A stretch of 60,771 nucleotides of DNA from Patescibacteria group bacterium UBA3531. GTDB lineage: Bacteria; Patescibacteriota; Minisyncoccia; Phycocordibacterales; UBA3531. A program made the position numbers and the translations under genes. The stretch spans positions 1 through 60,771 of the forward strand of contig DFOW01000005.1 of the NCBI GenBank assembly GCA_002376885.1, in the 5' to 3' direction. The notes under the pieces were generated by a model. That model was not told where the DNA came from. It was given only the letters and a program-made list of their open reading frames with translations, and made no database searches. Numbering within the stretch: position 1 is the stretch's first letter; every line of letters starts with the position of its first letter. Shown in pieces: positions 1 through 60,771 of the stretch.

Positions 1-60
1 CTATATTTCATGTAGTTTGTCAAGTATAGAAACACCCCTTCCTTAAAGACAGAGAAGAAC

Positions 61-89
61 TTGACAAAAAAGGTTAGATATGGATAATA
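61..89 (+). promoter_or_regulatory. sigma70-like promoter (TTGACA-N17-ATAATA)
   Basis: TTGACA 61-66, 17-nt spacer, ATAATA 84-89; the same TTGACAAAA-type -35 recurs at several other loci in the window. Confidence 0.5.
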
Positions 90-99
90 GATGGTGTTA

Positions 100-129
100 G
101 TCCGATTCTAGACAGAATCGGGCCTTTTT
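100..129 (+). terminator. terminator-like hairpin immediately after the promoter (leader attenuator candidate)
   Basis: 10-bp stem GTCCGATTCT/AGAATCGGGC (one G-U), loop AGAC, followed by CTTTTT. Confidence 0.5.
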
Positions 130-185
130 AATATCTGCTCGCGAGAATGAGCGGTACGAAGTTCGAGCGATTTGCAGATATTAAA

Positions 186-336
186 CCCCACCCTAAATGT
201 GCGTGGGATAGACAAGCGGAGCGCGAGAGGCGAATAGCCTCATCCAAACACAGGCGCAGCACTTCGCCCCAAACAGCGTCTGCCTATTCGACAGACGCAC
301 TGCGCAAAATTTTGCAATGGCACATTTAGGGCGGGG
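186..336. ncRNA. candidate structured RNA / long inverted-repeat element upstream of nusA
   Basis: Closing stem 186-202 with 320-336 (16 pairs, one A-C mismatch). Nested hairpins: GAGGC-GAATA-GCCTC 227-241, GCGTCTG-N9-CAGACGC 276-298, GCGCAG 255-260 with CTGCGC 300-305. Locally GC-rich. The overlapping 60-aa ORF looks spurious. Confidence 0.4.
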
Positions 337-401
337 TACTCAATGTTGTAGTTACTGATTAACTCGGCATTGAACCTCATTAATCATTAAACAACATTGG
401 T

Positions 402-1754
402 ATGTTTGATTTAAAAGTATTAAATTCTGCACTTCTTCAACTCGAAGAAGAAAAAGGAATCCCTAAGACAAAAATTCTTGGGGCTATTGAGGATGCACTT
501 GCCGCAGCCTACAAAAAAGATTACGGAAAGAAGGGGCAAATTGTAAAAGCAAAGTTTGACCCAACAACCGGTAAAGTAGACTTCTTTAAAGTAAAAGTAG
601 TTGTTGACGAATCAATGATCCGCGACCCCGAAGAAGATGAAGAAGTGGGAGAACCAGAAGTTATTAACGAAGACGAAGAAGGAGAAAAGAAGGTTCTTTT
701 TAACGAAGAGCACCATATTTGGCTCCCTGACGCACAAAAAATTAAAGCCGATGTAGAACTTGGCGAAGAAATCGTCTTTCCTCTTGAACAAAAAGAAGAT
801 TACGGACGAATCGCAGCACAAACCGCAAAGCAAGTTATCATTCAACGACTCCGAGAGGCAGAGAAGGTGTCGGTACTTGATGAATTCTCTCAAAAGAAGG
901 GAGAAATTGTTACCGGAAGCGTGCAACGAGTAGAACGTGGAAACGTTTTGATTGACCTTGGACGAATCACAGCTCTTTTACCACGAGACGAACAAATCCC
1001 CGGGGAATATTATAGGCAGGGTGAACGAATCAAAACACTTTTGTTAGATGTTGTTGAAACCGGACGAGGAGTTGATCTTCGTCTCTCTCGGAGCCATCCA
1101 GACTTTTTGGTAAAACTTTTTGAAATTGAATCACCAGAAATCGCAAATGGAACGGTTGAGGTTGGTGCCATTGCACGAGAAGCCGGAAGCAGATCAAAAA
1201 TTGCCGTTGTTAGTAACGATGAAAACATTGATCCAGTTGGATCACTGGTTGGACAACGAGGTATCCGTGTAAACACGGTGATTAATGAACTCGGAGGAGA
1301 AAAGATCGACATTATTGAGTATTCAGATGATCCAGAAACTTTTATTACCCAAGCTCTCTCCCCTGCAAAAGTTATCAGTGTCGAAACCACTGAAAGTGAG
1401 AACGAAGAAGAAGCAGGAAGTGCAAAGGTAGAAGTTGAAGCAGATCAATTCTCTCTTGCCATTGGTAAAGGTGGGCAAAATGTACGACTCGCTGCAAAAC
1501 TTACCGGCTGGAAAATTGATATTGAAGCTCCAACAGGAGAACAAATGAGTGCCACAGAAGACGGTGAAACCACAGGAGACGTTGAAGAAAAAGATAATCA
1601 AGAACAAGAGAGTGAAACTACCGAAGAACCAAACGAAACCGAAGTAACTGAAGAAGAAAAGAAGGAAGAAGAGCCGGCAGAGGAGAAAAAGGAAGAGTCT
1701 TCTGAAGAAACTGAAAGTGTCGAAGAAAATAAAGAAGACAAAAAAGAAGAGTAA
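402..1754 (+). CDS. nusA: transcription termination/antitermination factor NusA with acidic C-terminal tail
   Basis: 450 aa with an N-terminal NusA domain, an S1-like region and KH repeats (GQRGIRVNTV, AIGKGGQNVRLAAKLTGWKIDI). The tail is E/K-rich. Confidence 0.92.
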   Translation: MFDLKVLNSALLQLEEEKGIPKTKILGAIEDALAAAYKKDYGKKGQIVKAKFDPTTGKVDFFKVKVVVDESMIRDPEEDEEVGEPEVINEDEEGEKKVLFNEEHHIWLPDAQKIKADVELGEEIVFPLEQKEDYGRIAAQTAKQVIIQRLREAEKVSVLDEFSQKKGEIVTGSVQRVERGNVLIDLGRITALLPRDEQIPGEYYRQGERIKTLLLDVVETGRGVDLRLSRSHPDFLVKLFEIESPEIANGTVEVGAIAREAGSRSKIAVVSNDENIDPVGSLVGQRGIRVNTVINELGGEKIDIIEYSDDPETFITQALSPAKVISVETTESENEEEAGSAKVEVEADQFSLAIGKGGQNVRLAAKLTGWKIDIEAPTGEQMSATEDGETTGDVEEKDNQEQESETTEEPNETEVTEEEKKEEEPAEEKKEESSEETESVEENKEDKKEE

Positions 1755-1770
1755 GCTATACTAAACATCT

Positions 1771-2295
1771 ATGAATCTTTGGCACGATATAGATCACGGG
1801 AAAAAGGACTCACTTAATGTAGTTGTTGAGATTGGAAAAAATTCCCGCATTAAATATGAACTTGATAAAGAAAGTGGTCAGATAAAAGTTGACCGCGTTC
1901 TTTACTCGCCAATGCACTACCCTGGTAACTATGGGTTTGTTCCAAAAACACTTTGGGATGATGGAGATCCGCTTGATGTATTGGTGCTTTCGCACGAACC
2001 ATTTGTACCGGGGTGCCTTGTGGAAGCTCGGCCGATTGGTGTTCTTGAGATGGTTGACGGAGGAGACTCAGACGCAAAGATCTTGGCAGTACCTGTTGAA
2101 GACCCTCGTTTTAACCATATAAAAGACATAAAGGATATCGACCCACATACACCAGAGGAAATCGCTCACTTTTTTAAAGTCTACAAAGATCTTCAAAAAA
2201 AGGAGGTTTCGGTAGGAGAATGGAAAGGCCGCGAGCAAGCAGAAAAGGACTTTGAACATTCTGTGGAACTCTATAAAGAAAAGTACGGAAAATAG
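1771..2295 (+). CDS. ppa: inorganic pyrophosphatase (family I)
   Basis: 174 aa; YPGNYGFVP and DGDPLDVLV signatures. Confidence 0.92.
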   Translation: MNLWHDIDHGKKDSLNVVVEIGKNSRIKYELDKESGQIKVDRVLYSPMHYPGNYGFVPKTLWDDGDPLDVLVLSHEPFVPGCLVEARPIGVLEMVDGGDSDAKILAVPVEDPRFNHIKDIKDIDPHTPEEIAHFFKVYKDLQKKEVSVGEWKGREQAEKDFEHSVELYKEKYGK

Positions 2296-2343
2296 TCTTC
2301 CACCACCCCAAACTTGTCCAAAAAACCATCCTGGTGCACAATA

Positions 2344-2373
2344 AAACAAGCGTCATATGACGCTTGTTTTATT
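2344..2373. terminator. bidirectional intrinsic terminator
   Basis: AAACAAGCGTC/GACGCTTGTTT palindrome flanked by A-run and T-run. Confidence 0.7.
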
Positions 2374-2389
2374 ACCTTAAATAAAAATT

Positions 2390-3304
2390 ATGCTTTATAA
2401 AAAATTGATTGTACTTCTTGTTGCGCTTGCCCTTGCTCTCCCCGGAGGAGCTTTCGCCGAAGAAGATGGAACAACTACAAATACAACGGAAGACAAGAAA
2501 GAAGTTGAACATCGAGACAAAAAATTAAAAGATGTTCAACTTATCGACGCGCAAAAAATTAAAACACTTCAAGATCGACAAAAAGATGCGCTTCAAACAA
2601 AGCCGCAAGAAAAACGAGATGAGTTTAATAAAAAATTAGAAGAACGAAAACTCGATTCGCAAAAAAAAGCAGACGAGGCACGAGAAAAGGCGCAAGACCG
2701 AATTGAAAAGGCTGACGAAAAACGAGACGCTATTAAAGACAAGTTAGAAGATAGGCAAGATAAAATTCGAGACAGGGCAAGCACAACAAGAGACCGAATC
2801 GAAGAAAAGCGAGAAAAGTTCAATGAACAAAGAAAAGCACGTGTTCGAGCCTTCTTTAAGCGAATGTTTACTCGAATTGAGGCTGGATTTGAACGAACAT
2901 CTAATCTTATTGAACGATTAGAGTCACGAATCGCAAAACTCGAGGAAAATAATCCAAATATCCAAACCGAAGAGGCAAAAACCTTCCTTCTTGAAGCAGA
3001 AGTAAATGTTGCTGCAGGCCTTGACACCTTGGCAAAAATTGAGGTTCTTGCTGAAGATGTAGTATCAGGAGACGATGATCCGCACCTTGTATTTGAAGAA
3101 GTTAAAGCACTCCTTCGGTCTGCCGTCCAAGACTTACGGGACGCACACGAATCAATTAAAAACGCTATCCGAAGCATTAAGGCACAATTTGACCGACCAG
3201 ATGAAGGTGACGATGATGCCGAAGATGTTATTGAAGATGAAAACGAAGACGAGGACGATGATTCATCTGACGATGGAACTGCAACCTCTACAATAACTAA
3301 TTAA
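2390..3304 (+). CDS. secreted coiled-coil protein, K/E/D/R-rich, function unknown
   Basis: 304 aa; signal peptide MLYKKLIVLLVALALALPGGAFA; long charged heptad-like region; acidic C-terminus. Confidence 0.7.
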   Translation: MLYKKLIVLLVALALALPGGAFAEEDGTTTNTTEDKKEVEHRDKKLKDVQLIDAQKIKTLQDRQKDALQTKPQEKRDEFNKKLEERKLDSQKKADEAREKAQDRIEKADEKRDAIKDKLEDRQDKIRDRASTTRDRIEEKREKFNEQRKARVRAFFKRMFTRIEAGFERTSNLIERLESRIAKLEENNPNIQTEEAKTFLLEAEVNVAAGLDTLAKIEVLAEDVVSGDDDPHLVFEEVKALLRSAVQDLRDAHESIKNAIRSIKAQFDRPDEGDDDAEDVIEDENEDEDDDSSDDGTATSTITN

Positions 3305-3323
3305 AACTAATTTAGACTAGCCT

Positions 3324-3689
3324 ATGGATGAAAACCAACAAGTAAATAACGAGAACCAAGCACCACCACAAGACACACAAGCATCTGCGCCTGCCCCCGA
3401 ACAAGGAGGCAAAGGAGCACTCATTGGTGCAATCATTGTTGTTCTTATTTTGATCGGTCTTGGAGTATATGTTTTCTCTAACCGAGAAATCCCTACCGAT
3501 CTTTCTGATGAGGAAAGCGCTCAAATTGAACAGGGAATTTTAAATCTTCCTGATGAGCAAAGAGCATCGCTTGAAGCACAAGGATCGACCGATGCCTTGA
3601 GTGAAATTGAGCAAGATGCAAACAGTACTGACCTTAATAACCTTGATGCAGAACTTCAAGCGATCGACGAAGAACTAGGAGAGCTGTAA
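3324..3689 (+). CDS. single-pass membrane protein, function unknown
   Basis: 121 aa; one TM segment GALIGAIIVVLILIGLGVYVF; acidic C-terminal part. Confidence 0.6.
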   Translation: MDENQQVNNENQAPPQDTQASAPAPEQGGKGALIGAIIVVLILIGLGVYVFSNREIPTDLSDEESAQIEQGILNLPDEQRASLEAQGSTDALSEIEQDANSTDLNNLDAELQAIDEELGEL

Positions 3690-3710
3690 TTTAAAAAGAA
3701 TTCAAAGCAA

Positions 3711-3740
3711 AAACCTCGCCACATAAGACGAGGTTTTTTG
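3711..3740 (+). terminator. intrinsic terminator
   Basis: AAACCTCG-N10-CGAGGTTT followed by TTTTG. Confidence 0.7.
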
Positions 3741-3885
3741 TTTGCAAAAAGACCTAAACCAAGCTACACTAGTGCCTTACTTGTCCCGTCAAAAATTCAA
3801 CAAGAAAGACTGGGTTGACTAACAACGGAGCAAGTCGCAGATTTTCAAAGACCACAACTATTAAAAAGTAACAATTTTGTACGGG

Positions 3886-4908
3886 ATGGAAAGTCTTAAA
3901 ATCAATAAACTCGATAATTCAGAGGTAGAAATCGAAGGAGAAATCTCTGCGGATGTTTTTGCTAAATACCATAAAACTGCCCTTGATAAATTCAAAAAAG
4001 ATGTGGTTGTTGATGGGTTTCGAAAAGGAAACGTTCCAGAGAAAGTACTTTTGGAGAAGGTAGGAGAAGGTGCAGTGCTTCAAGCCGCGGCAGAAGAAGC
4101 TCTGAAGGATCATTACCCAAAAGTAATTCTTGATAATAAAATTGAAGCCATTGGACGGCCGGAAATCACTATCACCAAACTTGCTAAAGATAATCCTCTT
4201 GGATTTAAAGCGCGTACTGCGGTGCTCCCTGAATTTACTCTCCCCGACTACAAAGCACTCGCTAAAAAAGTAACGAGCAAAAAAGAAGAACCTATCGAAG
4301 TTACTGACAAGGATCTAGAAGATGCGCTTGGTGAACTTAAAAAGCGAGAGGAAGCCGTGGCACAAGCACAAAACGAAGGAGATAAAAAGGAGGTTATCGT
4401 AAACGATGACTTTGCAAAAAAATTGGGAGATTTTAAAAACCTAGACGACCTAAAAGAAAAGCTAAAAGAAGGGATTAAAAAAGATAAGGAACACAGAGCG
4501 CATGATAAGCGCAGAGCTGAGATTCTTGATGCACTCGCTGACGGGACTACCCTTTCTGTTCCTGCTGTTCTTGTACAAAACGAACAAGATAAAATGTTTG
4601 CCGACCTTCGGTTCCAAATCGAACGATCTGGCCTTGATTTTAACGATTATTTAAGCCATATTAAAAAAACAGAAAGCGAGCTAAAAGAAAGCTGGCGCGA
4701 AAACGCAGAAAAACGAGCAAAAATTAATCTCATTCTCGAACGAATTATTAAGGAAGAGAAAATTACTCCCGACCCAACAAAAGTAGAGAGCGAAATGACT
4801 GCACTTAAGCAAATGTATCCGGATGTTCCAGAAGACAAGGCACGAAGTTATGCAGAAGGTGTTCTTACGTACGAACAAGTCTACTCATTGTTAGAAGCTA
4901 AACAATAA
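3886..4908 (+). CDS. tig: trigger factor, short form without an obvious PPIase domain
   Basis: GFRKGNVP ribosome-binding signature near the N-terminus. ATG at 3886 is preferred over the TTG at 3877 used by the ORF track. About 340 aa versus about 430 aa typical. Confidence 0.8.
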
Positions 4909-4912
4909 CACT

Positions 4913-5491
4913 ATGATTATCCCAACTGTTTTAGAGAAATCACAATTTGGAGAACGAGCATATGACATTTATTCTCGTCTCCTAAAAGATAGGATCATCT
5001 TTTTGGCGGGCCCTATTGATGACCATAAAGCAAATTTAATTATTGCTCAGCTTTTATTTTTGGAATCACAAGACCCTAAAAAAGATATTAGTTTTTACAT
5101 TAACTCACCAGGAGGGTCAGCAAGCGCAACACTCGCTATGGTAGACACCATGCAACACATTAAGCCAAAAGTCTCAACCGTATGTGTTGGAATGGCAGCG
5201 TCAGGTGGCGCAATCCTTCTTGCGATGGGAGAAAAAGGAAAGCGATATGCACTCCCTAATTCAGAAATCATGATTCACCAACCATTGGGTGGAGCACAAG
5301 GACAAGCAACTGATATTGAAATTACCGCAAAGCATATTTTGTCGTTACGAGAACGACTTAATAAAATGTTAGCAAAAGTCACCGGACAAACCGTTGCACA
5401 GATTGAAAAAGATGTTGAACGAGACTTCTTTATGACCGCAGACCAAGCTAAAAAATACGGCATCGTCGACGAAATCCTCAAGACAAAGTAA
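4913..5491 (+). CDS. clpP: ATP-dependent Clp protease proteolytic subunit
   Basis: 192 aa; GMAASGGA (active-site Ser), MIHQP (His), typical ClpP N-terminus [18 protein letters not shown]. Confidence 0.95.
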
Positions 5492-5509
5492 GCAACATAA
5501 CAACAAACA

Positions 5510-5538
5510 AAAATCCCGCTTGATTGCGGGATTTTTTT
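5510..5538. terminator. bidirectional intrinsic terminator between convergent clpP and dsbA-like genes
   Basis: AAATCCCGC-TTGATT-GCGGGATTT with a T-run on both strands. Confidence 0.75.
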
Positions 5539-5546
5539 GGAAAAAC

Positions 5547-6275
5547 CTATTCCGCGACTGCCTGATCAAATACTTGCCGTAATTGATCCGCCCCCACAAA
5601 CCCATCAATCGGTGCAAGCACTTCCCCATCATCATTTACGATAACTGAAAATGGTGTGCCTACTCCCCGTGCAAGTCCAAGATCTACAAATTGTTGGATG
5701 ATAGCAATCGCATTTCGAGAATCCTCATCAACTCGTTCCTTCATGTCTCCAGAATTAAGACACGCAAGAAATTCTTCTCTATCAAGCCCTGCAAATTCTG
5801 CAATCTCTGGCAACTGCGAATCCAAGAGTCCATTATTTGCTGGGGTTATGTCAAACAATCTATTGGTGTATGCCCAAAAAGTGTCATTACCACCAAGTTC
5901 TGCCGCACATTCGGTTGCCTCTGCTTGTCTAGGTGCTTCTGGATGAAGTTGAGGAAGTGGCAGGTGCCGGTACACCCATGCTACTTGCCCTTCATATTCT
6001 GGTAAAACTTCGTTCAGCGATTCATGAAAGCGCTTACAAAACGGACATTCGGTGTCACTAAACTCTACAAGTTTAATTGGGGCGTCAGCGTCTCCTAGAA
6101 TATGGTCGTCTCGAGTTACTTCTACTTTGATATCAGAAATATCGATAGGTTCGGGTCCAGTTGCCTGGTTCCCTCCTCCTCCATCTTTCAAATAAAGGGC
6201 TCCTGCTATAACAACCCCTGCGATAATAATAGAGATGGGAACCAAATAAGGGTTTTGTGATTGTGTTTCTGACAT
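5547..6275 (-). CDS. membrane-anchored DsbA-family thiol:disulfide oxidoreductase
   Basis: 242 aa; N-terminal TM helix; CPFC active site in SDTECPFCKRFH. Confidence 0.8.
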   Translation of the reverse strand: MSETQSQNPYLVPISIIIAGVVIAGALYLKDGGGGNQATGPEPIDISDIKVEVTRDDHILGDADAPIKLVEFSDTECPFCKRFHESLNEVLPEYEGQVAWVYRHLPLPQLHPEAPRQAEATECAAELGGNDTFWAYTNRLFDITPANNGLLDSQLPEIAEFAGLDREEFLACLNSGDMKERVDEDSRNAIAIIQQFVDLGLARGVGTPFSVIVNDDGEVLAPIDGFVGADQLRQVFDQAVAE

Positions 6276-6563
6276 ACAATATATTAGTTAGTTAATTGAA
6301 TGTACTCACCATACTACGGACACATGCCCTAAAGCAAATTATTAGACAAACATACATACCGCTGGTATACTTAAGTCGTTCCAATTTATTAGAAATTTAA
6401 TTGAAACGCCTAAAAACCTTTAAAAATCAACACTTTTTAGCACATTCACATGGATATTACCTTTCTATCTGAATCTAACACTTTGATCTATTACGACGAT
6501 TTACAGTAAATCGCCGGTTTGAACAGTACTGAAAAGAAGAGGTTTAGGCGGTAGATAACGCTT

Positions 6564-8093
6564 ATGACCACACTAGAACTAATACTTCTCATGGCAACGG
6601 CCGGAGTCGGTGGCATTGTCGTGGGATACGTTTTGCGTTGGACAATCTCTTTAGGGAAGAAGGGGTCAATGGAGCTAAAGGTTCAAGAAACCCTTCTTGA
6701 AGCAAAAGAAAAGGCTCAAAAAATTACTGAAGACGCAGAACACGAGGCTGAAAAAATTGTGGGAGGAGCTCAAAAAGGAGTTAAAGAAAAAGAAGATGAG
6801 CTCAAAAAACGAGAAGATCACCTTTTAAAGAAGGATGAAACACTCGACAAACGACAAGCAGACCTCGATAAAGAAGAAGGCGAACTAAAAGAGAAGATTG
6901 AAGAAGTAAAAGCTATTAAAGAAGAGGTTGGAGAGGCACGCGAAAAAGAATTAAAGAAACTAGAAGAAGTTGCGAGCCTTTCAAAAGATGATGCCAAACA
7001 AGAATTGGTATCACTCATTGAAAAAGATAGCGAAGAAGACTTTCTTAAGCGAATGCAAAAGCTTGAGCAAGAAAACGAAGACCGACTCGACCGAAAAGCA
7101 AAGGACATTTTGGCAAACATTATTCAAAGACTTGCCGTATCAACCGTTGCCGACACTATGGCAACCAATGTCGACCTCCCTGGAGACGACATTAAAGGAA
7201 AAATTATTGGAAAAGAAGGACGAAACATTCGCGCATTTGAGCGTGCAACCGGTGTTGAGGTCTTGATTGACGATACACCAGGAACCGTTACCCTTTCTGC
7301 TTTTGATCCGGTTCGTCGAGCCATTGCAAAAGTAGCAATGGAGAACTTGATTGCTGATGGACGAATCCAACCAGCAAAGATTGAAGAAACCGTAGACAAG
7401 GCACGAGAAGAAATCGGAAACATTATTAAAGAAAAGGGAGAGCAAGCAGCCTATGAATCAGGTGTCATTGGTCTTGATCCACGAATCATTGCAATTATGG
7501 GGCGACTCCACTTTAGAACCAGTTACGGACAAAATGTTTTGCAACACTCAATCGAAATGGCGCACATTGCTGGCATGCTTGCAGAAGAATTAGGTGCAGA
7601 TGTACAAGTGTCACGCGCAGGAGCTTTGTTGCATGACATTGGGAAAGCTGTTGACCATGAAATCCAAGGAACACACGTTGAAATTGGACGAAGAATCCTC
7701 CAAAAGTTTGGTGCAGACGAACGAATCATTAAAGCCATGCAGGCACATCACGAAGAGTATCCGTACGAAACGATTGAGTCTATCATTGTTCAAACCGCAG
7801 ACTCAATTAGTGGAGGACGACCTGGTGCACGTCGCGACAGTGTAGAGAATTACCTTAAACGACTCTCTGACTTGGAAGGAATTGCAACGTCATTTGAAGG
7901 AGTTGAGAAGAGTTATGCCATTCAAGCAGGACGCGAAATTCGTATCTTCGTAAGCCCTGACGTTGTTGGTGACCTTGAAGCTAAAAAATTGGCTCGAGAC
8001 ATTGCTAACCGCATTGAGCAAGAGCTTAAATACCCCGGAGAGATTAAAGTAAACGTGATCAGGGAGAACCGAGTGATAGAATTTGCTCGGTAA
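6564..8093 (+). CDS. rny: ribonuclease Y
   Basis: 509 aa; N-terminal TM, coiled coil, KH (GKIIGKEGRNIRAFE), HD domain (LLHDIGKA). Confidence 0.93.
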   Translation: MTTLELILLMATAGVGGIVVGYVLRWTISLGKKGSMELKVQETLLEAKEKAQKITEDAEHEAEKIVGGAQKGVKEKEDELKKREDHLLKKDETLDKRQADLDKEEGELKEKIEEVKAIKEEVGEAREKELKKLEEVASLSKDDAKQELVSLIEKDSEEDFLKRMQKLEQENEDRLDRKAKDILANIIQRLAVSTVADTMATNVDLPGDDIKGKIIGKEGRNIRAFERATGVEVLIDDTPGTVTLSAFDPVRRAIAKVAMENLIADGRIQPAKIEETVDKAREEIGNIIKEKGEQAAYESGVIGLDPRIIAIMGRLHFRTSYGQNVLQHSIEMAHIAGMLAEELGADVQVSRAGALLHDIGKAVDHEIQGTHVEIGRRILQKFGADERIIKAMQAHHEEYPYETIESIIVQTADSISGGRPGARRDSVENYLKRLSDLEGIATSFEGVEKSYAIQAGREIRIFVSPDVVGDLEAKKLARDIANRIEQELKYPGEIKVNVIRENRVIEFAR

Positions 8094-8196
8094 AAAGCCC
8101 GAAAATCCCTTATCCCCAGCCTGTTTACTCCCAAAATCCGTTGATATATAATGGTTTTTAAGGTCGGCATATATTAAGAGCGGTCATTAAAACACA

Positions 8197-8469
8197 ATGA
8201 ATAAAGCACAAATTGTTGATGCAGTTCACTCAAAGTTGAACACTACCAAAGTAGCAGCAGAAGAAGCTGTTGATACGGTCATCAACTCAATCTTAGACAG
8301 CTTGAAAAAGGGAGAAGAAGTTTCTATTGCCGGTCTCGGCATCTTCTCTGTAAAAGATAGAGCCGCACGAACAGCGCGGAACCCACGTACTGGTGAGCCA
8401 GTACAAATTCCTGCTATGAAGGTACCAAAGTTCCGAGCTGCAAAAGCTTTGAAAGAAGCGGTTAAATAA
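8197..8469 (+). CDS. hup: HU family DNA-binding protein
   Basis: 90 aa; GFGIF-like SIAGLGIFSV and RNPRTGEPVQIPA arm. Confidence 0.93.
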   Translation: MNKAQIVDAVHSKLNTTKVAAEEAVDTVINSILDSLKKGEEVSIAGLGIFSVKDRAARTARNPRTGEPVQIPAMKVPKFRAAKALKEAVK

Positions 8470-8506
8470 AATACGTTCCTCAAAAGAGGAAATCACTACA
8501 CATAAG

Positions 8507-8530
8507 AACCTCACACTCGTGGGGTTTTTA
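8507..8530 (+). terminator. intrinsic terminator after hup
   Basis: AACCTCAC-ACTC-GTGGGGTT then TTTT. Confidence 0.6.
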
Positions 8531-8594
8531 TGTTTTTAGGGTTTTAGAAACAAAAGAACCGCCCGAAGAACATGAGGACAAAGCGATTCTTTTA

Positions 8595-9188
8595 CTAAGC
8601 CCCTCCGTTCTTTGGACGGATAATGAGTTGTGAGTAGCGCGTATCAAGACGGTTAGAGTTCCCTTCGTCGGGTCGTGTCCGTCTACTCCAAACTGATTCA
8701 AAATGGCTTTGGGTGATGCACTTGTAATCCTTTCCGTTCTCTCGTGAATCCCTCAGACAGTAGTAATCCTCTTTATCATCAAACCCGCACACCACATAGA
8801 AGTGATCAACATGGTGAATAATGACGGGGACACCGCGAATGATTGACCCTCGCAACGCCCCGAACGCTGCATCACGCATGGAACGATCGCATGAGACTCG
8901 CTCCAACCTCTGATAGAGCTCGGGCACCGCAAGCGTCACCTTGTGATCACTCATGTTCATGGCTGCTTGTGCAAGCTGACCTATAGTGACGTATATGTTA
9001 AACCCAACGCCTTTCCAATCGCCGCTTGTGTCATCTTGCCTAATTTCTCCTCCTCGCAAGAAGGCAGCAACATCCAGCTGATCTAGGCACTGACCCCAAT
9101 ACCGAAGAACAGCTGTGAGCGTAGCGTATCCGCACCACCCGGATGCCCGCTGCTTAACCCACGGAACATCAGGAATAACAAAACGCAT
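8595..9188 (-). CDS. C39-like papain-fold cysteine peptidase domain protein (cassette A, about 50% GC)
   Basis: 197 aa. Q-x5-C motif in KQRASGWCGYATL. His/Asp block in HHVDHFYVVCGFDD. Own promoter candidate TTGACT/TAAACT at 9211-9238 and a GGGGG RBS. Confidence 0.55.
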   Translation of the reverse strand: MRFVIPDVPWVKQRASGWCGYATLTAVLRYWGQCLDQLDVAAFLRGGEIRQDDTSGDWKGVGFNIYVTIGQLAQAAMNMSDHKVTLAVPELYQRLERVSCDRSMRDAAFGALRGSIIRGVPVIIHHVDHFYVVCGFDDKEDYYCLRDSRENGKDYKCITQSHFESVWSRRTRPDEGNSNRLDTRYSQLIIRPKNGGA

Positions 9189-9210
9189 AACACCCCCTTT
9201 TCTAATTGTT

Positions 9211-9238
9211 AGTTTAGCTGTGCAATTGAAGGAGTCAA
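9211..9238 (-). promoter_or_regulatory. promoter candidate for the C39-like gene
   Basis: minus-strand TTGACT (9233-9238), 16-nt spacer, TAAACT (9211-9216). Confidence 0.4.
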
Positions 9239-9254
9239 TATTTTAAAAAAGCGA

Positions 9255-9288
9255 GAGGGCCCGCGCCATGTTTGTGGCGCGGGCCCCT
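9255..9288 (-). terminator. GC-rich intrinsic terminator of the 130-aa cassette gene
   Basis: GGGGCCCGCGCCA-loop-TGGCGCGGGCCC; on the minus strand followed by CTCGCTTTTTT. Confidence 0.7.
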
Positions 9289-9296
9289 TGTTGTGG

Positions 9297-9689
9297 CTAT
9301 GCCTCCTTGAGGCCACAGGCCTCGAGGAGGAGCTTCCGGAGCGGTTCGTCGCTCTTGCTGTCGACAGCGCGAGCCACTGCCATGGCAACCTCGTCGGGGA
9401 TCCCGATCAAGCGCGCCGCTACCGCGTAGTCACCCTCCTTGAAGAAGGTGCCCATCCGTGCCAAAGCGAGTGCCGTGATAGGACACAGAACACCGTCCTC
9501 CTCGCACGGGCGAGCGAACAGACGGATGTGCTCCGGCTTCTTGCTCGTGGGACGAGGGTGAAGTCTGGCCTTCCACCCTTCCACAGTCACGAGCTTCTCG
9601 ATGGCCTCCGCGATCTCGGCAAACCACCGAAGAGCTTCGTCCTCCGTGAGGGTGGATTCGGTTGTTCTTTCTCTTTGCGCGTCTAACAC
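9297..9689 (-). CDS. hypothetical protein, about 60% GC (cassette A)
   Basis: 130 aa; GTG start with GGAGG 5 nt upstream. The protein-like composition contrasts with the plus-strand shadow ORF. Promoter TTGACT/TAGACT at 9713-9740. Confidence 0.65.
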   Translation of the reverse strand: MLDAQRERTTESTLTEDEALRWFAEIAEAIEKLVTVEGWKARLHPRPTSKKPEHIRLFARPCEEDGVLCPITALALARMGTFFKEGDYAVAARLIGIPDEVAMAVARAVDSKSDEPLRKLLLEACGLKEA

Positions 9690-9712
9690 AACGCACCTCC
9701 TTTTCTTGCTCT

Positions 9713-9740
9713 AGTCTATGGTTTTATTAAAAAGAGTCAA
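9713..9740 (-). promoter_or_regulatory. promoter candidate for the 130-aa GC-rich gene, embedded in the 3' flank of the NADAR gene
   Basis: minus-strand TTGACT (9735-9740), 16-nt spacer, TAGACT (9713-9718). Confidence 0.4.
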
Positions 9741-9745
9741 TTGTT

Positions 9746-10186
9746 TCACTTGTTCTCGTCTCGGATCTTCATCCATAGTTTTCCTAAGTGGTTCTCCCCC
9801 TTCCAATCCGGTCCACGTCCCCAAAAAGAATCTCTCGGGGAATCCTCTATGATTTCTTTCTTGTCGGTTCGAGCTAGCTCTTTTTGCACGTATGGATGTT
9901 GTGCAAGTTTTGCTCGAAGAATTTCTTCCATGACATCAATTTTTATATCATCCCAATCTTTTCTAACACTGTCTTTATAGGTAACTGTCGCTAATTTATA
10001 TGCCTCGTGAGAAGACTTGGCATTTTTTACCTCTTCAATTATTTTTTCGTCTTCAAATTTTGCTGTTTGGTAAGCGTGTTCTGATGTCGTCCATAAAACC
10101 CCTCTCCATTCAACCTTAAAAGAGGAGAAGTTTGAAAAAACATACCCTGGTCGTTCGTAAAACAGAACCTTATTCTCTTTTTCCAT
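9746..10186 (-). CDS. NADAR (YbiA/DUF1768) family protein
   Basis: 146 aa; FSNFSSF...WTTSEHAYQTAKF...FWGRG pattern typical of NADAR/YbiA domains; host-like low GC. Confidence 0.75.
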   Translation of the reverse strand: MEKENKVLFYERPGYVFSNFSSFKVEWRGVLWTTSEHAYQTAKFEDEKIIEEVKNAKSSHEAYKLATVTYKDSVRKDWDDIKIDVMEEILRAKLAQHPYVQKELARTDKKEIIEDSPRDSFWGRGPDWKGENHLGKLWMKIRDENK

Positions 10187-10242
10187 TTCCAGAGTATACC
10201 AACCTAGACGAAAAATATCTCGGGGTGGTCAACTGGACGGTA

Positions 10243-10575
10243 TTAGAACTGGGATTCTTCTCCCCTTCTAATCATGTTCCAAATTTTCAGTATAAGTTTA
10301 TCAATGCCAACACCTATAAAGTATATGACTACCGATATTAGAATGACTGCTATCCAATAACCGAAGGCTGGTCCGTCGATAGGAAGCCCGTTCTTATCCC
10401 ACGTTGTGCTAATAAGAAACGAAGAGTTCACACCCAAAATAATAGCAAACGGCAAAACAGGAAAAGGTAATAAAAGACCACAAAGACCCTCTCCACACGT
10501 TACTGTATTCAGTACAAACAACAAATACATAACCACCAATACTGCACCCGTAATACTCCTTGGTATTTTCTTCAT
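10243..10575 (-). CDS. small multi-pass membrane protein
   Basis: 110 aa; three or four hydrophobic segments. Confidence 0.55.
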   Translation of the reverse strand: MKKIPRSITGAVLVVMYLLFVLNTVTCGEGLCGLLLPFPVLPFAIILGVNSSFLISTTWDKNGLPIDGPAFGYWIAVILISVVIYFIGVGIDKLILKIWNMIRRGEESQF

Positions 10576-10643
10576 ACAAAAAATATACCACAGTTCTAAT
10601 CCACTTGAGGGTGTCCTGTGATATGGCTCAAATTAAGGTTGTT

Positions 10644-10681
10644 TTGGCGGGGTGCTCGACAGGGATCGAACCGGCTCTAAA
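10644..10681 (-). pseudogene. orphan tRNA 3'-half-like fragment ending in CCA
   Basis: The minus strand reads GAGCCGGTTCGATCCCTGTCGAGCACCCCGCCA. This gives a T-loop GTTCGATCC, an acceptor-like 3' strand and CCA. The T-stem is not complementary and there is no 5' half. Confidence 0.4.
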
Positions 10682-10755
10682 TGGTGCGGGTAGGGAGAAT
10701 CGAACTCCCGTCGCCTGATTGGAAGTCAGGCGTTTTACCACTAAACTATACCCGC
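10682..10755 (-). tRNA. tRNA-Trp (anticodon CCA), CCA encoded
   Basis: Cloverleaf by eye: acceptor GCGGGTA/TACCCGC, anticodon stem CCTGA/TCAGG with loop CTTCCAA, T arm GGGAG-TTCGATT-CTCCC. Confidence 0.9.
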
Positions 10756-11424
10756 TTATTTTGTGTACACCTCATTCATCCACGCTTCTATTTTCCGTGA
10801 AAAGTATATACCAAATTTTTTATTTCCTTCGCTCCTTACGGTAAGGTGTACTGTCCCATAAGGTAACTTTCCTCGTTTATATACCTTTTTCCCTGTTCTT
10901 TTGTCAATTTGCGTTTTATTGAACTGGGCCTTTGATAAGCTTGTGACCTTTGCCCAGTAATTAACACACGCTTCTATATCGCTATCCGGATACAAATAAA
11001 GTGTTATGGAAAAATTATTTTTTGAAAGTCCACACACTTCCTGGAACCAACGCAGTGCTAACTTGATAACGTCAGGATTTGAATTAACAATACGCACAAT
11101 CCCATGACTTTTTGTCCCCTCACCAATATAGAGCCCCAATCCTAACATAAAAATATCTCTTTTGTTAAGGCTCCCTATTTCCTTTTTTGCTTCACTTTGT
11201 GCTTTTCGTATGGAAGCACGCTTGATCTCATTTTTAACAGTGGCTGACCTAGCACGAGCTTTTCCAATCTTTACAACTGTCTCTTTATTTGGTGTATAGG
11301 GGATTTTTCTAAGCCAGTGACTAAGCGTACTTTTAGAAACACCTACTTCGTCAGCGATAAAACTGTACGAATACCCATTTTGGCGTAACTTTATTGCTCT
11401 TTCTTTTGCTGCTTGCTTACTCAC
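10756..11424 (-). CDS. HTH plus LAGLIDADG-like homing-endonuclease-like protein
   Basis: 222 aa. N-terminal HTH (YSFIADEVGVSKSTLSHWL). LGLGLYIGEGTKS resembles a single LAGLIDADG motif. The stop codon directly abuts the 5' end of tRNA-Trp. Confidence 0.5.
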   Translation of the reverse strand: MSKQAAKERAIKLRQNGYSYSFIADEVGVSKSTLSHWLRKIPYTPNKETVVKIGKARARSATVKNEIKRASIRKAQSEAKKEIGSLNKRDIFMLGLGLYIGEGTKSHGIVRIVNSNPDVIKLALRWFQEVCGLSKNNFSITLYLYPDSDIEACVNYWAKVTSLSKAQFNKTQIDKRTGKKVYKRGKLPYGTVHLTVRSEGNKKFGIYFSRKIEAWMNEVYTK

Positions 11425-11483
11425 ATCTACAGTATATCACATAATATACATATGTTCGTATTTTTATCATCGTCCAGATAACT

Positions 11484-11511
11484 AAAAACCCCGCAAAGTT
11501 GCGGGGTTTTT
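11484..11511. terminator. bidirectional intrinsic terminator
   Basis: AAAAACCCCGC-AAAGTT-GCGGGGTTTTT. Confidence 0.7.
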
Positions 11512-11527
11512 AGTTAGGAGTGTGATA

Positions 11528-11644
11528 CTACTCAGTAGCAGCTTCACCTTCTCCACCTTCAGCTGGTGCAGCTTCTCCTTCTGGAGTAGCTTCACCTTCA
11601 GTTGCTTCTGCACCTTCTGGTGCCATATCTTCTAGTACGATCAT
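11528..11644 (-). CDS. candidate 38-aa acidic micro-ORF (MIVLEDMAPEGAEATEGEATPEGEAAPAEGGEGEAATE)
   Basis: ATG-to-TAG frame with a periodic GAA/GGT-rich repeat. No clear RBS. Similar in style to the micro-ORF at 57905-57991. Confidence 0.25.
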   Translation of the reverse strand: MIVLEDMAPEGAEATEGEATPEGEAAPAEGGEGEAATE

Positions 11645-11714
11645 TGTAAATTCAATGTAAGTCGATTGATAAGTTACGACCGAGTAAACAAAAAGCCCTT
11701 TCAGGCTTAGAGGT

Positions 11715-11742
11715 ATTGTAGCCTATCAGGACTTTTTGTCAA
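11715..11742 (-). promoter_or_regulatory. strong sigma70-like promoter (TTGACA-N16-TACAAT) followed at once by a hairpin plus T-run
   Basis: Minus-strand TTGACA 11737-11742 and TACAAT 11715-11720. The hairpin AAGCC-N6-GGCTT (about 11689-11704) is followed by TTTGTTT. Confidence 0.5.
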
Positions 11743-11804
11743 ACCCGTCAAATAATTTTGTTTACAAAATTAGCTTTGCTATTTGACAGGTTCAATCAGT
11801 TTCT

Positions 11805-13124
11805 TTAACTATTTTGAATAGCGTTCAGTCCGTTTCCGTTTCTGTTTCGTTCTCGTTCTTCACGCAATCCCTTTAATTGTTCGTGCAAGGTTTGCACATA
11901 TACAAAGATAGCAACCAAAAGGACAATCAAAATGGTAAGGATAATCCACCCAAACACCGTGCTTGGGAAGAATCCTCCATTTGAGAGAATGAGTGCTCCT
12001 TGTCCGTTAGCGCGAGCATCGTCAACATCTGCCAAAGTGCCTGCGGTTGTGGTTGCGTTTTCATCTCCATTGTCTCCAAAACCAAAGAGTCGTGCCCAGA
12101 ACCCTCGAGTGTCCTCTTGTGCAGTTGTATCGTTAGAAGATTGAGAGGTGTCGTTTGTGTTTCCGCCTGTATCTGAACCAGAACCTTGATTATTTGAAGC
12201 TGTTCGTGACCCACTTGTTTGAGAAGGCGCGCTTCCTGTATTGTTTGTTCCTTGTGATGACTGATTAGTGTTTGACGTATTAGTGTTAAGAGCAACTGTT
12301 GGAACGCTAAGCGGTTGGTTGAACCCAGTCACTAGTCCCCCATCACTTGTAAATGCCAAGACAGAACCAACGGCTCGTCCACCTGGACCAAGAACTTCGG
12401 CTCGGTAGTAATAAATTGTCCCTGGTGTTAGACCAGTCAGTGTTTCTTGAAAACTAAGACCAAGGAACCCTGCTCCCAAGCCCTTAACTTGGGTTTGTTG
12501 CAAAATGTCAGGGGTGGTTCCCCATCTAAAGTATGCGCTAATGTTTGCGCTCGTATTGGTTTCTGCTTGTCCACGAATAATAACGGTATTGTCGTTAACA
12601 ATCTGCGGAACAAGGGTTACTGCTGTTGGCGCTGGGTATGAAGAGGTAGTGTCGATAATGGTACCAACGTTACTGATAAAGCTTCCGAGCGATTCAGAAA
12701 ACCCATCAATAATCCTAAATCGAATAGTGTCTCCGTATACATATTCTCCGTCAGATTCTTGCGCTACTGCTCGATAGTAATAAAAATCTTCTATATCAAG
12801 ATTAGACAAAAAATGAGAAAGGAAAATTTCATCGTCCCCTATCAAAATAGAGCTGGTTCGTTTACCAAGCGATGACGTCTCTCCCCATTCAAACCATGCG
12901 TTTCCAATGTTTGTTTCATCAGAAAGGTCTGCAATCATTTTAAGTTCTGCGCTCCCTTTATCTTCACCTGATCGATAAAATGATGGTGTAAACGTTACTA
13001 CGTCTCCAAATGGATCGTCGTCATGATCGGCAAGTGCCACTCCTGGCAAAAGGAGAGCAAGCACAAAAAGCCCCACTAAGAGGGTTTCTGCTACTTTTTT
13101 TGCTGTCTGCGCAAAAATATTCAT
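11805..13124 (-). CDS. surface protein with repeated Fn3-like modules, S/T/N/G-rich linker and C-terminal TM anchor
   Basis: Signal peptide from MNIFAQTAKKVAETLLVGLFVLALLLPGVALA (start moved to 13124). Repeated W..T...YYYRA modules. C-terminal TM WIILTILIVLLVAIFVYV. Confidence 0.7.
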   Translation of the reverse strand: MNIFAQTAKKVAETLLVGLFVLALLLPGVALADHDDDPFGDVVTFTPSFYRSGEDKGSAELKMIADLSDETNIGNAWFEWGETSSLGKRTSSILIGDDEIFLSHFLSNLDIEDFYYYRAVAQESDGEYVYGDTIRFRIIDGFSESLGSFISNVGTIIDTTSSYPAPTAVTLVPQIVNDNTVIIRGQAETNTSANISAYFRWGTTPDILQQTQVKGLGAGFLGLSFQETLTGLTPGTIYYYRAEVLGPGGRAVGSVLAFTSDGGLVTGFNQPLSVPTVALNTNTSNTNQSSQGTNNTGSAPSQTSGSRTASNNQGSGSDTGGNTNDTSQSSNDTTAQEDTRGFWARLFGFGDNGDENATTTAGTLADVDDARANGQGALILSNGGFFPSTVFGWIILTILIVLLVAIFVYVQTLHEQLKGLREERERNRNGNGLNAIQNS

Positions 13125-13195
13125 GGTTGGCATTATACAGTACTGACACTTGTTTGTCAATGCTTTCTCTTGATGCCTTTTTTAGTCGGGACGCC

Positions 13196-13268
13196 GGGAT
13201 TCGAACCCGGAATCGCTCGGTCCCAAACCGAGAATGTTAGCCGTTACACCACGTCCCGTCATCATGCT
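13196..13268 (-). tRNA. tRNA-Pro (anticodon TGG)
   Basis: acceptor CGGGACG/CGTCCCG; anticodon stem CTCGG/CCGAG with loop TTTGGGA; T arm CCGGG-TTCGAAT-CCCGG. Confidence 0.9.
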
Positions 13269-13304
13269 TATTAGCCACGCTATAGTAGCACAAAACTCAA
13301 TATT

Positions 13305-13697
13305 TTAAAGCAAAATGTCCTCTAAATGTTCCATCTCATCAACTTCTCCCTCTTTTAAATACACTGCGATTGCATCAACTTGGTAATCTTCGTCCTCTTT
13401 TCCCTCTTCTCTTAGGTAGGTTTGGATAATTCTTCGGAGGCGATCTTTTTTCTGCTTAGTAATATTAAAAAGTGGGTTGTAATCAAAATCCCCCTCTTTC
13501 TTGACAGAGATTGACTTCACCTCAACAAAATGGATCACTCCTTTTTTTGCAGCAATGATGTCAAGCTCTCCCCAGGGTTTTAAATAATTTCTTCCAAGAA
13601 CGGTAAACCCATTCTTCTCCAAGTGTTGTACCGCAATATCTTCCCCCTTGTCTCCTGTTTCTCTATTCTTACTCTTCATATCTTTCACGTGAAACAC
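13305..13697 (-). CDS. yraN: YraN family (UPF0102) endonuclease-like protein
   Basis: 130 aa; GDKGEDIAVQHLEKNGFTVLGRNY...GELDIIA...IHFVEVK pattern. Confidence 0.8.
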   Translation of the reverse strand: MFHVKDMKSKNRETGDKGEDIAVQHLEKNGFTVLGRNYLKPWGELDIIAAKKGVIHFVEVKSISVKKEGDFDYNPLFNITKQKKDRLRRIIQTYLREEGKEDEDYQVDAIAVYLKEGEVDEMEHLEDILL

Positions 13698-13923
13698 TTA
13701 AATCGTTTCTTTGGTAACATTACTGCTGTCTTTTTGGCTTCAAAGACCCTATCTTTAAAATGTCCTTATTTTAAGCCACTTTTCATATGAAACGGACATA
13801 ACGATAGTGTTTGTCTTTGACCTTTATACACATATCCCCAGTTTTATCCCCATTTCTTATTGGACTTTTCCACATAAGAATCCACATTCTGGGGACAAGT
13901 AATGCTCTTAAGGACATTTACTA

Positions 13924-14064
13924 GTGCGGGTAGGGACCTGTCTGCCGACAGGCAGGGAATCGGTCACAGATATTTTGCTCCGCCTGCCTGACGTCAGGCA
14001 GGCAAAATTCCGCGACCCCGCCTCGGTGCTCAGACCAATGGCACACCTCCGGCTTTCGATTCCC
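13924..14064 (-). other. GC-rich structured insert beginning with a duplicated, interrupted tRNA-Gly 3' end (integration-scar-like)
   Basis: GTGCGGGTAGGGA at 13924-13936 repeats 14115-14127. It is followed by a 20-nt hairpin CCTGTCTG-CCGA-CAGGCAGG and then GAATCG (the continuation of the tRNA T-loop). A perfect palindrome GCCTGCCTGAC/GTCAGGCAGGC lies at about 13982-14003. GGGAATCG (13955-13962) pairs with CGATTCCC (14057-14064). Confidence 0.45.
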
Positions 14065-14115
14065 AATACACCTTAAAATTATAGCCCAACACACGGTTGA
14101 GTCATAATTTTCATG

Positions 14116-14186
14116 TGCGGGTAGGGAGAATCGAACTCCCGACTCGTCCTTGGCAAGGACGTGTTATACCACTTAACCATACCCGC
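14116..14186 (-). tRNA. tRNA-Gly (anticodon GCC)
   Basis: Acceptor GCGGGTA/TACCCGC; anticodon stem CGTCC/GGACG with loop TTGCCAA. The T arm is identical to that of tRNA-Trp. Confidence 0.9.
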
Positions 14187-14199
14187 TGTGTGCTATATC

Positions 14200-14298
14200 G
14201 GGACTCGGCCACTCTCGCAGAATAGCTATTCTGCTCCATCGGCCCCCACTCGAGCCTTCGTGCTGCGCACGGCTTTGCAGGCTCTCGGTTCGAGTCCC
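14200..14298. ncRNA. candidate about 100-nt GC-rich structured RNA between tRNA-Gly and tRNA-Arg
   Basis: Closing stem GGGACTCG (14200-14207) with CGAGTCCC (14291-14298). Hairpins: GCAGAATA-GC-TATTCTGC 14217-14234, and GAGCCT...AGGCTC 14253-14284 enclosing CGTGC-TGC-GCACG. Contains a T-loop-like GGTTCGAGTCC but no cloverleaf. Confidence 0.35.
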
Positions 14299-14357
14299 CC
14301 TAAAAGCATTAAAATAATATTTCAAGGACACTTCTTGCCCTCGAAATTTATTTTAGG

Positions 14358-14429
14358 TGCTCCCGGAGGGACTCGAACCCCCAACGACGGTTCCGAAGAC
14401 CGTTGTGATATCCATTTCACCACGGGAGC
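14358..14429 (-). tRNA. tRNA-Arg (anticodon TCG)
   Basis: acceptor GCTCCCG/CGGGAGC; anticodon stem ACGGT/ACCGT with loop CTTCGGA; T arm GGGGG-TTCGAGT-CCCTC. Confidence 0.88.
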
Positions 14430-14501
14430 ATGTTCACAGAACCCCTTAACTGTAGTACAAAACTAGGAATTTGGCAAAATGTGGGTTAAAATCAACGTAT
14501 T

Positions 14502-15971
14502 ATGGATGACAAGGCCATTCCACAAGAAGTGAAAGAAACCGTAAAAACCCTCGAAAACAAGGGTTTTTTGGCCTATGTAGTAGGTGGATCAGTTCGGGAC
14601 ATTCTCCGTGGTAAAACCCCCAAAGATTGGGATATTACCACTAACGCAAAGCCAGAAGATATCGAGGCTTCTTTTCCAAAAACCTTCTACAACAATTCAT
14701 TTGGAACCGTAACGGTAGTCCACGAAGAAGCAAAGGATCCAAGCGTAAAAGAGATCCAAATCACCCCATTCCGAGTCGAATCTAAGTATTCCGACAAGCG
14801 CCATCCCGACAAAATCACCTTCAGCGACAATGTCGAAGACGACCTAAAACGACGAGACTTTACCATGAACGCCATCGCCCTTGATATTTCTAAAGGACAT
14901 TTTATTGACCTTTATAAAGGACAAGAAGATATTAAAGAGGGAGTCATTAAGGCAGTAGGGGACGCAAAAGAACGCCTCTCTGAAGACGCTCTTCGTATTA
15001 TGAGAGCCGTACGGTTAGCGGGCGAACTTGGTTTCACGATTAACATTGATCTTGTAGGAGCTATAAAAGAGCTTGCTCCAAGCTTGAACGATATTGCCAT
15101 GGAGCGCATTCAAGACGAATTCAGCAAGATTGTTATGTCAGACAACCCAAAGGAGGCTTTTGAACTTATGCATAAACTAGGGATCCTCGAGGTGATTGTT
15201 CCAGAGCTCCTTGAGGGGGTAGGAATTGGCCAAAACCAGGCCCATTCGTACGAAGTGTTTGAGCATAATCTTAGATGTCTCCAACACGCAGCAAACAGAA
15301 AGTTTCCGTTTCACGTGAGACTTGCGGCTCTCTTTCATGATGTTGCTAAGCCCGCTACCAGAAAATGGGGGGAGAAAAATAAAGACTGGACGTTCTATGG
15401 CCACGACGTAGTGGGAGGCCGAATGACTAAAAAGATCCTTACCCGCATGAAGTTTTCACGTGAAACGACAGAATTGGTAACTAAGCTAGTTCGATATCAC
15501 CTCTTTTTCTCAGACCCTGATGTAGTAACTATGTCCGCTGTCAGACGACTCGTACGCAATATGGGCAAGGACCATATTTGGGACCTTATGAACGTACGTG
15601 CTTGTGACAGAATTGGAACCGGGCGCCCTAAGGAGGCTCCCTACAGGCTAAGGAAATATGAATCCATGATTGAACAAGCGCTTGCTGATCCTATTTCAGT
15701 TGGAATGCTTAAAATGGATGGAGAAACTATTATGAAAACTACCGATACAAAACCAGGGCCCCGTATTGGATGGATCTTACACGCACTTCTTGAGGAAGTT
15801 TTGGAGGATCCAAAAAAGAATACCGAAGAGTACTTGGGTTCACGTGTAACCGAACTCAATACGCTCTCTGATGAAGAATTAAAATCACTAGGGGAAAAAG
15901 GAAAGGAGAAGAAAGAAGAAAAAGAGGAAGAACAAGTAGAGGAAATCAGAAAAAAGCACTGGGTAAAATAG
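14502..15971 (+). CDS. cca: CCA-adding enzyme / tRNA nucleotidyltransferase with HD domain
   Basis: 489 aa; GGSVRDILRG...DWDITT nucleotidyltransferase motif; HD region (LFHDVAKP); K/E-rich tail. Confidence 0.88.
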   Translation: MDDKAIPQEVKETVKTLENKGFLAYVVGGSVRDILRGKTPKDWDITTNAKPEDIEASFPKTFYNNSFGTVTVVHEEAKDPSVKEIQITPFRVESKYSDKRHPDKITFSDNVEDDLKRRDFTMNAIALDISKGHFIDLYKGQEDIKEGVIKAVGDAKERLSEDALRIMRAVRLAGELGFTINIDLVGAIKELAPSLNDIAMERIQDEFSKIVMSDNPKEAFELMHKLGILEVIVPELLEGVGIGQNQAHSYEVFEHNLRCLQHAANRKFPFHVRLAALFHDVAKPATRKWGEKNKDWTFYGHDVVGGRMTKKILTRMKFSRETTELVTKLVRYHLFFSDPDVVTMSAVRRLVRNMGKDHIWDLMNVRACDRIGTGRPKEAPYRLRKYESMIEQALADPISVGMLKMDGETIMKTTDTKPGPRIGWILHALLEEVLEDPKKNTEEYLGSRVTELNTLSDEELKSLGEKGKEKKEEKEEEQVEEIRKKHWVK

Positions 15972-15996
15972 CCCTTAGAGGCAGTCAAAAACGAAG

Positions 15997-16024
15997 AAAA
16001 CCGCTCGGTTGAGCGGTTTTTTTT
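15997..16024 (+). terminator. intrinsic terminator after cca
   Basis: AAAACCGCTC-GGTT-GAGCGGTTTT then TTTT. Confidence 0.8.
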
Positions 16025-16036
16025 GTATTGACGACA

Positions 16037-16143
16037 GGGGGAGAGCGGACCAGGTTCCGGATCGTTGATGCTATTTTAGGTCGCCCACAAGGGGTAACCC
16101 TCTATTAGAGTATCCTCGACTGGAATCTGCCGCTCCCACCCCC
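16037..16143. ncRNA. candidate about 107-nt GC-rich structured RNA
   Basis: GGGGGAGAGCGG (16037-16048) pairs with CCGCTC..CCCCC (16130-16143). The segment lies in a 450-bp non-coding gap between cca and the xer gene. It has no credible ORF. Confidence 0.3.
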
Positions 16144-16475
16144 GCGCCAACTGCACGAGAGGCGTAACGTCCCGTGTGAACCTTCTGTCTTTATAATATT
16201 CAAAATGTCCTTTATGTCAAATCAGTTGTGTAGAAACAAATAGACCCCGCCTTTTCCTCGTAGGGTTTGGCAGGGCCTGGGGGAGCAGGTGAGAAGGTGC
16301 GGGCTTAGGTTGCTTTTTAAAAAAGTGGGTGAGGCAACGCTACCGTATTCTTTTCATCTGCTTCTTCGCTCGATGTGGAGTATACCGAGCATGAAGAACT
16401 GTGTCCGATATAAGTATAGCAATCTAAAAGACATGCACAAAATATTCTTGTGGATAAGTGTCTTTTAGATGTCCT

Positions 16476-17366
16476 TTATCGCTTTTTACCGTGGAATTTC
16501 TTATGAATATCTCGCAAGGCCTTATCGGTTACATGGGTATATACCTGGGTGGTTGCAATATTTGCATGGCCAAGCATGGCTTGAACACTACGGAGATCAG
16601 CACCGTTTGAAAGAAGGTCAGTTGCAAAAGAGTGCCGAATAACATGCGGTGTTACTTTTTTACTAATGCCCGCCGCTATTGCATAGTGCTTCACCAATCG
16701 TTCAACGCTTCGTGTGGTGAGCGGGGTAGCATCGTCAATGGTTTTGTCGCTTTTAGGAATTGCCACAAAGAGGTGTTCTGACATGTCAGCACGTTTATCT
16801 AAATAATCCTTGAGTGCATCCCGCGCGCTAGGGGAGAGAAACACCACTCGCACTTTTTGCCCCTTTCCTCGGACTGAAAATTCGTCTCGTTTTAGATCAA
16901 CGGCGTCAATCGTAAGCCCTACAAGCTCCGACACACGGAGTCCTGTAGAGAATAAAAGCTCTAAAATAGCCTTGTCTCGCAACGTTTTTAGATCAGTTCC
17001 TTTTGGGGCCTGAAGCAATCTCTCGAGCTCGTCAGCAGAAATAAGGTCGAGTTCACGCCCTCCCGTTTTTGCAAGCTCGATCCGTTCTGGCGCCAGCGAC
17101 TCAATGCCTCGTTTTGCTAAATATTTCAAAAAAGACCGAAGAGCAATCAGATAATAGTTCTGCGTATTTTTTTTGAGTTCTTCGCGATTGAGGGTAAGAC
17201 GATATTTCCTAACAATATCGTCGGTGATTTTGCGAGGGTCTTTTAACCCAGAGAAATCAATAAACTTAGCAAGGTATCTGTCATAGTTTTCAACCGTTTT
17301 TAAGCTTCGCCCTCGTTCAATTTCAAGGTATTCAAGAAATTCTTGCTTTAAATCATGCAAATCCAT
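16476..17366 (-). CDS. tyrosine recombinase, XerC/XerD family
   Basis: 296 aa; N-terminal SAM-like domain; catalytic region HVIRHSFATDLL...LGHANIATTQVYTHV. Confidence 0.88.
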   Translation of the reverse strand: MDLHDLKQEFLEYLEIERGRSLKTVENYDRYLAKFIDFSGLKDPRKITDDIVRKYRLTLNREELKKNTQNYYLIALRSFLKYLAKRGIESLAPERIELAKTGGRELDLISADELERLLQAPKGTDLKTLRDKAILELLFSTGLRVSELVGLTIDAVDLKRDEFSVRGKGQKVRVVFLSPSARDALKDYLDKRADMSEHLFVAIPKSDKTIDDATPLTTRSVERLVKHYAIAAGISKKVTPHVIRHSFATDLLSNGADLRSVQAMLGHANIATTQVYTHVTDKALRDIHKKFHGKKR

Positions 17367-17486
17367 GGTAGAAGTATACCAGAATATTGTGCGACGTACC
17401 TATGCTGCACAATATTTTGAGTTTATTCGACGTTTTTAATGTTGAATAAACTGTGTTGTGCGACACAACCTAAAAATCTCAAACAC

Positions 17487-17514
17487 TTGACAAAAATTCT
17501 ACCTAGGGTAAAGT
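17487..17514 (+). promoter_or_regulatory. sigma70-like promoter (TTGACA-N16-TAAAGT) for the GC-rich RNA
   Basis: TTGACA 17487-17492; TAAAGT 17509-17514. Confidence 0.45.
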
Positions 17515-17519
17515 ACTCT

Positions 17520-17891
17520 TCACGGCTGGCCGCCTTGCGGGGCACGGGATTCCTACGGGATTCCTCTTGCTACCGCCCGCCCGCCGTAGTCAAAAAACGG
17601 CAAACCTTGGCCCATCACGGGTCAAACGATCTGGGGGATCGAGTGACGAACTCGTCGCATCCGCCGTAGGTCTAGGCGCCCAGGGCGCCCAGGTACAAAC
17701 CGCAGCTAAGCCCGAATGAGGGGCATACGCTCGCCTCGTAGACCGAGGCAACCAGGACCCACAAAGAGATGGAATGTCGCGCCAACGGCCGCGGCCCCAC
17801 TGGGAAAAGCCTCTCACGAATACAGGTCCTTGGGCCGTAAGGTCCTCCGGGGCCGGAATCGACACCACATCGATTCCGGCCCTTCATCTTT
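17520..17891 (+). ncRNA. about 370-nt GC-rich non-coding RNA of unknown class, with its own promoter and terminator
   Basis: No protein-like ORF (the ORFs present are W/R/P-rich). Many local hairpins: CGAGT-GACGA-ACTCG, GCCTCG-TAGAC-CGAGGC, GGCGCC-CAG-GGCGCC. Tandem ACGGGATTCCT x2. Terminator GGCCGGAATCGA-N7-TCGATTCCGGCC (17851-17881) followed by CTTCATCTTTT. Confidence 0.55.
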
Positions 17892-17950
17892 TAATAAACA
17901 CCATTAAACCCTTGCAATAAGCCATATTTAATGCTATTATCATTTTCACG

Positions 17951-18217
17951 ATGTTAAAGACAAAGAAAAAGCAGGCAATCATTAAGAAGAGCCGAAGAAA
18001 CGATAAAGACACTGGATCACCCGAGGTCCAGGTTTCTATGCTGACTGAACAAATCAAAGAACTCACAAAACACCTAAAAAAGCATCAAAAAGATAATCAC
18101 TCTAGGCGAGGCCTCCTTGCCATGGTTGCAAAACGACGCAGCCACCTTAAATACCTTGAGAAGAATGACACACGACGCTACAATGCAATCGTGAAGAAGC
18201 TTTCTCTCAAGCGCTAA
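17951..18217 (+). CDS. rpsO: 30S ribosomal protein S15
   Basis: 88 aa; DTGSPEVQV...LT..I..L..HLK.H.KD.HSRRGLL.MV..RR..L.YL pattern. Confidence 0.93.
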
Positions 18218-18220
18218 GAC

Positions 18221-18760
18221 ATGCCAATTGTAAAGCAGAAAAATCAACGAGTGGGTGTTTTTATAGACACTCAGAACCTTTATCACAGTGCTAAAAACTT
18301 GTACAAAGCACGCGTTAACTTTGCAAACGTTTTAAAAGACGCGGTTGCTGGACGAAACCTGGTCCGAGCTATTGCCTATGTGGTAACTACCGAAGCCGGA
18401 GACGAAAAGGCTTTCTTTGAGGCGCTTGAAAAAATTGGGATCGAAACAAAAACAAAAGACCTTCAGATATTCTATGGAGGTGCAAAAAAGGCAGACTGGG
18501 ACGTAGGGCTCGCCGTTGACGCCATTAAACTTGCACCAAAGCTTGATGCCATTGTTATCGCGTCAGGTGATGGAGACTTTGTTCCTCTAGTAGAGTATCT
18601 TAAGGCAGAAACCCAAGTCGAGGTGGTTTCGTTCGGTAAAAGCTCATCAAGTAAATTACGTGAATGCGCAGATGACTTTATTGACATGGATGAAACCCCT
18701 GGACGTTACCTTTTGGGTAAGGGCTCATGGATTCCTAAGGTACCAGGAATTAATAAGTAA
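18221..18760 (+). CDS. NYN domain (LabA/DUF88-like) protein
   Basis: 179 aa; VGVFIDTQNLYHS...IASGDGDFVPLV pattern. Confidence 0.8.
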   Translation: MPIVKQKNQRVGVFIDTQNLYHSAKNLYKARVNFANVLKDAVAGRNLVRAIAYVVTTEAGDEKAFFEALEKIGIETKTKDLQIFYGGAKKADWDVGLAVDAIKLAPKLDAIVIASGDGDFVPLVEYLKAETQVEVVSFGKSSSSKLRECADDFIDMDETPGRYLLGKGSWIPKVPGINK

Positions 18761-18922
18761 GTCGTACATTACACATTAATCGTTTCGTCGACAGATAGAT
18801 AGATTTGAAATTGATTCAAGTCTAAAATCTGGCGATGAAACCCATCGCACTACTTGTCCTGTTAGAAATTTCAACAGACACAGTACTGCAACTATTATTA
18901 GTCTTTAAAAATTTCTAATAGG

Positions 18923-21112
18923 ATGCAAACAAAAGAATACACCTGCCAGGTTGATGGTAAAACCATCACGGCAACCTTTTCTGATCTTGCAGATCAGGCA
19001 CACGGATCAGTTATTGTAAAAAGTGGTAACACCGCTGTACTTGCAACGGCTGTCATGAGTCCAGTAGAGAAAAAAGATCTAGACTATTTTCCACTTGTTG
19101 TTGATTATGAAGAAAAGTTTTACGCCGCGGGCCTTCTTTTAGGAGGACGCTTCATGAAACGAGAGGGACGCCCGAGCGAAGAAGCAATTTTAGCGGGCCG
19201 AATGGTAGACAGAACCATCCGTCCGCTCTTTGATCACAACGTGCGCAACGAAGTGCAAGTGGTTATCACTGTTCTATCAATCGATGAAGAACAAGACCCC
19301 GATGTTTTGGGAATTATTGCGGCATCGCTTGCGCTTGGAACTTCAAATATTCCATGGGCAGGCCCCGTTGGTGCAGTACGAATTGGAATAAACCAAAAAG
19401 GAGATTCTTTTACCGTTAATCCAAACTATACCGAACGAGAAGACTGTTACCTCGACATGCTCGTATGCGGAAAGGGAGGAAACATTAACATGATTGAAAC
19501 TGCCGGAGGCCAAGTTTCCGAAGACGAGGCCAGCAAAGCATTTGAAAAGGCGATTGAAGAGATCACAAAGCTTGAAGAATGGCAAAACAAAATCATAAAA
19601 GAAGTTGGTGAAACCAAAAAAGAAGCTCCTGAACATAAAGAAAACACCGAGCTCGTGAAACTCTATGAAGACAAGATTGGTTACAAAAAAATGGTTGACT
19701 ATGTCTTTGGACACGGGGCTGGAAAGACAGGGATTAACATGTTGTTTGACGAGTGGCGAGACATGCTCGAAGAAGCCTTCCCCGAAGATGCTTCAATGGT
19801 TACCAAAGGGTTCCATTTTATGCACGAGCAAATTGATATTGCTCTTCATAAAGAAGCACTCGAGAACAATAAGCGACCTGACGGCAGGGGATTTGACGAA
19901 GTGAGAGACCTACATGCCCAAGCAGGCGGAGTTTCTGACTCGCTCCATGGTGTTGGAATTTTTTACCGAGGTGGAACTCATGTATTAAGTGTCTTAACTC
20001 TTGGTGGACCACAAGATTCTCAACTTGTTGAGGGAATGGAGTTCCGCGGCAAAAAACATTTCATGCATCACTATAACTTCCCGCCATTCTCAAGTGGAGA
20101 AACCGGACGAATTGGAGGAGTAAACCGGCGCGCCATCGGGCACGGAGCACTTGCAGAAAAGGCACTCAAGGCAGTTTTGCCGACACATGAAGAATTTCCG
20201 TACACCATGCGACTCGTTTCAGAATCAATGGCATCAAACGGATCAACGTCTATGGCAAGTGTATGTGGATCAACGCTCGCTCTTATGGATGCAGGAGTCC
20301 CTATAAAACGTCCTGTGGCAGGAATCGCCATGGGCCTCATGACCGATGGAAAAACACACAAAGTATTAACCGACATCCAGGGTCCAGAAGACCATCACGG
20401 TGACATGGACTTTAAAGTTGCGGGGACAAATGAAGGGATCACCGCAATACAAATGGATGTAAAAGTAGATGGCATTCCTGTAGATGTATTAAAAGAGGCG
20501 CTCAAAGATGCCAAAGCTGCGCGACTTCATATTTTAAAAACGATTACAAGCGCAATCCCAGAACCAAGAAAAGAAATGAAAGAAAGTGCTCCGCGAGTTA
20601 TCTCACTGCCTATCGATGAAGAAAAGATTGGTTTACTTATTGGTCCAGGAGGAAAAACGATCCGTGGACTTGTTGAACAAACGGGCGCACAAATTGACGT
20701 TGAACAAGACGGTGAAGATCGAGTCATTATTACCGGTAAAAAAGAGGCAACCGATAAAGCGCTCGAAGCCGTCGGTGCCATTACCAAAGAATGGAGTGTT
20801 GGCGACACCACAGAAGGTGAGGTGGTTAAGCTCTTTGACTTTGGGGCCGTGGTAAAAATTTCAGATTATGCAGAAGGACTAGTACACATTTCAGAAATCG
20901 CACCAGACAGAATCGAAAACATTGCCGAATACGTTTGCACGGGCGACACTGTTCCTGTAAAAGTTATTAAAACCGACATGGGCGGTAAATTATCGCTTTC
21001 AATTAAACAAGCAGACCCTGATTACGCAAAAAAACGTGGCAAAAAAGCCTGCGATGCAGAAGTTATCAAAAAATCAGATAATGGACGCGGACGTCCAGGA
21101 GGGAGACAATAA
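18923..21112 (+). CDS. pnp: polyribonucleotide nucleotidyltransferase (PNPase)
   Basis: 729 aa; two RNase PH domains, KH (LLIGPGGKTIRGL) and S1 (GEVVKLFDFGAVVKI) domains. Confidence 0.95.
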   Translation: MQTKEYTCQVDGKTITATFSDLADQAHGSVIVKSGNTAVLATAVMSPVEKKDLDYFPLVVDYEEKFYAAGLLLGGRFMKREGRPSEEAILAGRMVDRTIRPLFDHNVRNEVQVVITVLSIDEEQDPDVLGIIAASLALGTSNIPWAGPVGAVRIGINQKGDSFTVNPNYTEREDCYLDMLVCGKGGNINMIETAGGQVSEDEASKAFEKAIEEITKLEEWQNKIIKEVGETKKEAPEHKENTELVKLYEDKIGYKKMVDYVFGHGAGKTGINMLFDEWRDMLEEAFPEDASMVTKGFHFMHEQIDIALHKEALENNKRPDGRGFDEVRDLHAQAGGVSDSLHGVGIFYRGGTHVLSVLTLGGPQDSQLVEGMEFRGKKHFMHHYNFPPFSSGETGRIGGVNRRAIGHGALAEKALKAVLPTHEEFPYTMRLVSESMASNGSTSMASVCGSTLALMDAGVPIKRPVAGIAMGLMTDGKTHKVLTDIQGPEDHHGDMDFKVAGTNEGITAIQMDVKVDGIPVDVLKEALKDAKAARLHILKTITSAIPEPRKEMKESAPRVISLPIDEEKIGLLIGPGGKTIRGLVEQTGAQIDVEQDGEDRVIITGKKEATDKALEAVGAITKEWSVGDTTEGEVVKLFDFGAVVKISDYAEGLVHISEIAPDRIENIAEYVCTGDTVPVKVIKTDMGGKLSLSIKQADPDYAKKRGKKACDAEVIKKSDNGRGRPGGRQ

Positions 21113-21135
21113 ATTTTTATAAATAATAAAAACTA

Positions 21136-21168
21136 AAAAGCCCGGGAGTGTTACCTTCCGGGCTTTTT
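21136..21168. terminator. bidirectional terminator shared by pnp and the convergent GC-rich cassette B
   Basis: AAAAAGCCCGGGA-N8-TCCGGGCTTTTT. Confidence 0.75.
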
Positions 21169-21180
21169 GGCTACCGCTGG

Positions 21181-21459
21181 CTACTGCCAGCTTTCGTCGC
21201 CTCTGAAATCCTCGAAGATGTCCTGTGTTGCATCTTTGTCGTCGCTCCACAGGATTACATTGAATCCCGAGAGATCATCCTTTTGCCGAATCTGGACAGA
21301 GGCAATTTCTCCCTCATACTCCGTGTCACCGACATGAAGGGCAAGCTCTGCACCAGCCGCCGGAACGAAGGGGAGGATGAAGTCCTTTGAGAAGATCTCT
21401 TCATTCTCTTCACGACCAAGAACCACCACAACCGTGACACAAATTTCAGGAACACTCAT
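21181..21459 (-). CDS. hypothetical acidic 92-aa protein, GC-rich (cassette B)
   Basis: ATG with AGGAGG 5 nt upstream; protein-like composition; the overlapping plus-strand 201-aa ORF is S/T-rich low-complexity. Confidence 0.6.
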   Translation of the reverse strand: MSVPEICVTVVVVLGREENEEIFSKDFILPFVPAAGAELALHVGDTEYEGEIASVQIRQKDDLSGFNVILWSDDKDATQDIFEDFRGDESWQ

Positions 21460-21649
21460 CGTGTCCTCCTTAAAAGAACATTCTGTTTCGTCTTGCCGAT
21501 TTGACTTGGAAGACTCGTCAGTCAGCCTTGGGCTGAGACAGAGGAAGTTTTTGAATAGAACTTCCGAAACTATGGAACCTGTGGTCTCGCCCGTGTTCCC
21601 CGATGGTTATTACCTCCACCGGTTGGCACGGATCCCCACTCACGCAAGG

Positions 21650-21931
21650 TTACCATTCGTCGGCGCGGTATTCTCTGCACAAGCGCTCACCGTACTCCAG
21701 TTTGGTACCATCTCCTGGGTACACAACAATACGGTTAAGGTGGGATGCCCACGATGCTCGCTCACCATACACTTCGCGCACAGCACAGCAAATCACATCC
21801 CACGCAACGCTCTTCAGCCAAACAAGTCCCTCTCCGTCACCCATTTTGTAGACAGGGTTGTCTCGCAGTTCGCGCAACTCTTCATAGAGTTGCGCGTATG
21901 CCCGCCAAGCCTCTATGACACGGGTATCCAT
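21650..21931 (-). CDS. hypothetical 93-aa protein, GC-rich (cassette B)
   Basis: ATG at 21931 with AAGGAG 7 nt upstream (the track starts one codon earlier, at a GTG). Confidence 0.6.
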   Translation of the reverse strand: MDTRVIEAWRAYAQLYEELRELRDNPVYKMGDGEGLVWLKSVAWDVICCAVREVYGERASWASHLNRIVVYPGDGTKLEYGERLCREYRADEW

Positions 21932-22123
21932 CACGATTCTCCTTGCAAAGAACTAGTGGGCATTATTGCCCGAGAGGGATAAGCACTTACTCATCACCTC
22001 ACTATTTCTACGCCAATTATATTCTAATCTGTCAAGTTTGTGCGTTTATATAGATACGTTTTATTATAAATACCTATATTTTTAGCCATATCTTAGATAC
22101 ATATTTAATTTTGTGCGTTTGGA

Positions 22124-22151
22124 TTGACAAAAATAGAGTGTTTTGTATGCT
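22124..22151 (+). promoter_or_regulatory. promoter (TTGACA-N16-TATGCT); predicted leaderless or near-leaderless trmB-like mRNA
   Basis: The -10 element ends 6 nt before the ATG at 22158, and there is no room for an RBS. Confidence 0.45.
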
Positions 22152-22157
22152 TAAGTC

Positions 22158-22970
22158 ATGTATGAATTTGATGCATTACTAGCAGAAAAGCTTGAACGGG
22201 CGGGGCTTTCCGATAAAGAGGCATCTGTTTATACGGCACTTTTGGGCACAAAAGGAGCCTTTCCATCAAGAATAGCCCAAATTACCAAGCTCAACCGCAC
22301 CACTATCTACCATATTCTTGATTCGCTTATGGTTAAGGGGCTGGTAACGGAGCTTGAGAAAAGAAGTAAGCTCTTCTACCAAGCCGAGCACCCACGAAAT
22401 GTGGAACGACTTGCACAAAATCGGATTGTACAAGCAAAACGCAACCTTGAGTACGCACAAGGACTCCTTCCCAAACTTGAAGGGCTTTTTGCACGCGCCG
22501 ACAACAAGCCGATTGTTAAATTTTTTGAAGGAAAAGAAGGGGTTTTGAGAGTATATGAGGACCACATTGCTACAGACAAGCCCTATGAGATGCTTGGATG
22601 GAGCAATACGGCTAACTTAATGAAATTTCTCCCTCAGTCCTTTATTGACTCTTATATTAAAAAGAAGGAGAAAATTGGAATTACCACACGAGGAATATTC
22701 CCTGACACCGAGACAGATGTTGAATACAATAAAAGAATTTACAAGGGAGTGTCCGAGAAAACCCAAGTGAAGCATAAAAATATTCCCCAAAAAGACTTTC
22801 CGTACAACAGCGAAATTACTGTGTATGGAGACAACAAGGTATCCATTATTAACTTCAACGAACCGCAACCGGCGGGAACTATTATAGAAGACAAGACAAT
22901 CCACGGCATGATGAGAATGATTTTTGAACTGTCATGGGCGGGCGCAAGTGTAGAACCAATTAAAAAGTAA
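22158..22970 (+). CDS. TrmB family transcriptional regulator
   Basis: 270 aa; N-terminal winged HTH (LSDKEASVYTALLGTKGAFPSRIAQITKLNRTTIYHILDSLMVKGLV) plus C-terminal effector-like domain. Confidence 0.75.
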   Translation: MYEFDALLAEKLERAGLSDKEASVYTALLGTKGAFPSRIAQITKLNRTTIYHILDSLMVKGLVTELEKRSKLFYQAEHPRNVERLAQNRIVQAKRNLEYAQGLLPKLEGLFARADNKPIVKFFEGKEGVLRVYEDHIATDKPYEMLGWSNTANLMKFLPQSFIDSYIKKKEKIGITTRGIFPDTETDVEYNKRIYKGVSEKTQVKHKNIPQKDFPYNSEITVYGDNKVSIINFNEPQPAGTIIEDKTIHGMMRMIFELSWAGASVEPIKK

Positions 22971-22986
22971 GTTATAATACAAACCA

Positions 22987-24504
22987 ATGGCAGAACACTC
23001 TCAAAAAAAACAAGGTCCTGTTACAAAAGAAGCTGACGCACTGTTAGAGGATCTTGATCTTCCGCCTATCAGAACCCTTCAGGGTGATTTGGCAAACTTA
23101 CTTGAAAAAAACAAACTCACAGAAGGTGACTTCAAAAAGCTCGACAAAAACTTACGTCGAGAAACTGAAAGCTATCGCAAAAAAGGAGGAGATAAAAAAG
23201 CGGGAGATATGCTCAAGCTCTTTGCAGAAGAAACTGAAAGTGTGACCTCTAAAAAAGATACGGGCCCTGACGAAATTTCTAAACTCTTCTCAAGTCCTAA
23301 AGATACTTTTGTAGATAAGGCAAGCAAAAAGGCACGGATCGATACTGAAAAATTAAAGAAAAACCTTATTTATGAATCAGGAGACGGAGGAGGGCCACTC
23401 CCGAAAGGTGACTCCCCTAAACCTGCCCCTAAAAAAGCAGAAGAAGAAAAGACGGATCCTTCAATTATTCTCCCCCAAAAAAACTCTAAAGAAAAAGAGG
23501 GGCAAACTCCTATTGTTGCAACGCAATCTCCTATAACTCCTAAAAAAGAATCTCCAAAAGATCACACAGATGGAATAGTTGGAGGGACCCCTGTCAGAAC
23601 ACTTCCAAAGATTGTTAAAAAACCGCCTCCGCCTCCACCACCAAAACCAAATCCACTCGTTGAGCTCGAAAAGGAACGCATGCGGATCCAAAATGAATTG
23701 CAAAGTCTTCCGGCAAAAGAGCAGGTGATTGATCAAAACATTCAAAAATTAAACGAGCAAAAAGAACGGCTCACTAACTTTTTAAATCCACTCGTACAAA
23801 AAGAGGCAGAGATTGAAGAACGCATTACTCAAATAGAAACCCAAGAAGCACAAACCCCTGACGTTGCAACACGCAAGCAATTAGAACAAACCCGGTGGAC
23901 TCTTGAAGACCAAAGACGAGAAACTGAAGAAAAGCGTTGGCAGGCAGACCAAGAAATTATCAAACTTCAAAAAGATATTGAAGAAGCCGCAGGACGAAAA
24001 CAAACATTCACTAATAAACGAACATCGCTTGAGCTTGAGCTCACTAACCTTGATAAAAAGAAGCGTGCACTTTTGGCAGAAAAAGAACTCAACATTTTGC
24101 GCGACAAACTAGAAGAGGTTGAAACCATGAAGGAACCACTTGAACTTGAATGGATTAGCTTGAACGAACGAAAAGAACGAGACACAAGTGACCTAACACG
24201 ACTCACTAATGAAGAGGAAGGTGTCTTGGCAAAACTTCGTGATGTAGAAATCCAAGAGAGAGAGACAAGTGATCCTAATCAGCGTCACTCTTTTGAAGTT
24301 GAGCGCTGGAAGACAGAAGAAGCACGTCGTGAGATCGAAAAAAACAAATGGTCTCTTGAAGAAGAGCTTGAGAACATCACAAACGGAATGAAGGAACTTG
24401 GTATAAAGTATAAAAAAGTACTTGAAGCAGAAGCATTAATTGAAGAAAAAATAGAAGAGCTCGAAACTCTCCAAAGTGAAGTAGAGGTAAGTACTAATTT
24501 CTAA
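22987..24504 (+). CDS. coiled-coil protein with poly-proline tract, function unknown
   Basis: 505 aa; KKPPPPPPPKPNP followed by a long E/K/Q heptad region. Confidence 0.65.
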   Translation: MAEHSQKKQGPVTKEADALLEDLDLPPIRTLQGDLANLLEKNKLTEGDFKKLDKNLRRETESYRKKGGDKKAGDMLKLFAEETESVTSKKDTGPDEISKLFSSPKDTFVDKASKKARIDTEKLKKNLIYESGDGGGPLPKGDSPKPAPKKAEEEKTDPSIILPQKNSKEKEGQTPIVATQSPITPKKESPKDHTDGIVGGTPVRTLPKIVKKPPPPPPPKPNPLVELEKERMRIQNELQSLPAKEQVIDQNIQKLNEQKERLTNFLNPLVQKEAEIEERITQIETQEAQTPDVATRKQLEQTRWTLEDQRRETEEKRWQADQEIIKLQKDIEEAAGRKQTFTNKRTSLELELTNLDKKKRALLAEKELNILRDKLEEVETMKEPLELEWISLNERKERDTSDLTRLTNEEEGVLAKLRDVEIQERETSDPNQRHSFEVERWKTEEARREIEKNKWSLEEELENITNGMKELGIKYKKVLEAEALIEEKIEELETLQSEVEVSTNF

Positions 24505-24510
24505 ACACCC

Positions 24511-25905
24511 ATGGCAGATACGAACGATAAGGGGAACGGAAAAGAATATGAATCAAAACTAGAAGAAGCCAGACGAGAACTCTCTGGTAGTTTTTCGTCG
24601 CCACGTGCAAAAACAGCCGATGAATCTGCCGTACACGCCATACAAAAAGATGAAGTTCTTTCTAATCTTTCTGACGATGAACTTGCCGAAAAAAAACGAG
24701 AGGCACAAATGGCACTTGGTGGCGCACCCAGGCAAAAAAAGAGGGTGTACTCAAAACTTGAGCGAGAAGCTCTTGCTCGTGCACAAGATGTGTCTCGCAT
24801 TATGAAGGCGCGAGAAGAAGAACACGAAAGATCTCGCACCGCACCGCCCCCAACTAATTTACCTGGAACACATGTTGCCCCTCCTAAGGTCACTCCCGAT
24901 CAAGTCCATTTTAAAAAACAAGTCACCAAACCATCATATGCCACACGATTTGTTGCTTCAGTCAAAGATTCTGATATCGATGCCCTTTTAAATGAAACAA
25001 AAGGAGAGAAAAATAAAGATGTGGAACAAGCACCCGTTGTGAAACCGGCACAAACAAACCCATTACCACAACTTAAAAAACAAACAGATCACGAAAAACT
25101 TTCTGAAGAGATCACCAAAGAGAAACAATCACTTGTTCAACTTGCTATTGAAGAACAAAAGCGTCGGGCCGCACTCTCCCAAAGTGGATATTATGAAAAG
25201 GCGCAACGTCGCCAAACCGTTATTATTATTGCCGCAATTGTGTTTGCACTCTTGGGAACAGGACTCATTATTTATAATGTCTTTTTGACGCGTCCCGAGG
25301 TTGAGATTCCAACGGGCCCTGAAGCACAAGAATATTTGGTAACGCCAAACACTGTTCGGAGTCTTTCTCTCTCTCCTCTTTTGACTGCCCCCGACCGGTT
25401 TCAATCACTTGTTACCGAAGTTACGCTTGACCCTGGCTCAATCCAAGCAATTCGAGTTACACAAGAAGAAGGAACTGGTATTGTTGCGCCCGTTAATGAA
25501 ACACTCTCTGGTCTTTCAATCGACATTCCAGAAGAACTTGCACGAACACTAGGGAGCGATTACATGGTTGGTGCATATGGAGACATTAGCAATTATGCAT
25601 TCTTGGTGCTCCAGGTTGATTCCTTCTCGCAAGCGTTTTCATCTATCCTTTCGTGGGAGCGCGAGGGACTTGCCGGACTTTATAATGTCTTAACCGGAAG
25701 CACCATAAACGTAGAAGCCCGTGGAACGAGCTGGAAGGATGTTTATATTAGAAATATTGATGCACGAGTCCTTGAAAACCGCTCCGGAGACATCTTCCTT
25801 GTCTATTCATTTATTGATAAGAATACCTTGGTTATTGCGCCTTCAGTTAACACCTTCCTTGAGATCGTAGACAGAACCCGCACACCAGAACAGATTTTAC
25901 GGTAG
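24511..25905 (+). CDS. single-pass membrane protein, function unknown
   Basis: 464 aa; charged N-terminal half, TM TVIIIAAIVFALLGTGLIIYNVF, extracytoplasmic C-terminal domain. Confidence 0.65.
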   Translation: MADTNDKGNGKEYESKLEEARRELSGSFSSPRAKTADESAVHAIQKDEVLSNLSDDELAEKKREAQMALGGAPRQKKRVYSKLEREALARAQDVSRIMKAREEEHERSRTAPPPTNLPGTHVAPPKVTPDQVHFKKQVTKPSYATRFVASVKDSDIDALLNETKGEKNKDVEQAPVVKPAQTNPLPQLKKQTDHEKLSEEITKEKQSLVQLAIEEQKRRAALSQSGYYEKAQRRQTVIIIAAIVFALLGTGLIIYNVFLTRPEVEIPTGPEAQEYLVTPNTVRSLSLSPLLTAPDRFQSLVTEVTLDPGSIQAIRVTQEEGTGIVAPVNETLSGLSIDIPEELARTLGSDYMVGAYGDISNYAFLVLQVDSFSQAFSSILSWEREGLAGLYNVLTGSTINVEARGTSWKDVYIRNIDARVLENRSGDIFLVYSFIDKNTLVIAPSVNTFLEIVDRTRTPEQILR

Positions 25906-25918
25906 TGTGTTTTTGATA

Positions 25919-25947
25919 TTGACATTACAAAAAATAAAGTGTATTAT
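25919..25947 (+). promoter_or_regulatory. promoter (TTGACA-N17-TATTAT) of GC-rich cassette C
   Basis: TTGACA 25919-25924; TATTAT 25942-25947. Confidence 0.5.
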
Positions 25948-25992
25948 ATTTTTTAGAAATTTCGCCCTTTTTAAATAAGAGGAGAATCTCAA

Positions 25993-26346
25993 ATGGCGCT
26001 TACGGTAGCATCGCCCAAGCTGAGTCTGGCAGAGGCCACCCTCGGAAGGTGGGTGGGCTTGCCCATCAACATGGGTGGAGAGCTCGGATACGTCGCATGC
26101 GCAGGTCGCGTGACGGCAGTCAACGACGACAAGAGCATCGTCGTGACGCTTCTCGGTTCGACCTGGCCCCGAACGGAACTCCGTGGGACGATCATCTCGA
26201 TCACCCAGGAGCGCTTCGGCAGGGGTGAGGCCACGATCTACGCGATGACCAACGACGAAGAAGCGGAGCACACGGAAGAAGCCCAGAAGTGGATCGAAGA
26301 ACAGCGTGGCTTCCTCGAGCGCCTCATGGAGGCGCTCGAGAGCTAG
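25993..26346 (+). CDS. hypothetical 117-aa protein, GC-rich (cassette C)
   Basis: ATG preceded by AAGAGGAG; the composition switches abruptly at the start codon. Confidence 0.65.
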   Translation: MALTVASPKLSLAEATLGRWVGLPINMGGELGYVACAGRVTAVNDDKSIVVTLLGSTWPRTELRGTIISITQERFGRGEATIYAMTNDEEAEHTEEAQKWIEEQRGFLERLMEALES

Positions 26347-26371
26347 CTGGTTCCGAGAAGGAGTCACGTCC

Positions 26372-26560
26372 ATGAATCAAGACCAGTTCGGAAAGATGAT
26401 CGTCTGCTGGCTCGGTCCAGCGTTCGTGATTCTCGCGTCCCCGTTCATCCTCGCTGGCCTCATCCTCGCCGTGCAGAACCTTCCCCTGGGTGGGTTCACG
26501 ACCGACGAGACGAAGCACGAGATCACGGTCACGGGAGAGTTCACCTTCCCTCCGTACTAG
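26372..26560 (+). CDS. hypothetical 62-aa membrane protein, GC-rich (cassette C)
   Basis: ATG at 26372 with AAGGAG about 10 nt upstream; TM WLGPAFVILASPFILAGLILAV. Confidence 0.55.
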   Translation: MNQDQFGKMIVCWLGPAFVILASPFILAGLILAVQNLPLGGFTTDETKHEITVTGEFTFPPY

Positions 26561-26582
26561 AGCGTCGGAGGAGATGACACAG

Positions 26583-26622
26583 AAGCCCCTTAGTAGGAAA
26601 CGAACAGGGGCTTTGTCTTTTT
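26583..26622 (+). terminator. terminator of cassette C
   Basis: AAGCCCCT-N15-AGGGGCTT then TGTCTTTTT. Confidence 0.65.
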
Positions 26623-26670
26623 AAATCTCTCAAGAAACCACATTTGGGAGCATCTACTTATAAATCTCTC

Positions 26671-26796
26671 TTGGAGCAGGGTTTGAGAACCTGCCGGAGA
26701 AAATTTTGCTTGGCTCAGCCGTAGGCTGAAAAATTTTCGAGGATAAGCGAGCGCTCCGCAGGAGAGCGCGAAGCGGGTTCTCAAACCCTGCTCCAA
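26671..26796 (+). ncRNA. structured RNA motif, copy 1 (P1 plus three-way junction with conserved CTGCCGNAG / TGCTTGG / YCGAGGATAAG)
   Basis: P1 is 26671-26691 with 26776-26796 (21 bp). CTGCCGGAG 26691-26699; TGCTTGG 26707-26713. Hairpin TCAGCC-GTA-GGCTGA 26715-26729. TCGAGGATAAG 26737-26747. Hairpin GCGCTC-N7-GAGCGC 26751-26769. CTTGG pairs with TCGAG through G-U pairs only on the plus strand. Confidence 0.55.
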
Positions 26797-26848
26797 AAAA
26801 AATAAACCCTATTGAATTTCGCAAGCCACCACGATACACTAAAGGCAT

Positions 26849-27211
26849 ATGTCATTAGATTTAGAATTTTTTAAGGGGGAATTAGAAAAAGAACAAGCAA
26901 AGCTCGAGGAAGAGCTTAGAGCTATGGGTGCCAAACAAAATCCCAACAACCCCGATGATTGGGAAGCAGTACCTGATGACGTCTCTCAACAGACTGCCGA
27001 CAAAAACGAAATGGCAGATAGGCTCGAAGACTTTGAACAAGCACGCTCAACAGAAGTATCGCTTGAACTTCGACTCAACCAAGTTAAAAGTGCCCTCAAA
27101 AAAATAGACGATGGTACGTATGGCAAGTGCGAGGAAGGGGGCGAAGATATCCCAGAAGAACGCCTAAGAGCAAACCCTGCCGCAACCACCTGCATCGACC
27201 ACGCAAAGTAA
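26849..27211 (+). CDS. DksA/TraR-family-like protein with degenerate zinc finger
   Basis: 120 aa. Coiled-coil N-terminal part. The C-terminal YGKCEEGGEDIPEERLRANPAATTCIDH retains two of the four usual Cys. Confidence 0.65.
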   Translation: MSLDLEFFKGELEKEQAKLEEELRAMGAKQNPNNPDDWEAVPDDVSQQTADKNEMADRLEDFEQARSTEVSLELRLNQVKSALKKIDDGTYGKCEEGGEDIPEERLRANPAATTCIDHAK

Positions 27212-27217
27212 TCACAT

Positions 27218-27247
27218 AAAACCCCGCCTGGGGTTTTATTGTTTTTT
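27218..27247 (+). terminator. intrinsic terminator
   Basis: AAAACCCC-GCCT-GGGGTTTT then ATTGTTTTTT. Confidence 0.75.
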
Positions 27248-27265
27248 GGAATATAAAAGGGTAGG

Positions 27266-27826
27266 GTGGTAGCCAGACTGGCATGGCGCCAGAGGAGACA
27301 GGAATTGGAAACTCATTACCATTTGAGAAGCGGGAGTCCCCAGGATGGAATCCTCCTTGGTCCGGGCGCGATTCTTCAGGCGGGCGACAAGCTGGCGCAT
27401 CCCGACGGGTTCTGGGAACCGTGCATGACCCCAGGAGCTCTTCTTTGGGATAGGCCGAAAGAGGTTTGCTGGGTTCGCCCCGTCGACCTCCCTCGGCACC
27501 TGAAGGACCTCTTGGTCTTCATTGCCGAGCGGGGGCGCCTCCTGTACCGACGAGACGAGACGCTCTTCGAAGAAGGAACGCAAGGGAAGATCGACACACG
27601 CCCGTGCTGGAAGATGCTCCGCGGAGCACACGAGGTAGACCGAGCCGATGCAACGAGTGGTGGCATTCCCGGTATCGGGGCACTTGCCTTCGTCGATCCG
27701 CTCCTTGCCTACGGACTTCTCACTCCCGCAAGCGGGAGTGAAGTGCTCTTCTCTCCCAACGAGTACGGGACACGTGTTGCCATCAACCATCTCGCCGAAA
27801 GGTGGGCAGATGAGGTTGCGACATAG
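27266..27826 (+). CDS. hypothetical protein, GC-rich (cassette D); start codon uncertain
   Basis: The plus frame ends at TAG 27824-27826, followed by a plus-oriented terminator. A TTG near 27305 with GGAG upstream is an alternative start. The 233-aa minus-strand ORF is judged a shadow. Confidence 0.5.
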   Translation: MVARLAWRQRRQELETHYHLRSGSPQDGILLGPGAILQAGDKLAHPDGFWEPCMTPGALLWDRPKEVCWVRPVDLPRHLKDLLVFIAERGRLLYRRDETLFEEGTQGKIDTRPCWKMLRGAHEVDRADATSGGIPGIGALAFVDPLLAYGLLTPASGSEVLFSPNEYGTRVAINHLAERWADEVAT

Positions 27827-27837
27827 TCGCAAGACCA

Positions 27838-27876
27838 GGGGCCGTCCACAGCTGTGGACGGCCCCTTCTTCTTTTG
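27838..27876 (+). terminator. GC-rich terminator of cassette D
   Basis: GGGGCCGTCCAC-AGCT-GTGGACGGCCCC then TTCTTCTTTTG; a T-run follows only on the plus strand. Confidence 0.75.
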
Positions 27877-27891
27877 TGATACACTCTCCCC

Positions 27892-29439
27892 ATGGTTTCG
27901 CGCGTGTATTCTGCACAAACTGTTGGGATAGAACCACAACTCGTCACCGTCGAAGTCGACATGGGACGAGGCCTTCACTCCTTCTCTATTATTGGTCTTC
28001 CCGACCGCGCCATCGAAGAAGCAAAAGACAGAATTAATGCAGCTATAAAAAATTCTGGGTACAAACCTCCACAAAAAGGAAACAAACGAGTCGTTATTGC
28101 ACTCGCACCAGCGGACCTTAAAAAAGAGGGTCCGATTTTTGATTGTGCTATGGCGCTTGGCGCACTCAAAGCAGCAGGCGACATCCAGTTTAATGAAGAA
28201 GGAAAACTATTTTTGGGAGAACTCGCCTTAAATGGAGACCTTCGACCCATAAAGGGGGCGCTCCCCATTGCACGGTACGCAAAACTCCTTGGGTTTAAAG
28301 AACTCTATCTCCCAAAACAAAATGCACAGGAGGCAGCACTCATTGGCGGCATCACTATTTATGGGGTGAGTACCTTAAAAGAATTAATTGAGCACATTAA
28401 CACCGACAAAGACGCTGAACAAATAACACTTACCAAACAATCCCAAACAAAAATCAAAATTGGCGAGCCCACGCAAAGCTTTATCGACTTCTCTGACGTT
28501 AAAGGGCAAGAGACAGCAAAGCGCGGGTTGGAAATTGCAGCAGCAGGCGGACACAATGTGGGAATGTATGGGCCACCAGGAACTGGTAAAACGCTTTTGG
28601 CAAAAGCATTCTCTGGTATCTTGCCCGCTCTTACTTTAGACGAAGTGATTGAAGTAACCGGAATTCATTCTGCGGCTGGCGCACTTAAAAAAGATGGAGC
28701 AATAACCGACCCACCATTTAAATCTCCTCATCACACTGCAAGTTATGTTTCGCTAGTTGGAGGAGGAACCTATCCAAGACCAGGAGAAATTACGCTCGCA
28801 CATCGTGGAGTTTTGTTTTTAGATGAATTTCCTGAATTTGAAAAACGAGTTATTGATTCTCTCCGCCAACCTCTTGAAGATAAGATCGTAAACATAAGTC
28901 GTGCAAAAGATTCTGTCAGGTTCCCAGCAGATTTTATTTTACTTGCTGCTATGAACTTGTGCCCGTGCGGAAACACCGGCCTTACTAAAAAAGAATGCGT
29001 CTGTAATCCAGCAGCGCTTTTGCGTTACAAGCGAAAAATATCAGGGCCCATTATCGATAGAATTGATTTATGGTTGTCGGTACCTGAAATAGATATAGAA
29101 AAACTTTCGGATGACACAAAGGGGGAGCCATCTCATGCTGTCCGTTCCCGAATAGAGAGCGCCCGATTGCTTCAAAAGTCCCTTTTTAAAAAACATAACC
29201 TTTCACTTTCTGCTAATAGCCAAATCGGACCAAAAGAAATTAAAAAGGTGGCACCGCTCAATACAAAAGAATTAGGTCTTTTAAATGAAAGCGCTAAAAA
29301 ATTAGGGCTCTCTGCCAGAAGCTATCATAAAGTTATTAAAGTTGCTCAAACCATTGCCGCCCTTGATGGGAAAGAAAGGATCGAGACTCCACACCTTCTT
29401 GAAGCACTCCAATACCGACCCAAAAACTTGAGTTTGTAA
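27892..29439 (+). CDS. comM: YifB/ComM family Mg-chelatase-like AAA+ ATPase
   Basis: 515 aa; N-terminal Lon-protease-like domain; Walker A GPPGTGKT; Walker B VLFLDEFPEF. Confidence 0.9.
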   Translation: MVSRVYSAQTVGIEPQLVTVEVDMGRGLHSFSIIGLPDRAIEEAKDRINAAIKNSGYKPPQKGNKRVVIALAPADLKKEGPIFDCAMALGALKAAGDIQFNEEGKLFLGELALNGDLRPIKGALPIARYAKLLGFKELYLPKQNAQEAALIGGITIYGVSTLKELIEHINTDKDAEQITLTKQSQTKIKIGEPTQSFIDFSDVKGQETAKRGLEIAAAGGHNVGMYGPPGTGKTLLAKAFSGILPALTLDEVIEVTGIHSAAGALKKDGAITDPPFKSPHHTASYVSLVGGGTYPRPGEITLAHRGVLFLDEFPEFEKRVIDSLRQPLEDKIVNISRAKDSVRFPADFILLAAMNLCPCGNTGLTKKECVCNPAALLRYKRKISGPIIDRIDLWLSVPEIDIEKLSDDTKGEPSHAVRSRIESARLLQKSLFKKHNLSLSANSQIGPKEIKKVAPLNTKELGLLNESAKKLGLSARSYHKVIKVAQTIAALDGKERIETPHLLEALQYRPKNLSL

Positions 29440-29442
29440 GCG

Positions 29443-29471
29443 TTGACAAAAATATAAAAATAGTGTATATT
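29443..29471 (+). promoter_or_regulatory. consensus promoter (TTGACA-N17-TATATT) of GC-rich cassette E
   Basis: TTGACA 29443-29448; TATATT 29466-29471; starts 4 nt after the comM stop. Confidence 0.55.
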
Positions 29472-29573
29472 TACGAATGGATAATCGGGTTGAGAATGTC
29501 TCTTCCTGGTTAATTAACCCCACGACTGCAAACAGGCTGTATGAGCCTAGACAGTCACTAGAAGGGTTGTTCC

Positions 29574-30866
29574 ATGACAAGCGAACTGACGACACTGAAT
29601 CTTCCTGCCAACCGACCGAGTCCCCAGGAGCTCTTCGACTACCCCCAGTACACGATCCCCGGGATCACCACTTGGGAGCAGGTCGTGCTCCTCGGGAGCA
29701 AGAACATCGGGGCGATGATCAGCCGGTGTCGCTCCCGCGAGAAGGAGCTCACCAGCAGGATCCAGCGGCTCGTCGAGAAGCAGAAGCTTCTCGAAGGCAA
29801 GTCCGGTGACGACATCAAGGAGATGGCCAAGGGTTTCGAGAATCCCACCATCACCGAGACGGGTGTCCCGGACGGTAGCTGGAACGACGACCTGGAGCCG
29901 ACCGACGGGGCGAGTAAGGCCCGCGAACGCGGGGCGACCACCTTCAACATCTGCGGGTGGTGCACGCACGCCGGTGGAGGCACCTGTCGCTACGGCTACT
30001 ACATCAAGACCAGCTGTGGCCTGATGCACGGCGACTCGCCCGAGACGGCCTTCAACACACCTTGTCTCCTCCAGGAGATGGGGAACGACCAGATCACGGC
30101 GATCGTCGAACGCACCAAGAACCTGATCATGGACACCAAGGAACTCCGCGAGAAGGTGCGGACCGGAATCCGGATCCTGCAGCAGCTCAAGGAGAACGAG
30201 GGGTCCACGGAGAAGCCCTACCTGATGTCCCTCCGTCCGCATGACCACTTCAACGTCGGCGACGACGTGATGGTGCGCATCGGCGGCCACGACAACGTGA
30301 TCGTGGAGGGCGAGTGGGCTCCGGCGATGGTGGTGTTCGGCTACCGTCATCACGATGGCTGCGTGAGCACCCAGACGCTGTTCCCGATCCACAACGGTGA
30401 AAATCTCGAGGGTCGGGGATGGGGCTTCGGGATGAGTCGTCCGGAATGCCTCCTCAGGAGCGAGTTCAGCTACCTGCGGGACGCCTTCGAGAACGACCTC
30501 TGGTTCCTGCGGCTTTGGCTGCAGGCGCTCGACGAGAAGCTGACGGGCTTCAACCCCGTAAGCTTCCGGAAGGCACTCCAGGACGGTGCGATCGCCGACC
30601 CGCCCGAGGACTGGGATCCCCCCGTCGACGAGATCGCTGTTCGAAGCGTCGAGGATGCGCAGTGCGTACTCCAGATGCTCAACGTCGACCTCTTCGACAC
30701 GGAGGAGAAGGTTCGTGGCTGGGTCAACATGCAGCTGCAGTTCGTTCACCCCGACAAGCACGCCAACGGCAACAAGGGCGCCCAGTCCTATGCCGAGCGT
30801 CAGACGAAGGCGGTGTATGCGGCGCGTGATCTCCTGATCCAGCGCCTGCGGGATCGTCAGAGCTAG
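29574..30866 (+). CDS. 430-aa protein with C-terminal J domain (HPD motif) and central Cys-rich region, GC-rich (cassette E)
   Basis: J-domain-like C-terminus: DAQCVLQMLNVDL..EEKVRGWVNMQLQFVHPDKH...AYAARDLL, with HPD at 30747-30755. Cys cluster CGWCTHAGGGTCRYGYYIKTSCG. The 442-aa antisense ORF is a shadow. Confidence 0.75.
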   Translation: MTSELTTLNLPANRPSPQELFDYPQYTIPGITTWEQVVLLGSKNIGAMISRCRSREKELTSRIQRLVEKQKLLEGKSGDDIKEMAKGFENPTITETGVPDGSWNDDLEPTDGASKARERGATTFNICGWCTHAGGGTCRYGYYIKTSCGLMHGDSPETAFNTPCLLQEMGNDQITAIVERTKNLIMDTKELREKVRTGIRILQQLKENEGSTEKPYLMSLRPHDHFNVGDDVMVRIGGHDNVIVEGEWAPAMVVFGYRHHDGCVSTQTLFPIHNGENLEGRGWGFGMSRPECLLRSEFSYLRDAFENDLWFLRLWLQALDEKLTGFNPVSFRKALQDGAIADPPEDWDPPVDEIAVRSVEDAQCVLQMLNVDLFDTEEKVRGWVNMQLQFVHPDKHANGNKGAQSYAERQTKAVYAARDLLIQRLRDRQS

Positions 30867-30884
30867 GAGGCGCAAGCCTCAATC

Positions 30885-30930
30885 GGCCCCGGCCACTAAC
30901 TTCGGTTAGTGCGTCCGGGGCCATTTTGTT
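30885..30930 (+). terminator. GC-rich terminator of cassette E
   Basis: GGCCCCGG...CCGGGGCC enclosing CACTAAC-TTCG-GTTAGTG, then ATTTTGTT. Confidence 0.7.
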
Positions 30931-30972
30931 CCTATTCTGTAACTTTTTTTAATTAATCTCGTTATATACAAC

Positions 30973-31039
30973 GAAGGGCAGATAGTCTCATAGACGAGAC
31001 CTGATGAGCTCACAAGAAAACGAGCGAAATCTGTTTTTC
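30973..31039 (+). ncRNA. type III hammerhead self-cleaving ribozyme (complete catalytic core)
   Basis: Stem III: 30973-30983 with 31029-39. Cleavage triplet AUA, with the cut predicted after 30984. Stem I: GTCTC-ATAGAC-GAGAC, 30985-31000. CTGATGA 31001-07. Stem II: GCTC-N10-GAGC, 31008-25. GAA plus A15.1, 31026-29. Confidence 0.8.
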
Positions 31040-31088
31040 AATGTAAGCCTCAACCCTAGTTAGTAGTTTGCCTTACTAAACAGGGTCA

Positions 31089-31119
31089 ACACAAAACCCC
31101 CATATGGGGGTTTTGTGTT
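31089..31119. terminator. bidirectional terminator (serves the M23 peptidase gene on the minus strand)
   Basis: ACACAAAACCCCC-ATA-GGGGGTTTTGTGT. Confidence 0.75.
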
Positions 31120-31181
31120 CGCCTGAGATGTCTCCTTACTTTTATTATGAAAAGTTAAAATGGGTTTACCCGTTCAGTATT

Positions 31182-32267
31182 TTAGAAAGGGTTTTTTGCT
31201 CCGCGCACTTCAAAGTGAACATGGGGCCCTGTTGAGCGTCCGGTGTTCCCAACGTATCCAATAACTTGTCCTTGAACCACGCTTTGCCCAGCATACACAA
31301 TGTTACTTGAGTTGTGCGAGTATACCGTCTGTGTTCCGTTAGGGTGTGCAATAACAATGTAATTTCCGTACCCTCCATTCCAGCCTGTTCGTGAAATAAT
31401 CACATCCCCACTTGCCGCCGCTAAGATAGGTGTTCCTGTTGGGGTAGCCAAGTCAACAGCATTGTATCCGTGAAGCCCTTGTGTTCGTTTGTATCCAGTA
31501 ACGGGAGCACTAAAGTATCCACTAATTGCTGGACCTCCTGCTCCTCTTACAATAGCGCCTGTTGCGGTAGAGGTATAACTACTTTGAATTTTTCCATCGG
31601 GAACAATAATACTGTCGCCAACAGCCAAAACATGACCGTCTTGTATTCCATTAAATGAAATAATTTCTTCTGTCTTTACGCCATATTTCTTAGCGATACT
31701 TGCGAGCGTGTCTCCACTTTTTACGGTGTGCTCAATTCCGCTTACTGGCAAAATTACAAGCGTTTGTCCTTCATGAATCACACCACCTCGTCCAATATCA
31801 TTTGCCCAAATAATAGTGTCGGTTGTTACTCCAAATAGTTTTGCAATTTGCGAAAGGGAGTCACCAGAACGAACCACATACACACTAATTTGTTCTGGCC
31901 GTGGGGCAATTTCGGTATTACCCCTGGAACCAAGTGGTCCATTGTCGGCCACAAGTGCTTGCCCGTCAGCAATCGTTACGTCCCCACCTCCTTTAGCTGG
32001 GTTGGGGTCTGGGTTAAGGGCCGCACGCAAAAGCGCTACGTTTTGAGAGTTGATATCGTAGGTAAGATCATTATCTACTCCAAATAAACTCCCCAAAAAA
32101 GAAACAATCCCGGCATGAGCAGGGAGAGCAAAGGATCCAAGGATAATAAGGGCAACCACAAGGGTAGTGGCCTTTTTAAATGAAAGGTTCTTTAAAGTTC
32201 GTATAATCGCCTGAAGCCATGTACCGGAAGGTTCAGGGTCTTGTAGATTCGATGTAATAAGCCTCAA
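31182..32267 (-). CDS. LysM-LysM-M23 family peptidoglycan endopeptidase
   Basis: 361 aa; TM anchor; two LysM repeats (YVVRSGDSLSQIAKLFGV, HTVKSGDTLASIAKKYGV); M23 motifs (GLHGYNAVD, GPHVHFEV). Confidence 0.88.
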   Translation of the reverse strand: MRLITSNLQDPEPSGTWLQAIIRTLKNLSFKKATTLVVALIILGSFALPAHAGIVSFLGSLFGVDNDLTYDINSQNVALLRAALNPDPNPAKGGGDVTIADGQALVADNGPLGSRGNTEIAPRPEQISVYVVRSGDSLSQIAKLFGVTTDTIIWANDIGRGGVIHEGQTLVILPVSGIEHTVKSGDTLASIAKKYGVKTEEIISFNGIQDGHVLAVGDSIIVPDGKIQSSYTSTATGAIVRGAGGPAISGYFSAPVTGYKRTQGLHGYNAVDLATPTGTPILAAASGDVIISRTGWNGGYGNYIVIAHPNGTQTVYSHNSSNIVYAGQSVVQGQVIGYVGNTGRSTGPHVHFEVRGAKNPF

Positions 32268-32406
32268 TATTATGTGAGCAATTGAGTATAAGTTGCAAAA
32301 AAAGCCTTATTTCAGGCCATATTTGCTGTGACCGTAGTAATTACTCACCCACCATTTTACCCCTAGGGAAGGAAAAAGCAATGATTTTGTGGATAAGAAA
32401 ATACTC

Positions 32407-32436
32407 TTGACAAAAGAGTGATTATTGTGCTATAGT
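32407..32436 (+). promoter_or_regulatory. promoter (TTGACA-N18-TATAGT) of the GC-rich pilin cassette
   Basis: TTGACA 32407-32412; TATAGT 32431-32436; a perfect DnaA-box 9-mer TGTGGATAA lies at 32388-32396 just upstream. Confidence 0.5.
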
Positions 32437-32495
32437 TCCTCCAGTTTCTGGGAGAAATCCCACCACAGAACCTTCACACCAAGGAGATCGATACC

Positions 32496-32897
32496 ATGCG
32501 GAACCACCGCAACGGCTTCACCCTGATCGAGCTCATGATCGTCGTCGCCATCATCGGCATCTTGGCGGCCATCGCCATCCCGAACTTCCTGCATTTCCAG
32601 ATCAAGCAGCAGATGAACGTGGAGTTCCAGGAGGTCGCCACGGCCCTCGAGCTGTCGGACGCCGGGGACCCCGTCCCCTCGCTGTGCACCGGCACCTGGC
32701 GCAACGAGAAGGGCAACCGCTTCGACTGCTACCTCAAGAGCTTCGAGGATGGCGGTCACGTGGTGACCATCCGCTTCTACTACCAGGACGACCCGGACCC
32801 CAGCCATGCGCTGACCTGGGCGATCAACGAAAACGGCGAGGTGGATCTCCCGACCTACGAGTCCCTGCGTCACCCACACAGGCAGACGAGCTCCTAG
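32496..32897 (+). CDS. type IV pilin / pseudopilin with canonical class III signal peptide, GC-rich (cassette F)
   Basis: 133 aa; MRNHRNG|FTLIELMIVVAIIGILAAIAIPNF (G-1, F+1, E+5); two Cys in the C-terminal half; AAGGAG RBS. Confidence 0.85.
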   Translation: MRNHRNGFTLIELMIVVAIIGILAAIAIPNFLHFQIKQQMNVEFQEVATALELSDAGDPVPSLCTGTWRNEKGNRFDCYLKSFEDGGHVVTIRFYYQDDPDPSHALTWAINENGEVDLPTYESLRHPHRQTSS

Positions 32898-32920
32898 GCA
32901 GCCGTCCTTCGGGACGTCGA

Positions 32921-32960
32921 GAGCCTTGACAGCACATCACTGTCGGGGCTCTTTCTTTTT
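32921..32960 (+). terminator. terminator of the pilin gene
   Basis: GAGCCTTGACAG-N7-CTGTCGGGGCTC (two G-U pairs) then TTTCTTTTT. Confidence 0.7.
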
Positions 32961-33004
32961 ATTTATTTTGAACGTAAAGTGATAGAAGAAACACGGAGGG
33001 TCTC

Positions 33005-33169
33005 ATGAAATTGTTACGCACACTAGGTGCTGTCGCAGCTCTCTTGTTCGTCGGGTTCCTCGCTTGGAGGGCATTCACCGGAGAAGGTGAGCCCGGATCG
33101 CTCCTTCTGATCGGAGCAGGAATCGCAGGGCTCTCGCTCTTGCGAACCAGGCACCCGGTGAGCTACTAG
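33005..33169 (+). CDS. 54-aa protein: signal/TM helix plus PEP-CTERM-like tail, GC-rich (cassette F)
   Basis: MKLLRTLGAVAALLFVGFLAWRAFTGEGEPGSLLLIGAGIAGLSLLRTRHPVSY; GGAGGG RBS. The tail (EP-GSLLLIGAGIAGLSLL-RTR) resembles a PEP-CTERM sorting signal. Not in the ORF track because it is under 60 aa. Confidence 0.45.
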   Translation: MKLLRTLGAVAALLFVGFLAWRAFTGEGEPGSLLLIGAGIAGLSLLRTRHPVSY

Positions 33170-33176
33170 GGACTCT

Positions 33177-33207
33177 GCCCCGGCGCATGCGCCGGGGCTT
33201 CCTTTTT
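33177..33207 (+). terminator. GC-rich terminator
   Basis: GCCCCGGCGC-AT-GCGCCGGGGC then TTCCTTTTT. Confidence 0.75.
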
Positions 33208-33269
33208 ACCAAAATTTTTTTCTCCCAAAAATAATACTTGGGATCTGGAAACTTTTTAAAATTTGTCCC

Positions 33270-33392
33270 GAGACAGGGCTTGAAGTACTGCCGCAGGCGA
33301 AACATGCTTGGTTCTGCGTGAACAGAATGTGAGCCGAGGATAAGGAAACCCTATCGCTGGAATAGGGTTTCCGGTGCTTCAAGCCCCGTCTC
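33270..33392 (+). ncRNA. structured RNA motif, copy 2 (same architecture as 26671-26796)
   Basis: P1 is 33270-33285 with 33377-33392 (one A-C mismatch). CTGCCGCAG 33288-33296; TGCTTGG 33305-33311. Hairpin TTCTG-N6-CAGAA 33312-33327. CCGAGGATAAG 33334-33344. Hairpin GAAACCCTA-N9-TAGGGTTTC 33345-33371. Confidence 0.55.
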
Positions 33393-33417
33393 AAAACCCC
33401 GTGCTACAATACACCCC

Positions 33418-35355
33418 ATGAATTACCTCGAAGGGTTAAACAAAGGACAAAAAGAGGCCGTACTCCACAAAGACGGTCCGCTTTTAATTTTTGCAGGGGC
33501 GGGTGCCGGCAAAACAAAAACCGTTACTCACAGAATCCTTCATCTTATTCAAGAAGGAGTTGCCCCAACAAGTATTTTGGCTGTTACGTTTACCAACAAG
33601 GCGGCGGGCGAGATGCGCGACCGTGTCATGTCACTTATTGAAAAAGATAATGTTTTAAGTTTCCCCAGCTCTAACCCCTGGGTAGTGCGTCAGCATTTAC
33701 CCGAGATCTCAACATTCCATTCTCTGGGAGTAAAAATTCTAAAAGAGCATGCAAAAGATATTGGTAAAACAAAAAACTTTACCATTCTAGATAAAGACGA
33801 CTCATTGCGAGCAATTAAACGTATCTTAAAACGACTTGACCTAGACCCTAAACAATATGAACCTCGAAAAATCTTAAATAGAATCTCTCGCACAAAAGGA
33901 GATGGAGTTGGATTTAAAGAGTTTGCAGAAGGTACTCATGATTTTTTTGGAAACATTGTGGTAACCGTATGGGAAAAGTATGAAAAAGAACTTAGGGAAA
34001 CAAATGCTCTTGATTTTGACGACCTTTTAGTAAAAACACTTCACTTACTTGAACAAAACAAAGAAATTTTAGAAAAGTATCAAGAACGATGGAGGTACAT
34101 TCATGTGGATGAGTACCAAGACACTAACCGTGTTCAATATGAATTCACTAAACTCTTAGCAAACAAATACAAAAATATTTGTGTGGTGGGGGACAATGAT
34201 CAATCTATTTACAGTTGGCGGGGAGCAGACTACTCAAACATTCTTAATTTTGAAAAGGATTACCCAAAGGCGAAAATTGTTCTTTTAGAAGAAAATTACC
34301 GCTCAACTAAAACCATTATTAGTGCCGCAAATGAGGTCATTAAAAAGAATCGTGAACGAATTGAAAAGAATTTATTTACCAGCCGTGACGATGGAGAAAG
34401 AATTTTGGTGTATGCAGCACCCGACGAGAAGAAAGAGGCGGAATTTATCGTGGGGAAGACCAAAGAATTAATTGATAAGGGGACCAATCCAAAAGATATT
34501 GCCGTTCTGTACCGAGCAAACTTTCAGTCACGAATTTTAGAAGAAAAGTTTTTGCATTCTGGTATCCCGTACCAAGTCCTTGGTGTGCGTTTTTTTGAAC
34601 GAAAAGAAATTAAAAACATGCTCGCATATTTGCGTGCCGCTATTAATCCCGACGACCTTCACAGTATTGAAAGAATCATTAATGTACCAGCACGTGGTAT
34701 TGGGAAGGTTACGCTTGCAAAAGTGTTTGGCGGACAAAGAGAGTCTCTCTCACCAAGAATGAAAGAAAAGGTAGACACTTTTTTTGAAATCTTAAAATCA
34801 ATTAACAATAAAAGTCATGTACTTGCACCATCGGAGCTTCTAAAATATGTTGCACGAGTTTCAGGAATTGAGGGCGCCCTTAAAAAAGGGAGTGAAGACG
34901 ATTTAGAACGACTCGAAAACATTAACGAGCTGGTAACCCTTGCAACCAAATACGACACACTCCCTGCTGAAGAAGGACTTGATCTCTTTTTAGAAGATGC
35001 GTCTCTTATGACAAGTGACCAAGATCAAATAGAAGACGCTAAAGGAGTAAAGTTAATGACCGTACACGCTGCAAAAGGTCTTGAGTTTGATTATGTTTTT
35101 GTAACAGGACTTGAAGAAGATCTTTTCCCTCATACAAAGTTGGGGAGTGAAGAAAAAGATGAAGAAGAAGAGCGCAGACTTTTTTATGTTGCTGTCACTC
35201 GCGCAAAAGAAAAACTCTTTTTAACGTATGGACATAAACGAATGCTCTATGGGCAAGAAACAATGAATCTTCCGTCGCAATTTATTTACGATATAGATGA
35301 AAGCCTGATCGAAAACCAAGAGGGTGCCTACGAGACCGTGATTAGTATAGAGTAG
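33418..35355 (+). CDS. pcrA: UvrD/PcrA-type superfamily 1 DNA helicase (compact)
   Basis: 645 aa; Walker A AGAGAGKTKT; DEYQDTN; VGDNDQSIYSWRGA; TVHAAKGLEFD. Confidence 0.9.
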   Translation: MNYLEGLNKGQKEAVLHKDGPLLIFAGAGAGKTKTVTHRILHLIQEGVAPTSILAVTFTNKAAGEMRDRVMSLIEKDNVLSFPSSNPWVVRQHLPEISTFHSLGVKILKEHAKDIGKTKNFTILDKDDSLRAIKRILKRLDLDPKQYEPRKILNRISRTKGDGVGFKEFAEGTHDFFGNIVVTVWEKYEKELRETNALDFDDLLVKTLHLLEQNKEILEKYQERWRYIHVDEYQDTNRVQYEFTKLLANKYKNICVVGDNDQSIYSWRGADYSNILNFEKDYPKAKIVLLEENYRSTKTIISAANEVIKKNRERIEKNLFTSRDDGERILVYAAPDEKKEAEFIVGKTKELIDKGTNPKDIAVLYRANFQSRILEEKFLHSGIPYQVLGVRFFERKEIKNMLAYLRAAINPDDLHSIERIINVPARGIGKVTLAKVFGGQRESLSPRMKEKVDTFFEILKSINNKSHVLAPSELLKYVARVSGIEGALKKGSEDDLERLENINELVTLATKYDTLPAEEGLDLFLEDASLMTSDQDQIEDAKGVKLMTVHAAKGLEFDYVFVTGLEEDLFPHTKLGSEEKDEEEERRLFYVAVTRAKEKLFLTYGHKRMLYGQETMNLPSQFIYDIDESLIENQEGAYETVISIE

Positions 35356-35400
35356 GGGTATGCATGTTTACCCGCCCAACTTTCTTAATGCCATAAGAAA

Positions 35401-36240
35401 ATGAGAAAAAAAGAGTCAGGGAAAAAATTACCACAAAATAAAAAATCCATTGATGGTCAGAAAGTTTTGCGGGCAAAACGATCACTGGGGCAAAACTTTT
35501 TAATATCTAAAGCTGTTGCGCAGTCTATTGCAAATGCGGGAGAACTTACCAATAACGATACCGTACTTGAAGTTGGGCCCGGAAAAGGAATTCTTACCAG
35601 AGAGCTCTTAGTGCAAGCAGGAACGGTTATTGCCTTTGAAAAAGACGATGAACTTTATGCAAAACTCAAAGAAATTTTTGAAAAAGAAATTGACTCAAAA
35701 AAACTTATTTTAATTCACGACGATATTTTTAACTTCGAAAATCATCGTGATAGTTTTGGTGAATCTTTGAAGACATTAAAAATTGTTGCCAATATTCCGT
35801 ACAACATTACCGGAAAATTGTTGCCGTTCTTTTTTGGTCTCGCTCCAATGCCATCAAAAATTGTTCTTTTGGTTCAAAAAGAAGTTGCCGATAGAATTGT
35901 TGCGCGCGATGGAAAAGAAAGTATTTTATCGATCAGTGTAAAAGCGGTTGGGACACCACGGTCTCTTAAAAAAGTCTCTAAAAAACTTTTTTCACCCTCT
36001 CCCAAAGTAGATTCTGCTGTTCTTTTAATCAGCGACATTTCTAAAAAAAATTTTGAAAAAGTAGACGAGCAAACCTTTTTTAAGCTTGTAAAACAAGGGT
36101 TTTCTGAAAAACGAAAGATGCTCAAAAACAACCTCGACACCGATAGAGACAAATTATTTGCCTGTGGTATAAAGGAGTCGGCACGAGCCGAAGAGCTTAC
36201 CGTAAACGACTGGCTCTGCCTTACAAAACATGAATTATAA
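35401..36240 (+). CDS. rsmA: 16S rRNA (adenine1518/1519-N6)-dimethyltransferase
   Basis: 279 aa; SLGQNFL, EVGPGKGILT, ANIPYNIT motifs. Confidence 0.9.
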   Translation: MRKKESGKKLPQNKKSIDGQKVLRAKRSLGQNFLISKAVAQSIANAGELTNNDTVLEVGPGKGILTRELLVQAGTVIAFEKDDELYAKLKEIFEKEIDSKKLILIHDDIFNFENHRDSFGESLKTLKIVANIPYNITGKLLPFFFGLAPMPSKIVLLVQKEVADRIVARDGKESILSISVKAVGTPRSLKKVSKKLFSPSPKVDSAVLLISDISKKNFEKVDEQTFFKLVKQGFSEKRKMLKNNLDTDRDKLFACGIKESARAEELTVNDWLCLTKHEL

Positions 36241-36679
36241 AATTGGATTACTTGCAATTCTTTTATTTATAGGATTTTTAATAATCCTTCCTTCGTATGA
36301 AGGAACCCAAACCGACAAACGAATCCCTCTTACCATTGGGGAGACAGAGCTGTTTGTTACCCTTGCTGATACTGACCAAAAAAGAACAGTGGGGCTGTCT
36401 GGGCGTCCATCACTCCCCGAAGATGAGGGCCTATTGTTTGTGTTCGACAGACCCGGAACCTATTCATTTTGGATGAAAGATATGAACTTTCCAATCGATA
36501 TTATTTGGATTGATGAAAATTCACAAATAACTGAGGTCACACACTCTGTTTTGCCAGAGAGTTTCCCTGAAACATTTTCATCGCAAAACCCTAGCAAGTT
36601 TGTACTTGAGGTAAACGCTGGTTTCTCAAAAGAAAACAATATTACACCAGGCGAATTTATAGAGATAGAACTTAATTAA
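36230..36679 (+). CDS. DUF192 domain protein
   Basis: 149 aa; TM/signal, then GLSGR..L..DEGLLFVF......FWMKDMNFPIDIIWID pattern. Confidence 0.75.
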   Translation: MNYKIGLLAILLFIGFLIILPSYEGTQTDKRIPLTIGETELFVTLADTDQKRTVGLSGRPSLPEDEGLLFVFDRPGTYSFWMKDMNFPIDIIWIDENSQITEVTHSVLPESFPETFSSQNPSKFVLEVNAGFSKENNITPGEFIEIELN

Positions 36680-37155
36680 ACTCCCGGAACAAGAGAGGTC
36701 CCCACACCAGACCCTGGCGGGAAGGTTACCTGCCAATTGGTATTAATATTTACACACCAAATCACAACAAAAACAGAACATACCCCACCTTGTGTTGCTG
36801 TTCCCAACACAGCATTGCCAGGGTTAAGTGCATAGTTTTGTTTAAGTGACGAAACGTGCGCATTGTATACGCCAGCAGGACCAGAGACAGGGATCGTTAC
36901 AAAAGCGATACTCTGACTACACAAACAGGGGAGTGATGCTATAACACGGCCGCCAAAGTTCTGCGGGAAGGTTTGTCCTGTTCCTGCTCCCCCTCCACCA
37001 AGAACACTCAACAAAATGTTGGCATATAAATTAAAAGCAAAACGAACCGCATCATCAAAATCAAAACCTGCCTGAACCGCTTGCGGAACAAAGAAAAGCG
37101 GTGGGCCAAACACAATGGCAAGCACGATAAAGATTGCAATTATTTTTACTTTCAT
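36676..37155 (-). CDS. secreted Gly/Cys-containing protein, function unknown
   Basis: 159 aa; signal peptide MKVKIIAIFIVLAIVFG; five Cys. Confidence 0.55.
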   Translation of the reverse strand: MKVKIIAIFIVLAIVFGPPLFFVPQAVQAGFDFDDAVRFAFNLYANILLSVLGGGGAGTGQTFPQNFGGRVIASLPCLCSQSIAFVTIPVSGPAGVYNAHVSSLKQNYALNPGNAVLGTATQGGVCSVFVVIWCVNINTNWQVTFPPGSGVGTSLVPGV

Positions 37156-37156
37156 A

Positions 37157-38275
37157 TTAATCAGTTACTAAGTTAAAAATAATAGGATTACTGATTCCAT
37201 TTTGGTTTGATACTGAAAAAATATTGGGGAAACCAATAACGCGGGAACCAGTTGGTGTATCAAATAATTCTCGAATATTTTCTGGAACAGTTACGGTTAC
37301 CGTAATTGTTGTCCCATCAGATGAAACGTCTTCGTAATTAAAGAAGGTAGAAAGCACTGTATTGTCTGTTTGAGAAAATCCACTTCCCGTAATGGTTATG
37401 GTTGTCCCAACAGGACCACTCTTAGGAGCAATTGCATCAATGCGCGGTGTTCCAGGAACACCGGGAGTTTCTATAATAGTGAAGTTAAAGGTGTTGCTTG
37501 TTCCATTTTCGTTTGAAACACGAATCGGGTAGGTTGTACTTTCTGCAATCTCAAGTGTTGTAGTGCACGATTCAGGAAGGGGAACTGTAAAAGCACATTC
37601 AGGAGAAAGCGTTGTGGGAACCAAAAATGAAATACTTGTTCCGTCCGTACTTACTACATCTGGAAAAAATCCATTTCCAAAATGAACATCGTTCAAGTCA
37701 GTAAATCCTCTCCCCAAAATCGTAAAAGTTTCTCCGCGAGTCCCAGAACTTTGTGAAAGTCCCGTAATAGCAAGGGTCGCTTGTGATTCTGTGCCTGTTG
37801 CACCCGGTTGTGCCAAAAGCTCATTTAATTTTGCCCGAGTACGAGGGCCAAAAAAACCGTTTCCAGTAACAAGCCCTGCCGGCGTCAAAATATCTCCTCT
37901 ATAGGTATTTTGAAAGCGAATCACAGAATCCCTTGTTTTAGAGCCATAAAATGTGCTTTCTTGCCCTGGGGATCCTGCTCCCTGTGCCGCGATTTGGCAA
38001 CAAACAAGGCTATTTAGAGCCCTTTGAAGGTTTCTTACCTCTTCGTTTCTGTCCCCAAAAGAAAGGTTTTGGGTGAAGGTATATTGAAAACTTGACGAGT
38101 TTGTACCCCCACGCAAGGCCGATTCAACGTTTGAAAGCGTAACTCCGTCAGCACCAAAACTTGTCAAGAGATTAAGAATTGAGTCTATTTGTGTTTCGGT
38201 CAATGCCTCTGTATACAAAAATCCCCCAAAAACAAGGACTAAGACCATACAAAAAGAGACAAAAACTCGTTTCAT
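37157..38275 (-). CDS. secreted protein with PG_binding_1-like domain and IPT/TIG-like repeats
   Basis: Start moved to MKRVFVSFCMVLVLVFG. GDRNEEVRNLQRALN...FYGSKTRDSVIRFQ resembles a peptidoglycan-binding domain. The repeats contain ITGLSQSSGTRGETFTILGRGF and IDAIAPKSGPVGTTITITGSGF. Confidence 0.65.
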   Translation of the reverse strand: MKRVFVSFCMVLVLVFGGFLYTEALTETQIDSILNLLTSFGADGVTLSNVESALRGGTNSSSFQYTFTQNLSFGDRNEEVRNLQRALNSLVCCQIAAQGAGSPGQESTFYGSKTRDSVIRFQNTYRGDILTPAGLVTGNGFFGPRTRAKLNELLAQPGATGTESQATLAITGLSQSSGTRGETFTILGRGFTDLNDVHFGNGFFPDVVSTDGTSISFLVPTTLSPECAFTVPLPESCTTTLEIAESTTYPIRVSNENGTSNTFNFTIIETPGVPGTPRIDAIAPKSGPVGTTITITGSGFSQTDNTVLSTFFNYEDVSSDGTTITVTVTVPENIRELFDTPTGSRVIGFPNIFSVSNQNGISNPIIFNLVTD

Positions 38276-38398
38276 TGTTTTATCGTAACACACACATCTT
38301 CTAAAAAAATCCAATACTAAAAGCCTTATCCACAAAGGGTAAAACCGCGCGTAGGAGAAGGTTACTAAAGGCGGTATAATTTCTAAAAGAACGATATT

Positions 38399-39133
38399 TT
38401 GAAAGGTTTTTTTGGGAAAACGGGAGTTGGTATTTTAGTTGTGATCCTCGTCATCATTGGTGGTTTGTGGTTTGTAGGAAATGAATCACAAAAAGCAAAA
38501 GGTCTTCTTTTTGTCCAAGAAATAGATCGAGAAAATGATAGTTCCTTCGAGGGTGGAGCCCTTGCAAATTTTGGTACTGACACCGAAACAAGCAAAATCG
38601 CCCGAGAACTCTATAACACCTACCTTGAAGACGAGACGGGAAAAGATGCTGAAGACATAACTGAAGTCGATCTTGAAAAACTTCTTGATTCTCCCGACAT
38701 CAAAGAGGCGCGGAAGGTACAAACGTTTACCACAAGCGATATACAGATTGTTCCGCTCACCAATAATTCCCAAGCACAATACGAAGCCGACCTTGCTGCC
38801 ATAAATCAGGCTCACTTTTTTGAAGATCTTGGAACCGAGTCGAATAGTTTGAAAAAGGTTGCAACACCGGGTGCAACAACAGAACAAAAAGAGGAAGGAC
38901 TCGCTGAACTCAAACGTTCTGAAGAAGCTTATCGGGGGATGCGCGACGGACTTCTTGTCACACCTGTTCCAACACCATTTGTTTCAAGACATTTAGAGCT
39001 TGTTAACACCTTCGAGAAGCTCACGGTAAGCACACAACTTATGCAAAATACTTCTGTCGATCCTGTTTACATAATTCCTGCGACACAACTTTTTACCGAA
39101 GCACTCCAAGTTCTTTTCGCACTGCAAACATAA
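38399..39133 (+). CDS. membrane-anchored protein, first gene of the T4SS-like cluster
   Basis: 244 aa; TTG start; TM GVGILVVILVIIGGLWFVG; TATAAT at 38375-38380. Confidence 0.55.
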   Translation: MKGFFGKTGVGILVVILVIIGGLWFVGNESQKAKGLLFVQEIDRENDSSFEGGALANFGTDTETSKIARELYNTYLEDETGKDAEDITEVDLEKLLDSPDIKEARKVQTFTTSDIQIVPLTNNSQAQYEADLAAINQAHFFEDLGTESNSLKKVATPGATTEQKEEGLAELKRSEEAYRGMRDGLLVTPVPTPFVSRHLELVNTFEKLTVSTQLMQNTSVDPVYIIPATQLFTEALQVLFALQT

Positions 39134-39140
39134 CAAAACG

Positions 39141-40007
39141 ATGACTCATATTTTAAAAACATTTTTTATTGGAACCACTATTTTTGTAATTACCATTGCT
39201 GCACTTTTCTCGTTTCATGTTTACAGAACACATGCGCAATTAAATGAGGCGCTATCATGTGGAACAGCAGCACTCTCATCTGTTATCTCTGGAGCATTTG
39301 TTATTCCCGACCCAACAAAAGTTCCCATTCAAGATAGAGCTATTGAAGCAAAAGAGTTTTTGCTCGACTGTTCAGTGCGAGAAGCAGCACAACTTGTGAG
39401 TGAAAACGTTGTTCAAGCAACTATCCAGTGGGTTAACACAGGCTTCGGAGGGCAACCATTTTATGTACAAGATCTTAGTCAGTTTTTTGCCGGAATTGAG
39501 GATGCTGCAACACAAGACTTTCTTTCAAATCAACTTCCTGGGAGTCTTAATCAGCCATTCCAAGGTGCAGTAAGTCAACGCATTGCACAAAGCCAGTCCA
39601 GACCGACCCTAAATCAAATCTATACATGCTCTGGAGAAAATATTGACCAGGTATTCCAAGGGGGGGCGAGTGATAGCTGGCTTTCATTTATCGACGCAAC
39701 AACAAATCCCGGCTGCAGTCCCGATGCTGCATACTACACTGGTGAGTCTATCCTTGCCCAACAACAGCAACAATCAAAAAAAGAGTACGAACAATTACTT
39801 ACACAAGGAGAAGGAACTCTTCCTGAACGAGACGCAGCAGGCAACATTGTCACACCAGGGGCCATCATTAATGATCTTCTAAAACAAAACCTTGGTGTCG
39901 GACTTGATCAGCTTACACAAACTGATGAAATTGCAGAACTTTTTGATGCACTTGTGAATAGAAGCTTTACTATTATGAGCGGGGGAGGGAGCTTATTTGA
40001 AAGTTAA
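39141..40007 (+). CDS. membrane-anchored protein, T4SS-like cluster
   Basis: 288 aa; N-terminal TM FFIGTTIFVITIAALFSF. Confidence 0.55.
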   Translation: MTHILKTFFIGTTIFVITIAALFSFHVYRTHAQLNEALSCGTAALSSVISGAFVIPDPTKVPIQDRAIEAKEFLLDCSVREAAQLVSENVVQATIQWVNTGFGGQPFYVQDLSQFFAGIEDAATQDFLSNQLPGSLNQPFQGAVSQRIAQSQSRPTLNQIYTCSGENIDQVFQGGASDSWLSFIDATTNPGCSPDAAYYTGESILAQQQQQSKKEYEQLLTQGEGTLPERDAAGNIVTPGAIINDLLKQNLGVGLDQLTQTDEIAELFDALVNRSFTIMSGGGSLFES

Positions 40008-41899
40008 TGAATAAAAAATTCCCACAATTCATTGCGATTCTTGTTCTGATATCCATCCTGCTTCTTCCGATTTCAGAAGTCCACGCGGATACAGATCAAG
40101 GAATTGTTTCTTGGCTCTTTGACAGGATCGTCCGAGGAACTCTTTCGGTTGCCACGGGTGCCCTTGATAGTGAAGGGAACCTTGTTGGTAAAACTCTCTC
40201 TGGCCTTACGTGGTATTTTGTTACAGTCCCCGCAACTATATTTGCCGGGTTTGCAGGAATCTTTTTTGATTGGATGGCGGCAATCTCGCTTGGTACACCG
40301 CTTGGTTCAGGACCAAACGCTGACTCCATTTACAACATCTCTTCAGACAGAACTGGCGCTGGCGGATTTGTTTATTTAGGATGGTCTATTCTTCGCGACA
40401 TTACCAACATTATCTTTATTTTTATTGTTCTTTATATTGGTATTAGCACTATTTTAGGAATACTGTCTGGTGACCTTAAAAAACTTCTTATTAGAATTGT
40501 GCTTGCCGCTATTTTTATAAACTTTAGCTTAGTCCTTACCGGTCTTGTTATCGACGCATCAAATGCTGCCGCTCTCGGTTTTTACAATGCTTTTCCTGAA
40601 AGTAATGATTTAGTTACTAAACTTGGTATCGCGCCACCGGGGAGCAAGTCCCTTACTGCACCAATTGCAAAAACACCAGGCTTTACTGATTTATTTAACA
40701 CAGAGACATTTGTAGCAGGCAATACAACCACTGTCTCGCCAGCAACATCAGGGGGGAGTGATGGAAAAGGGGCAATGTTTAATATTGTACGCGCTATTAT
40801 GGTTGGGATGGGGGGGCTCATCATGATCACTGCTGGATTTTTGTTCTTAACACGAACCATCATTCTTATTTTTGTTATGATTCTTTCGCCACTCGCAATC
40901 GCAGCATATGCTATTCCAAATTTTGGTGAAAAATACTTTAAAGAGTGGTTAAACCACTTACTTCATCATGCATTTTGGGCGCCAGCGTTTATGATTATGT
41001 ACTACGTTGCTGTGCGTCTTATTACGAGCACCTTCTTCTCAACTTATGGAGCTTCTCCTGGAGGAGGAATCATTCAACGTCTTGTTATATATAGTGTTAA
41101 TCTAGGACTTGCCCTTGGATTCCTGTGGGGATCAATTGTTATTTCAAGAAAACTAGCCGGGTACGGACGGGCAAGTATTATTAATAGCAAAATTCTCAAA
41201 ACAAGCGATAGGACTATCGGAAGAATTGGTCAAAATACCATTGGCCGTGCCGCAAGTACCATTTCTAATTCAGATGCAGCAAAACGATTTGCGGCACGAA
41301 ACCCTCGAATTGGTGCCATGATGCTTCGTCCAATTGATTACACGGCAAGTGCAACCTTTGGAGGAGCAAAGGGTGGGTATAATAAAGCACTTGAAAATAA
41401 AGTTGAAAGACAGGCAAAACTTTATGATAAGGTCGGTAAAGACAAGGAAGGAAATGATCTCAAGCTCTATAGCGGTGGCCTATTGTCAAGAGCTTACAGC
41501 AAAGCAATTGGCTTAGAGCCCGACAGGGATGCTCAAAATGAGTTTGTTAGAAGTCTTGGAAAGCAAAGATCCAAAAGAACAGCCCTCTCTGGCTTTAAGC
41601 GAGGTGAAGGTAAGAAGGTAAATGTTGTTGAGGAAAGATACACAAAAGAAGACGAGAAAAAGGGTCTTGGGAAAGCTGGGGAAATTAAGAAGGCATACAC
41701 AACAACCGTGGGGGGGAAACAAACACGAGCCGATAGGGAAACCCTTCTAAAAATTAAAAAGAAGAGTGGCAAAAGCAACCTAGACAAACTAAAAGACGAA
41801 ATAGAGAAGGACGCAAAAGAAAAGGCAACCAAAGAAGCAGGGGAATCTAAGCCAGAAACAGAAAAGTCTCCTGAATCTGGTGGAGGGGAATCATCATAA
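40007..41899 (+). CDS. polytopic membrane protein, VirB6/TrbL-like
   Basis: 630 aa; signal peptide, at least six TM segments, K/E-rich cytoplasmic tail; position upstream of PrgI-like and VirB4-like genes. Confidence 0.45.
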   Translation: MNKKFPQFIAILVLISILLLPISEVHADTDQGIVSWLFDRIVRGTLSVATGALDSEGNLVGKTLSGLTWYFVTVPATIFAGFAGIFFDWMAAISLGTPLGSGPNADSIYNISSDRTGAGGFVYLGWSILRDITNIIFIFIVLYIGISTILGILSGDLKKLLIRIVLAAIFINFSLVLTGLVIDASNAAALGFYNAFPESNDLVTKLGIAPPGSKSLTAPIAKTPGFTDLFNTETFVAGNTTTVSPATSGGSDGKGAMFNIVRAIMVGMGGLIMITAGFLFLTRTIILIFVMILSPLAIAAYAIPNFGEKYFKEWLNHLLHHAFWAPAFMIMYYVAVRLITSTFFSTYGASPGGGIIQRLVIYSVNLGLALGFLWGSIVISRKLAGYGRASIINSKILKTSDRTIGRIGQNTIGRAASTISNSDAAKRFAARNPRIGAMMLRPIDYTASATFGGAKGGYNKALENKVERQAKLYDKVGKDKEGNDLKLYSGGLLSRAYSKAIGLEPDRDAQNEFVRSLGKQRSKRTALSGFKRGEGKKVNVVEERYTKEDEKKGLGKAGEIKKAYTTTVGGKQTRADRETLLKIKKKSGKSNLDKLKDEIEKDAKEKATKEAGESKPETEKSPESGGGESS

Positions 41900-41901
41900 A
41901 C

Positions 41902-42675
41902 ATGGAAGAACCATCACTAAAAGAACAACTTGAGTCACTCCCCATCGAACTTCAGAATTTCATTCTCTCTGAAGAGACACGAGGGAGAACAAGGTACATA
42001 GGAGAATCTATGGGGCTAACCCCTGACCAGGTCTCTACATTAGAAGAGGAAGTCTTTATTTCCCTCATCGGATCAAATAGCCCCCAAAACTTACCTTCCA
42101 ATTTTGTTGAGGGAGGAATTGATCAAAAGACTGCAAATAAATTGGTAGATGAGCTCCATAAAACCATTTTTTCTCAAGTCAGGGGCCATTTAAATAAAAT
42201 CTACAAAGAAGAAAACCAACAAATAGAGGCAAAAAAGCAACAAGCTCCTCCGAATCTTCCGACACAGTCATCAACAAACGAAATCCCTATTAAAAAAGAA
42301 GCTTCTATTCCTGCCCCAGCTCCAACACAAGTCACCGAACAAGTTCACGCCCCACCCCCTGTGCAAACCACACCAAAACCAGACACGAGTTCTGATCTTG
42401 AACAAACACTTGCTGATTTGGACACCATCTTAAAACCCGACCCCGCAACAAAACCCAATTGGTTACACAAAGAAGTGGGAGAAAAGCAAAAAATCTTACA
42501 CGACTTAGAAGTACCGCCCCCTCCCGACAAAAAAGAGAAGAGTGTTTTTGAAAAAAAGCTCGATGAAAACCTCTATAAAAAGGATTCGAAGAAAAAACCG
42601 AGCGACGACCCCACCTCAGGCGACGAAACTCATAAAAAGTTTAATAGTGATCCTTATCGAGAACCCATTCCATAA
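41902..42675 (+). CDS. Pro/Lys-rich protein, T4SS-like cluster
   Basis: 257 aa; low-complexity P/K/E-rich C-terminal half. Confidence 0.5.
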   Translation: MEEPSLKEQLESLPIELQNFILSEETRGRTRYIGESMGLTPDQVSTLEEEVFISLIGSNSPQNLPSNFVEGGIDQKTANKLVDELHKTIFSQVRGHLNKIYKEENQQIEAKKQQAPPNLPTQSSTNEIPIKKEASIPAPAPTQVTEQVHAPPPVQTTPKPDTSSDLEQTLADLDTILKPDPATKPNWLHKEVGEKQKILHDLEVPPPPDKKEKSVFEKKLDENLYKKDSKKKPSDDPTSGDETHKKFNSDPYREPIP

Positions 42676-42680
42676 AACCA

Positions 42681-43094
42681 ATGCAATTTCATATCCCACA
42701 ATTTATTGATATAGAAGACAAAATTTTTGGACCATTCACGTTCAAACAGTTTGTGTATGTTTTGGGAGCGGTTGGTGCCGGATTTATTTTCTATCAACTC
42801 TTTGGCCTCTTTATTGGGTTTATTTTAACAATTCCTGTTGCGGTGCTTGCCTTCTTTTTAGGGTTCAAGCCAGTAGGGGGGCGGCCATTCTCGGCCGTTC
42901 TTGAGGGAGCGCTCCGATACTTTTGGGGGAGCAAACTCTATTTATGGAAAAAAGAAAAAACAAAAGAAACAAAGGTTCAAAAAACACAAATTCAGACTGA
43001 CACAACCCCCACACAAGCACTCCCAAACGTTGTCGAAGGAAAGCTTGATTCAATGTCGTGGAGCTTAGACACCCAAACTAAAAAAGAGGCATAA
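42681..43094 (+). CDS. PrgI/VirB3-like small membrane protein
   Basis: 137 aa; IPQFIDIEDKIFGPFTFKQFVYVLGAVGAGFIFY followed by a second TM; lies immediately upstream of the ATPase genes. Confidence 0.45.
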   Translation: MQFHIPQFIDIEDKIFGPFTFKQFVYVLGAVGAGFIFYQLFGLFIGFILTIPVAVLAFFLGFKPVGGRPFSAVLEGALRYFWGSKLYLWKKEKTKETKVQKTQIQTDTTPTQALPNVVEGKLDSMSWSLDTQTKKEA

Positions 43095-43096
43095 TT

Positions 43097-43756
43097 ATGG
43101 CATTACGATCAAGATCAACACAAGAATTTGTACCCATCGAAGACATTCGAGATGGTGTGGTGATCCTAAAAAATGGATCAATGCGTATGGTGCTTATGGT
43201 TTCTTCTATTAACTTTGCTCTTAAGTCAGAAGACGAGCAAACAGCGCTCCTTTTACAATTCCAAAACTTTTTAAACTCTCTTGATTTCAGTGCTCAATTT
43301 TTTCTTCAATCACGACGGCTCGACATTAACCCTTATATTGAGTCGCTTCAAGCGCGGACGGAGGTTCAAAAAAGTGAGCTCATTAAAATTCAAACGCGAG
43401 AGTACATTGAGTTCGTAAAAAACTTTACCTCTTCAATCAACATCATGTCTAAAACCTTCTTTGTCGTTATTCCATACTATCCATCAGTTATTGATTCAGG
43501 AAACAAAGGACTTTTAGGACGATTTTTACCCGGTAAAAAAAGCGGTGGAGATGCAATTAAAGAAACTCGTTTTGAAGAAGACAAAATTCAGCTCGAACAA
43601 AAAGTAACGATCGTTGAACAAGGATTAACATCCGTTGGTGTAAGAACAGCACGACTTGGAACAGAAGAATTGGCAGAGCTGTTCTACAAATCATTTAACC
43701 CAGGAGAGAAGTCAGGTGCACCACTTGGGGGACAACCAGGACAACAAAAGAAATAA
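43097..43756 (+). CDS. T4SS-associated protein, possibly a detached VirB4 N-terminal-like module
   Basis: 219 aa; its stop is 1 nt before the VirB4-like ATG; FVPIEDIRDGVVILKNGSMRMVLMVSSINFALKS. Confidence 0.35.
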   Translation: MALRSRSTQEFVPIEDIRDGVVILKNGSMRMVLMVSSINFALKSEDEQTALLLQFQNFLNSLDFSAQFFLQSRRLDINPYIESLQARTEVQKSELIKIQTREYIEFVKNFTSSINIMSKTFFVVIPYYPSVIDSGNKGLLGRFLPGKKSGGDAIKETRFEEDKIQLEQKVTIVEQGLTSVGVRTARLGTEELAELFYKSFNPGEKSGAPLGGQPGQQKK

Positions 43757-43757
43757 T

Positions 43758-45605
43758 ATGGCATTCAATTTATTTAACAAAAAAAAGAAAGAAGAAGAGA
43801 ACTTAATAGGGAATCTGTTACCTGAAGAACTTTCAAGCAATCCTGTTCTTGAAATGACTGATGTTATTGCCCCAAGTGCTCTTAAAATTAATCCAAACAA
43901 TCTTAACTTGGGTGGCACGTTTGCGCGAACTCTTTTTGTTGTCTCATACCCACGGTTTTTAACCGAGAGCTGGCTTTCGCCAATTATTAATCTTGACCGT
44001 GTTTTTAACGTTTCGATTTTTACACACCCTGTTGAAACCAATAAGGTGTTGCGGCAATTACAAAAAAAGTTAGCAGAAATCCAAAGTCAAATTAGCCTAC
44101 GAGAAGAAAAGGGCTTGGTGCGCGATCCAAAGCTCGACACCGCCTACCAAGATATTGAACGATTGCGAGACCAACTCCAACAATCACAAGAAAAACTCTT
44201 TGACGTAGGACTCTACGTAACTATTTTTGGAGATTCTGAAGAAGACTTAAATAAAACAGAAACTGAAATTAAATCAGTTCTTGATTCGAAGTTAATTTAC
44301 TTAAAACCGGCGCTTTTCCAACAAGCAGAAGGTTTTAGGAGTGTGCTTCCTATTGGACAAGACGAGCTTCAGGTGCATTCAAAACTTAATTCCGCACCGC
44401 TTTCAAGCTTCTTCCCATTTGTTTCGTTTGACCTTACTTCAAACCAAGGAATTTTGTATGGAATCAATCGTCATAACTCAAGTCTGATTCTGTTTGACCG
44501 CTACTCAATGGAAAACTATAACTCTATTATTTTTGCAAAGAGTGGTGCTGGTAAGTCATACTTCACCAAACTTGAGATTTTACGGACACTTATGTTTGAT
44601 ACTGACGTCATTGTTATCGACCCTGAACGTGAGTATGAATACATGGCAGAGGCAGTAGGAGGAAGATACTTCAATATTTCTCTTTCAAGTGAACACCATA
44701 TTAATCCGTTTGACCTTCCTGACCCGGCAGACGATGAGAGTCCGTCTGATGTCCTTCGAAGCAATATTATTACCTTAGTAGGACTATTCAGAATTCTTTT
44801 AGGAGGGCTCTCTCCTGAAGAAGATTCAATCTTAGACAATGCTATTACTGAAACCTATGCATTAAAAGACATCACCACCGACGGAAACTTTAAAGGCAAG
44901 GAGCCACCACTTCTCTCTGATCTTGAAACTGTCTTGGCCGGAATGGAAGGTGGGGAAAGCCTGGCACAACGCCTCTACAAATACACACGCGGTACCTGGG
45001 CTGGGTTCATTAACCAACCAACCAATGTTGATATCAGCAAAAAATTTGTAGTGTTTTCAGTGCGAGACATGGAAGACGAGCTTAAACCCGCCGCCATGTA
45101 CATTGTTATGCACCATATTTGGAGCGCCATCAGAAAACAATTAAAGAGACGACTTCTTGTTATTGATGAGGCCTGGTGGATGATGAAGTCAGAAGACACA
45201 GCAAGCTTTGTGTTCTCGCTTGCAAAACGAGGACGAAAATATTACCTGGGTGTTGCAACTATTACTCAAGACGTGGGCGACTTCCTGCGCTCGCCTTATG
45301 GCTTACCAATTATTACCAACTCCTCTATTCAGATCCTCTTAAAACAGTCCCCGGCGTCTATTGATTTGGTTCAAAAAACGTTCAACTTAACTAATGAAGA
45401 AAAGTTCTTGCTCCTTGAATCAGGAGTGGGGGAAGGAATCTTTTTTGCAGGACTCAAGCATGTGGCTATGAAAGTGGTTGCCTCATACACAGAAGACCAA
45501 CTTATTACGAGTGACCCCTCACAACTTCTTCAAATTAAGCGCGCCCGACAAGAATTAAAAGATTTAAGGCAAGAAAAAGTAAAGCAAACACAAAACAATG
45601 GTTAG
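43758..45605 (+). CDS. virB4: VirB4/TraC-like T4SS ATPase
   Basis: ATG at 43758 is preferred over the upstream in-frame start at 43656. Walker A FAKSGAGKSYFTK; Walker B RLLVIDEAWWMM. Confidence 0.8.
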   Translation: MAFNLFNKKKKEEENLIGNLLPEELSSNPVLEMTDVIAPSALKINPNNLNLGGTFARTLFVVSYPRFLTESWLSPIINLDRVFNVSIFTHPVETNKVLRQLQKKLAEIQSQISLREEKGLVRDPKLDTAYQDIERLRDQLQQSQEKLFDVGLYVTIFGDSEEDLNKTETEIKSVLDSKLIYLKPALFQQAEGFRSVLPIGQDELQVHSKLNSAPLSSFFPFVSFDLTSNQGILYGINRHNSSLILFDRYSMENYNSIIFAKSGAGKSYFTKLEILRTLMFDTDVIVIDPEREYEYMAEAVGGRYFNISLSSEHHINPFDLPDPADDESPSDVLRSNIITLVGLFRILLGGLSPEEDSILDNAITETYALKDITTDGNFKGKEPPLLSDLETVLAGMEGGESLAQRLYKYTRGTWAGFINQPTNVDISKKFVVFSVRDMEDELKPAAMYIVMHHIWSAIRKQLKRRLLVIDEAWWMMKSEDTASFVFSLAKRGRKYYLGVATITQDVGDFLRSPYGLPIITNSSIQILLKQSPASIDLVQKTFNLTNEEKFLLLESGVGEGIFFAGLKHVAMKVVASYTEDQLITSDPSQLLQIKRARQELKDLRQEKVKQTQNNG

Positions 45606-46128
45606 TAATGAAGCAACACTTGAATATATGGGGGAGTTAGACCTCGAAGAGGAAGCTACCTTAACTCATGAAATTGAAGTTTTAGGAGAAACCCAACATA
45701 GGATTAGCGAAGGGTCGTTTTATATAATGCTTAACACTGCACTTATCTTTGATTTTGCACAAATTGCTATTGCTGTTATTTCTTTTGTTTTGGGGTTGGG
45801 GCCCATTGGTCTTTTTATTGCTGCTATTTTAAATAGGGTGGTCTGGCTTGTGGGATGGATAACATTTACCATCTGGTTTCGTTTAAAAAATCTTGGGATA
45901 TTTACTCTTACCAACCGTCAATTTTTAAAAAGATTTGGCAAACGCTTTTTGATTGCTGTCGCGGGTTTTATTCCTGGACTTGGTACTCTGCCTGACTTTA
46001 CTATTCTTGTTATAATGGTATATGCCGAAACACGAACACTGGACAATAAGAGAATACAAAAAGTGGCACAGGCACTCGATGAATTGGGATACGACAGCAA
46101 TTATCTTAGAGAACTTCTGAAACAATGA
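45598..46128 (+). CDS. multi-pass membrane protein, T4SS-like cluster
   Basis: 176 aa; four hydrophobic segments; overlaps neighbours by 8 and 4 nt (operonic). Confidence 0.55.
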   Translation: MVSNEATLEYMGELDLEEEATLTHEIEVLGETQHRISEGSFYIMLNTALIFDFAQIAIAVISFVLGLGPIGLFIAAILNRVVWLVGWITFTIWFRLKNLGIFTLTNRQFLKRFGKRFLIAVAGFIPGLGTLPDFTILVIMVYAETRTLDNKRIQKVAQALDELGYDSNYLRELLKQ

Positions 46129-47114
46129 GTATTACGTATAAAAAAATAATCATGGAAATAACAGTCATACTGTTGTTTTTAACAATACCTCTGATCGCAT
46201 CTGCACAGGTATTTTCTCCAACTGATCTTATTATTTCTGCTGACACACAAAACCCAGAACCAAACGAAGAAGTGACGGTGCAGGCAGAGTACTATCTGTC
46301 TGACACGTCACGGGCAACGGTCTCGTGGTACAAAAACGGACAATTACAATCCCAAGGAACCGGCAACATCGCGTTCACCTTTATGGCTGGAGATGTGGGG
46401 GAGCAAACATCCATCCGCGCTGTTCTTGTCACACAAGAAGGAACCACCGTCTCTCAAACTAGAAACTTCACCCCTGTTGCACTTAATCTTGTATGGGAGG
46501 CACAAACAAACGTTCCTCCGTTCTATAAAGGTAAGGCTCTTTCTACTAACAATAGTCCGCTTCGGGTTGTAGCACTTCCTCGATTTGAGAGTGGGAGCAT
46601 AAAACTTTCCCCTAATGAACTTTTTTACGAGTGGTTCCATAATGGAAACCAGCTAACTGAACAGTCAGGGAAGGGCAAAAACTATGTAGATGTGATCAAT
46701 GTATCAGGGTTTGGAGAATCAGTTGTCTCGGTAACTGTATTAAGTCCTGGGAAAAGTCTGGTTACGCAAAAAAGCATTTCCATACCTGTCACCCAACCAG
46801 AGATTTATTTTTACGAATTTGATCCACTAAACGGAACCAATTACAGAAATGCTCTTGGGGAGAATATTACAGTAACCCAAAGCCAGATTAACATTAAGGG
46901 AGAGCCCTATTTCGCAAACAAAGAAAGACTGAGTGAAAGTCGTTACACATGGACAGCAAACAACCAACCTCTCGCTACCGACTCAGAAACACCCGACGTA
47001 GTTACACTAGTAAGAAATGGTGGAGATGGTGGCCGTTTAATTGTTCGTCTTCTGGTTGAATCGTTTGGTAGCATGGCACAAGGCCTACAAAAAGCCCTTA
47101 CATTAACTTTTTAA
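46125..47114 (+). CDS. secreted beta-rich protein, T4SS-like cluster
   Basis: 329 aa; signal peptide ending IASAQ. Confidence 0.55.
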   Translation: MSITYKKIIMEITVILLFLTIPLIASAQVFSPTDLIISADTQNPEPNEEVTVQAEYYLSDTSRATVSWYKNGQLQSQGTGNIAFTFMAGDVGEQTSIRAVLVTQEGTTVSQTRNFTPVALNLVWEAQTNVPPFYKGKALSTNNSPLRVVALPRFESGSIKLSPNELFYEWFHNGNQLTEQSGKGKNYVDVINVSGFGESVVSVTVLSPGKSLVTQKSISIPVTQPEIYFYEFDPLNGTNYRNALGENITVTQSQINIKGEPYFANKERLSESRYTWTANNQPLATDSETPDVVTLVRNGGDGGRLIVRLLVESFGSMAQGLQKALTLTF

Positions 47115-47115
47115 T

Positions 47116-47994
47116 ATGAAATACTTTTTTATTTTATTTATCCTTATTCTTGTTTTTCCTCTTGGGGTAAGTGGCCTTGAGTTTAACCCTATTGAGCCTT
47201 TTACAGCGCCGGGTGGGGAGGAGGTTAGACGAGGAACATCATTTACTGATTATCTTTCAACGATCTACAACACTGCTATTGGCGCCTCTGCAATACTTGC
47301 TGTCATTATGATTGTTATTGCGGGATTCCAATACACAACAAGTGCTGGTAAAGAATCTTCTATTTCAAATGCAAAATCACGAATATGGAACGCCGTCGCG
47401 GGTCTTTTGCTTGTTTTGGGCGCCTGGATCTTTCTTTTTACACTCAACCCAAACTTTGTTGAAAATACACTTTGCATAGAAAGACTTGACGGCTTGGGTG
47501 GTTGCGTTGACGACGGCACAGAACCCACAGGGGGCGCTGGTGGTGATGATTTTCCTTCGGGGGACCTTGGGAGATCTATTCCTGATGCGGCAGTTGTTGC
47601 CCAAATTTGCAGCATTCCAAACGTCTCTATTAATTACGACCGTTGTGGCTTGTCCGACCCTGGCCCGTGCCCACCCGGCCAAACACGAGGATGCACCTCT
47701 TTAAACGATCTCCCTGGTAGGGCTATTGTTCGTCTCGAGGCGCTTGCTAACGACTGCGCACAACAATATAGCGCCAGCACCTGTTCTATCACAGTAACCG
47801 GAGGAACCGAGGGGGGACATCAAACACATGGTCCTGGTATCCCAATTTTGGATTTAAGAAAACAAACAGTTTTTGACGAGTATGTTGAAAATACTGCGGT
47901 CAGTACTCGAGCAGTTCCTTCGGGGACTGAATACAGACTCCCTAACGGAACTCGGCTCGTAGACGAAGGAACTCATTGGCACGTAATTTTTTAA
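47116..47994 (+). CDS. T4SS-pilin (VirB2/TrbC-like) domain fused to a LAS/M15-like zinc peptidase domain
   Basis: N-terminal part: signal peptide, FNPIEP, two TM helices flanking FQYTTSAGKESSISNAKSRIW. C-terminal part: ITVTGGTEGGHQTHGPGIPILDL (H..D) and GTHWHV (HxH). Confidence 0.5.
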   Translation: MKYFFILFILILVFPLGVSGLEFNPIEPFTAPGGEEVRRGTSFTDYLSTIYNTAIGASAILAVIMIVIAGFQYTTSAGKESSISNAKSRIWNAVAGLLLVLGAWIFLFTLNPNFVENTLCIERLDGLGGCVDDGTEPTGGAGGDDFPSGDLGRSIPDAAVVAQICSIPNVSINYDRCGLSDPGPCPPGQTRGCTSLNDLPGRAIVRLEALANDCAQQYSASTCSITVTGGTEGGHQTHGPGIPILDLRKQTVFDEYVENTAVSTRAVPSGTEYRLPNGTRLVDEGTHWHVIF

Positions 47995-47997
47995 AAA

Positions 47998-49515
47998 ATG
48001 AAACGAAGTATTCAAATAATAATCATTGTATTTATTTTAATTCTCGGAGGAGGGGGCCTTCTTTTCTCATTTGGGTACTTGGGAGGAGAAAATACCCCAG
48101 AAGCTATACAAAACCTTTTCCCTGAAGGAGAAAACACCAATCAAGAAAACACAGGTAATAACAATGTAAACTCAAACGGAGAACAATTTCCTTCCGGAAA
48201 CAATGGCAACAATGGTTCAGGAGAAACAATTGACACTTCTCGATTTTCACAAATTTTTCTAGGAGGCGTTTCTGGGTACACCGTACTTGAACAAAATGGC
48301 AACACCCTGATCCGTTTCATGGAAAAAGAAACCGGGCACATTTATGATTACAACGAAAGCAATGGTTCTGTTGTAAAGCAATCTAATCAAACTATGCCGG
48401 GCGTAGAGGAGGTTGTGTGGAGCAAAGATGGAAATGCTTTTGTTGCCCGATATTTTGATCAAGATCAGAGACGAGTCAAAACTACACTCCTTTCTTTTGA
48501 CAAAGAAGCAACCGAATCAAACCTTTATACGTTCACGCGCACCAGGTTACAAGGGGACCGTGGGGAGGATATTCTTTTTCTTCAAAGGACACTCAATCAA
48601 AACCCAGAAACTCAAATTGCCCAATCTGGAGCAGGGTCTCCTGGAAACGAAACTGAATTCTTTGGTGGCAAAACTACTTCTGCTTTAAAGGCCTTACAAG
48701 CACAAGAGGGGATTGAACAAACAGGGAATCTTGATGCCGAAACACTTGTTGTAATAAACGACATTAACCAAGCTCTTTTTGGAACACAAAATGAAGACAT
48801 TACTGAAACAAGTCTTTCCGTAAGAGACCTGGGGGACATTTCTATGATTACAAGCAATGGCGATTCTGTGTTTTATACAAAAGAAGAGGGGAGTGGTATC
48901 GTTGGTTACGTAGATAATTTCTTCTTCTCTTCACCTCTTCGTATTTTTGAAAGCCCCTTGCGGGAATGGAGTATTTCGTGGCCAGAGAAGAACACTATCC
49001 TTCTCCAAACAAAGGCGAGCAGCGAGGCCGAGGGAACCCTTTATGCGCTCAACCCAAGTACGGGTTCTCTTGTACGGATTTTGAGCAAATTAGACGGTCT
49101 TGTGGCTCAAGGAACCCCAAACAAAAACACTCTTGTATACTCTCAGACACAATCAGATTCTGTTGTAACATCGGTTTTGAGCGATGGAAACATCAACAAC
49201 CTACAAATAAGAACCCTTGCCGAGAAGTGTATCGGAGGAAACAATAATGAAAATCTTATTTTTTGTGCCGTCCCTGAATCACTTGGGACGGAAGCGCTCC
49301 CAGACGCCTGGTACAAAGGCCTTGTTTCTTTTTCTGATCAATTATGGATGATTAACAGTGATCAGAACACCGATACACTATTGTTTGACTCTGATAGGCG
49401 TTCTCTTAGTATTCAATTTGATGCTATCGCACCACAGACAAACAAGGCCGATAGTAGTCTTTACTTCATCAATAAAAAAGATGGCTCTCTTTGGGGTGTT
49501 CGTTTAAGCCAATAA
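47998..49515 (+). CDS. membrane-anchored protein with PG_binding_1-like domain and beta-propeller-like regions
   Basis: 505 aa; TM; GDRGEDILFLQRTLN...FFGGKTTSALKALQ. Confidence 0.6.
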   Translation: MKRSIQIIIIVFILILGGGGLLFSFGYLGGENTPEAIQNLFPEGENTNQENTGNNNVNSNGEQFPSGNNGNNGSGETIDTSRFSQIFLGGVSGYTVLEQNGNTLIRFMEKETGHIYDYNESNGSVVKQSNQTMPGVEEVVWSKDGNAFVARYFDQDQRRVKTTLLSFDKEATESNLYTFTRTRLQGDRGEDILFLQRTLNQNPETQIAQSGAGSPGNETEFFGGKTTSALKALQAQEGIEQTGNLDAETLVVINDINQALFGTQNEDITETSLSVRDLGDISMITSNGDSVFYTKEEGSGIVGYVDNFFFSSPLRIFESPLREWSISWPEKNTILLQTKASSEAEGTLYALNPSTGSLVRILSKLDGLVAQGTPNKNTLVYSQTQSDSVVTSVLSDGNINNLQIRTLAEKCIGGNNNENLIFCAVPESLGTEALPDAWYKGLVSFSDQLWMINSDQNTDTLLFDSDRRSLSIQFDAIAPQTNKADSSLYFINKKDGSLWGVRLSQ

Positions 49516-50244
49516 CTCTTTTGCTTTTCTTTTAACCAAAAGCTCGTGAACAATTGAGAAGAGGTTGCTCGTAAACCAATAAAGGGGAACAACCGCAGGG
49601 AACCCAAACGAAATAACAGCAATCATTACAGGGAGCACATATCTCATTTGTGTCCCGAGTCCTTTTTTAAACTCATCAGCAAATGTGAGCGCCTCTCCTG
49701 GTTTCTTTTCTTCTGGTTTTATTGGAGGAATAGAGAGTTTCATCAAAAAGTATTGAGAAACCCCCGCAATAAGAGAGAGGATAATGCTTCGTTCAATCAA
49801 ATCAAAACCAAAAAACTTAAAAGCAATCATCTCCGGCATGGGGACAGAGGAGTAAAGAAGGTCTGGATTTACCACCCCACTTGAAAGCCCCCTCCAAAAA
49901 ACCCAATAAAGTCCGAAGATTATAGGGATTTGAATAAGTGTCAAAATGCAACCAGAAAATGGATTGATTCCATGTTCTTTATACAGTTCCATGATGGCAC
50001 GAGCCTGGTCTTGCTGGTTGTTTTTGTGTTTCTCTTTTAATTTTTTTATTTCAGGGTCGAGTTTTCTTAGGCCAGCTTGAGTCGTAACTGATTTATGCGA
50101 AAGCGGTAAGATTGCAAACTTAACAAGAAGGGTGAGGATAATGACTGATGCCCCAATACTTCCTCCAGTAAGCCCTGTAAAAAAAATAAGGGCATTGTAG
50201 AGGGGAATAAAAATAACACTATTAAAAATATCGGTAATGAACAT
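49504..50244 (-). CDS. yidC: membrane protein insertase YidC (short form)
   Basis: 246 aa; LPLS.K...Q..L..L.PE...LKEK........Q...ELYK.HG.NP..GC pattern. Confidence 0.9.
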   Translation of the reverse strand: MFITDIFNSVIFIPLYNALIFFTGLTGGSIGASVIILTLLVKFAILPLSHKSVTTQAGLRKLDPEIKKLKEKHKNNQQDQARAIMELYKEHGINPFSGCILTLIQIPIIFGLYWVFWRGLSSGVVNPDLLYSSVPMPEMIAFKFFGFDLIERSIILSLIAGVSQYFLMKLSIPPIKPEEKKPGEALTFADEFKKGLGTQMRYVLPVMIAVISFGFPAVVPLYWFTSNLFSIVHELLVKRKAKELLA

Positions 50245-50249
50245 ATGAT

Positions 50250-50471
50250 TTATATTAATGGATCAATTCTTTTGGCCTGTTTTGGGTGACAACGAATAAT
50301 TCTTTTTAAAGAAAGGGTTCCTCCTTTCATTACTCCATACTTTTCGATTGCTTGCTTTGAATACTCTGAACACGTTGGATAAAACACACACGGATTGTAT
50401 CGGTATCCAAATACTTCTTTACTAAATAAAAACTGGTAAATATTTATGGCGTTTGTTGCTATTTTTTTCAT
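50250..50471 (-). CDS. yidD: membrane protein insertion efficiency factor YidD
   Basis: 73 aa; C.FYPTCSEY...A....G...G..L...R...CHP. Confidence 0.88.
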   Translation of the reverse strand: MKKIATNAINIYQFLFSKEVFGYRYNPCVFYPTCSEYSKQAIEKYGVMKGGTLSLKRIIRCHPKQAKRIDPLI

Positions 50472-50477
50472 GTGTCT

Positions 50478-50801
50478 TTATGCAAAAATCTTTTTCACGT
50501 CCTCTTCAAGCTCTTTAAATGATACCCTCTCTGAATTTTTTTTAAGATATAACGAATAGGTTCCTTTCTTCCATTTCGGCTCAAGTTTTTTAATTATATG
50601 ACGCACACGTCGTCTTACCAAGTTTCTTTGTGTTGCTTTTTTAATCGCGCGCGTGGGGGCCACAATTAAAAATTTTGTGGAGGTGTCCCCATTCCGGTGG
50701 GGGACAAAGGTAGACGACATAAATACCCCCGAGAACCTTACAGACCCCCTTATTTTGGGGGTCTTTTCTTTTTGAGAGAGTCTGTGGTGCTTGGAGAGCA
50801 C
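50478..50801 (-). CDS. rnpA: ribonuclease P protein component
   Basis: 107 aa; RNR-type basic motif KATQRNLVRRRVRH; position between rpmH and yidD. Confidence 0.85.
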   Translation of the reverse strand: MLSKHHRLSQKEKTPKIRGSVRFSGVFMSSTFVPHRNGDTSTKFLIVAPTRAIKKATQRNLVRRRVRHIIKKLEPKWKKGTYSLYLKKNSERVSFKELEEDVKKIFA

Positions 50802-50808
50802 AAATTAT

Positions 50809-50955
50809 CTACCCTGAAACACTGAGGGAATGTCGCCCTTTTCTTCGCCTTCTTTGAAGGGTTTGTTTGCCTGTTTTTGTCTTGCTACGAGACCGAAAAC
50901 CATGGGTTTTTGCTCGTTTTCGCTTCTTTGGCTGATATGTTGTTGACATGGCAAG
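50809..50955 (-). CDS. rpmH: 50S ribosomal protein L34
   Basis: 48 aa from my own translation (TTG start): [48 protein letters not shown]. Absent from the ORF track because it is under 60 aa. Confidence 0.8.
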
Positions 50956-51004
50956 TAGTGTATACTAACTCCTAGCAAAAATCAATTTTAATGGTCTTTT
51001 TTCA

Positions 51005-51024
51005 TAATCCACACATAATCCACA
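51005..51024. promoter_or_regulatory. two tandem DnaA-box-like 9-mers TAATCCACA upstream of dnaA
   Basis: 51005-51013 and 51016-51024, each one mismatch from TTATCCACA. Confidence 0.55.
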
Positions 51025-51099
51025 GATAATGAACGGCCTGCCCATGTTTTGATTTTCTTATCTGGATCACTATAATTAACCTCATATTTTGTATTGAAT

Positions 51100-52476
51100 A
51101 TGCATACCAACGAAACAATTTGGACATCCGCATTAACGCAAATAGAACTCTCTGTTTCAAAGGCAAACTTCAATACCTGGTTTAAAAATACATTTATCGC
51201 AAAACAAGATAGTGGAACTATCTATTTAAGCGTTCCTAACGCCTTCGTAAAGGACTGGCTTGCTAATAAATACCATACAAACATTGTACGTGCCTTAAGA
51301 GAGGTACATCCAACCACTCGATGTGTTGAATATGTCATCTCAAAGACACCACCATCTCAAAAAGTTCAACTTGCACAACAAAAACAGGAGGAGGTGTTTA
51401 GCGAACAAATGTCTCTTCGTGATTTTGATGTAAACAGAAACGATGGACTCAATCCAAAATATATTTTTGACACATTTATCGTTGGCCCTTTCAATGAGCT
51501 AGCCCACGCAGCGGGGCAGGCGGTTATAAAAAACCCCGGCTCAAGTTACAATCCGCTTTTTATTTATGGAGGTACTGGTCTTGGTAAAACACACATGATC
51601 CAAGCAATTGGTAATCAAATCAAAAAACAAAACCCCAACAAAAAGATTTATTACATTACCTCTGAACAATTTGCTATTGAATACATTGATTCGGTTCAAA
51701 ACAATAAAATGTATCTCTTTAAAGAGCGCTTCAGAAAATATGACCTTCTTATTATGGATGACATCCAATTTATTTCTGGAAAAGAGAAGACGCAAGAAGA
51801 GCTCTTTCATTTATTTAACAGTTTATATGAAAACAATAAGCAAATTATTTTCTCAAGCGATCAACCACCGAAGGTTATCCCACAACTTGAGGATCGTTTA
51901 CGCTCCCGATTTGAAGGGGGAATGATTGTTGATATCTCAAAGCCGGACTTTGAATCTCGCCTTGCGATCCTAAAAAACAAACTAAAACAAGGCGAATATG
52001 CCCCTTCTGATGAAATTATTGAGTTTACTGCCTCAGTCATCCAAGACAATATTCGTGAGCTTGAGGGTGTTTTAAACTCAATTATTTGCCAAAGCCAACT
52101 AAAAAAACGAGACCTCTCTATCCAGGAGGTTAAGCAACTTATTAAAAACAATACAAAACCTCAAAAAACAATCTCTATTAAAGATGTTATGAAGATTGTT
52201 TCAGACTTTTACAACATTGAGGAGCGAGCACTTTTAGAGAAGTCTCGACGTAAAGAAGTGGTCAAACCCAGACAAGTTGTTATGTATATTTTGCGAGAAG
52301 ATTTAAACACGTCATACCCTTATATTGGTCAAAAGTTGGGTGGGCGAGACCACACAACAGTGATTCATGCCTGTGAAAAAATTAAAAAAGATATAAAGGA
52401 TAATTCTGTTTTAAACCAAGAGATCGAACAAATTAAAAACATACTGTATAACAACCAAGGACAAGGTGTTGTTTAA
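51100..52476 (+). CDS. dnaA: chromosomal replication initiator DnaA
   Basis: ATG at 51100 (the track starts at TTG 51094); Walker A GGTGLGKTH; DDIQF; C-terminal DNA-binding helix region. Confidence 0.95.
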   Translation: MHTNETIWTSALTQIELSVSKANFNTWFKNTFIAKQDSGTIYLSVPNAFVKDWLANKYHTNIVRALREVHPTTRCVEYVISKTPPSQKVQLAQQKQEEVFSEQMSLRDFDVNRNDGLNPKYIFDTFIVGPFNELAHAAGQAVIKNPGSSYNPLFIYGGTGLGKTHMIQAIGNQIKKQNPNKKIYYITSEQFAIEYIDSVQNNKMYLFKERFRKYDLLIMDDIQFISGKEKTQEELFHLFNSLYENNKQIIFSSDQPPKVIPQLEDRLRSRFEGGMIVDISKPDFESRLAILKNKLKQGEYAPSDEIIEFTASVIQDNIRELEGVLNSIICQSQLKKRDLSIQEVKQLIKNNTKPQKTISIKDVMKIVSDFYNIEERALLEKSRRKEVVKPRQVVMYILREDLNTSYPYIGQKLGGRDHTTVIHACEKIKKDIKDNSVLNQEIEQIKNILYNNQGQGVV

Positions 52477-52477
52477 A

Positions 52478-52719
52478 TGTGGAAAAGAATGAAAAAGAAA
52501 TGAATTACTTCTTGGTAAAAAATGGAAAAAGTTTAGAAGAACTTTTAGAAAGAAAATAAAAGATAAGGATTCCACATATTATAGAGAAGGTATTCCACAA
52601 GAAACACAAAGATACCTACCAATAAAAACCAAGAAAACAAAGTGTTATGTAAAGTTTTCAACATATCAACAACACTAATAGTAAAAATAAATTTTAAACA
52701 CTTATAAATAAAACCATTA
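52478..52719. promoter_or_regulatory. candidate oriC (DnaA boxes plus AT-rich unwinding region) between dnaA and dnaN
   Basis: TGTGGAAAA 52478-52486, GATTCCACA 52568-52576 and TATTCCACA 52591-52599. Very A+T-rich stretches lie toward 52650-52719. Confidence 0.55.
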
Positions 52720-53814
52720 ATGAAATTCGAGTGTAAGTTAGACAACTTAAAACAGAAAATCCTTCTTCTGGAAAAAATCACCGGACGAAACTTATCGCTC
52801 CCAATACTTAACTCAGTACTTTTTATTGTTAAGGGTAATACCATTCTTCTTCGTGCAACTAATCTCGAAGTAGGGGTTGAAATAACTATTCCGGCAAAAA
52901 TTGGTAAAGAAGGAACATTTGCAATAGAGGGACGTGTTATTAGTAGTTTTCTTAATTCACTTGATGGGGATGAGAATATTACATTTGAACAACTCGATAA
53001 CACTATCTCTATAACCACCAAAAAGCACTCTACAATCATTAAAATCACTCCACATGATGACTTTCCTAGTCTCCCTAAAATTCACCAAAATAAGGCAAAA
53101 ATTAGGCCTCAAATACTTATTGAGGGGTTACGATCAGTATGGTTTTCGGCATCAGTTTCAGATATAAAACCTGAAATTGCGAGTATCTACCTTTACTCAC
53201 AAGGAAGAGACCTTGTTTTTGTAGCTACTGACTCATTCCGACTTGCAGAAAAAACAATCAAAGGCGTGGGGGTTAATATTGACCCTATTCTTATCCCATT
53301 AAAAAACGCCCTTGAAATTGGAAGATTCTTTGATGGGGCAGTAGACGAGCTTTCGGTTTCTTCAGATAAAAACCAATTAGCACTTGAAACAAAAGAGATT
53401 TACTTTACAACACGGCTCACCGATGGAGTGTACCCCGATTACCGACAAATTATTCCAAAAGGAACAAAGACACAAGTAGTGGTGCTTAAAAAAGATTTTG
53501 TAAACTCTCTTAAAACAGCAAACATTTTTGTTGATGATTTCAATAAAATTAATCTCAAAATTATTCCTGAGGACTCTCTTTTAGAAATAGAATCAAAAAA
53601 TACAAAAGTAGGAGAAAACACTACACAAATTGAGGCGCACCTGGAAGGCGACCCTATTGAAATGAGCTTTAACTTTAAATATCTTTCAGAGGTGTTTCCT
53701 ATTATTACGCATGACAGCGTTGCACTTAGATTTAATGACACCAATAAGCCGCTTATTATTAGTCCTGTGGGTGACCCAAGTCTTCTTTATCTTGTGATGC
53801 CGGTTAATCGTTAA
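52720..53814 (+). CDS. dnaN: DNA polymerase III beta sliding clamp
   Basis: 364 aa; three-domain clamp length; position after dnaA; MPV at the C-terminus. Confidence 0.92.
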   Translation: MKFECKLDNLKQKILLLEKITGRNLSLPILNSVLFIVKGNTILLRATNLEVGVEITIPAKIGKEGTFAIEGRVISSFLNSLDGDENITFEQLDNTISITTKKHSTIIKITPHDDFPSLPKIHQNKAKIRPQILIEGLRSVWFSASVSDIKPEIASIYLYSQGRDLVFVATDSFRLAEKTIKGVGVNIDPILIPLKNALEIGRFFDGAVDELSVSSDKNQLALETKEIYFTTRLTDGVYPDYRQIIPKGTKTQVVVLKKDFVNSLKTANIFVDDFNKINLKIIPEDSLLEIESKNTKVGENTTQIEAHLEGDPIEMSFNFKYLSEVFPIITHDSVALRFNDTNKPLIISPVGDPSLLYLVMPVNR

Positions 53815-53818
53815 CCGT

Positions 53819-54082
53819 ATGGCATGGAAAGACATAAACCCCTTTCTTTCTCGATTTAAACACCTTGAGCCCCCCGACAAGGCTGTTAAAGACGTGTGTG
53901 TGCGTATTGTTAAGCAAACGCTCGACATACATTTAAAACATGAAGAAATACGAGTTGAAAAATATTCAATCAGACTTTTTACAAGTCCGGTAGTAAAAAA
54001 CGAGATTTTTTTACATAGATCTCAAATACTTCTTGATATAAACAAGACGCTTGCTGGAAAACATATTCAAGATATTGTTTAA
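53819..54082 (+). CDS. small DUF721/DciA-like protein
   Basis: 87 aa; position after dnaN; IRLFTSPVVKNEIFLHRSQILLDINKTLA resembles the DUF721 core. Confidence 0.35.
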   Translation: MAWKDINPFLSRFKHLEPPDKAVKDVCVRIVKQTLDIHLKHEEIRVEKYSIRLFTSPVVKNEIFLHRSQILLDINKTLAGKHIQDIV

Positions 54083-56640
54083 CGAATGTCGATAGAGACT
54101 GACTCTTCGTTCACATTACGAACCGTATCGTAAGCACGCACCGTAATAGTATTTGTTCCTTTTCGGTACGAGACACTAGAAGGAGATACTGTAAAGGTAA
54201 ACGGGGCACTATTGCGCGTTCCCAAATACTCTCCATTGAAGAAGAAGTCAACTTGGGTCACCGGATTAACACCTTGTATGTTTGCACCAATTGCAATAGA
54301 GCTTTCGAGTGTAAAGTTTTGATTATTACCAGGAGAAGTAATAGTGATGGTTGGTCTAAACTCTGGTTTATGGATCGTATCAAGCTCGGTTGGAATGACA
54401 GAACTTGTTTCTTCAATGATTCCATTATCTTCAACCCACTTACGCACAGGGGTTTCCCACAACTCATATTGAGAATCGTTCTCCGGATTTTCGGGAACGT
54501 TTCCGTTTGGATTATTTTTATTAACCCAATGCAAAATAGAATGAACCTCTTTAATCACTTTTTGTTCGCGGGTTTCGTCAGGAGTAAATTCAGTTGCAAG
54601 GTTTCCAGAAATACTATCAATTTCATACACTTGGCCTCCCTCCCATACGCCACGTAACACTGGTTTTATGTTACGAGGATCGGTGCTGCTTGTATATTGT
54701 TTAAATTGTTCGGGTGGAAATTTATTAAGAGCCTCTCGCATGAATTCGTTCCACATAGGAGCAACCACAAATCCTGCGACACGTCGTTCCATAGAGCTAT
54801 TGTCGTTATTTCCGGCCCACGCACCAATGGCAATGTTTGGGGTGTATCCAACAATCCAAGCATCCCTATAATCGTTTGTGGTACCTGTTTTTGCAGCAAC
54901 ATCCCGTCCGGGGAAGTGAAGTGGTGAGTTAAATCCAAATGATGGCGCTCGTGCATCGTTATCACTCAATACATCATTAATTTGGAGTGCAACATCCTCT
55001 TCAAGAACACGTCGCGACCGTAAGTTAAATTCTTCTAAAACATTACCGTTCTTGTCTTCAATTTTTATAATTTTTTCGTGGGGGTTACGCAAGCCATTGT
55101 TTGCAAACACAGAGTAGGCGCTTGTGAGCTCAAGAAGGGTAACCTCTCCACCTCCAAGCACAAGCGTAAGACCATACTGGTTCACATCGTTTAAACTTGA
55201 AATCCCTAAGTCTCGAGCAGTTTCAAGAGAGTCAATGAGCCCCGCAAGGTAGAGGGTTTTTACGGCTGGGATGTTTACCGATTGAGCAAGAGCATCTCGT
55301 AAGCTAATGGGTCCACGGAACGTATTGTCGTAGTTTACCGGCGAATAACACACATCAGGGTTCACGCCAGGAAGTGGTTCTCCTTCAGAGTCACATGCTG
55401 TTGAGAATTGTGTGGGAAGATCAAAAACAGTGGTGTCAGGAGTGTAGCCTTCTTTAAATGCTGTCGCGTAAACGAAGGGTTTAAACGCAGAACCTGGCTG
55501 TCGTTTTGCGAGTGTAATATTAAAGTTCCCATCTTCTTCGGTGTCAAAATAATCTTTTGATCCCACCATGGTTAAGATGTGGCCCGTTTTAGGGTCGATT
55601 GCAATGATCCCAGCGTTGCTTGCATTAAAGTTCTCTGCATTAAGTTCTGCATAGCGAGCAACAATTTCTTCTGCTTTTTGTTGAAGCTCCCAGTCGAGAG
55701 TAGTTATAACGTTGAGTCCTTGGGTTTCAACTGCGTCACGACCATATTCTCGTTCAAGGTATTCGCGAACATACATTACAAAATGTGGTGCTTTGATTCC
55801 TTGCTCGCTTGGTGGAGCGAACAACACTTCTTCTTGTTTAGCGCCAGCGGCTTCTTCTTCGGTAATAAACCCAAGCTCTACCATTCGATCAAGTACAAGA
55901 TTTTTCCGTGCCTCAAGGTCGTCGGTATTATCTCCGTAAGGAGAATAGTAGGTTGGTGCCTGAGGAAGGGCGGCAAGGTAGGCGGACTCTGCAAGAGATA
56001 CATCTTTTGCATTCTTTCCAAAGAAAGCAAGACTTGCTTCTTCAATTCCATACAACGTTCCACCGTACGGTGCCTCGTTTAAGTACATGTGGAGAATCTC
56101 GTCTTTTTCAAGAACACGCTCAAGTTTTAATGAAAGAACCGCCTCCTTTAATTTTCGAACATAACGCTTTTCGTTAGTGAGAAGAGTAAGTTTTACTACT
56201 TGTTGTGTAATCGTAGACCCCCCCTGCCCACGCAAGTCAAACGAAAGAAGGTTGCTTATAAAGGCTCGTGCAATAGCGGTTGGTTTAACTCCTTTGTGGT
56301 CGTAAAATTCAGAGTCTTCAATGGCAACGGTTGCGTTTCGTGCATAACGAGAAATCTCTTCAAACGGAACAACTTGCCGTTTAACATCTCGGTAAACATC
56401 AAATAAAAGTACCTCTCCGGTTCTGTCATAAATCTTGGTTGATTCTTCTATTTTTCTTTGTTCAAATGATTGAAAGTCAGGGAGGGGGACGAGCGCAAAC
56501 CATAAAATAAAGATCCCCGTAAGCAAAAAACCTCCACTTACAAGGAGGGCAAGAAGGTGTCTCGTGCGCTCTTTTTTGGCATGGTGATGTGCCTTTTTGA
56601 TTATATTTTTCACCATATTTTCTCTTTTAAACTTTAGCAT
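54079..56640 (-). CDS. class A penicillin-binding protein (transglycosylase/transpeptidase) with C-terminal extension
   Basis: 853 aa; TM; GT51 motifs (AIEDSEFYDHKG, GGSTITQQ); transpeptidase SAFKP and KTGTT. Confidence 0.92.
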   Translation of the reverse strand: MLKFKRENMVKNIIKKAHHHAKKERTRHLLALLVSGGFLLTGIFILWFALVPLPDFQSFEQRKIEESTKIYDRTGEVLLFDVYRDVKRQVVPFEEISRYARNATVAIEDSEFYDHKGVKPTAIARAFISNLLSFDLRGQGGSTITQQVVKLTLLTNEKRYVRKLKEAVLSLKLERVLEKDEILHMYLNEAPYGGTLYGIEEASLAFFGKNAKDVSLAESAYLAALPQAPTYYSPYGDNTDDLEARKNLVLDRMVELGFITEEEAAGAKQEEVLFAPPSEQGIKAPHFVMYVREYLEREYGRDAVETQGLNVITTLDWELQQKAEEIVARYAELNAENFNASNAGIIAIDPKTGHILTMVGSKDYFDTEEDGNFNITLAKRQPGSAFKPFVYATAFKEGYTPDTTVFDLPTQFSTACDSEGEPLPGVNPDVCYSPVNYDNTFRGPISLRDALAQSVNIPAVKTLYLAGLIDSLETARDLGISSLNDVNQYGLTLVLGGGEVTLLELTSAYSVFANNGLRNPHEKIIKIEDKNGNVLEEFNLRSRRVLEEDVALQINDVLSDNDARAPSFGFNSPLHFPGRDVAAKTGTTNDYRDAWIVGYTPNIAIGAWAGNNDNSSMERRVAGFVVAPMWNEFMREALNKFPPEQFKQYTSSTDPRNIKPVLRGVWEGGQVYEIDSISGNLATEFTPDETREQKVIKEVHSILHWVNKNNPNGNVPENPENDSQYELWETPVRKWVEDNGIIEETSSVIPTELDTIHKPEFRPTITITSPGNNQNFTLESSIAIGANIQGVNPVTQVDFFFNGEYLGTRNSAPFTFTVSPSSVSYRKGTNTITVRAYDTVRNVNEESVSIDIR

Positions 56641-56682
56641 AGGGGTTAGGACAAAAAAAGGAAATCATGTTACCGTAGTAGC

Positions 56683-57867
56683 ATGAATAGAAGCCAAAAC
56701 GATCTTATTGGAGATATCCTCGACAGAGGAACAGAAGATATTTTGGTACGTGAGAGTTTAGAAAAAAAACTCAAATCTGGCAAGACACTCAATGTTAAGT
56801 TAGGTATTGACCCCACTTCAAAAAATATCCATTTAGGGCGTGCCATTCCCTTAAGGAAGCTCAAACAATTCCAAGACTTAGGCCACAAAATAACCCTTAT
56901 TGTGGGTGATTTTACCGCCCGAATTGGTGATCCAAGTGACAAGCTCGAAAAACGACCCATGTTGACCTCAAAAGAGATCAAAGAAAACATGCGGGACTAC
57001 AAACAATTGATTGGAAAGATTTTAAACCTTCGCAAAACAAAATTTGTTTACAACAGTAGGTGGCTCTCACGTCTTAAGTTTGAAGAACTAAGCCACATAG
57101 CAGAAGTGTTTTCAGTAAACCAGCTTAGTGCGCGTCGCAATTTTAAAGATCGTCTTGCACGTGGGGAAGAAGTTAGCTTACGAGAATTTTTATACCCCAT
57201 CATGCAAGGGTATGATTCGGTAAAAGTAAAAGCCGATGTTGAAATAGGTGGTTTTGATCAATTGTTTAACTTGCGAGCCGGTAGAACCATTCAAAAGTTT
57301 TACCAACAAGAAGAGCAAGATATTTTAACAACCACCATGCTCGAAGGAACCGACGGAAGAAAGATGTCGAGCTCGTGGGGGAATGTTATTAATATAAACG
57401 ATGCTCCAAACGATATGTTTGGAAAGCTTATGCGAGTAAACGATGAGCTTATTGCAAAGTACTTTCTTCTTTGTACAGAACTGCCCCTATCAGAAATTGA
57501 TGAGTATGAAAAAAAGCTTCATAACGGAACCAATCCCCGTGATATTAAATTAAGGTTGGCAAACGCGATTGTTGCTTTGTATCATGGAGAAGACGAGGCA
57601 CAAAAAGCAGAAGACTATTTTGTAAACACGTTTAGTAAAAAAGAATTACCAACTGACCCCGATACAAAATTAAAGGGAGTGAAAGGAGAAGAGCTTGTCG
57701 ACGTTTTAGTTCGAGAAGGTTTTGTTTCTTCAAAGAGTGAATATAGACGAAAACGAGATGAGGGAGCTGTTTCTCTTGATGGAGAAAAAATAACAGGAGA
57801 TGTTCAAATACAAGAAGACTCAATCATAAAAATAGGGAAAAAGATTGCAAAAATAATTGTCTCCTAA
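56683..57867 (+). CDS. tyrS: tyrosine--tRNA ligase
   Basis: 394 aa; GIDPTSKNIHLGRA (HIGH-like), KMSSS (KMSKS), C-terminal S4-like domain. Confidence 0.9.
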   Translation: MNRSQNDLIGDILDRGTEDILVRESLEKKLKSGKTLNVKLGIDPTSKNIHLGRAIPLRKLKQFQDLGHKITLIVGDFTARIGDPSDKLEKRPMLTSKEIKENMRDYKQLIGKILNLRKTKFVYNSRWLSRLKFEELSHIAEVFSVNQLSARRNFKDRLARGEEVSLREFLYPIMQGYDSVKVKADVEIGGFDQLFNLRAGRTIQKFYQQEEQDILTTTMLEGTDGRKMSSSWGNVININDAPNDMFGKLMRVNDELIAKYFLLCTELPLSEIDEYEKKLHNGTNPRDIKLRLANAIVALYHGEDEAQKAEDYFVNTFSKKELPTDPDTKLKGVKGEELVDVLVREGFVSSKSEYRRKRDEGAVSLDGEKITGDVQIQEDSIIKIGKKIAKIIVS

Positions 57868-57872
57868 AAACT

Positions 57873-57898
57873 AAAACCCCCGCGCATGCGGGGGTTTT
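57873..57898. terminator. bidirectional terminator
   Basis: AAAACCCCCGC-GCAT-GCGGGGGTTTT. Confidence 0.8.
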
Positions 57899-57904
57899 AG
57901 GTAA

Positions 57905-57991
57905 CTATTCTTCGTCGTCTCCTCCTTCCTCTTCGTCGTCTCCATCATCGTCTCCGTCCATGTCGAGTCGAGGTGTGTAGTCGAGTACCAT
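57905..57991 (-). CDS. candidate 28-aa acidic micro-ORF (MVLDYTPRLDMDGDDDGDDEEEGGDDEE)
   Basis: ATG-to-TAG frame downstream of ruvC; no close RBS; style matches 11528-11644. Confidence 0.2.
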   Translation of the reverse strand: MVLDYTPRLDMDGDDDGDDEEEGGDDEE

Positions 57992-58071
57992 ATACACGAT
58001 ATGTTAGTCTCCTATAAAGCGACCTTTTAAAACACTACATTTGTACTAAAAATTAAAAGGAGGAGCAAACC

Positions 58072-58617
58072 CTAAGAAATCCCTTTTGGGGATAAAGTGT
58101 TGATATCTCGATAGAGGCATGCAAGGCCCGTAGCTATAGCGTCAAACTCGTCATCTAAGCGCTTTTTTTCAGGGAGTTTTACCGTGTGACCAACCATAAT
58201 TGCCACTTGGTTTTTGGGCGCTGTGCCGTGGCCTGCGATCGTCATTTTAATTTCAAGGGGGGTATATTCAAAAATAGGCAGGTTAAACGTTTTTGATAAG
58301 TAAATAACCATGCCTCTAACCTCAGAAACTCGAGAAGCCGTCTTTTGATTTTTAGTAACAAAAAGATTCTCTACAGCAACAGCATCCGGACTCCATTTTT
58401 TTAAAAGGTTTTCAAGTTCTTTCCCTAAAAAAAGAAGTCTGTCTGAAAATTCATCAGATTTATTTGTTACAAAACAGTCAGAAAAAAGAAGAGACTCTCT
58501 TCCATCTTCTTTTTTGACCAGAGCCACACCAAATCGGTCGTACCCTGGGTCAATACCAAGAACAATTATAGGTTCTGTATCTTTTTTACTCTTCATTTGA
58601 GAAGACAGTATCGACAT
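58072..58617 (-). CDS. ruvC: crossover junction endodeoxyribonuclease RuvC
   Basis: IIVLGIDPGYDRFGVA catalytic start; the true start may be the Met at 58596. Confidence 0.9.
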   Translation of the reverse strand: MSILSSQMKSKKDTEPIIVLGIDPGYDRFGVALVKKEDGRESLLFSDCFVTNKSDEFSDRLLFLGKELENLLKKWSPDAVAVENLFVTKNQKTASRVSEVRGMVIYLSKTFNLPIFEYTPLEIKMTIAGHGTAPKNQVAIMVGHTVKLPEKKRLDDEFDAIATGLACLYRDINTLSPKGIS

Positions 58618-59116
58618 CCTCTTTTTCTTCCAGTTTCTCTATAACCTTTGCAAGCTTTTCTTTGTCATCGTCACCTAAAGGAGTTTTTGTTTGGGGGACC
58701 CATTCGTTTCCAGATTTTTCAAATGCCCAACTTGCTGCACCTTGTGCTGCAAGTGACAAACCAAACGATGAAAGTGCATGCTTTACTTCTTGGGAAGCCC
58801 TATTTTTATTGTCGGTGAACCCTTCAATAATAAGAGCAACACCACCAGGGCCATAAGCCTCGTATGTTACTTGTTCGAGAGCTTGCGCATTTTTACCACT
58901 TGCTCGTTCAATGGTTCGTTCAATATTTTGTTTTGGCATGCTGTCGGCTTGCGCGCGCTCAATTGCTGACCTGACAGAAGGGGACGACGCATCTCCGCCA
59001 GCTTCTTTTAAGGCAATCGTAATGTTTTTTACGTGCGTGCTAAATATCTTACTTTTTTTAGCATCGGTTGCTGCTTTTTTGTGTTTAATTTTTGAAAATT
59101 TATTATGTCCTGCCAT
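58586..59116 (-). CDS. yebC: YebC/PmpR family protein (short, 176 aa)
   Basis: MAGHNKFSKIKHKKAATDAKKSKIF...A.....MPK.NIERTIERASG. Confidence 0.88.
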   Translation of the reverse strand: MAGHNKFSKIKHKKAATDAKKSKIFSTHVKNITIALKEAGGDASSPSVRSAIERAQADSMPKQNIERTIERASGKNAQALEQVTYEAYGPGGVALIIEGFTDNKNRASQEVKHALSSFGLSLAAQGAASWAFEKSGNEWVPQTKTPLGDDDKEKLAKVIEKLEEKEDVDTVFSNEE

Positions 59117-59117
59117 G

Positions 59118-60146
59118 TTATAAAAGTTTCTTTTGTTGTGATTCTGGTAATTCGATCCCTAGGTGTTCGTACCCAAGTGCGGTGAGCACGCGTCCGCGCG
59201 GAGTCTTTTCTATAAGTCCTAACTGGATTAAGTAGGGCTCATGAACCTCTTCTAACGTTTGTTCATCTTCTCCGATAGCGGTTGCAATAGTGCTAATACC
59301 AACGGGCCCCCCGCCAAACTTGAGCGCAATTGCCTCAAGAATATTTGTATCAAGCGAAGACAATCCTAACTCATCTACTCCCAATAAGTCGAGCGCCTCA
59401 AGTACGGTCTCTTTTGTGAGTGGTTTTTTATGTACTTGGGCATAGTCGCGTGCTCGTTTAAGTAAATGGTTTGCGGTTCTGGGAACGCTTCGTGCGCGCT
59501 TTGCAATTTCTTCTGCACCACTTTCATCAATCTCGATATCTAAAATTTTTGCACTTCTAGTGATGATTCTTTTGATTTCACCATCAGTGTAAGGATTGAG
59601 TCGGTATGTTCCACCTCCAAATCGTGATCGAAGTGGAGAAGAAAGAAGTGCCATTCGCGTGGTTGCTGCAACCAAGGTAAACGGAGGAAGTTCAAGTTGG
59701 ATAGTGCGAGCGCCTGGACCTTTTCCAATAATAATGTTTAAAGTACCAGACTCCATAGCAGGATAGAGTACTTCCTCAATCATTTTGTTAAGTCGATGGA
59801 TTTCATCAATAAACAAAACGTCTCCATGAGAGAGATTAGTTAAAATAGAGGCAAGATCACCAACTTTCTCAATCGCAGGGCCCGAGGTCATTTTAATTTG
59901 AGTGCCCATTTCTTTAGCTACCAGGTAGGCTAGGGTGGTTTTACCAAGGCCAGGAGAGCCATAAAAAAGAAGATGCTCTGGTGGGTGGCTGCGCTCGGTC
60001 GCAGCTCCCAAGAGGATCTGAAGATTCTTTTTAATGTCTTCTTGCCCCACATAATGTTCCCAAGAAATAGGCCGAAGGGCGCTATCAAGAAACTTGCCGT
60101 CGTTTCCTGCATTTTGATGATTCTCAATTGGGGGCTCTGTTGACAT
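59118..60146 (-). CDS. ruvB: Holliday junction branch migration helicase RuvB
   Basis: 342 aa; Walker A GSPGLGKTT; VLFIDEIHRL; C-terminal winged helix. Confidence 0.95.
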   Translation of the reverse strand: MSTEPPIENHQNAGNDGKFLDSALRPISWEHYVGQEDIKKNLQILLGAATERSHPPEHLLFYGSPGLGKTTLAYLVAKEMGTQIKMTSGPAIEKVGDLASILTNLSHGDVLFIDEIHRLNKMIEEVLYPAMESGTLNIIIGKGPGARTIQLELPPFTLVAATTRMALLSSPLRSRFGGGTYRLNPYTDGEIKRIITRSAKILDIEIDESGAEEIAKRARSVPRTANHLLKRARDYAQVHKKPLTKETVLEALDLLGVDELGLSSLDTNILEAIALKFGGGPVGISTIATAIGEDEQTLEEVHEPYLIQLGLIEKTPRGRVLTALGYEHLGIELPESQQKKLL

Positions 60147-60231
60147 ACAGAGATAGTATATAGTATGATGCCGGAACGCTAAAGGGGTCTAGGGGGCTTG
60201 ACCCCTCAAATCACTAACGTATTTGTAGGGG

Positions 60232-60259
60232 TTGACAAATATTTCATCTATGCTACTAT
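60232..60259 (+). promoter_or_regulatory. promoter (TTGACA-N16-TACTAT) driving the hairpin leader and the terminal GC-rich gene
   Basis: TTGACA 60232-60237; TACTAT 60254-60259. Confidence 0.45.
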
Positions 60260-60293
60260 GTTTTGCAGCATATATAGTAGTTGATCTTTCTTA

Positions 60294-60458
60294 TTGAGGT
60301 CATACATCTCTAAGCAATCGGGCCGCAAGGCAAAGGGTTTTATAAAGAGGACGCCCTGGTGCTTCGTTTACGAAGACTCTCTGGAGCTATCCTTCGAGTA
60401 ATGCCTTTTAACTTTAATTTATACGATTAACTGATTGCTTAGAGGTGTGTGGCCTCAA
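60294..60458 (+). ncRNA. 165-nt element closed by a 26-bp stem; possible divergent third member of the CTGCCG/GATAAG motif family
   Basis: 60294-60319 pairs with 60433-60458 at all 26 positions. Three of these are U-G pairs that would be C-A mismatches on the minus strand. Internal GCCGCAAGGCAAAG (60322-35), TGCTTCG (60360-66) and TCGAGTAATG (60394-60403) echo the motif blocks. Confidence 0.45.
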
Positions 60459-60561
60459 AAATGGGTCACACCGTTCTTTGAGATAATTTGTATCTAAACG
60501 GGCCCGTGCATATCTTGCGAGGTGCAAGAGAAGACGACGTCCACACAGGAAAGGACTTGCC

Positions 60562-60771
60562 ATGAAAAAGGCAACCCTTGATCAGGGAATGAAAATCCTC
60601 GAGCTTTTCAGAGAGGTGCCGTGTGAGCAGGTACAGAGCCTGCTCTCGTCGGGTCTCCTCGCCGACCTTCGTGATGGCAACATCGCGAGAGTCGACAGGA
60701 ACGCGTTTCGGGAGATGGTGGGGCTTGCGCCCTTCGATCTTCCTCTCCTCGCACCGCTCGAGCAGATCCCC
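60562..60771 (+). CDS. hypothetical protein, GC-rich, 3'-truncated by the window edge (cassette G)
   Basis: ATG at 60562 after AGGAAAGG; MKKATLDQGMKILELFREVPCEQVQSLLSSGLLADLRDG...; the composition jumps to GC-rich. Confidence 0.55.
   Translation, partial: MKKATLDQGMKILELFREVPCEQVQSLLSSGLLADLRDGNIARVDRNAFREMVGLAPFDLPLLAPLEQIP

Follow-up and report, generated by a model that had tools for sequence, protein, structure and literature searches.

What kind of element is the strongly folding stretch at positions 33270-33392 of contig DFOW01000005.1, lying between a GC-rich gene cassette and the pcrA gene of Patescibacteria group bacterium UBA3531? An earlier note on this DNA had taken it for one of several compact structured RNAs that follow GC-rich cassettes at similar distances, a hammerhead ribozyme among them, and had suggested that it might be catalytic, part of the machinery or footprint that moves the cassettes, or a cis-regulator of the downstream genes. 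We analysed the window (the whole 60,771-nt stretch of DNA) together with related genomic and metagenomic loci, and consider it rather probable that 33270-33392 belongs, as a full-size copy, to a family of palindromic, structured repeats specific to Paceibacteria/Parcubacteria (CPR), selfish or domesticated.

The strong structure reported at this position was borne out by folding. The + strand reached a minimum free energy of -68.2 kcal/mol (z = -8.0, none of 200 shuffles being as stable), and the - strand -63.3 kcal/mol (z = -7.8 relative to shuffled sequence). The motif is also found at two places, as had been claimed: a covariance model of the full-size element (R1) scored 99.9 bits at 33270-33392 (+ strand; copy 2), 25 nt 5' of the pcrA start codon, and 116.2 bits at 26671-26796 (+ strand; copy 1), 52 nt 5' of a dksA/traR zinc-finger gene. 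Applied to the whole window with filters off, R1 recovered exactly these two copies, the next best match scoring 13.8 bits. No second copy was found in the window by BLAST with copy 2 as the query, and copy 1 was revealed only by an inverted-repeat listing (26664-26803), which indicates that the copies resemble each other in structure more than in sequence. On the - strand the window copies score 13 bits with R1, against 100-116 bits on the + strand, and an alignment of 14 full-size sequences (see below) contains 34 G.U cells, and 10 of the 14 copies close the inner end of P1 with U.G; taken together, the strand scores and G.U cells identify the + strand as the one that folds.

Read side by side, copies 1 and 2 are three-way-junction elements of ~125 nt with a common order of blocks, in which a long closing helix is followed by CUGCCGSAG, a helix with a GCUUGG interruption and a terminal hairpin, CGAGGAUAAG, another hairpin, whose loop is CGYNGGA, and a CGG leading back into the closing helix. 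In copy 2 the closing helix P1 pairs 33270-33290 with 33372-33392 (18 Watson-Crick pairs, two G.U and one A.C) and encloses a CC clamp (33291-33292 with GG at 33338-33339), a GCA bulge (33293-33295), helix P2a (about 33296-33305 with 33328-33335), the GCUUGG loop (33306-33311), the P2b hairpin (33312-33327), the GA / AUAA junction (33336-33343) and the P3 hairpin (33344-33372), the last carrying C-GCUG-G at 33355-33360 and a bulged A at 33361. P1 of copy 1 pairs 26671-26695 with 26774-26796. A solo arm on the + strand (26629-26651), between the terminator of the upstream cassette and copy 1, matches the P1 arm and flank of the - strand copy at locus L109 at 21 of 23 bases; it is likely the remnant of another copy, an assignment kept tentative by the short match (E = 0.01).

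Homologues were retrieved by exact-pattern scans, which yielded a Candidatus Nomurabacteria genome (L024) and ten metagenome loci, and a later genome scan added, among the matches listed, L413, L483 and a pair in L442, with mostly noise otherwise. The exact-pattern scans themselves mostly gave chance or coding matches, such as the KMSKS region of metG in Clostridia. The full-size set comprises 14 sequences, two in the window and 12 in nine related contigs; pattern scans of viral contigs gave no true match to the full-size element. Across the 14 sequences aligned to R1, 94.4% of the cells assigned to pairs can pair, compared to 64% in shuffled data and 34-50% with slid partners, and double (compensatory) changes were seen at 31 of 38 pairs. 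The covariation score, 0.836 vs. 0.241, was reached by none of 500 shuffles. This alignment, being fitted to the model, favours the structure, and an unfitted MAFFT/RNAalifold analysis of 11 sequences agrees with it, predicting 38 pairs of which 29 carry compensatory changes.

Conservation is concentrated around the junction. P1 spans 19-25 bp in full-size copies, and its outer arms form an almost perfect helix, yet differ between copies even within one genome. The P2 arm starts with an invariant CC/GG clamp, continues through a 3+2 internal loop (G-S-A vs. G-A) into a covarying helix of ~9 bp, and ends in the GCUUGG internal loop, in which two copies have C for U and which is otherwise invariant, followed by a variable hairpin; the P3 arm forms a hairpin that covaries and has C-GYNG-G as its cap, together with a bulged A. 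In all, about 25 nucleotides of the junction element are invariant, while the helices vary. The junction nucleotides are conserved across classes, as would suit a functional RNA and a recognition site alike, and part of this conservation is an ascertainment effect, since the homologues were retrieved with exact sequence patterns. Several more specific roles were tried and rejected. A k-turn in the CC-GSA-GA / GA-GG module was dropped because its register clashes with the covarying P2a pairs, a CsrA-type decoy based on the GGA in the P3 loop and in J2/3 because the shorter form of the element described below has no GGA loops, and a general terminator role because a U-run follows P1 only in L024 and orientation is near random. 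Rfam 15 returned only four tRNAs across the whole window at the gathering threshold, and both copies plus one short-form copy, searched at E <= 10, gave only spurious miRNA-type matches attributable to the long stem. A full-text literature search gave no description of the element or its core sequence, within an incomplete coverage that makes a prior description possible. The family appears to be undescribed.

Full-size copies are dispersed among unrelated genes. Copy 1 is 100% identical to a copy in metagenome contig L050 and 94% identical to the + strand copy of L109, and copy 2 is 80% identical to the copy in L070, the L109 and L070 copies having no flanking genes in common with their window counterparts. 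What loci L024, L095 and L065 have in common is limited to the element and ~100 nt on its upstream side. In L109 and L442 the element occurs as a head-to-head pair, and L070 contains a degenerate extra copy. The non-syntenic close copies, the head-to-head pairs, the degenerate copy and the solo arm rule out an ordinary gene-specific leader. Neighbouring genes include dksA-like, pcrA, lysS/mraZ, ftsK-like, recJ/RNase H and gyrA-like genes as well as sigma factor/dnaG, relA/parB, SOD, a DedA-like gene and a cupin. Outside the window, the genes downstream of the 12 other full copies are unrelated to one another and convergent in at least six cases. With neighbours this heterogeneous and so often convergent across the 14 copies, the proposal that the motif is a cis-regulator of the dksA-like gene and pcrA could not be upheld. 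None of the 14 full-size copies lies inside an open reading frame (ORF).

A shorter, far more widespread form gives this dispersal its context. This mini form (85-100 nt) combines a CGCAG...CGAG module, a P3 hairpin and a long closing helix, and also makes a three-way junction. Its P1 measures 9-56 bp (median 29), the outer arms differing from copy to copy, its P2 follows the pattern (C/U)UC[GCA]GGCC-GNCG-GGCC[GA]GA(G/A), its P3 is a 7-bp hairpin with the loop AGCA, and 20 of its 24 pairs show compensatory changes. The exact 21-mer core TCGCAGGCCGNCGGGCCGAGA was found at at least 120 loci, nearly all of them in Patescibacteria, with Kaiser-, Nomura-, Harrison- and Doudnabacteria and other Patescibacteria as hosts among the matches listed, and in none of 2.9 million viral contigs. 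Each genome of roughly 1 Mb holds a few exact-core matches, again among the matches listed. Mini copies can be intergenic in any orientation, and their orientation relative to neighbouring genes is near random; mismatches in their arms are biased towards G.T (95) over A.C (38), a bias which indicates that one strand folds in this form as well.

Several observations connect the two forms. The mini arrangement of a pyrimidine strand, GCA bulge, helix, GA bulge and purine strand corresponds to CC[GSA]...[GA]GG of the full form, and locus L171 holds an intermediate with CCGCAG...CGAGGAUAAAG and a plain P2 hairpin. R1 scores mini and intermediate forms at 22-50 bits, and a model of the mini form (R2) run on the window ranks the two full-size copies first and fourth with correct boundaries, at a weak 13.3 and 11.6 bits. 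Based on the matching module and the R2 ranks, we take the window motif to be an enlarged member of the mini family; given the weak reciprocal scores together with the shared architecture, we have moderate confidence that full-size and mini forms would constitute one family.

Unlike full-size copies, mini copies are frequent within genes. Among 109 copies, 33 (~30%) lie within long ORFs that are open throughout, 21 in sense and 12 in antisense orientation, with pcrA (12 copies at three sites), tsaD (7), uvrB (4), ksgA and others as host genes. A single reading frame is used per orientation: 19 of the 21 sense copies encode "GVSQADGPRGSA...DSDP" and all 12 antisense copies "GSLS...ALPLGPSACETP". 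A pcrA with a mini insert has about 33 extra residues compared to uninserted relatives. No split-gene signature was seen, copies that are flanked but unspanned by open frames being ordinary intergenic ones, and this suggests most simply that in-ORF copies are translated, not excised. Intron-like excision was rejected on the absence of split genes, the occurrence of both orientations and the strict choice of frame. Several inserts in pcrA and tsaD occupy the same site in many species, which indicates that these are old and stable, not actively moving. Within 2.5 kb of the 109 mini copies, we detected no transposase, recombinase or other recurrent gene, only housekeeping genes.

How, then, did a copy come to lie immediately 5' of pcrA (33418-35355, + strand), which encodes a UvrD/PcrA-type helicase? 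The closest relatives of this gene, at 52-59% protein identity, are from Paceibacteria and Nomurabacteria, and an R1 scan of 55 pcrA loci of relatives found no copy upstream of the gene. The same scan did find shorter variants, including L171 just downstream of pcrA. In L160 and L162, as in L171, the element lies just downstream of pcrA, in L166 and L169 GC-rich variants of ~90 nt fall within the pcrA reading frame, and in L323, from another lineage, a sense mini copy sits about 17 nt 5' of the pcrA ATG. The copies of L323, L160, L162 and L171 imply that the pcrA-proximal position of copy 2 is not tied to a cassette. Copy 2 is most probably transcribed as part of the pcrA 5' leader, since a pcrA promoter could be accommodated only in the 64-nt A+T-rich spacer that precedes it. 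At neither window copy did we find a U-run or competing helix that could serve as an expression platform, and P1 ends 25 nt (copy 2) or 52 nt (copy 1) before the ATG.

The relationship to the GC-rich cassettes is real but partial. The adjoining cassettes are moron-like units that neighbour the element and are not part of it. Cassette F (32407-33206, + strand), next to copy 2, has the promoter TTGACA-18-TATAGT (32407-32436), after which come a pilin-like ORF (32496-32897) and an internal terminator (32919-32953); a 54-aa membrane ORF (33005-33169) lies between this and the final intrinsic terminator (33177-33206), whose 9-bp all-GC stem, followed by a U-run, is the strong hairpin 64 nt upstream of copy 2. 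Cassette C (25919-26622, + strand), next to copy 1, has a promoter (TTGACA-17-TATTAT, 25919-25947), two ORFs (25993-26346 and 26306-26560) and a terminator (about 26584-26622). The spacing that had been described is correct, copy 2 beginning ~64 nt past the terminator at 33177-33206 and copy 1 ~50 nt past the one ending near 26622, and A+T-rich spacers are present before both copies. In such GC-rich islands (0.55-0.66 GC, against a background of about 0.41) the -35 boxes are perfect (TTGACA), the ribosome-binding sites and terminators are strong, and the ORFs are small orphans; the best homologues of the cassette F pilin are Myxococcaceae-type pilins (45-47% identity), from which no context information was gained.

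Surveyed across the family, the motif adjoins GC-rich inserts only in the lineage of the window (copies 1 and 2, L070 and L109), and no cassette adjoins the Nomurabacteria-type full copies or more than 100 mini copies, while four to five GC-rich islands of the window have no element. The order is also reversed in L109, where the element lies upstream of a cassette promoter and not past a terminator. What is shared more broadly is a hairpin: of 12 full-size copies, seven have a strong one (<= -14 kcal/mol) 20-65 nt upstream and none has one downstream, and at Nomurabacteria loci it is a conserved CCCCUCYCC...GGAGAGGGG hairpin without a cassette. Mini copies show no bias between upstream and downstream hairpins (n = 70, p = 0.93). 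From these counts, the Nomurabacteria hairpin and the lack of bias in mini copies, the slot behind a hairpin is a real regularity of the full-size subfamily. Short repeats bracketing cassettes, scanned for in four cassette/element regions, were weak and inconsistent. The proposed link to cassettes thus stands in part, as repeated adjacency within one lineage and as the upstream hairpin, and of the suggestion that the motif is a mover or footprint of cassettes it is the repeat-like or mobile-DNA behaviour that stands, not the bond to cassettes.

The parallel with a hammerhead, on which the earlier note had built the idea of catalysis, fared less well. The hammerhead is a candidate of type III on the - strand (21480-21544), is not part of the element, and has the core CUGACGAG / CGAAAC / GUC and stems I-III, with a score below the Rfam gathering threshold (35.4 bits against 48.5; E = 4.5e-4). 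It is flanked by two GC-rich ORFs (94 and 92 aa) of a single minus-strand cassette, the hairpin that precedes it has no U-run, and a ribosome-binding site comes after it. This placement between two ORFs, behind a hairpin that lacks a U-run, makes it an intra-operon element and not a post-terminator one, so that its position differs in kind from that of the motif, which in turn matches no known ribozyme family; catalysis by analogy is accordingly not supported. Nor did the supposed divergent third copy (60294-60458) prove to be one: it does not align to the motif, was missed by both R1 and R2 at E <= 5-10 with filters off, and belongs to a separate four-way structure with a long stem (60291-60461, + strand; z = -8.5), located in a GC-rich ORF's leader.

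Four other explanations were weighed against the repeat reading, and we rank them, in decreasing likelihood, as a small-RNA gene family, a cassette landing site, a new ribozyme and a riboswitch. Under the first, which we regard as unlikely, each copy would be an independent gene with its own promoter in the A+T-rich spacer behind an upstream terminator, and its RNA, a stable three-way junction with a long closing helix, would be bound by protein or processed, for instance by RNase III, and act in trans. The strand-specific fold, strong covariation and invariant junction nucleotides are what such a family would show, and the many copies that are divergent from or convergent with their neighbours would need transcription of their own. 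Copies 1 and 2 also have -10-like boxes (TATAAA, TAAAAT) 7-8 nt before P1, and both the one-sided upstream hairpin of full-size copies and the U-run after P1 in L024 point the same way. However, we saw no convincing -35 box or conserved promoter at a fixed distance, most copies are without a U-run after P1, mini relatives occur inside ORFs in both orientations, unlike an RNA gene, and the two dissimilar paralogues at a distance of 6.5 kb, like the degenerate copies and solo arms, are more suggestive of a repeat. We find it doubtful that the folded element is where gene cassettes recombine or land, marking, like an attC site in function but dispersed round the chromosome, the points at which autonomous GC-rich cassettes are integrated or exchanged. 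Neither the side of the element on which a cassette lies nor its orientation is fixed, the window has islands without an element, cassette-free copies abound, the repeats bracketing cassettes are inconsistent, and no R'/R'' core sites or arrays were found, nor an integrase gene among the ten GC-rich cassette and neighbour ORFs compared to Pfam. These points outweigh, in our judgement, the unrelated cassettes that adjoin homologous copies in non-syntenic places (copies 1, 2, L070 and L109), the single-strand-specific fold, as used by attC sites, and the solo arm at a cassette/element junction.

The two remaining explanations are both improbable. A self-cleaving ribozyme or RNA-processing element of a new class, a possibility raised by the earlier note, would find precedent in hammerhead and twister, which likewise combine a compact junction and a set of invariant nucleotides (about 25 here) with variable helices, several copies per genome and varied contexts, and a candidate hammerhead does lie in the same window. 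Yet that candidate is sub-threshold and differently placed, Rfam holds no ribozyme family that matches at E <= 10, viral contigs, in which small ribozymes abound, gave no copy of the element, and a cleaving sense copy in frame within an essential gene would destroy its mRNA; we accordingly give this possibility very little weight. A cis-regulatory leader or riboswitch for pcrA and the dksA-like gene ranks last and would be surprising. Element copies lie upstream of pcrA in 0 of 55 loci of relatives, the genes downstream of the other 12 full copies are unrelated and in at least six cases convergent, no terminator/antiterminator alternative or sequestration of a ribosome-binding site was found (copy 2 ending 25 nt before the ATG), and a P1 of 19-25 bp is atypical for aptamers, even though both window copies are co-oriented with a gene 25-52 nt downstream, the L323 mini copy occupies the same place upstream of pcrA, and the conserved unpaired nucleotides could form a binding pocket.

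Among known systems, the repeat reading finds its closest parallel in the Rickettsia palindromic elements (RPE), reportedly described by Ogata and colleagues in 2000 as palindromic repeats of small genomes, about 100-150 bp long and restricted to a lineage. RPE are intergenic or inserted in frame, without stop codons, in housekeeping genes and in either orientation, with a fold kept by compensatory changes, and we know of no transposase associated with them. The mini relatives show all of these features, and the family as a whole resembles RPE in its dispersed lineage-specific copies (two in the window, 12 full-size elsewhere and at least 120 mini loci) and its compensatory changes (31 of 38 pairs in the full form and 20 of 24 in the mini form). 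It differs in having no sequence relationship to RPE and another host phylum, in what is conserved, here a three-way junction whose outer closing helix differs from copy to copy, and in that the full-size form was not seen inside ORFs (0 of 14).

Other systems share fewer traits. REP sequences, strictly extragenic hairpins of 20-40 nt that a trans-acting enzyme recognises as a single strand, often lie after genes as terminators or mRNA stabilisers; the element is likewise a short, structured, multi-copy palindrome that can form head-to-head doublets (L109, L442), but it has no GTAG/CGTC tag, no RAYT-like gene within 2.5 kb of 109 copies, copies inside ORFs, a branched junction instead of a simple hairpin, and far lower copy numbers than the REP/REPIN-RAYT system. 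MITE-like repeats (Correia/NEMIS, ERIC, BOX, RUP) are co-transcribed with their neighbours and can supply terminators, promoters or RNase III sites. They resemble the element in being intergenic, 100-160 bp long and bounded by long inverted termini, but have conserved termini and target duplications, whereas here the termini vary and the core is conserved, and neither target duplications in the listed flanks nor repeats flanking the elements in the four scanned cassette/element regions were found. Integron attC sites share a folded single strand, conserved in structure but variable in sequence, at the 3' end of small ORF cassettes (copies 1 and 2, L070), but the element has no R''/R' (RYYYAAC/GTTRRRY) boxes or arrays, a P1 with a variable base, and no integrase (intI) by Pfam among ten GC-rich cassette and neighbour ORFs; the cassettes are dispersed with their own promoters and terminators, and the element lies upstream in L109 and mostly has no cassette at all. 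The family recalls hammerhead, twister and RAGATH RNAs in its compact junction, invariant core, covarying helices and several copies per genome, and departs from them in matching no covariance model, in having no positional parallel with the hammerhead and in its absence from viral contigs.

As a mechanism, we propose that the element would be a non-autonomous selfish, or secondarily domesticated, repeat in the manner of RPE and REP-type repeats, spread or maintained via a folded single-stranded form (RNA or one DNA strand) whose conserved junction would be recognised by a putative trans-acting factor. The GC-rich cassettes would be separate promoter-ORF-terminator units that tend to gather in the element-holding intergenic regions of this lineage, and the long hairpin of copy 2 may buffer pcrA from the foreign cassette upstream or stabilise a transcript end. 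Several observations count against the repeat reading. No conserved termini or target-site duplications were seen in the flanks, the outer P1 being unique to each copy, and the copy number per genome looks modest among the matches listed. The searched neighbourhoods hold no transposase or recombinase, the shared insertion sites in pcrA and tsaD speak for old inserts, the junction conservation would suit a functional RNA too, no full-size copy lies in an ORF, and the reciprocal scores that join the full-size and mini forms are weak in one direction (11-13 bits). A bolder extension, and a long shot, would make the junction the recognition structure of a single-strand-specific CPR recombination or copying system that both spreads the element, into essential genes among other places, and captures autonomous foreign GC-rich cassettes beside it. 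CPR bacteria are thought to have very limited repertoires of mobile elements, and such a system would amount to dispersed, integron-like gene acquisition in these organisms.

CPR/Patescibacteria account for a large share of bacterial diversity and have tiny genomes whose RNA biology and dynamics are poorly understood. The repeat family described here would belong to a known kind, that of RNA-foldable palindromic repeats capable of residing in frame, and what appears new is its unusually conserved branched core and wide distribution across CPR. The strong covariation, the lack of an Rfam match, the conservation of the core across several candidate phyla and the in-frame copies in pcrA, tsaD and uvrB suggest one of two things, a new system of selfish DNA in streamlined genomes or a functional RNA/DNA structure that is itself new. 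Recognising the mini form would improve annotation, as each copy adds about 33 residues to predicted proteins, and the family may offer a handle for studying both the uptake of foreign cassettes and the insertions tolerated in essential proteins of CPR genomes.

Beyond the window, the full-size element, a three-way-junction repeat of ~125 nt, also occurs in pairs and alongside further structures. On two unrelated contigs (L109 4421-4710 and L442 2812-3096), two dissimilar copies lie head to head with a gap of about 35-50 nt. Nomurabacteria-type loci carry conserved C-rich/G-rich hairpins, CCCCUCYCC...GGAGAGGGG (L111 1085-1215, L095 4332-4435 and L065 5385-5460); one or two per locus precede the full-size element at a distance of 20-110 nt, and hairpins and element together constitute a larger conserved block spanning about 250 nt.

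Mini-elements, the 85-100-nt relatives of the full-size form, were found in-frame within essential genes of other Paceibacteria, including pcrA (L166 4001-6226, L268, L316, L340), tsaD (L317), and uvrB (L251). A single pcrA can hold up to three (741 aa vs. 645 aa), and each orientation of these in-gene copies corresponds to one reading frame. In its outer portion, the closing helix overlaps codons whose residues are conserved in relatives lacking the insertion (e.g., NGK...PF in L268). The pcrA coding sequence of the window itself includes a sub-threshold match at 35142-35238 (+) to Rfam n00280, “C. difficile sRNA included into helicase gene” (39.6 bits, gathering score 65.2), which most likely reflects conserved helicase codons.

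Two other long-stem structures were identified in the window. The first is a 153-nt multi-branch structure at 185-337 (+) (MFE -68 kcal/mol, z = -6.5), matched by neither Rfam nor the covariance models of the full-size (R1) and mini (R2) forms; L074 6170-6365 (-), in a non-syntenic context, is 88% identical to it, and the differences between the two include compensatory changes to the closing helix. The second, a 171-nt structure at 60291-60461 (+) (z = -8.5), has a four-way junction and a 29-bp closing helix, and resembles the full-size element in gross architecture only. It is preceded by a TTGACA-17-TACTAT promoter (about 60233-60261) and forms part of the leader, some 300 nt long, of a GC-rich ORF whose start is at 60563. 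Separately, G+C-rich palindromes (e.g., 13937-14002) were observed between four minus-strand tRNA genes (10685-14429).

Several short repeats were also noted around the cassettes: a 13-nt inverted repeat bracketing cassette F (32445-32457/33219-33231), a 13-nt direct repeat, TTWTAAATCTCTC (26619-26631/26658-26670), bracketing the solo arm, a likely element remnant, and a 23-nt repeat, 78% identical, bracketing cassette C together with full-size copy 1 (25929-25951/26797-26819). All three are rich in A+T, and chance could account for the matches.

A GC-rich bicistronic unit occupies 21140-22040 (-), with ORFs at 21931->21650 and 21459->21181, a terminator at 21170-21140, and, between the ORFs, a candidate type III hammerhead (21544->21480 (-); 35.4 bits, under the gathering score). 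Small GC-rich islands (~8800-9700, 17600-17870, 25919-26622, 27250-27870, 29443-30935, 32407-33206, and 60500-end) have a GC content of 0.55-0.66, against a background of about 0.41, and hold orphan ORF(s) together with a consensus sigma-70 promoter, ribosome-binding site, and strong terminator. Within them, the sole Pfam matches were a pilin N-terminal methylation motif and, weakly, a PEP-CTERM-like tail. These islands behave like autonomous, moron-like units.
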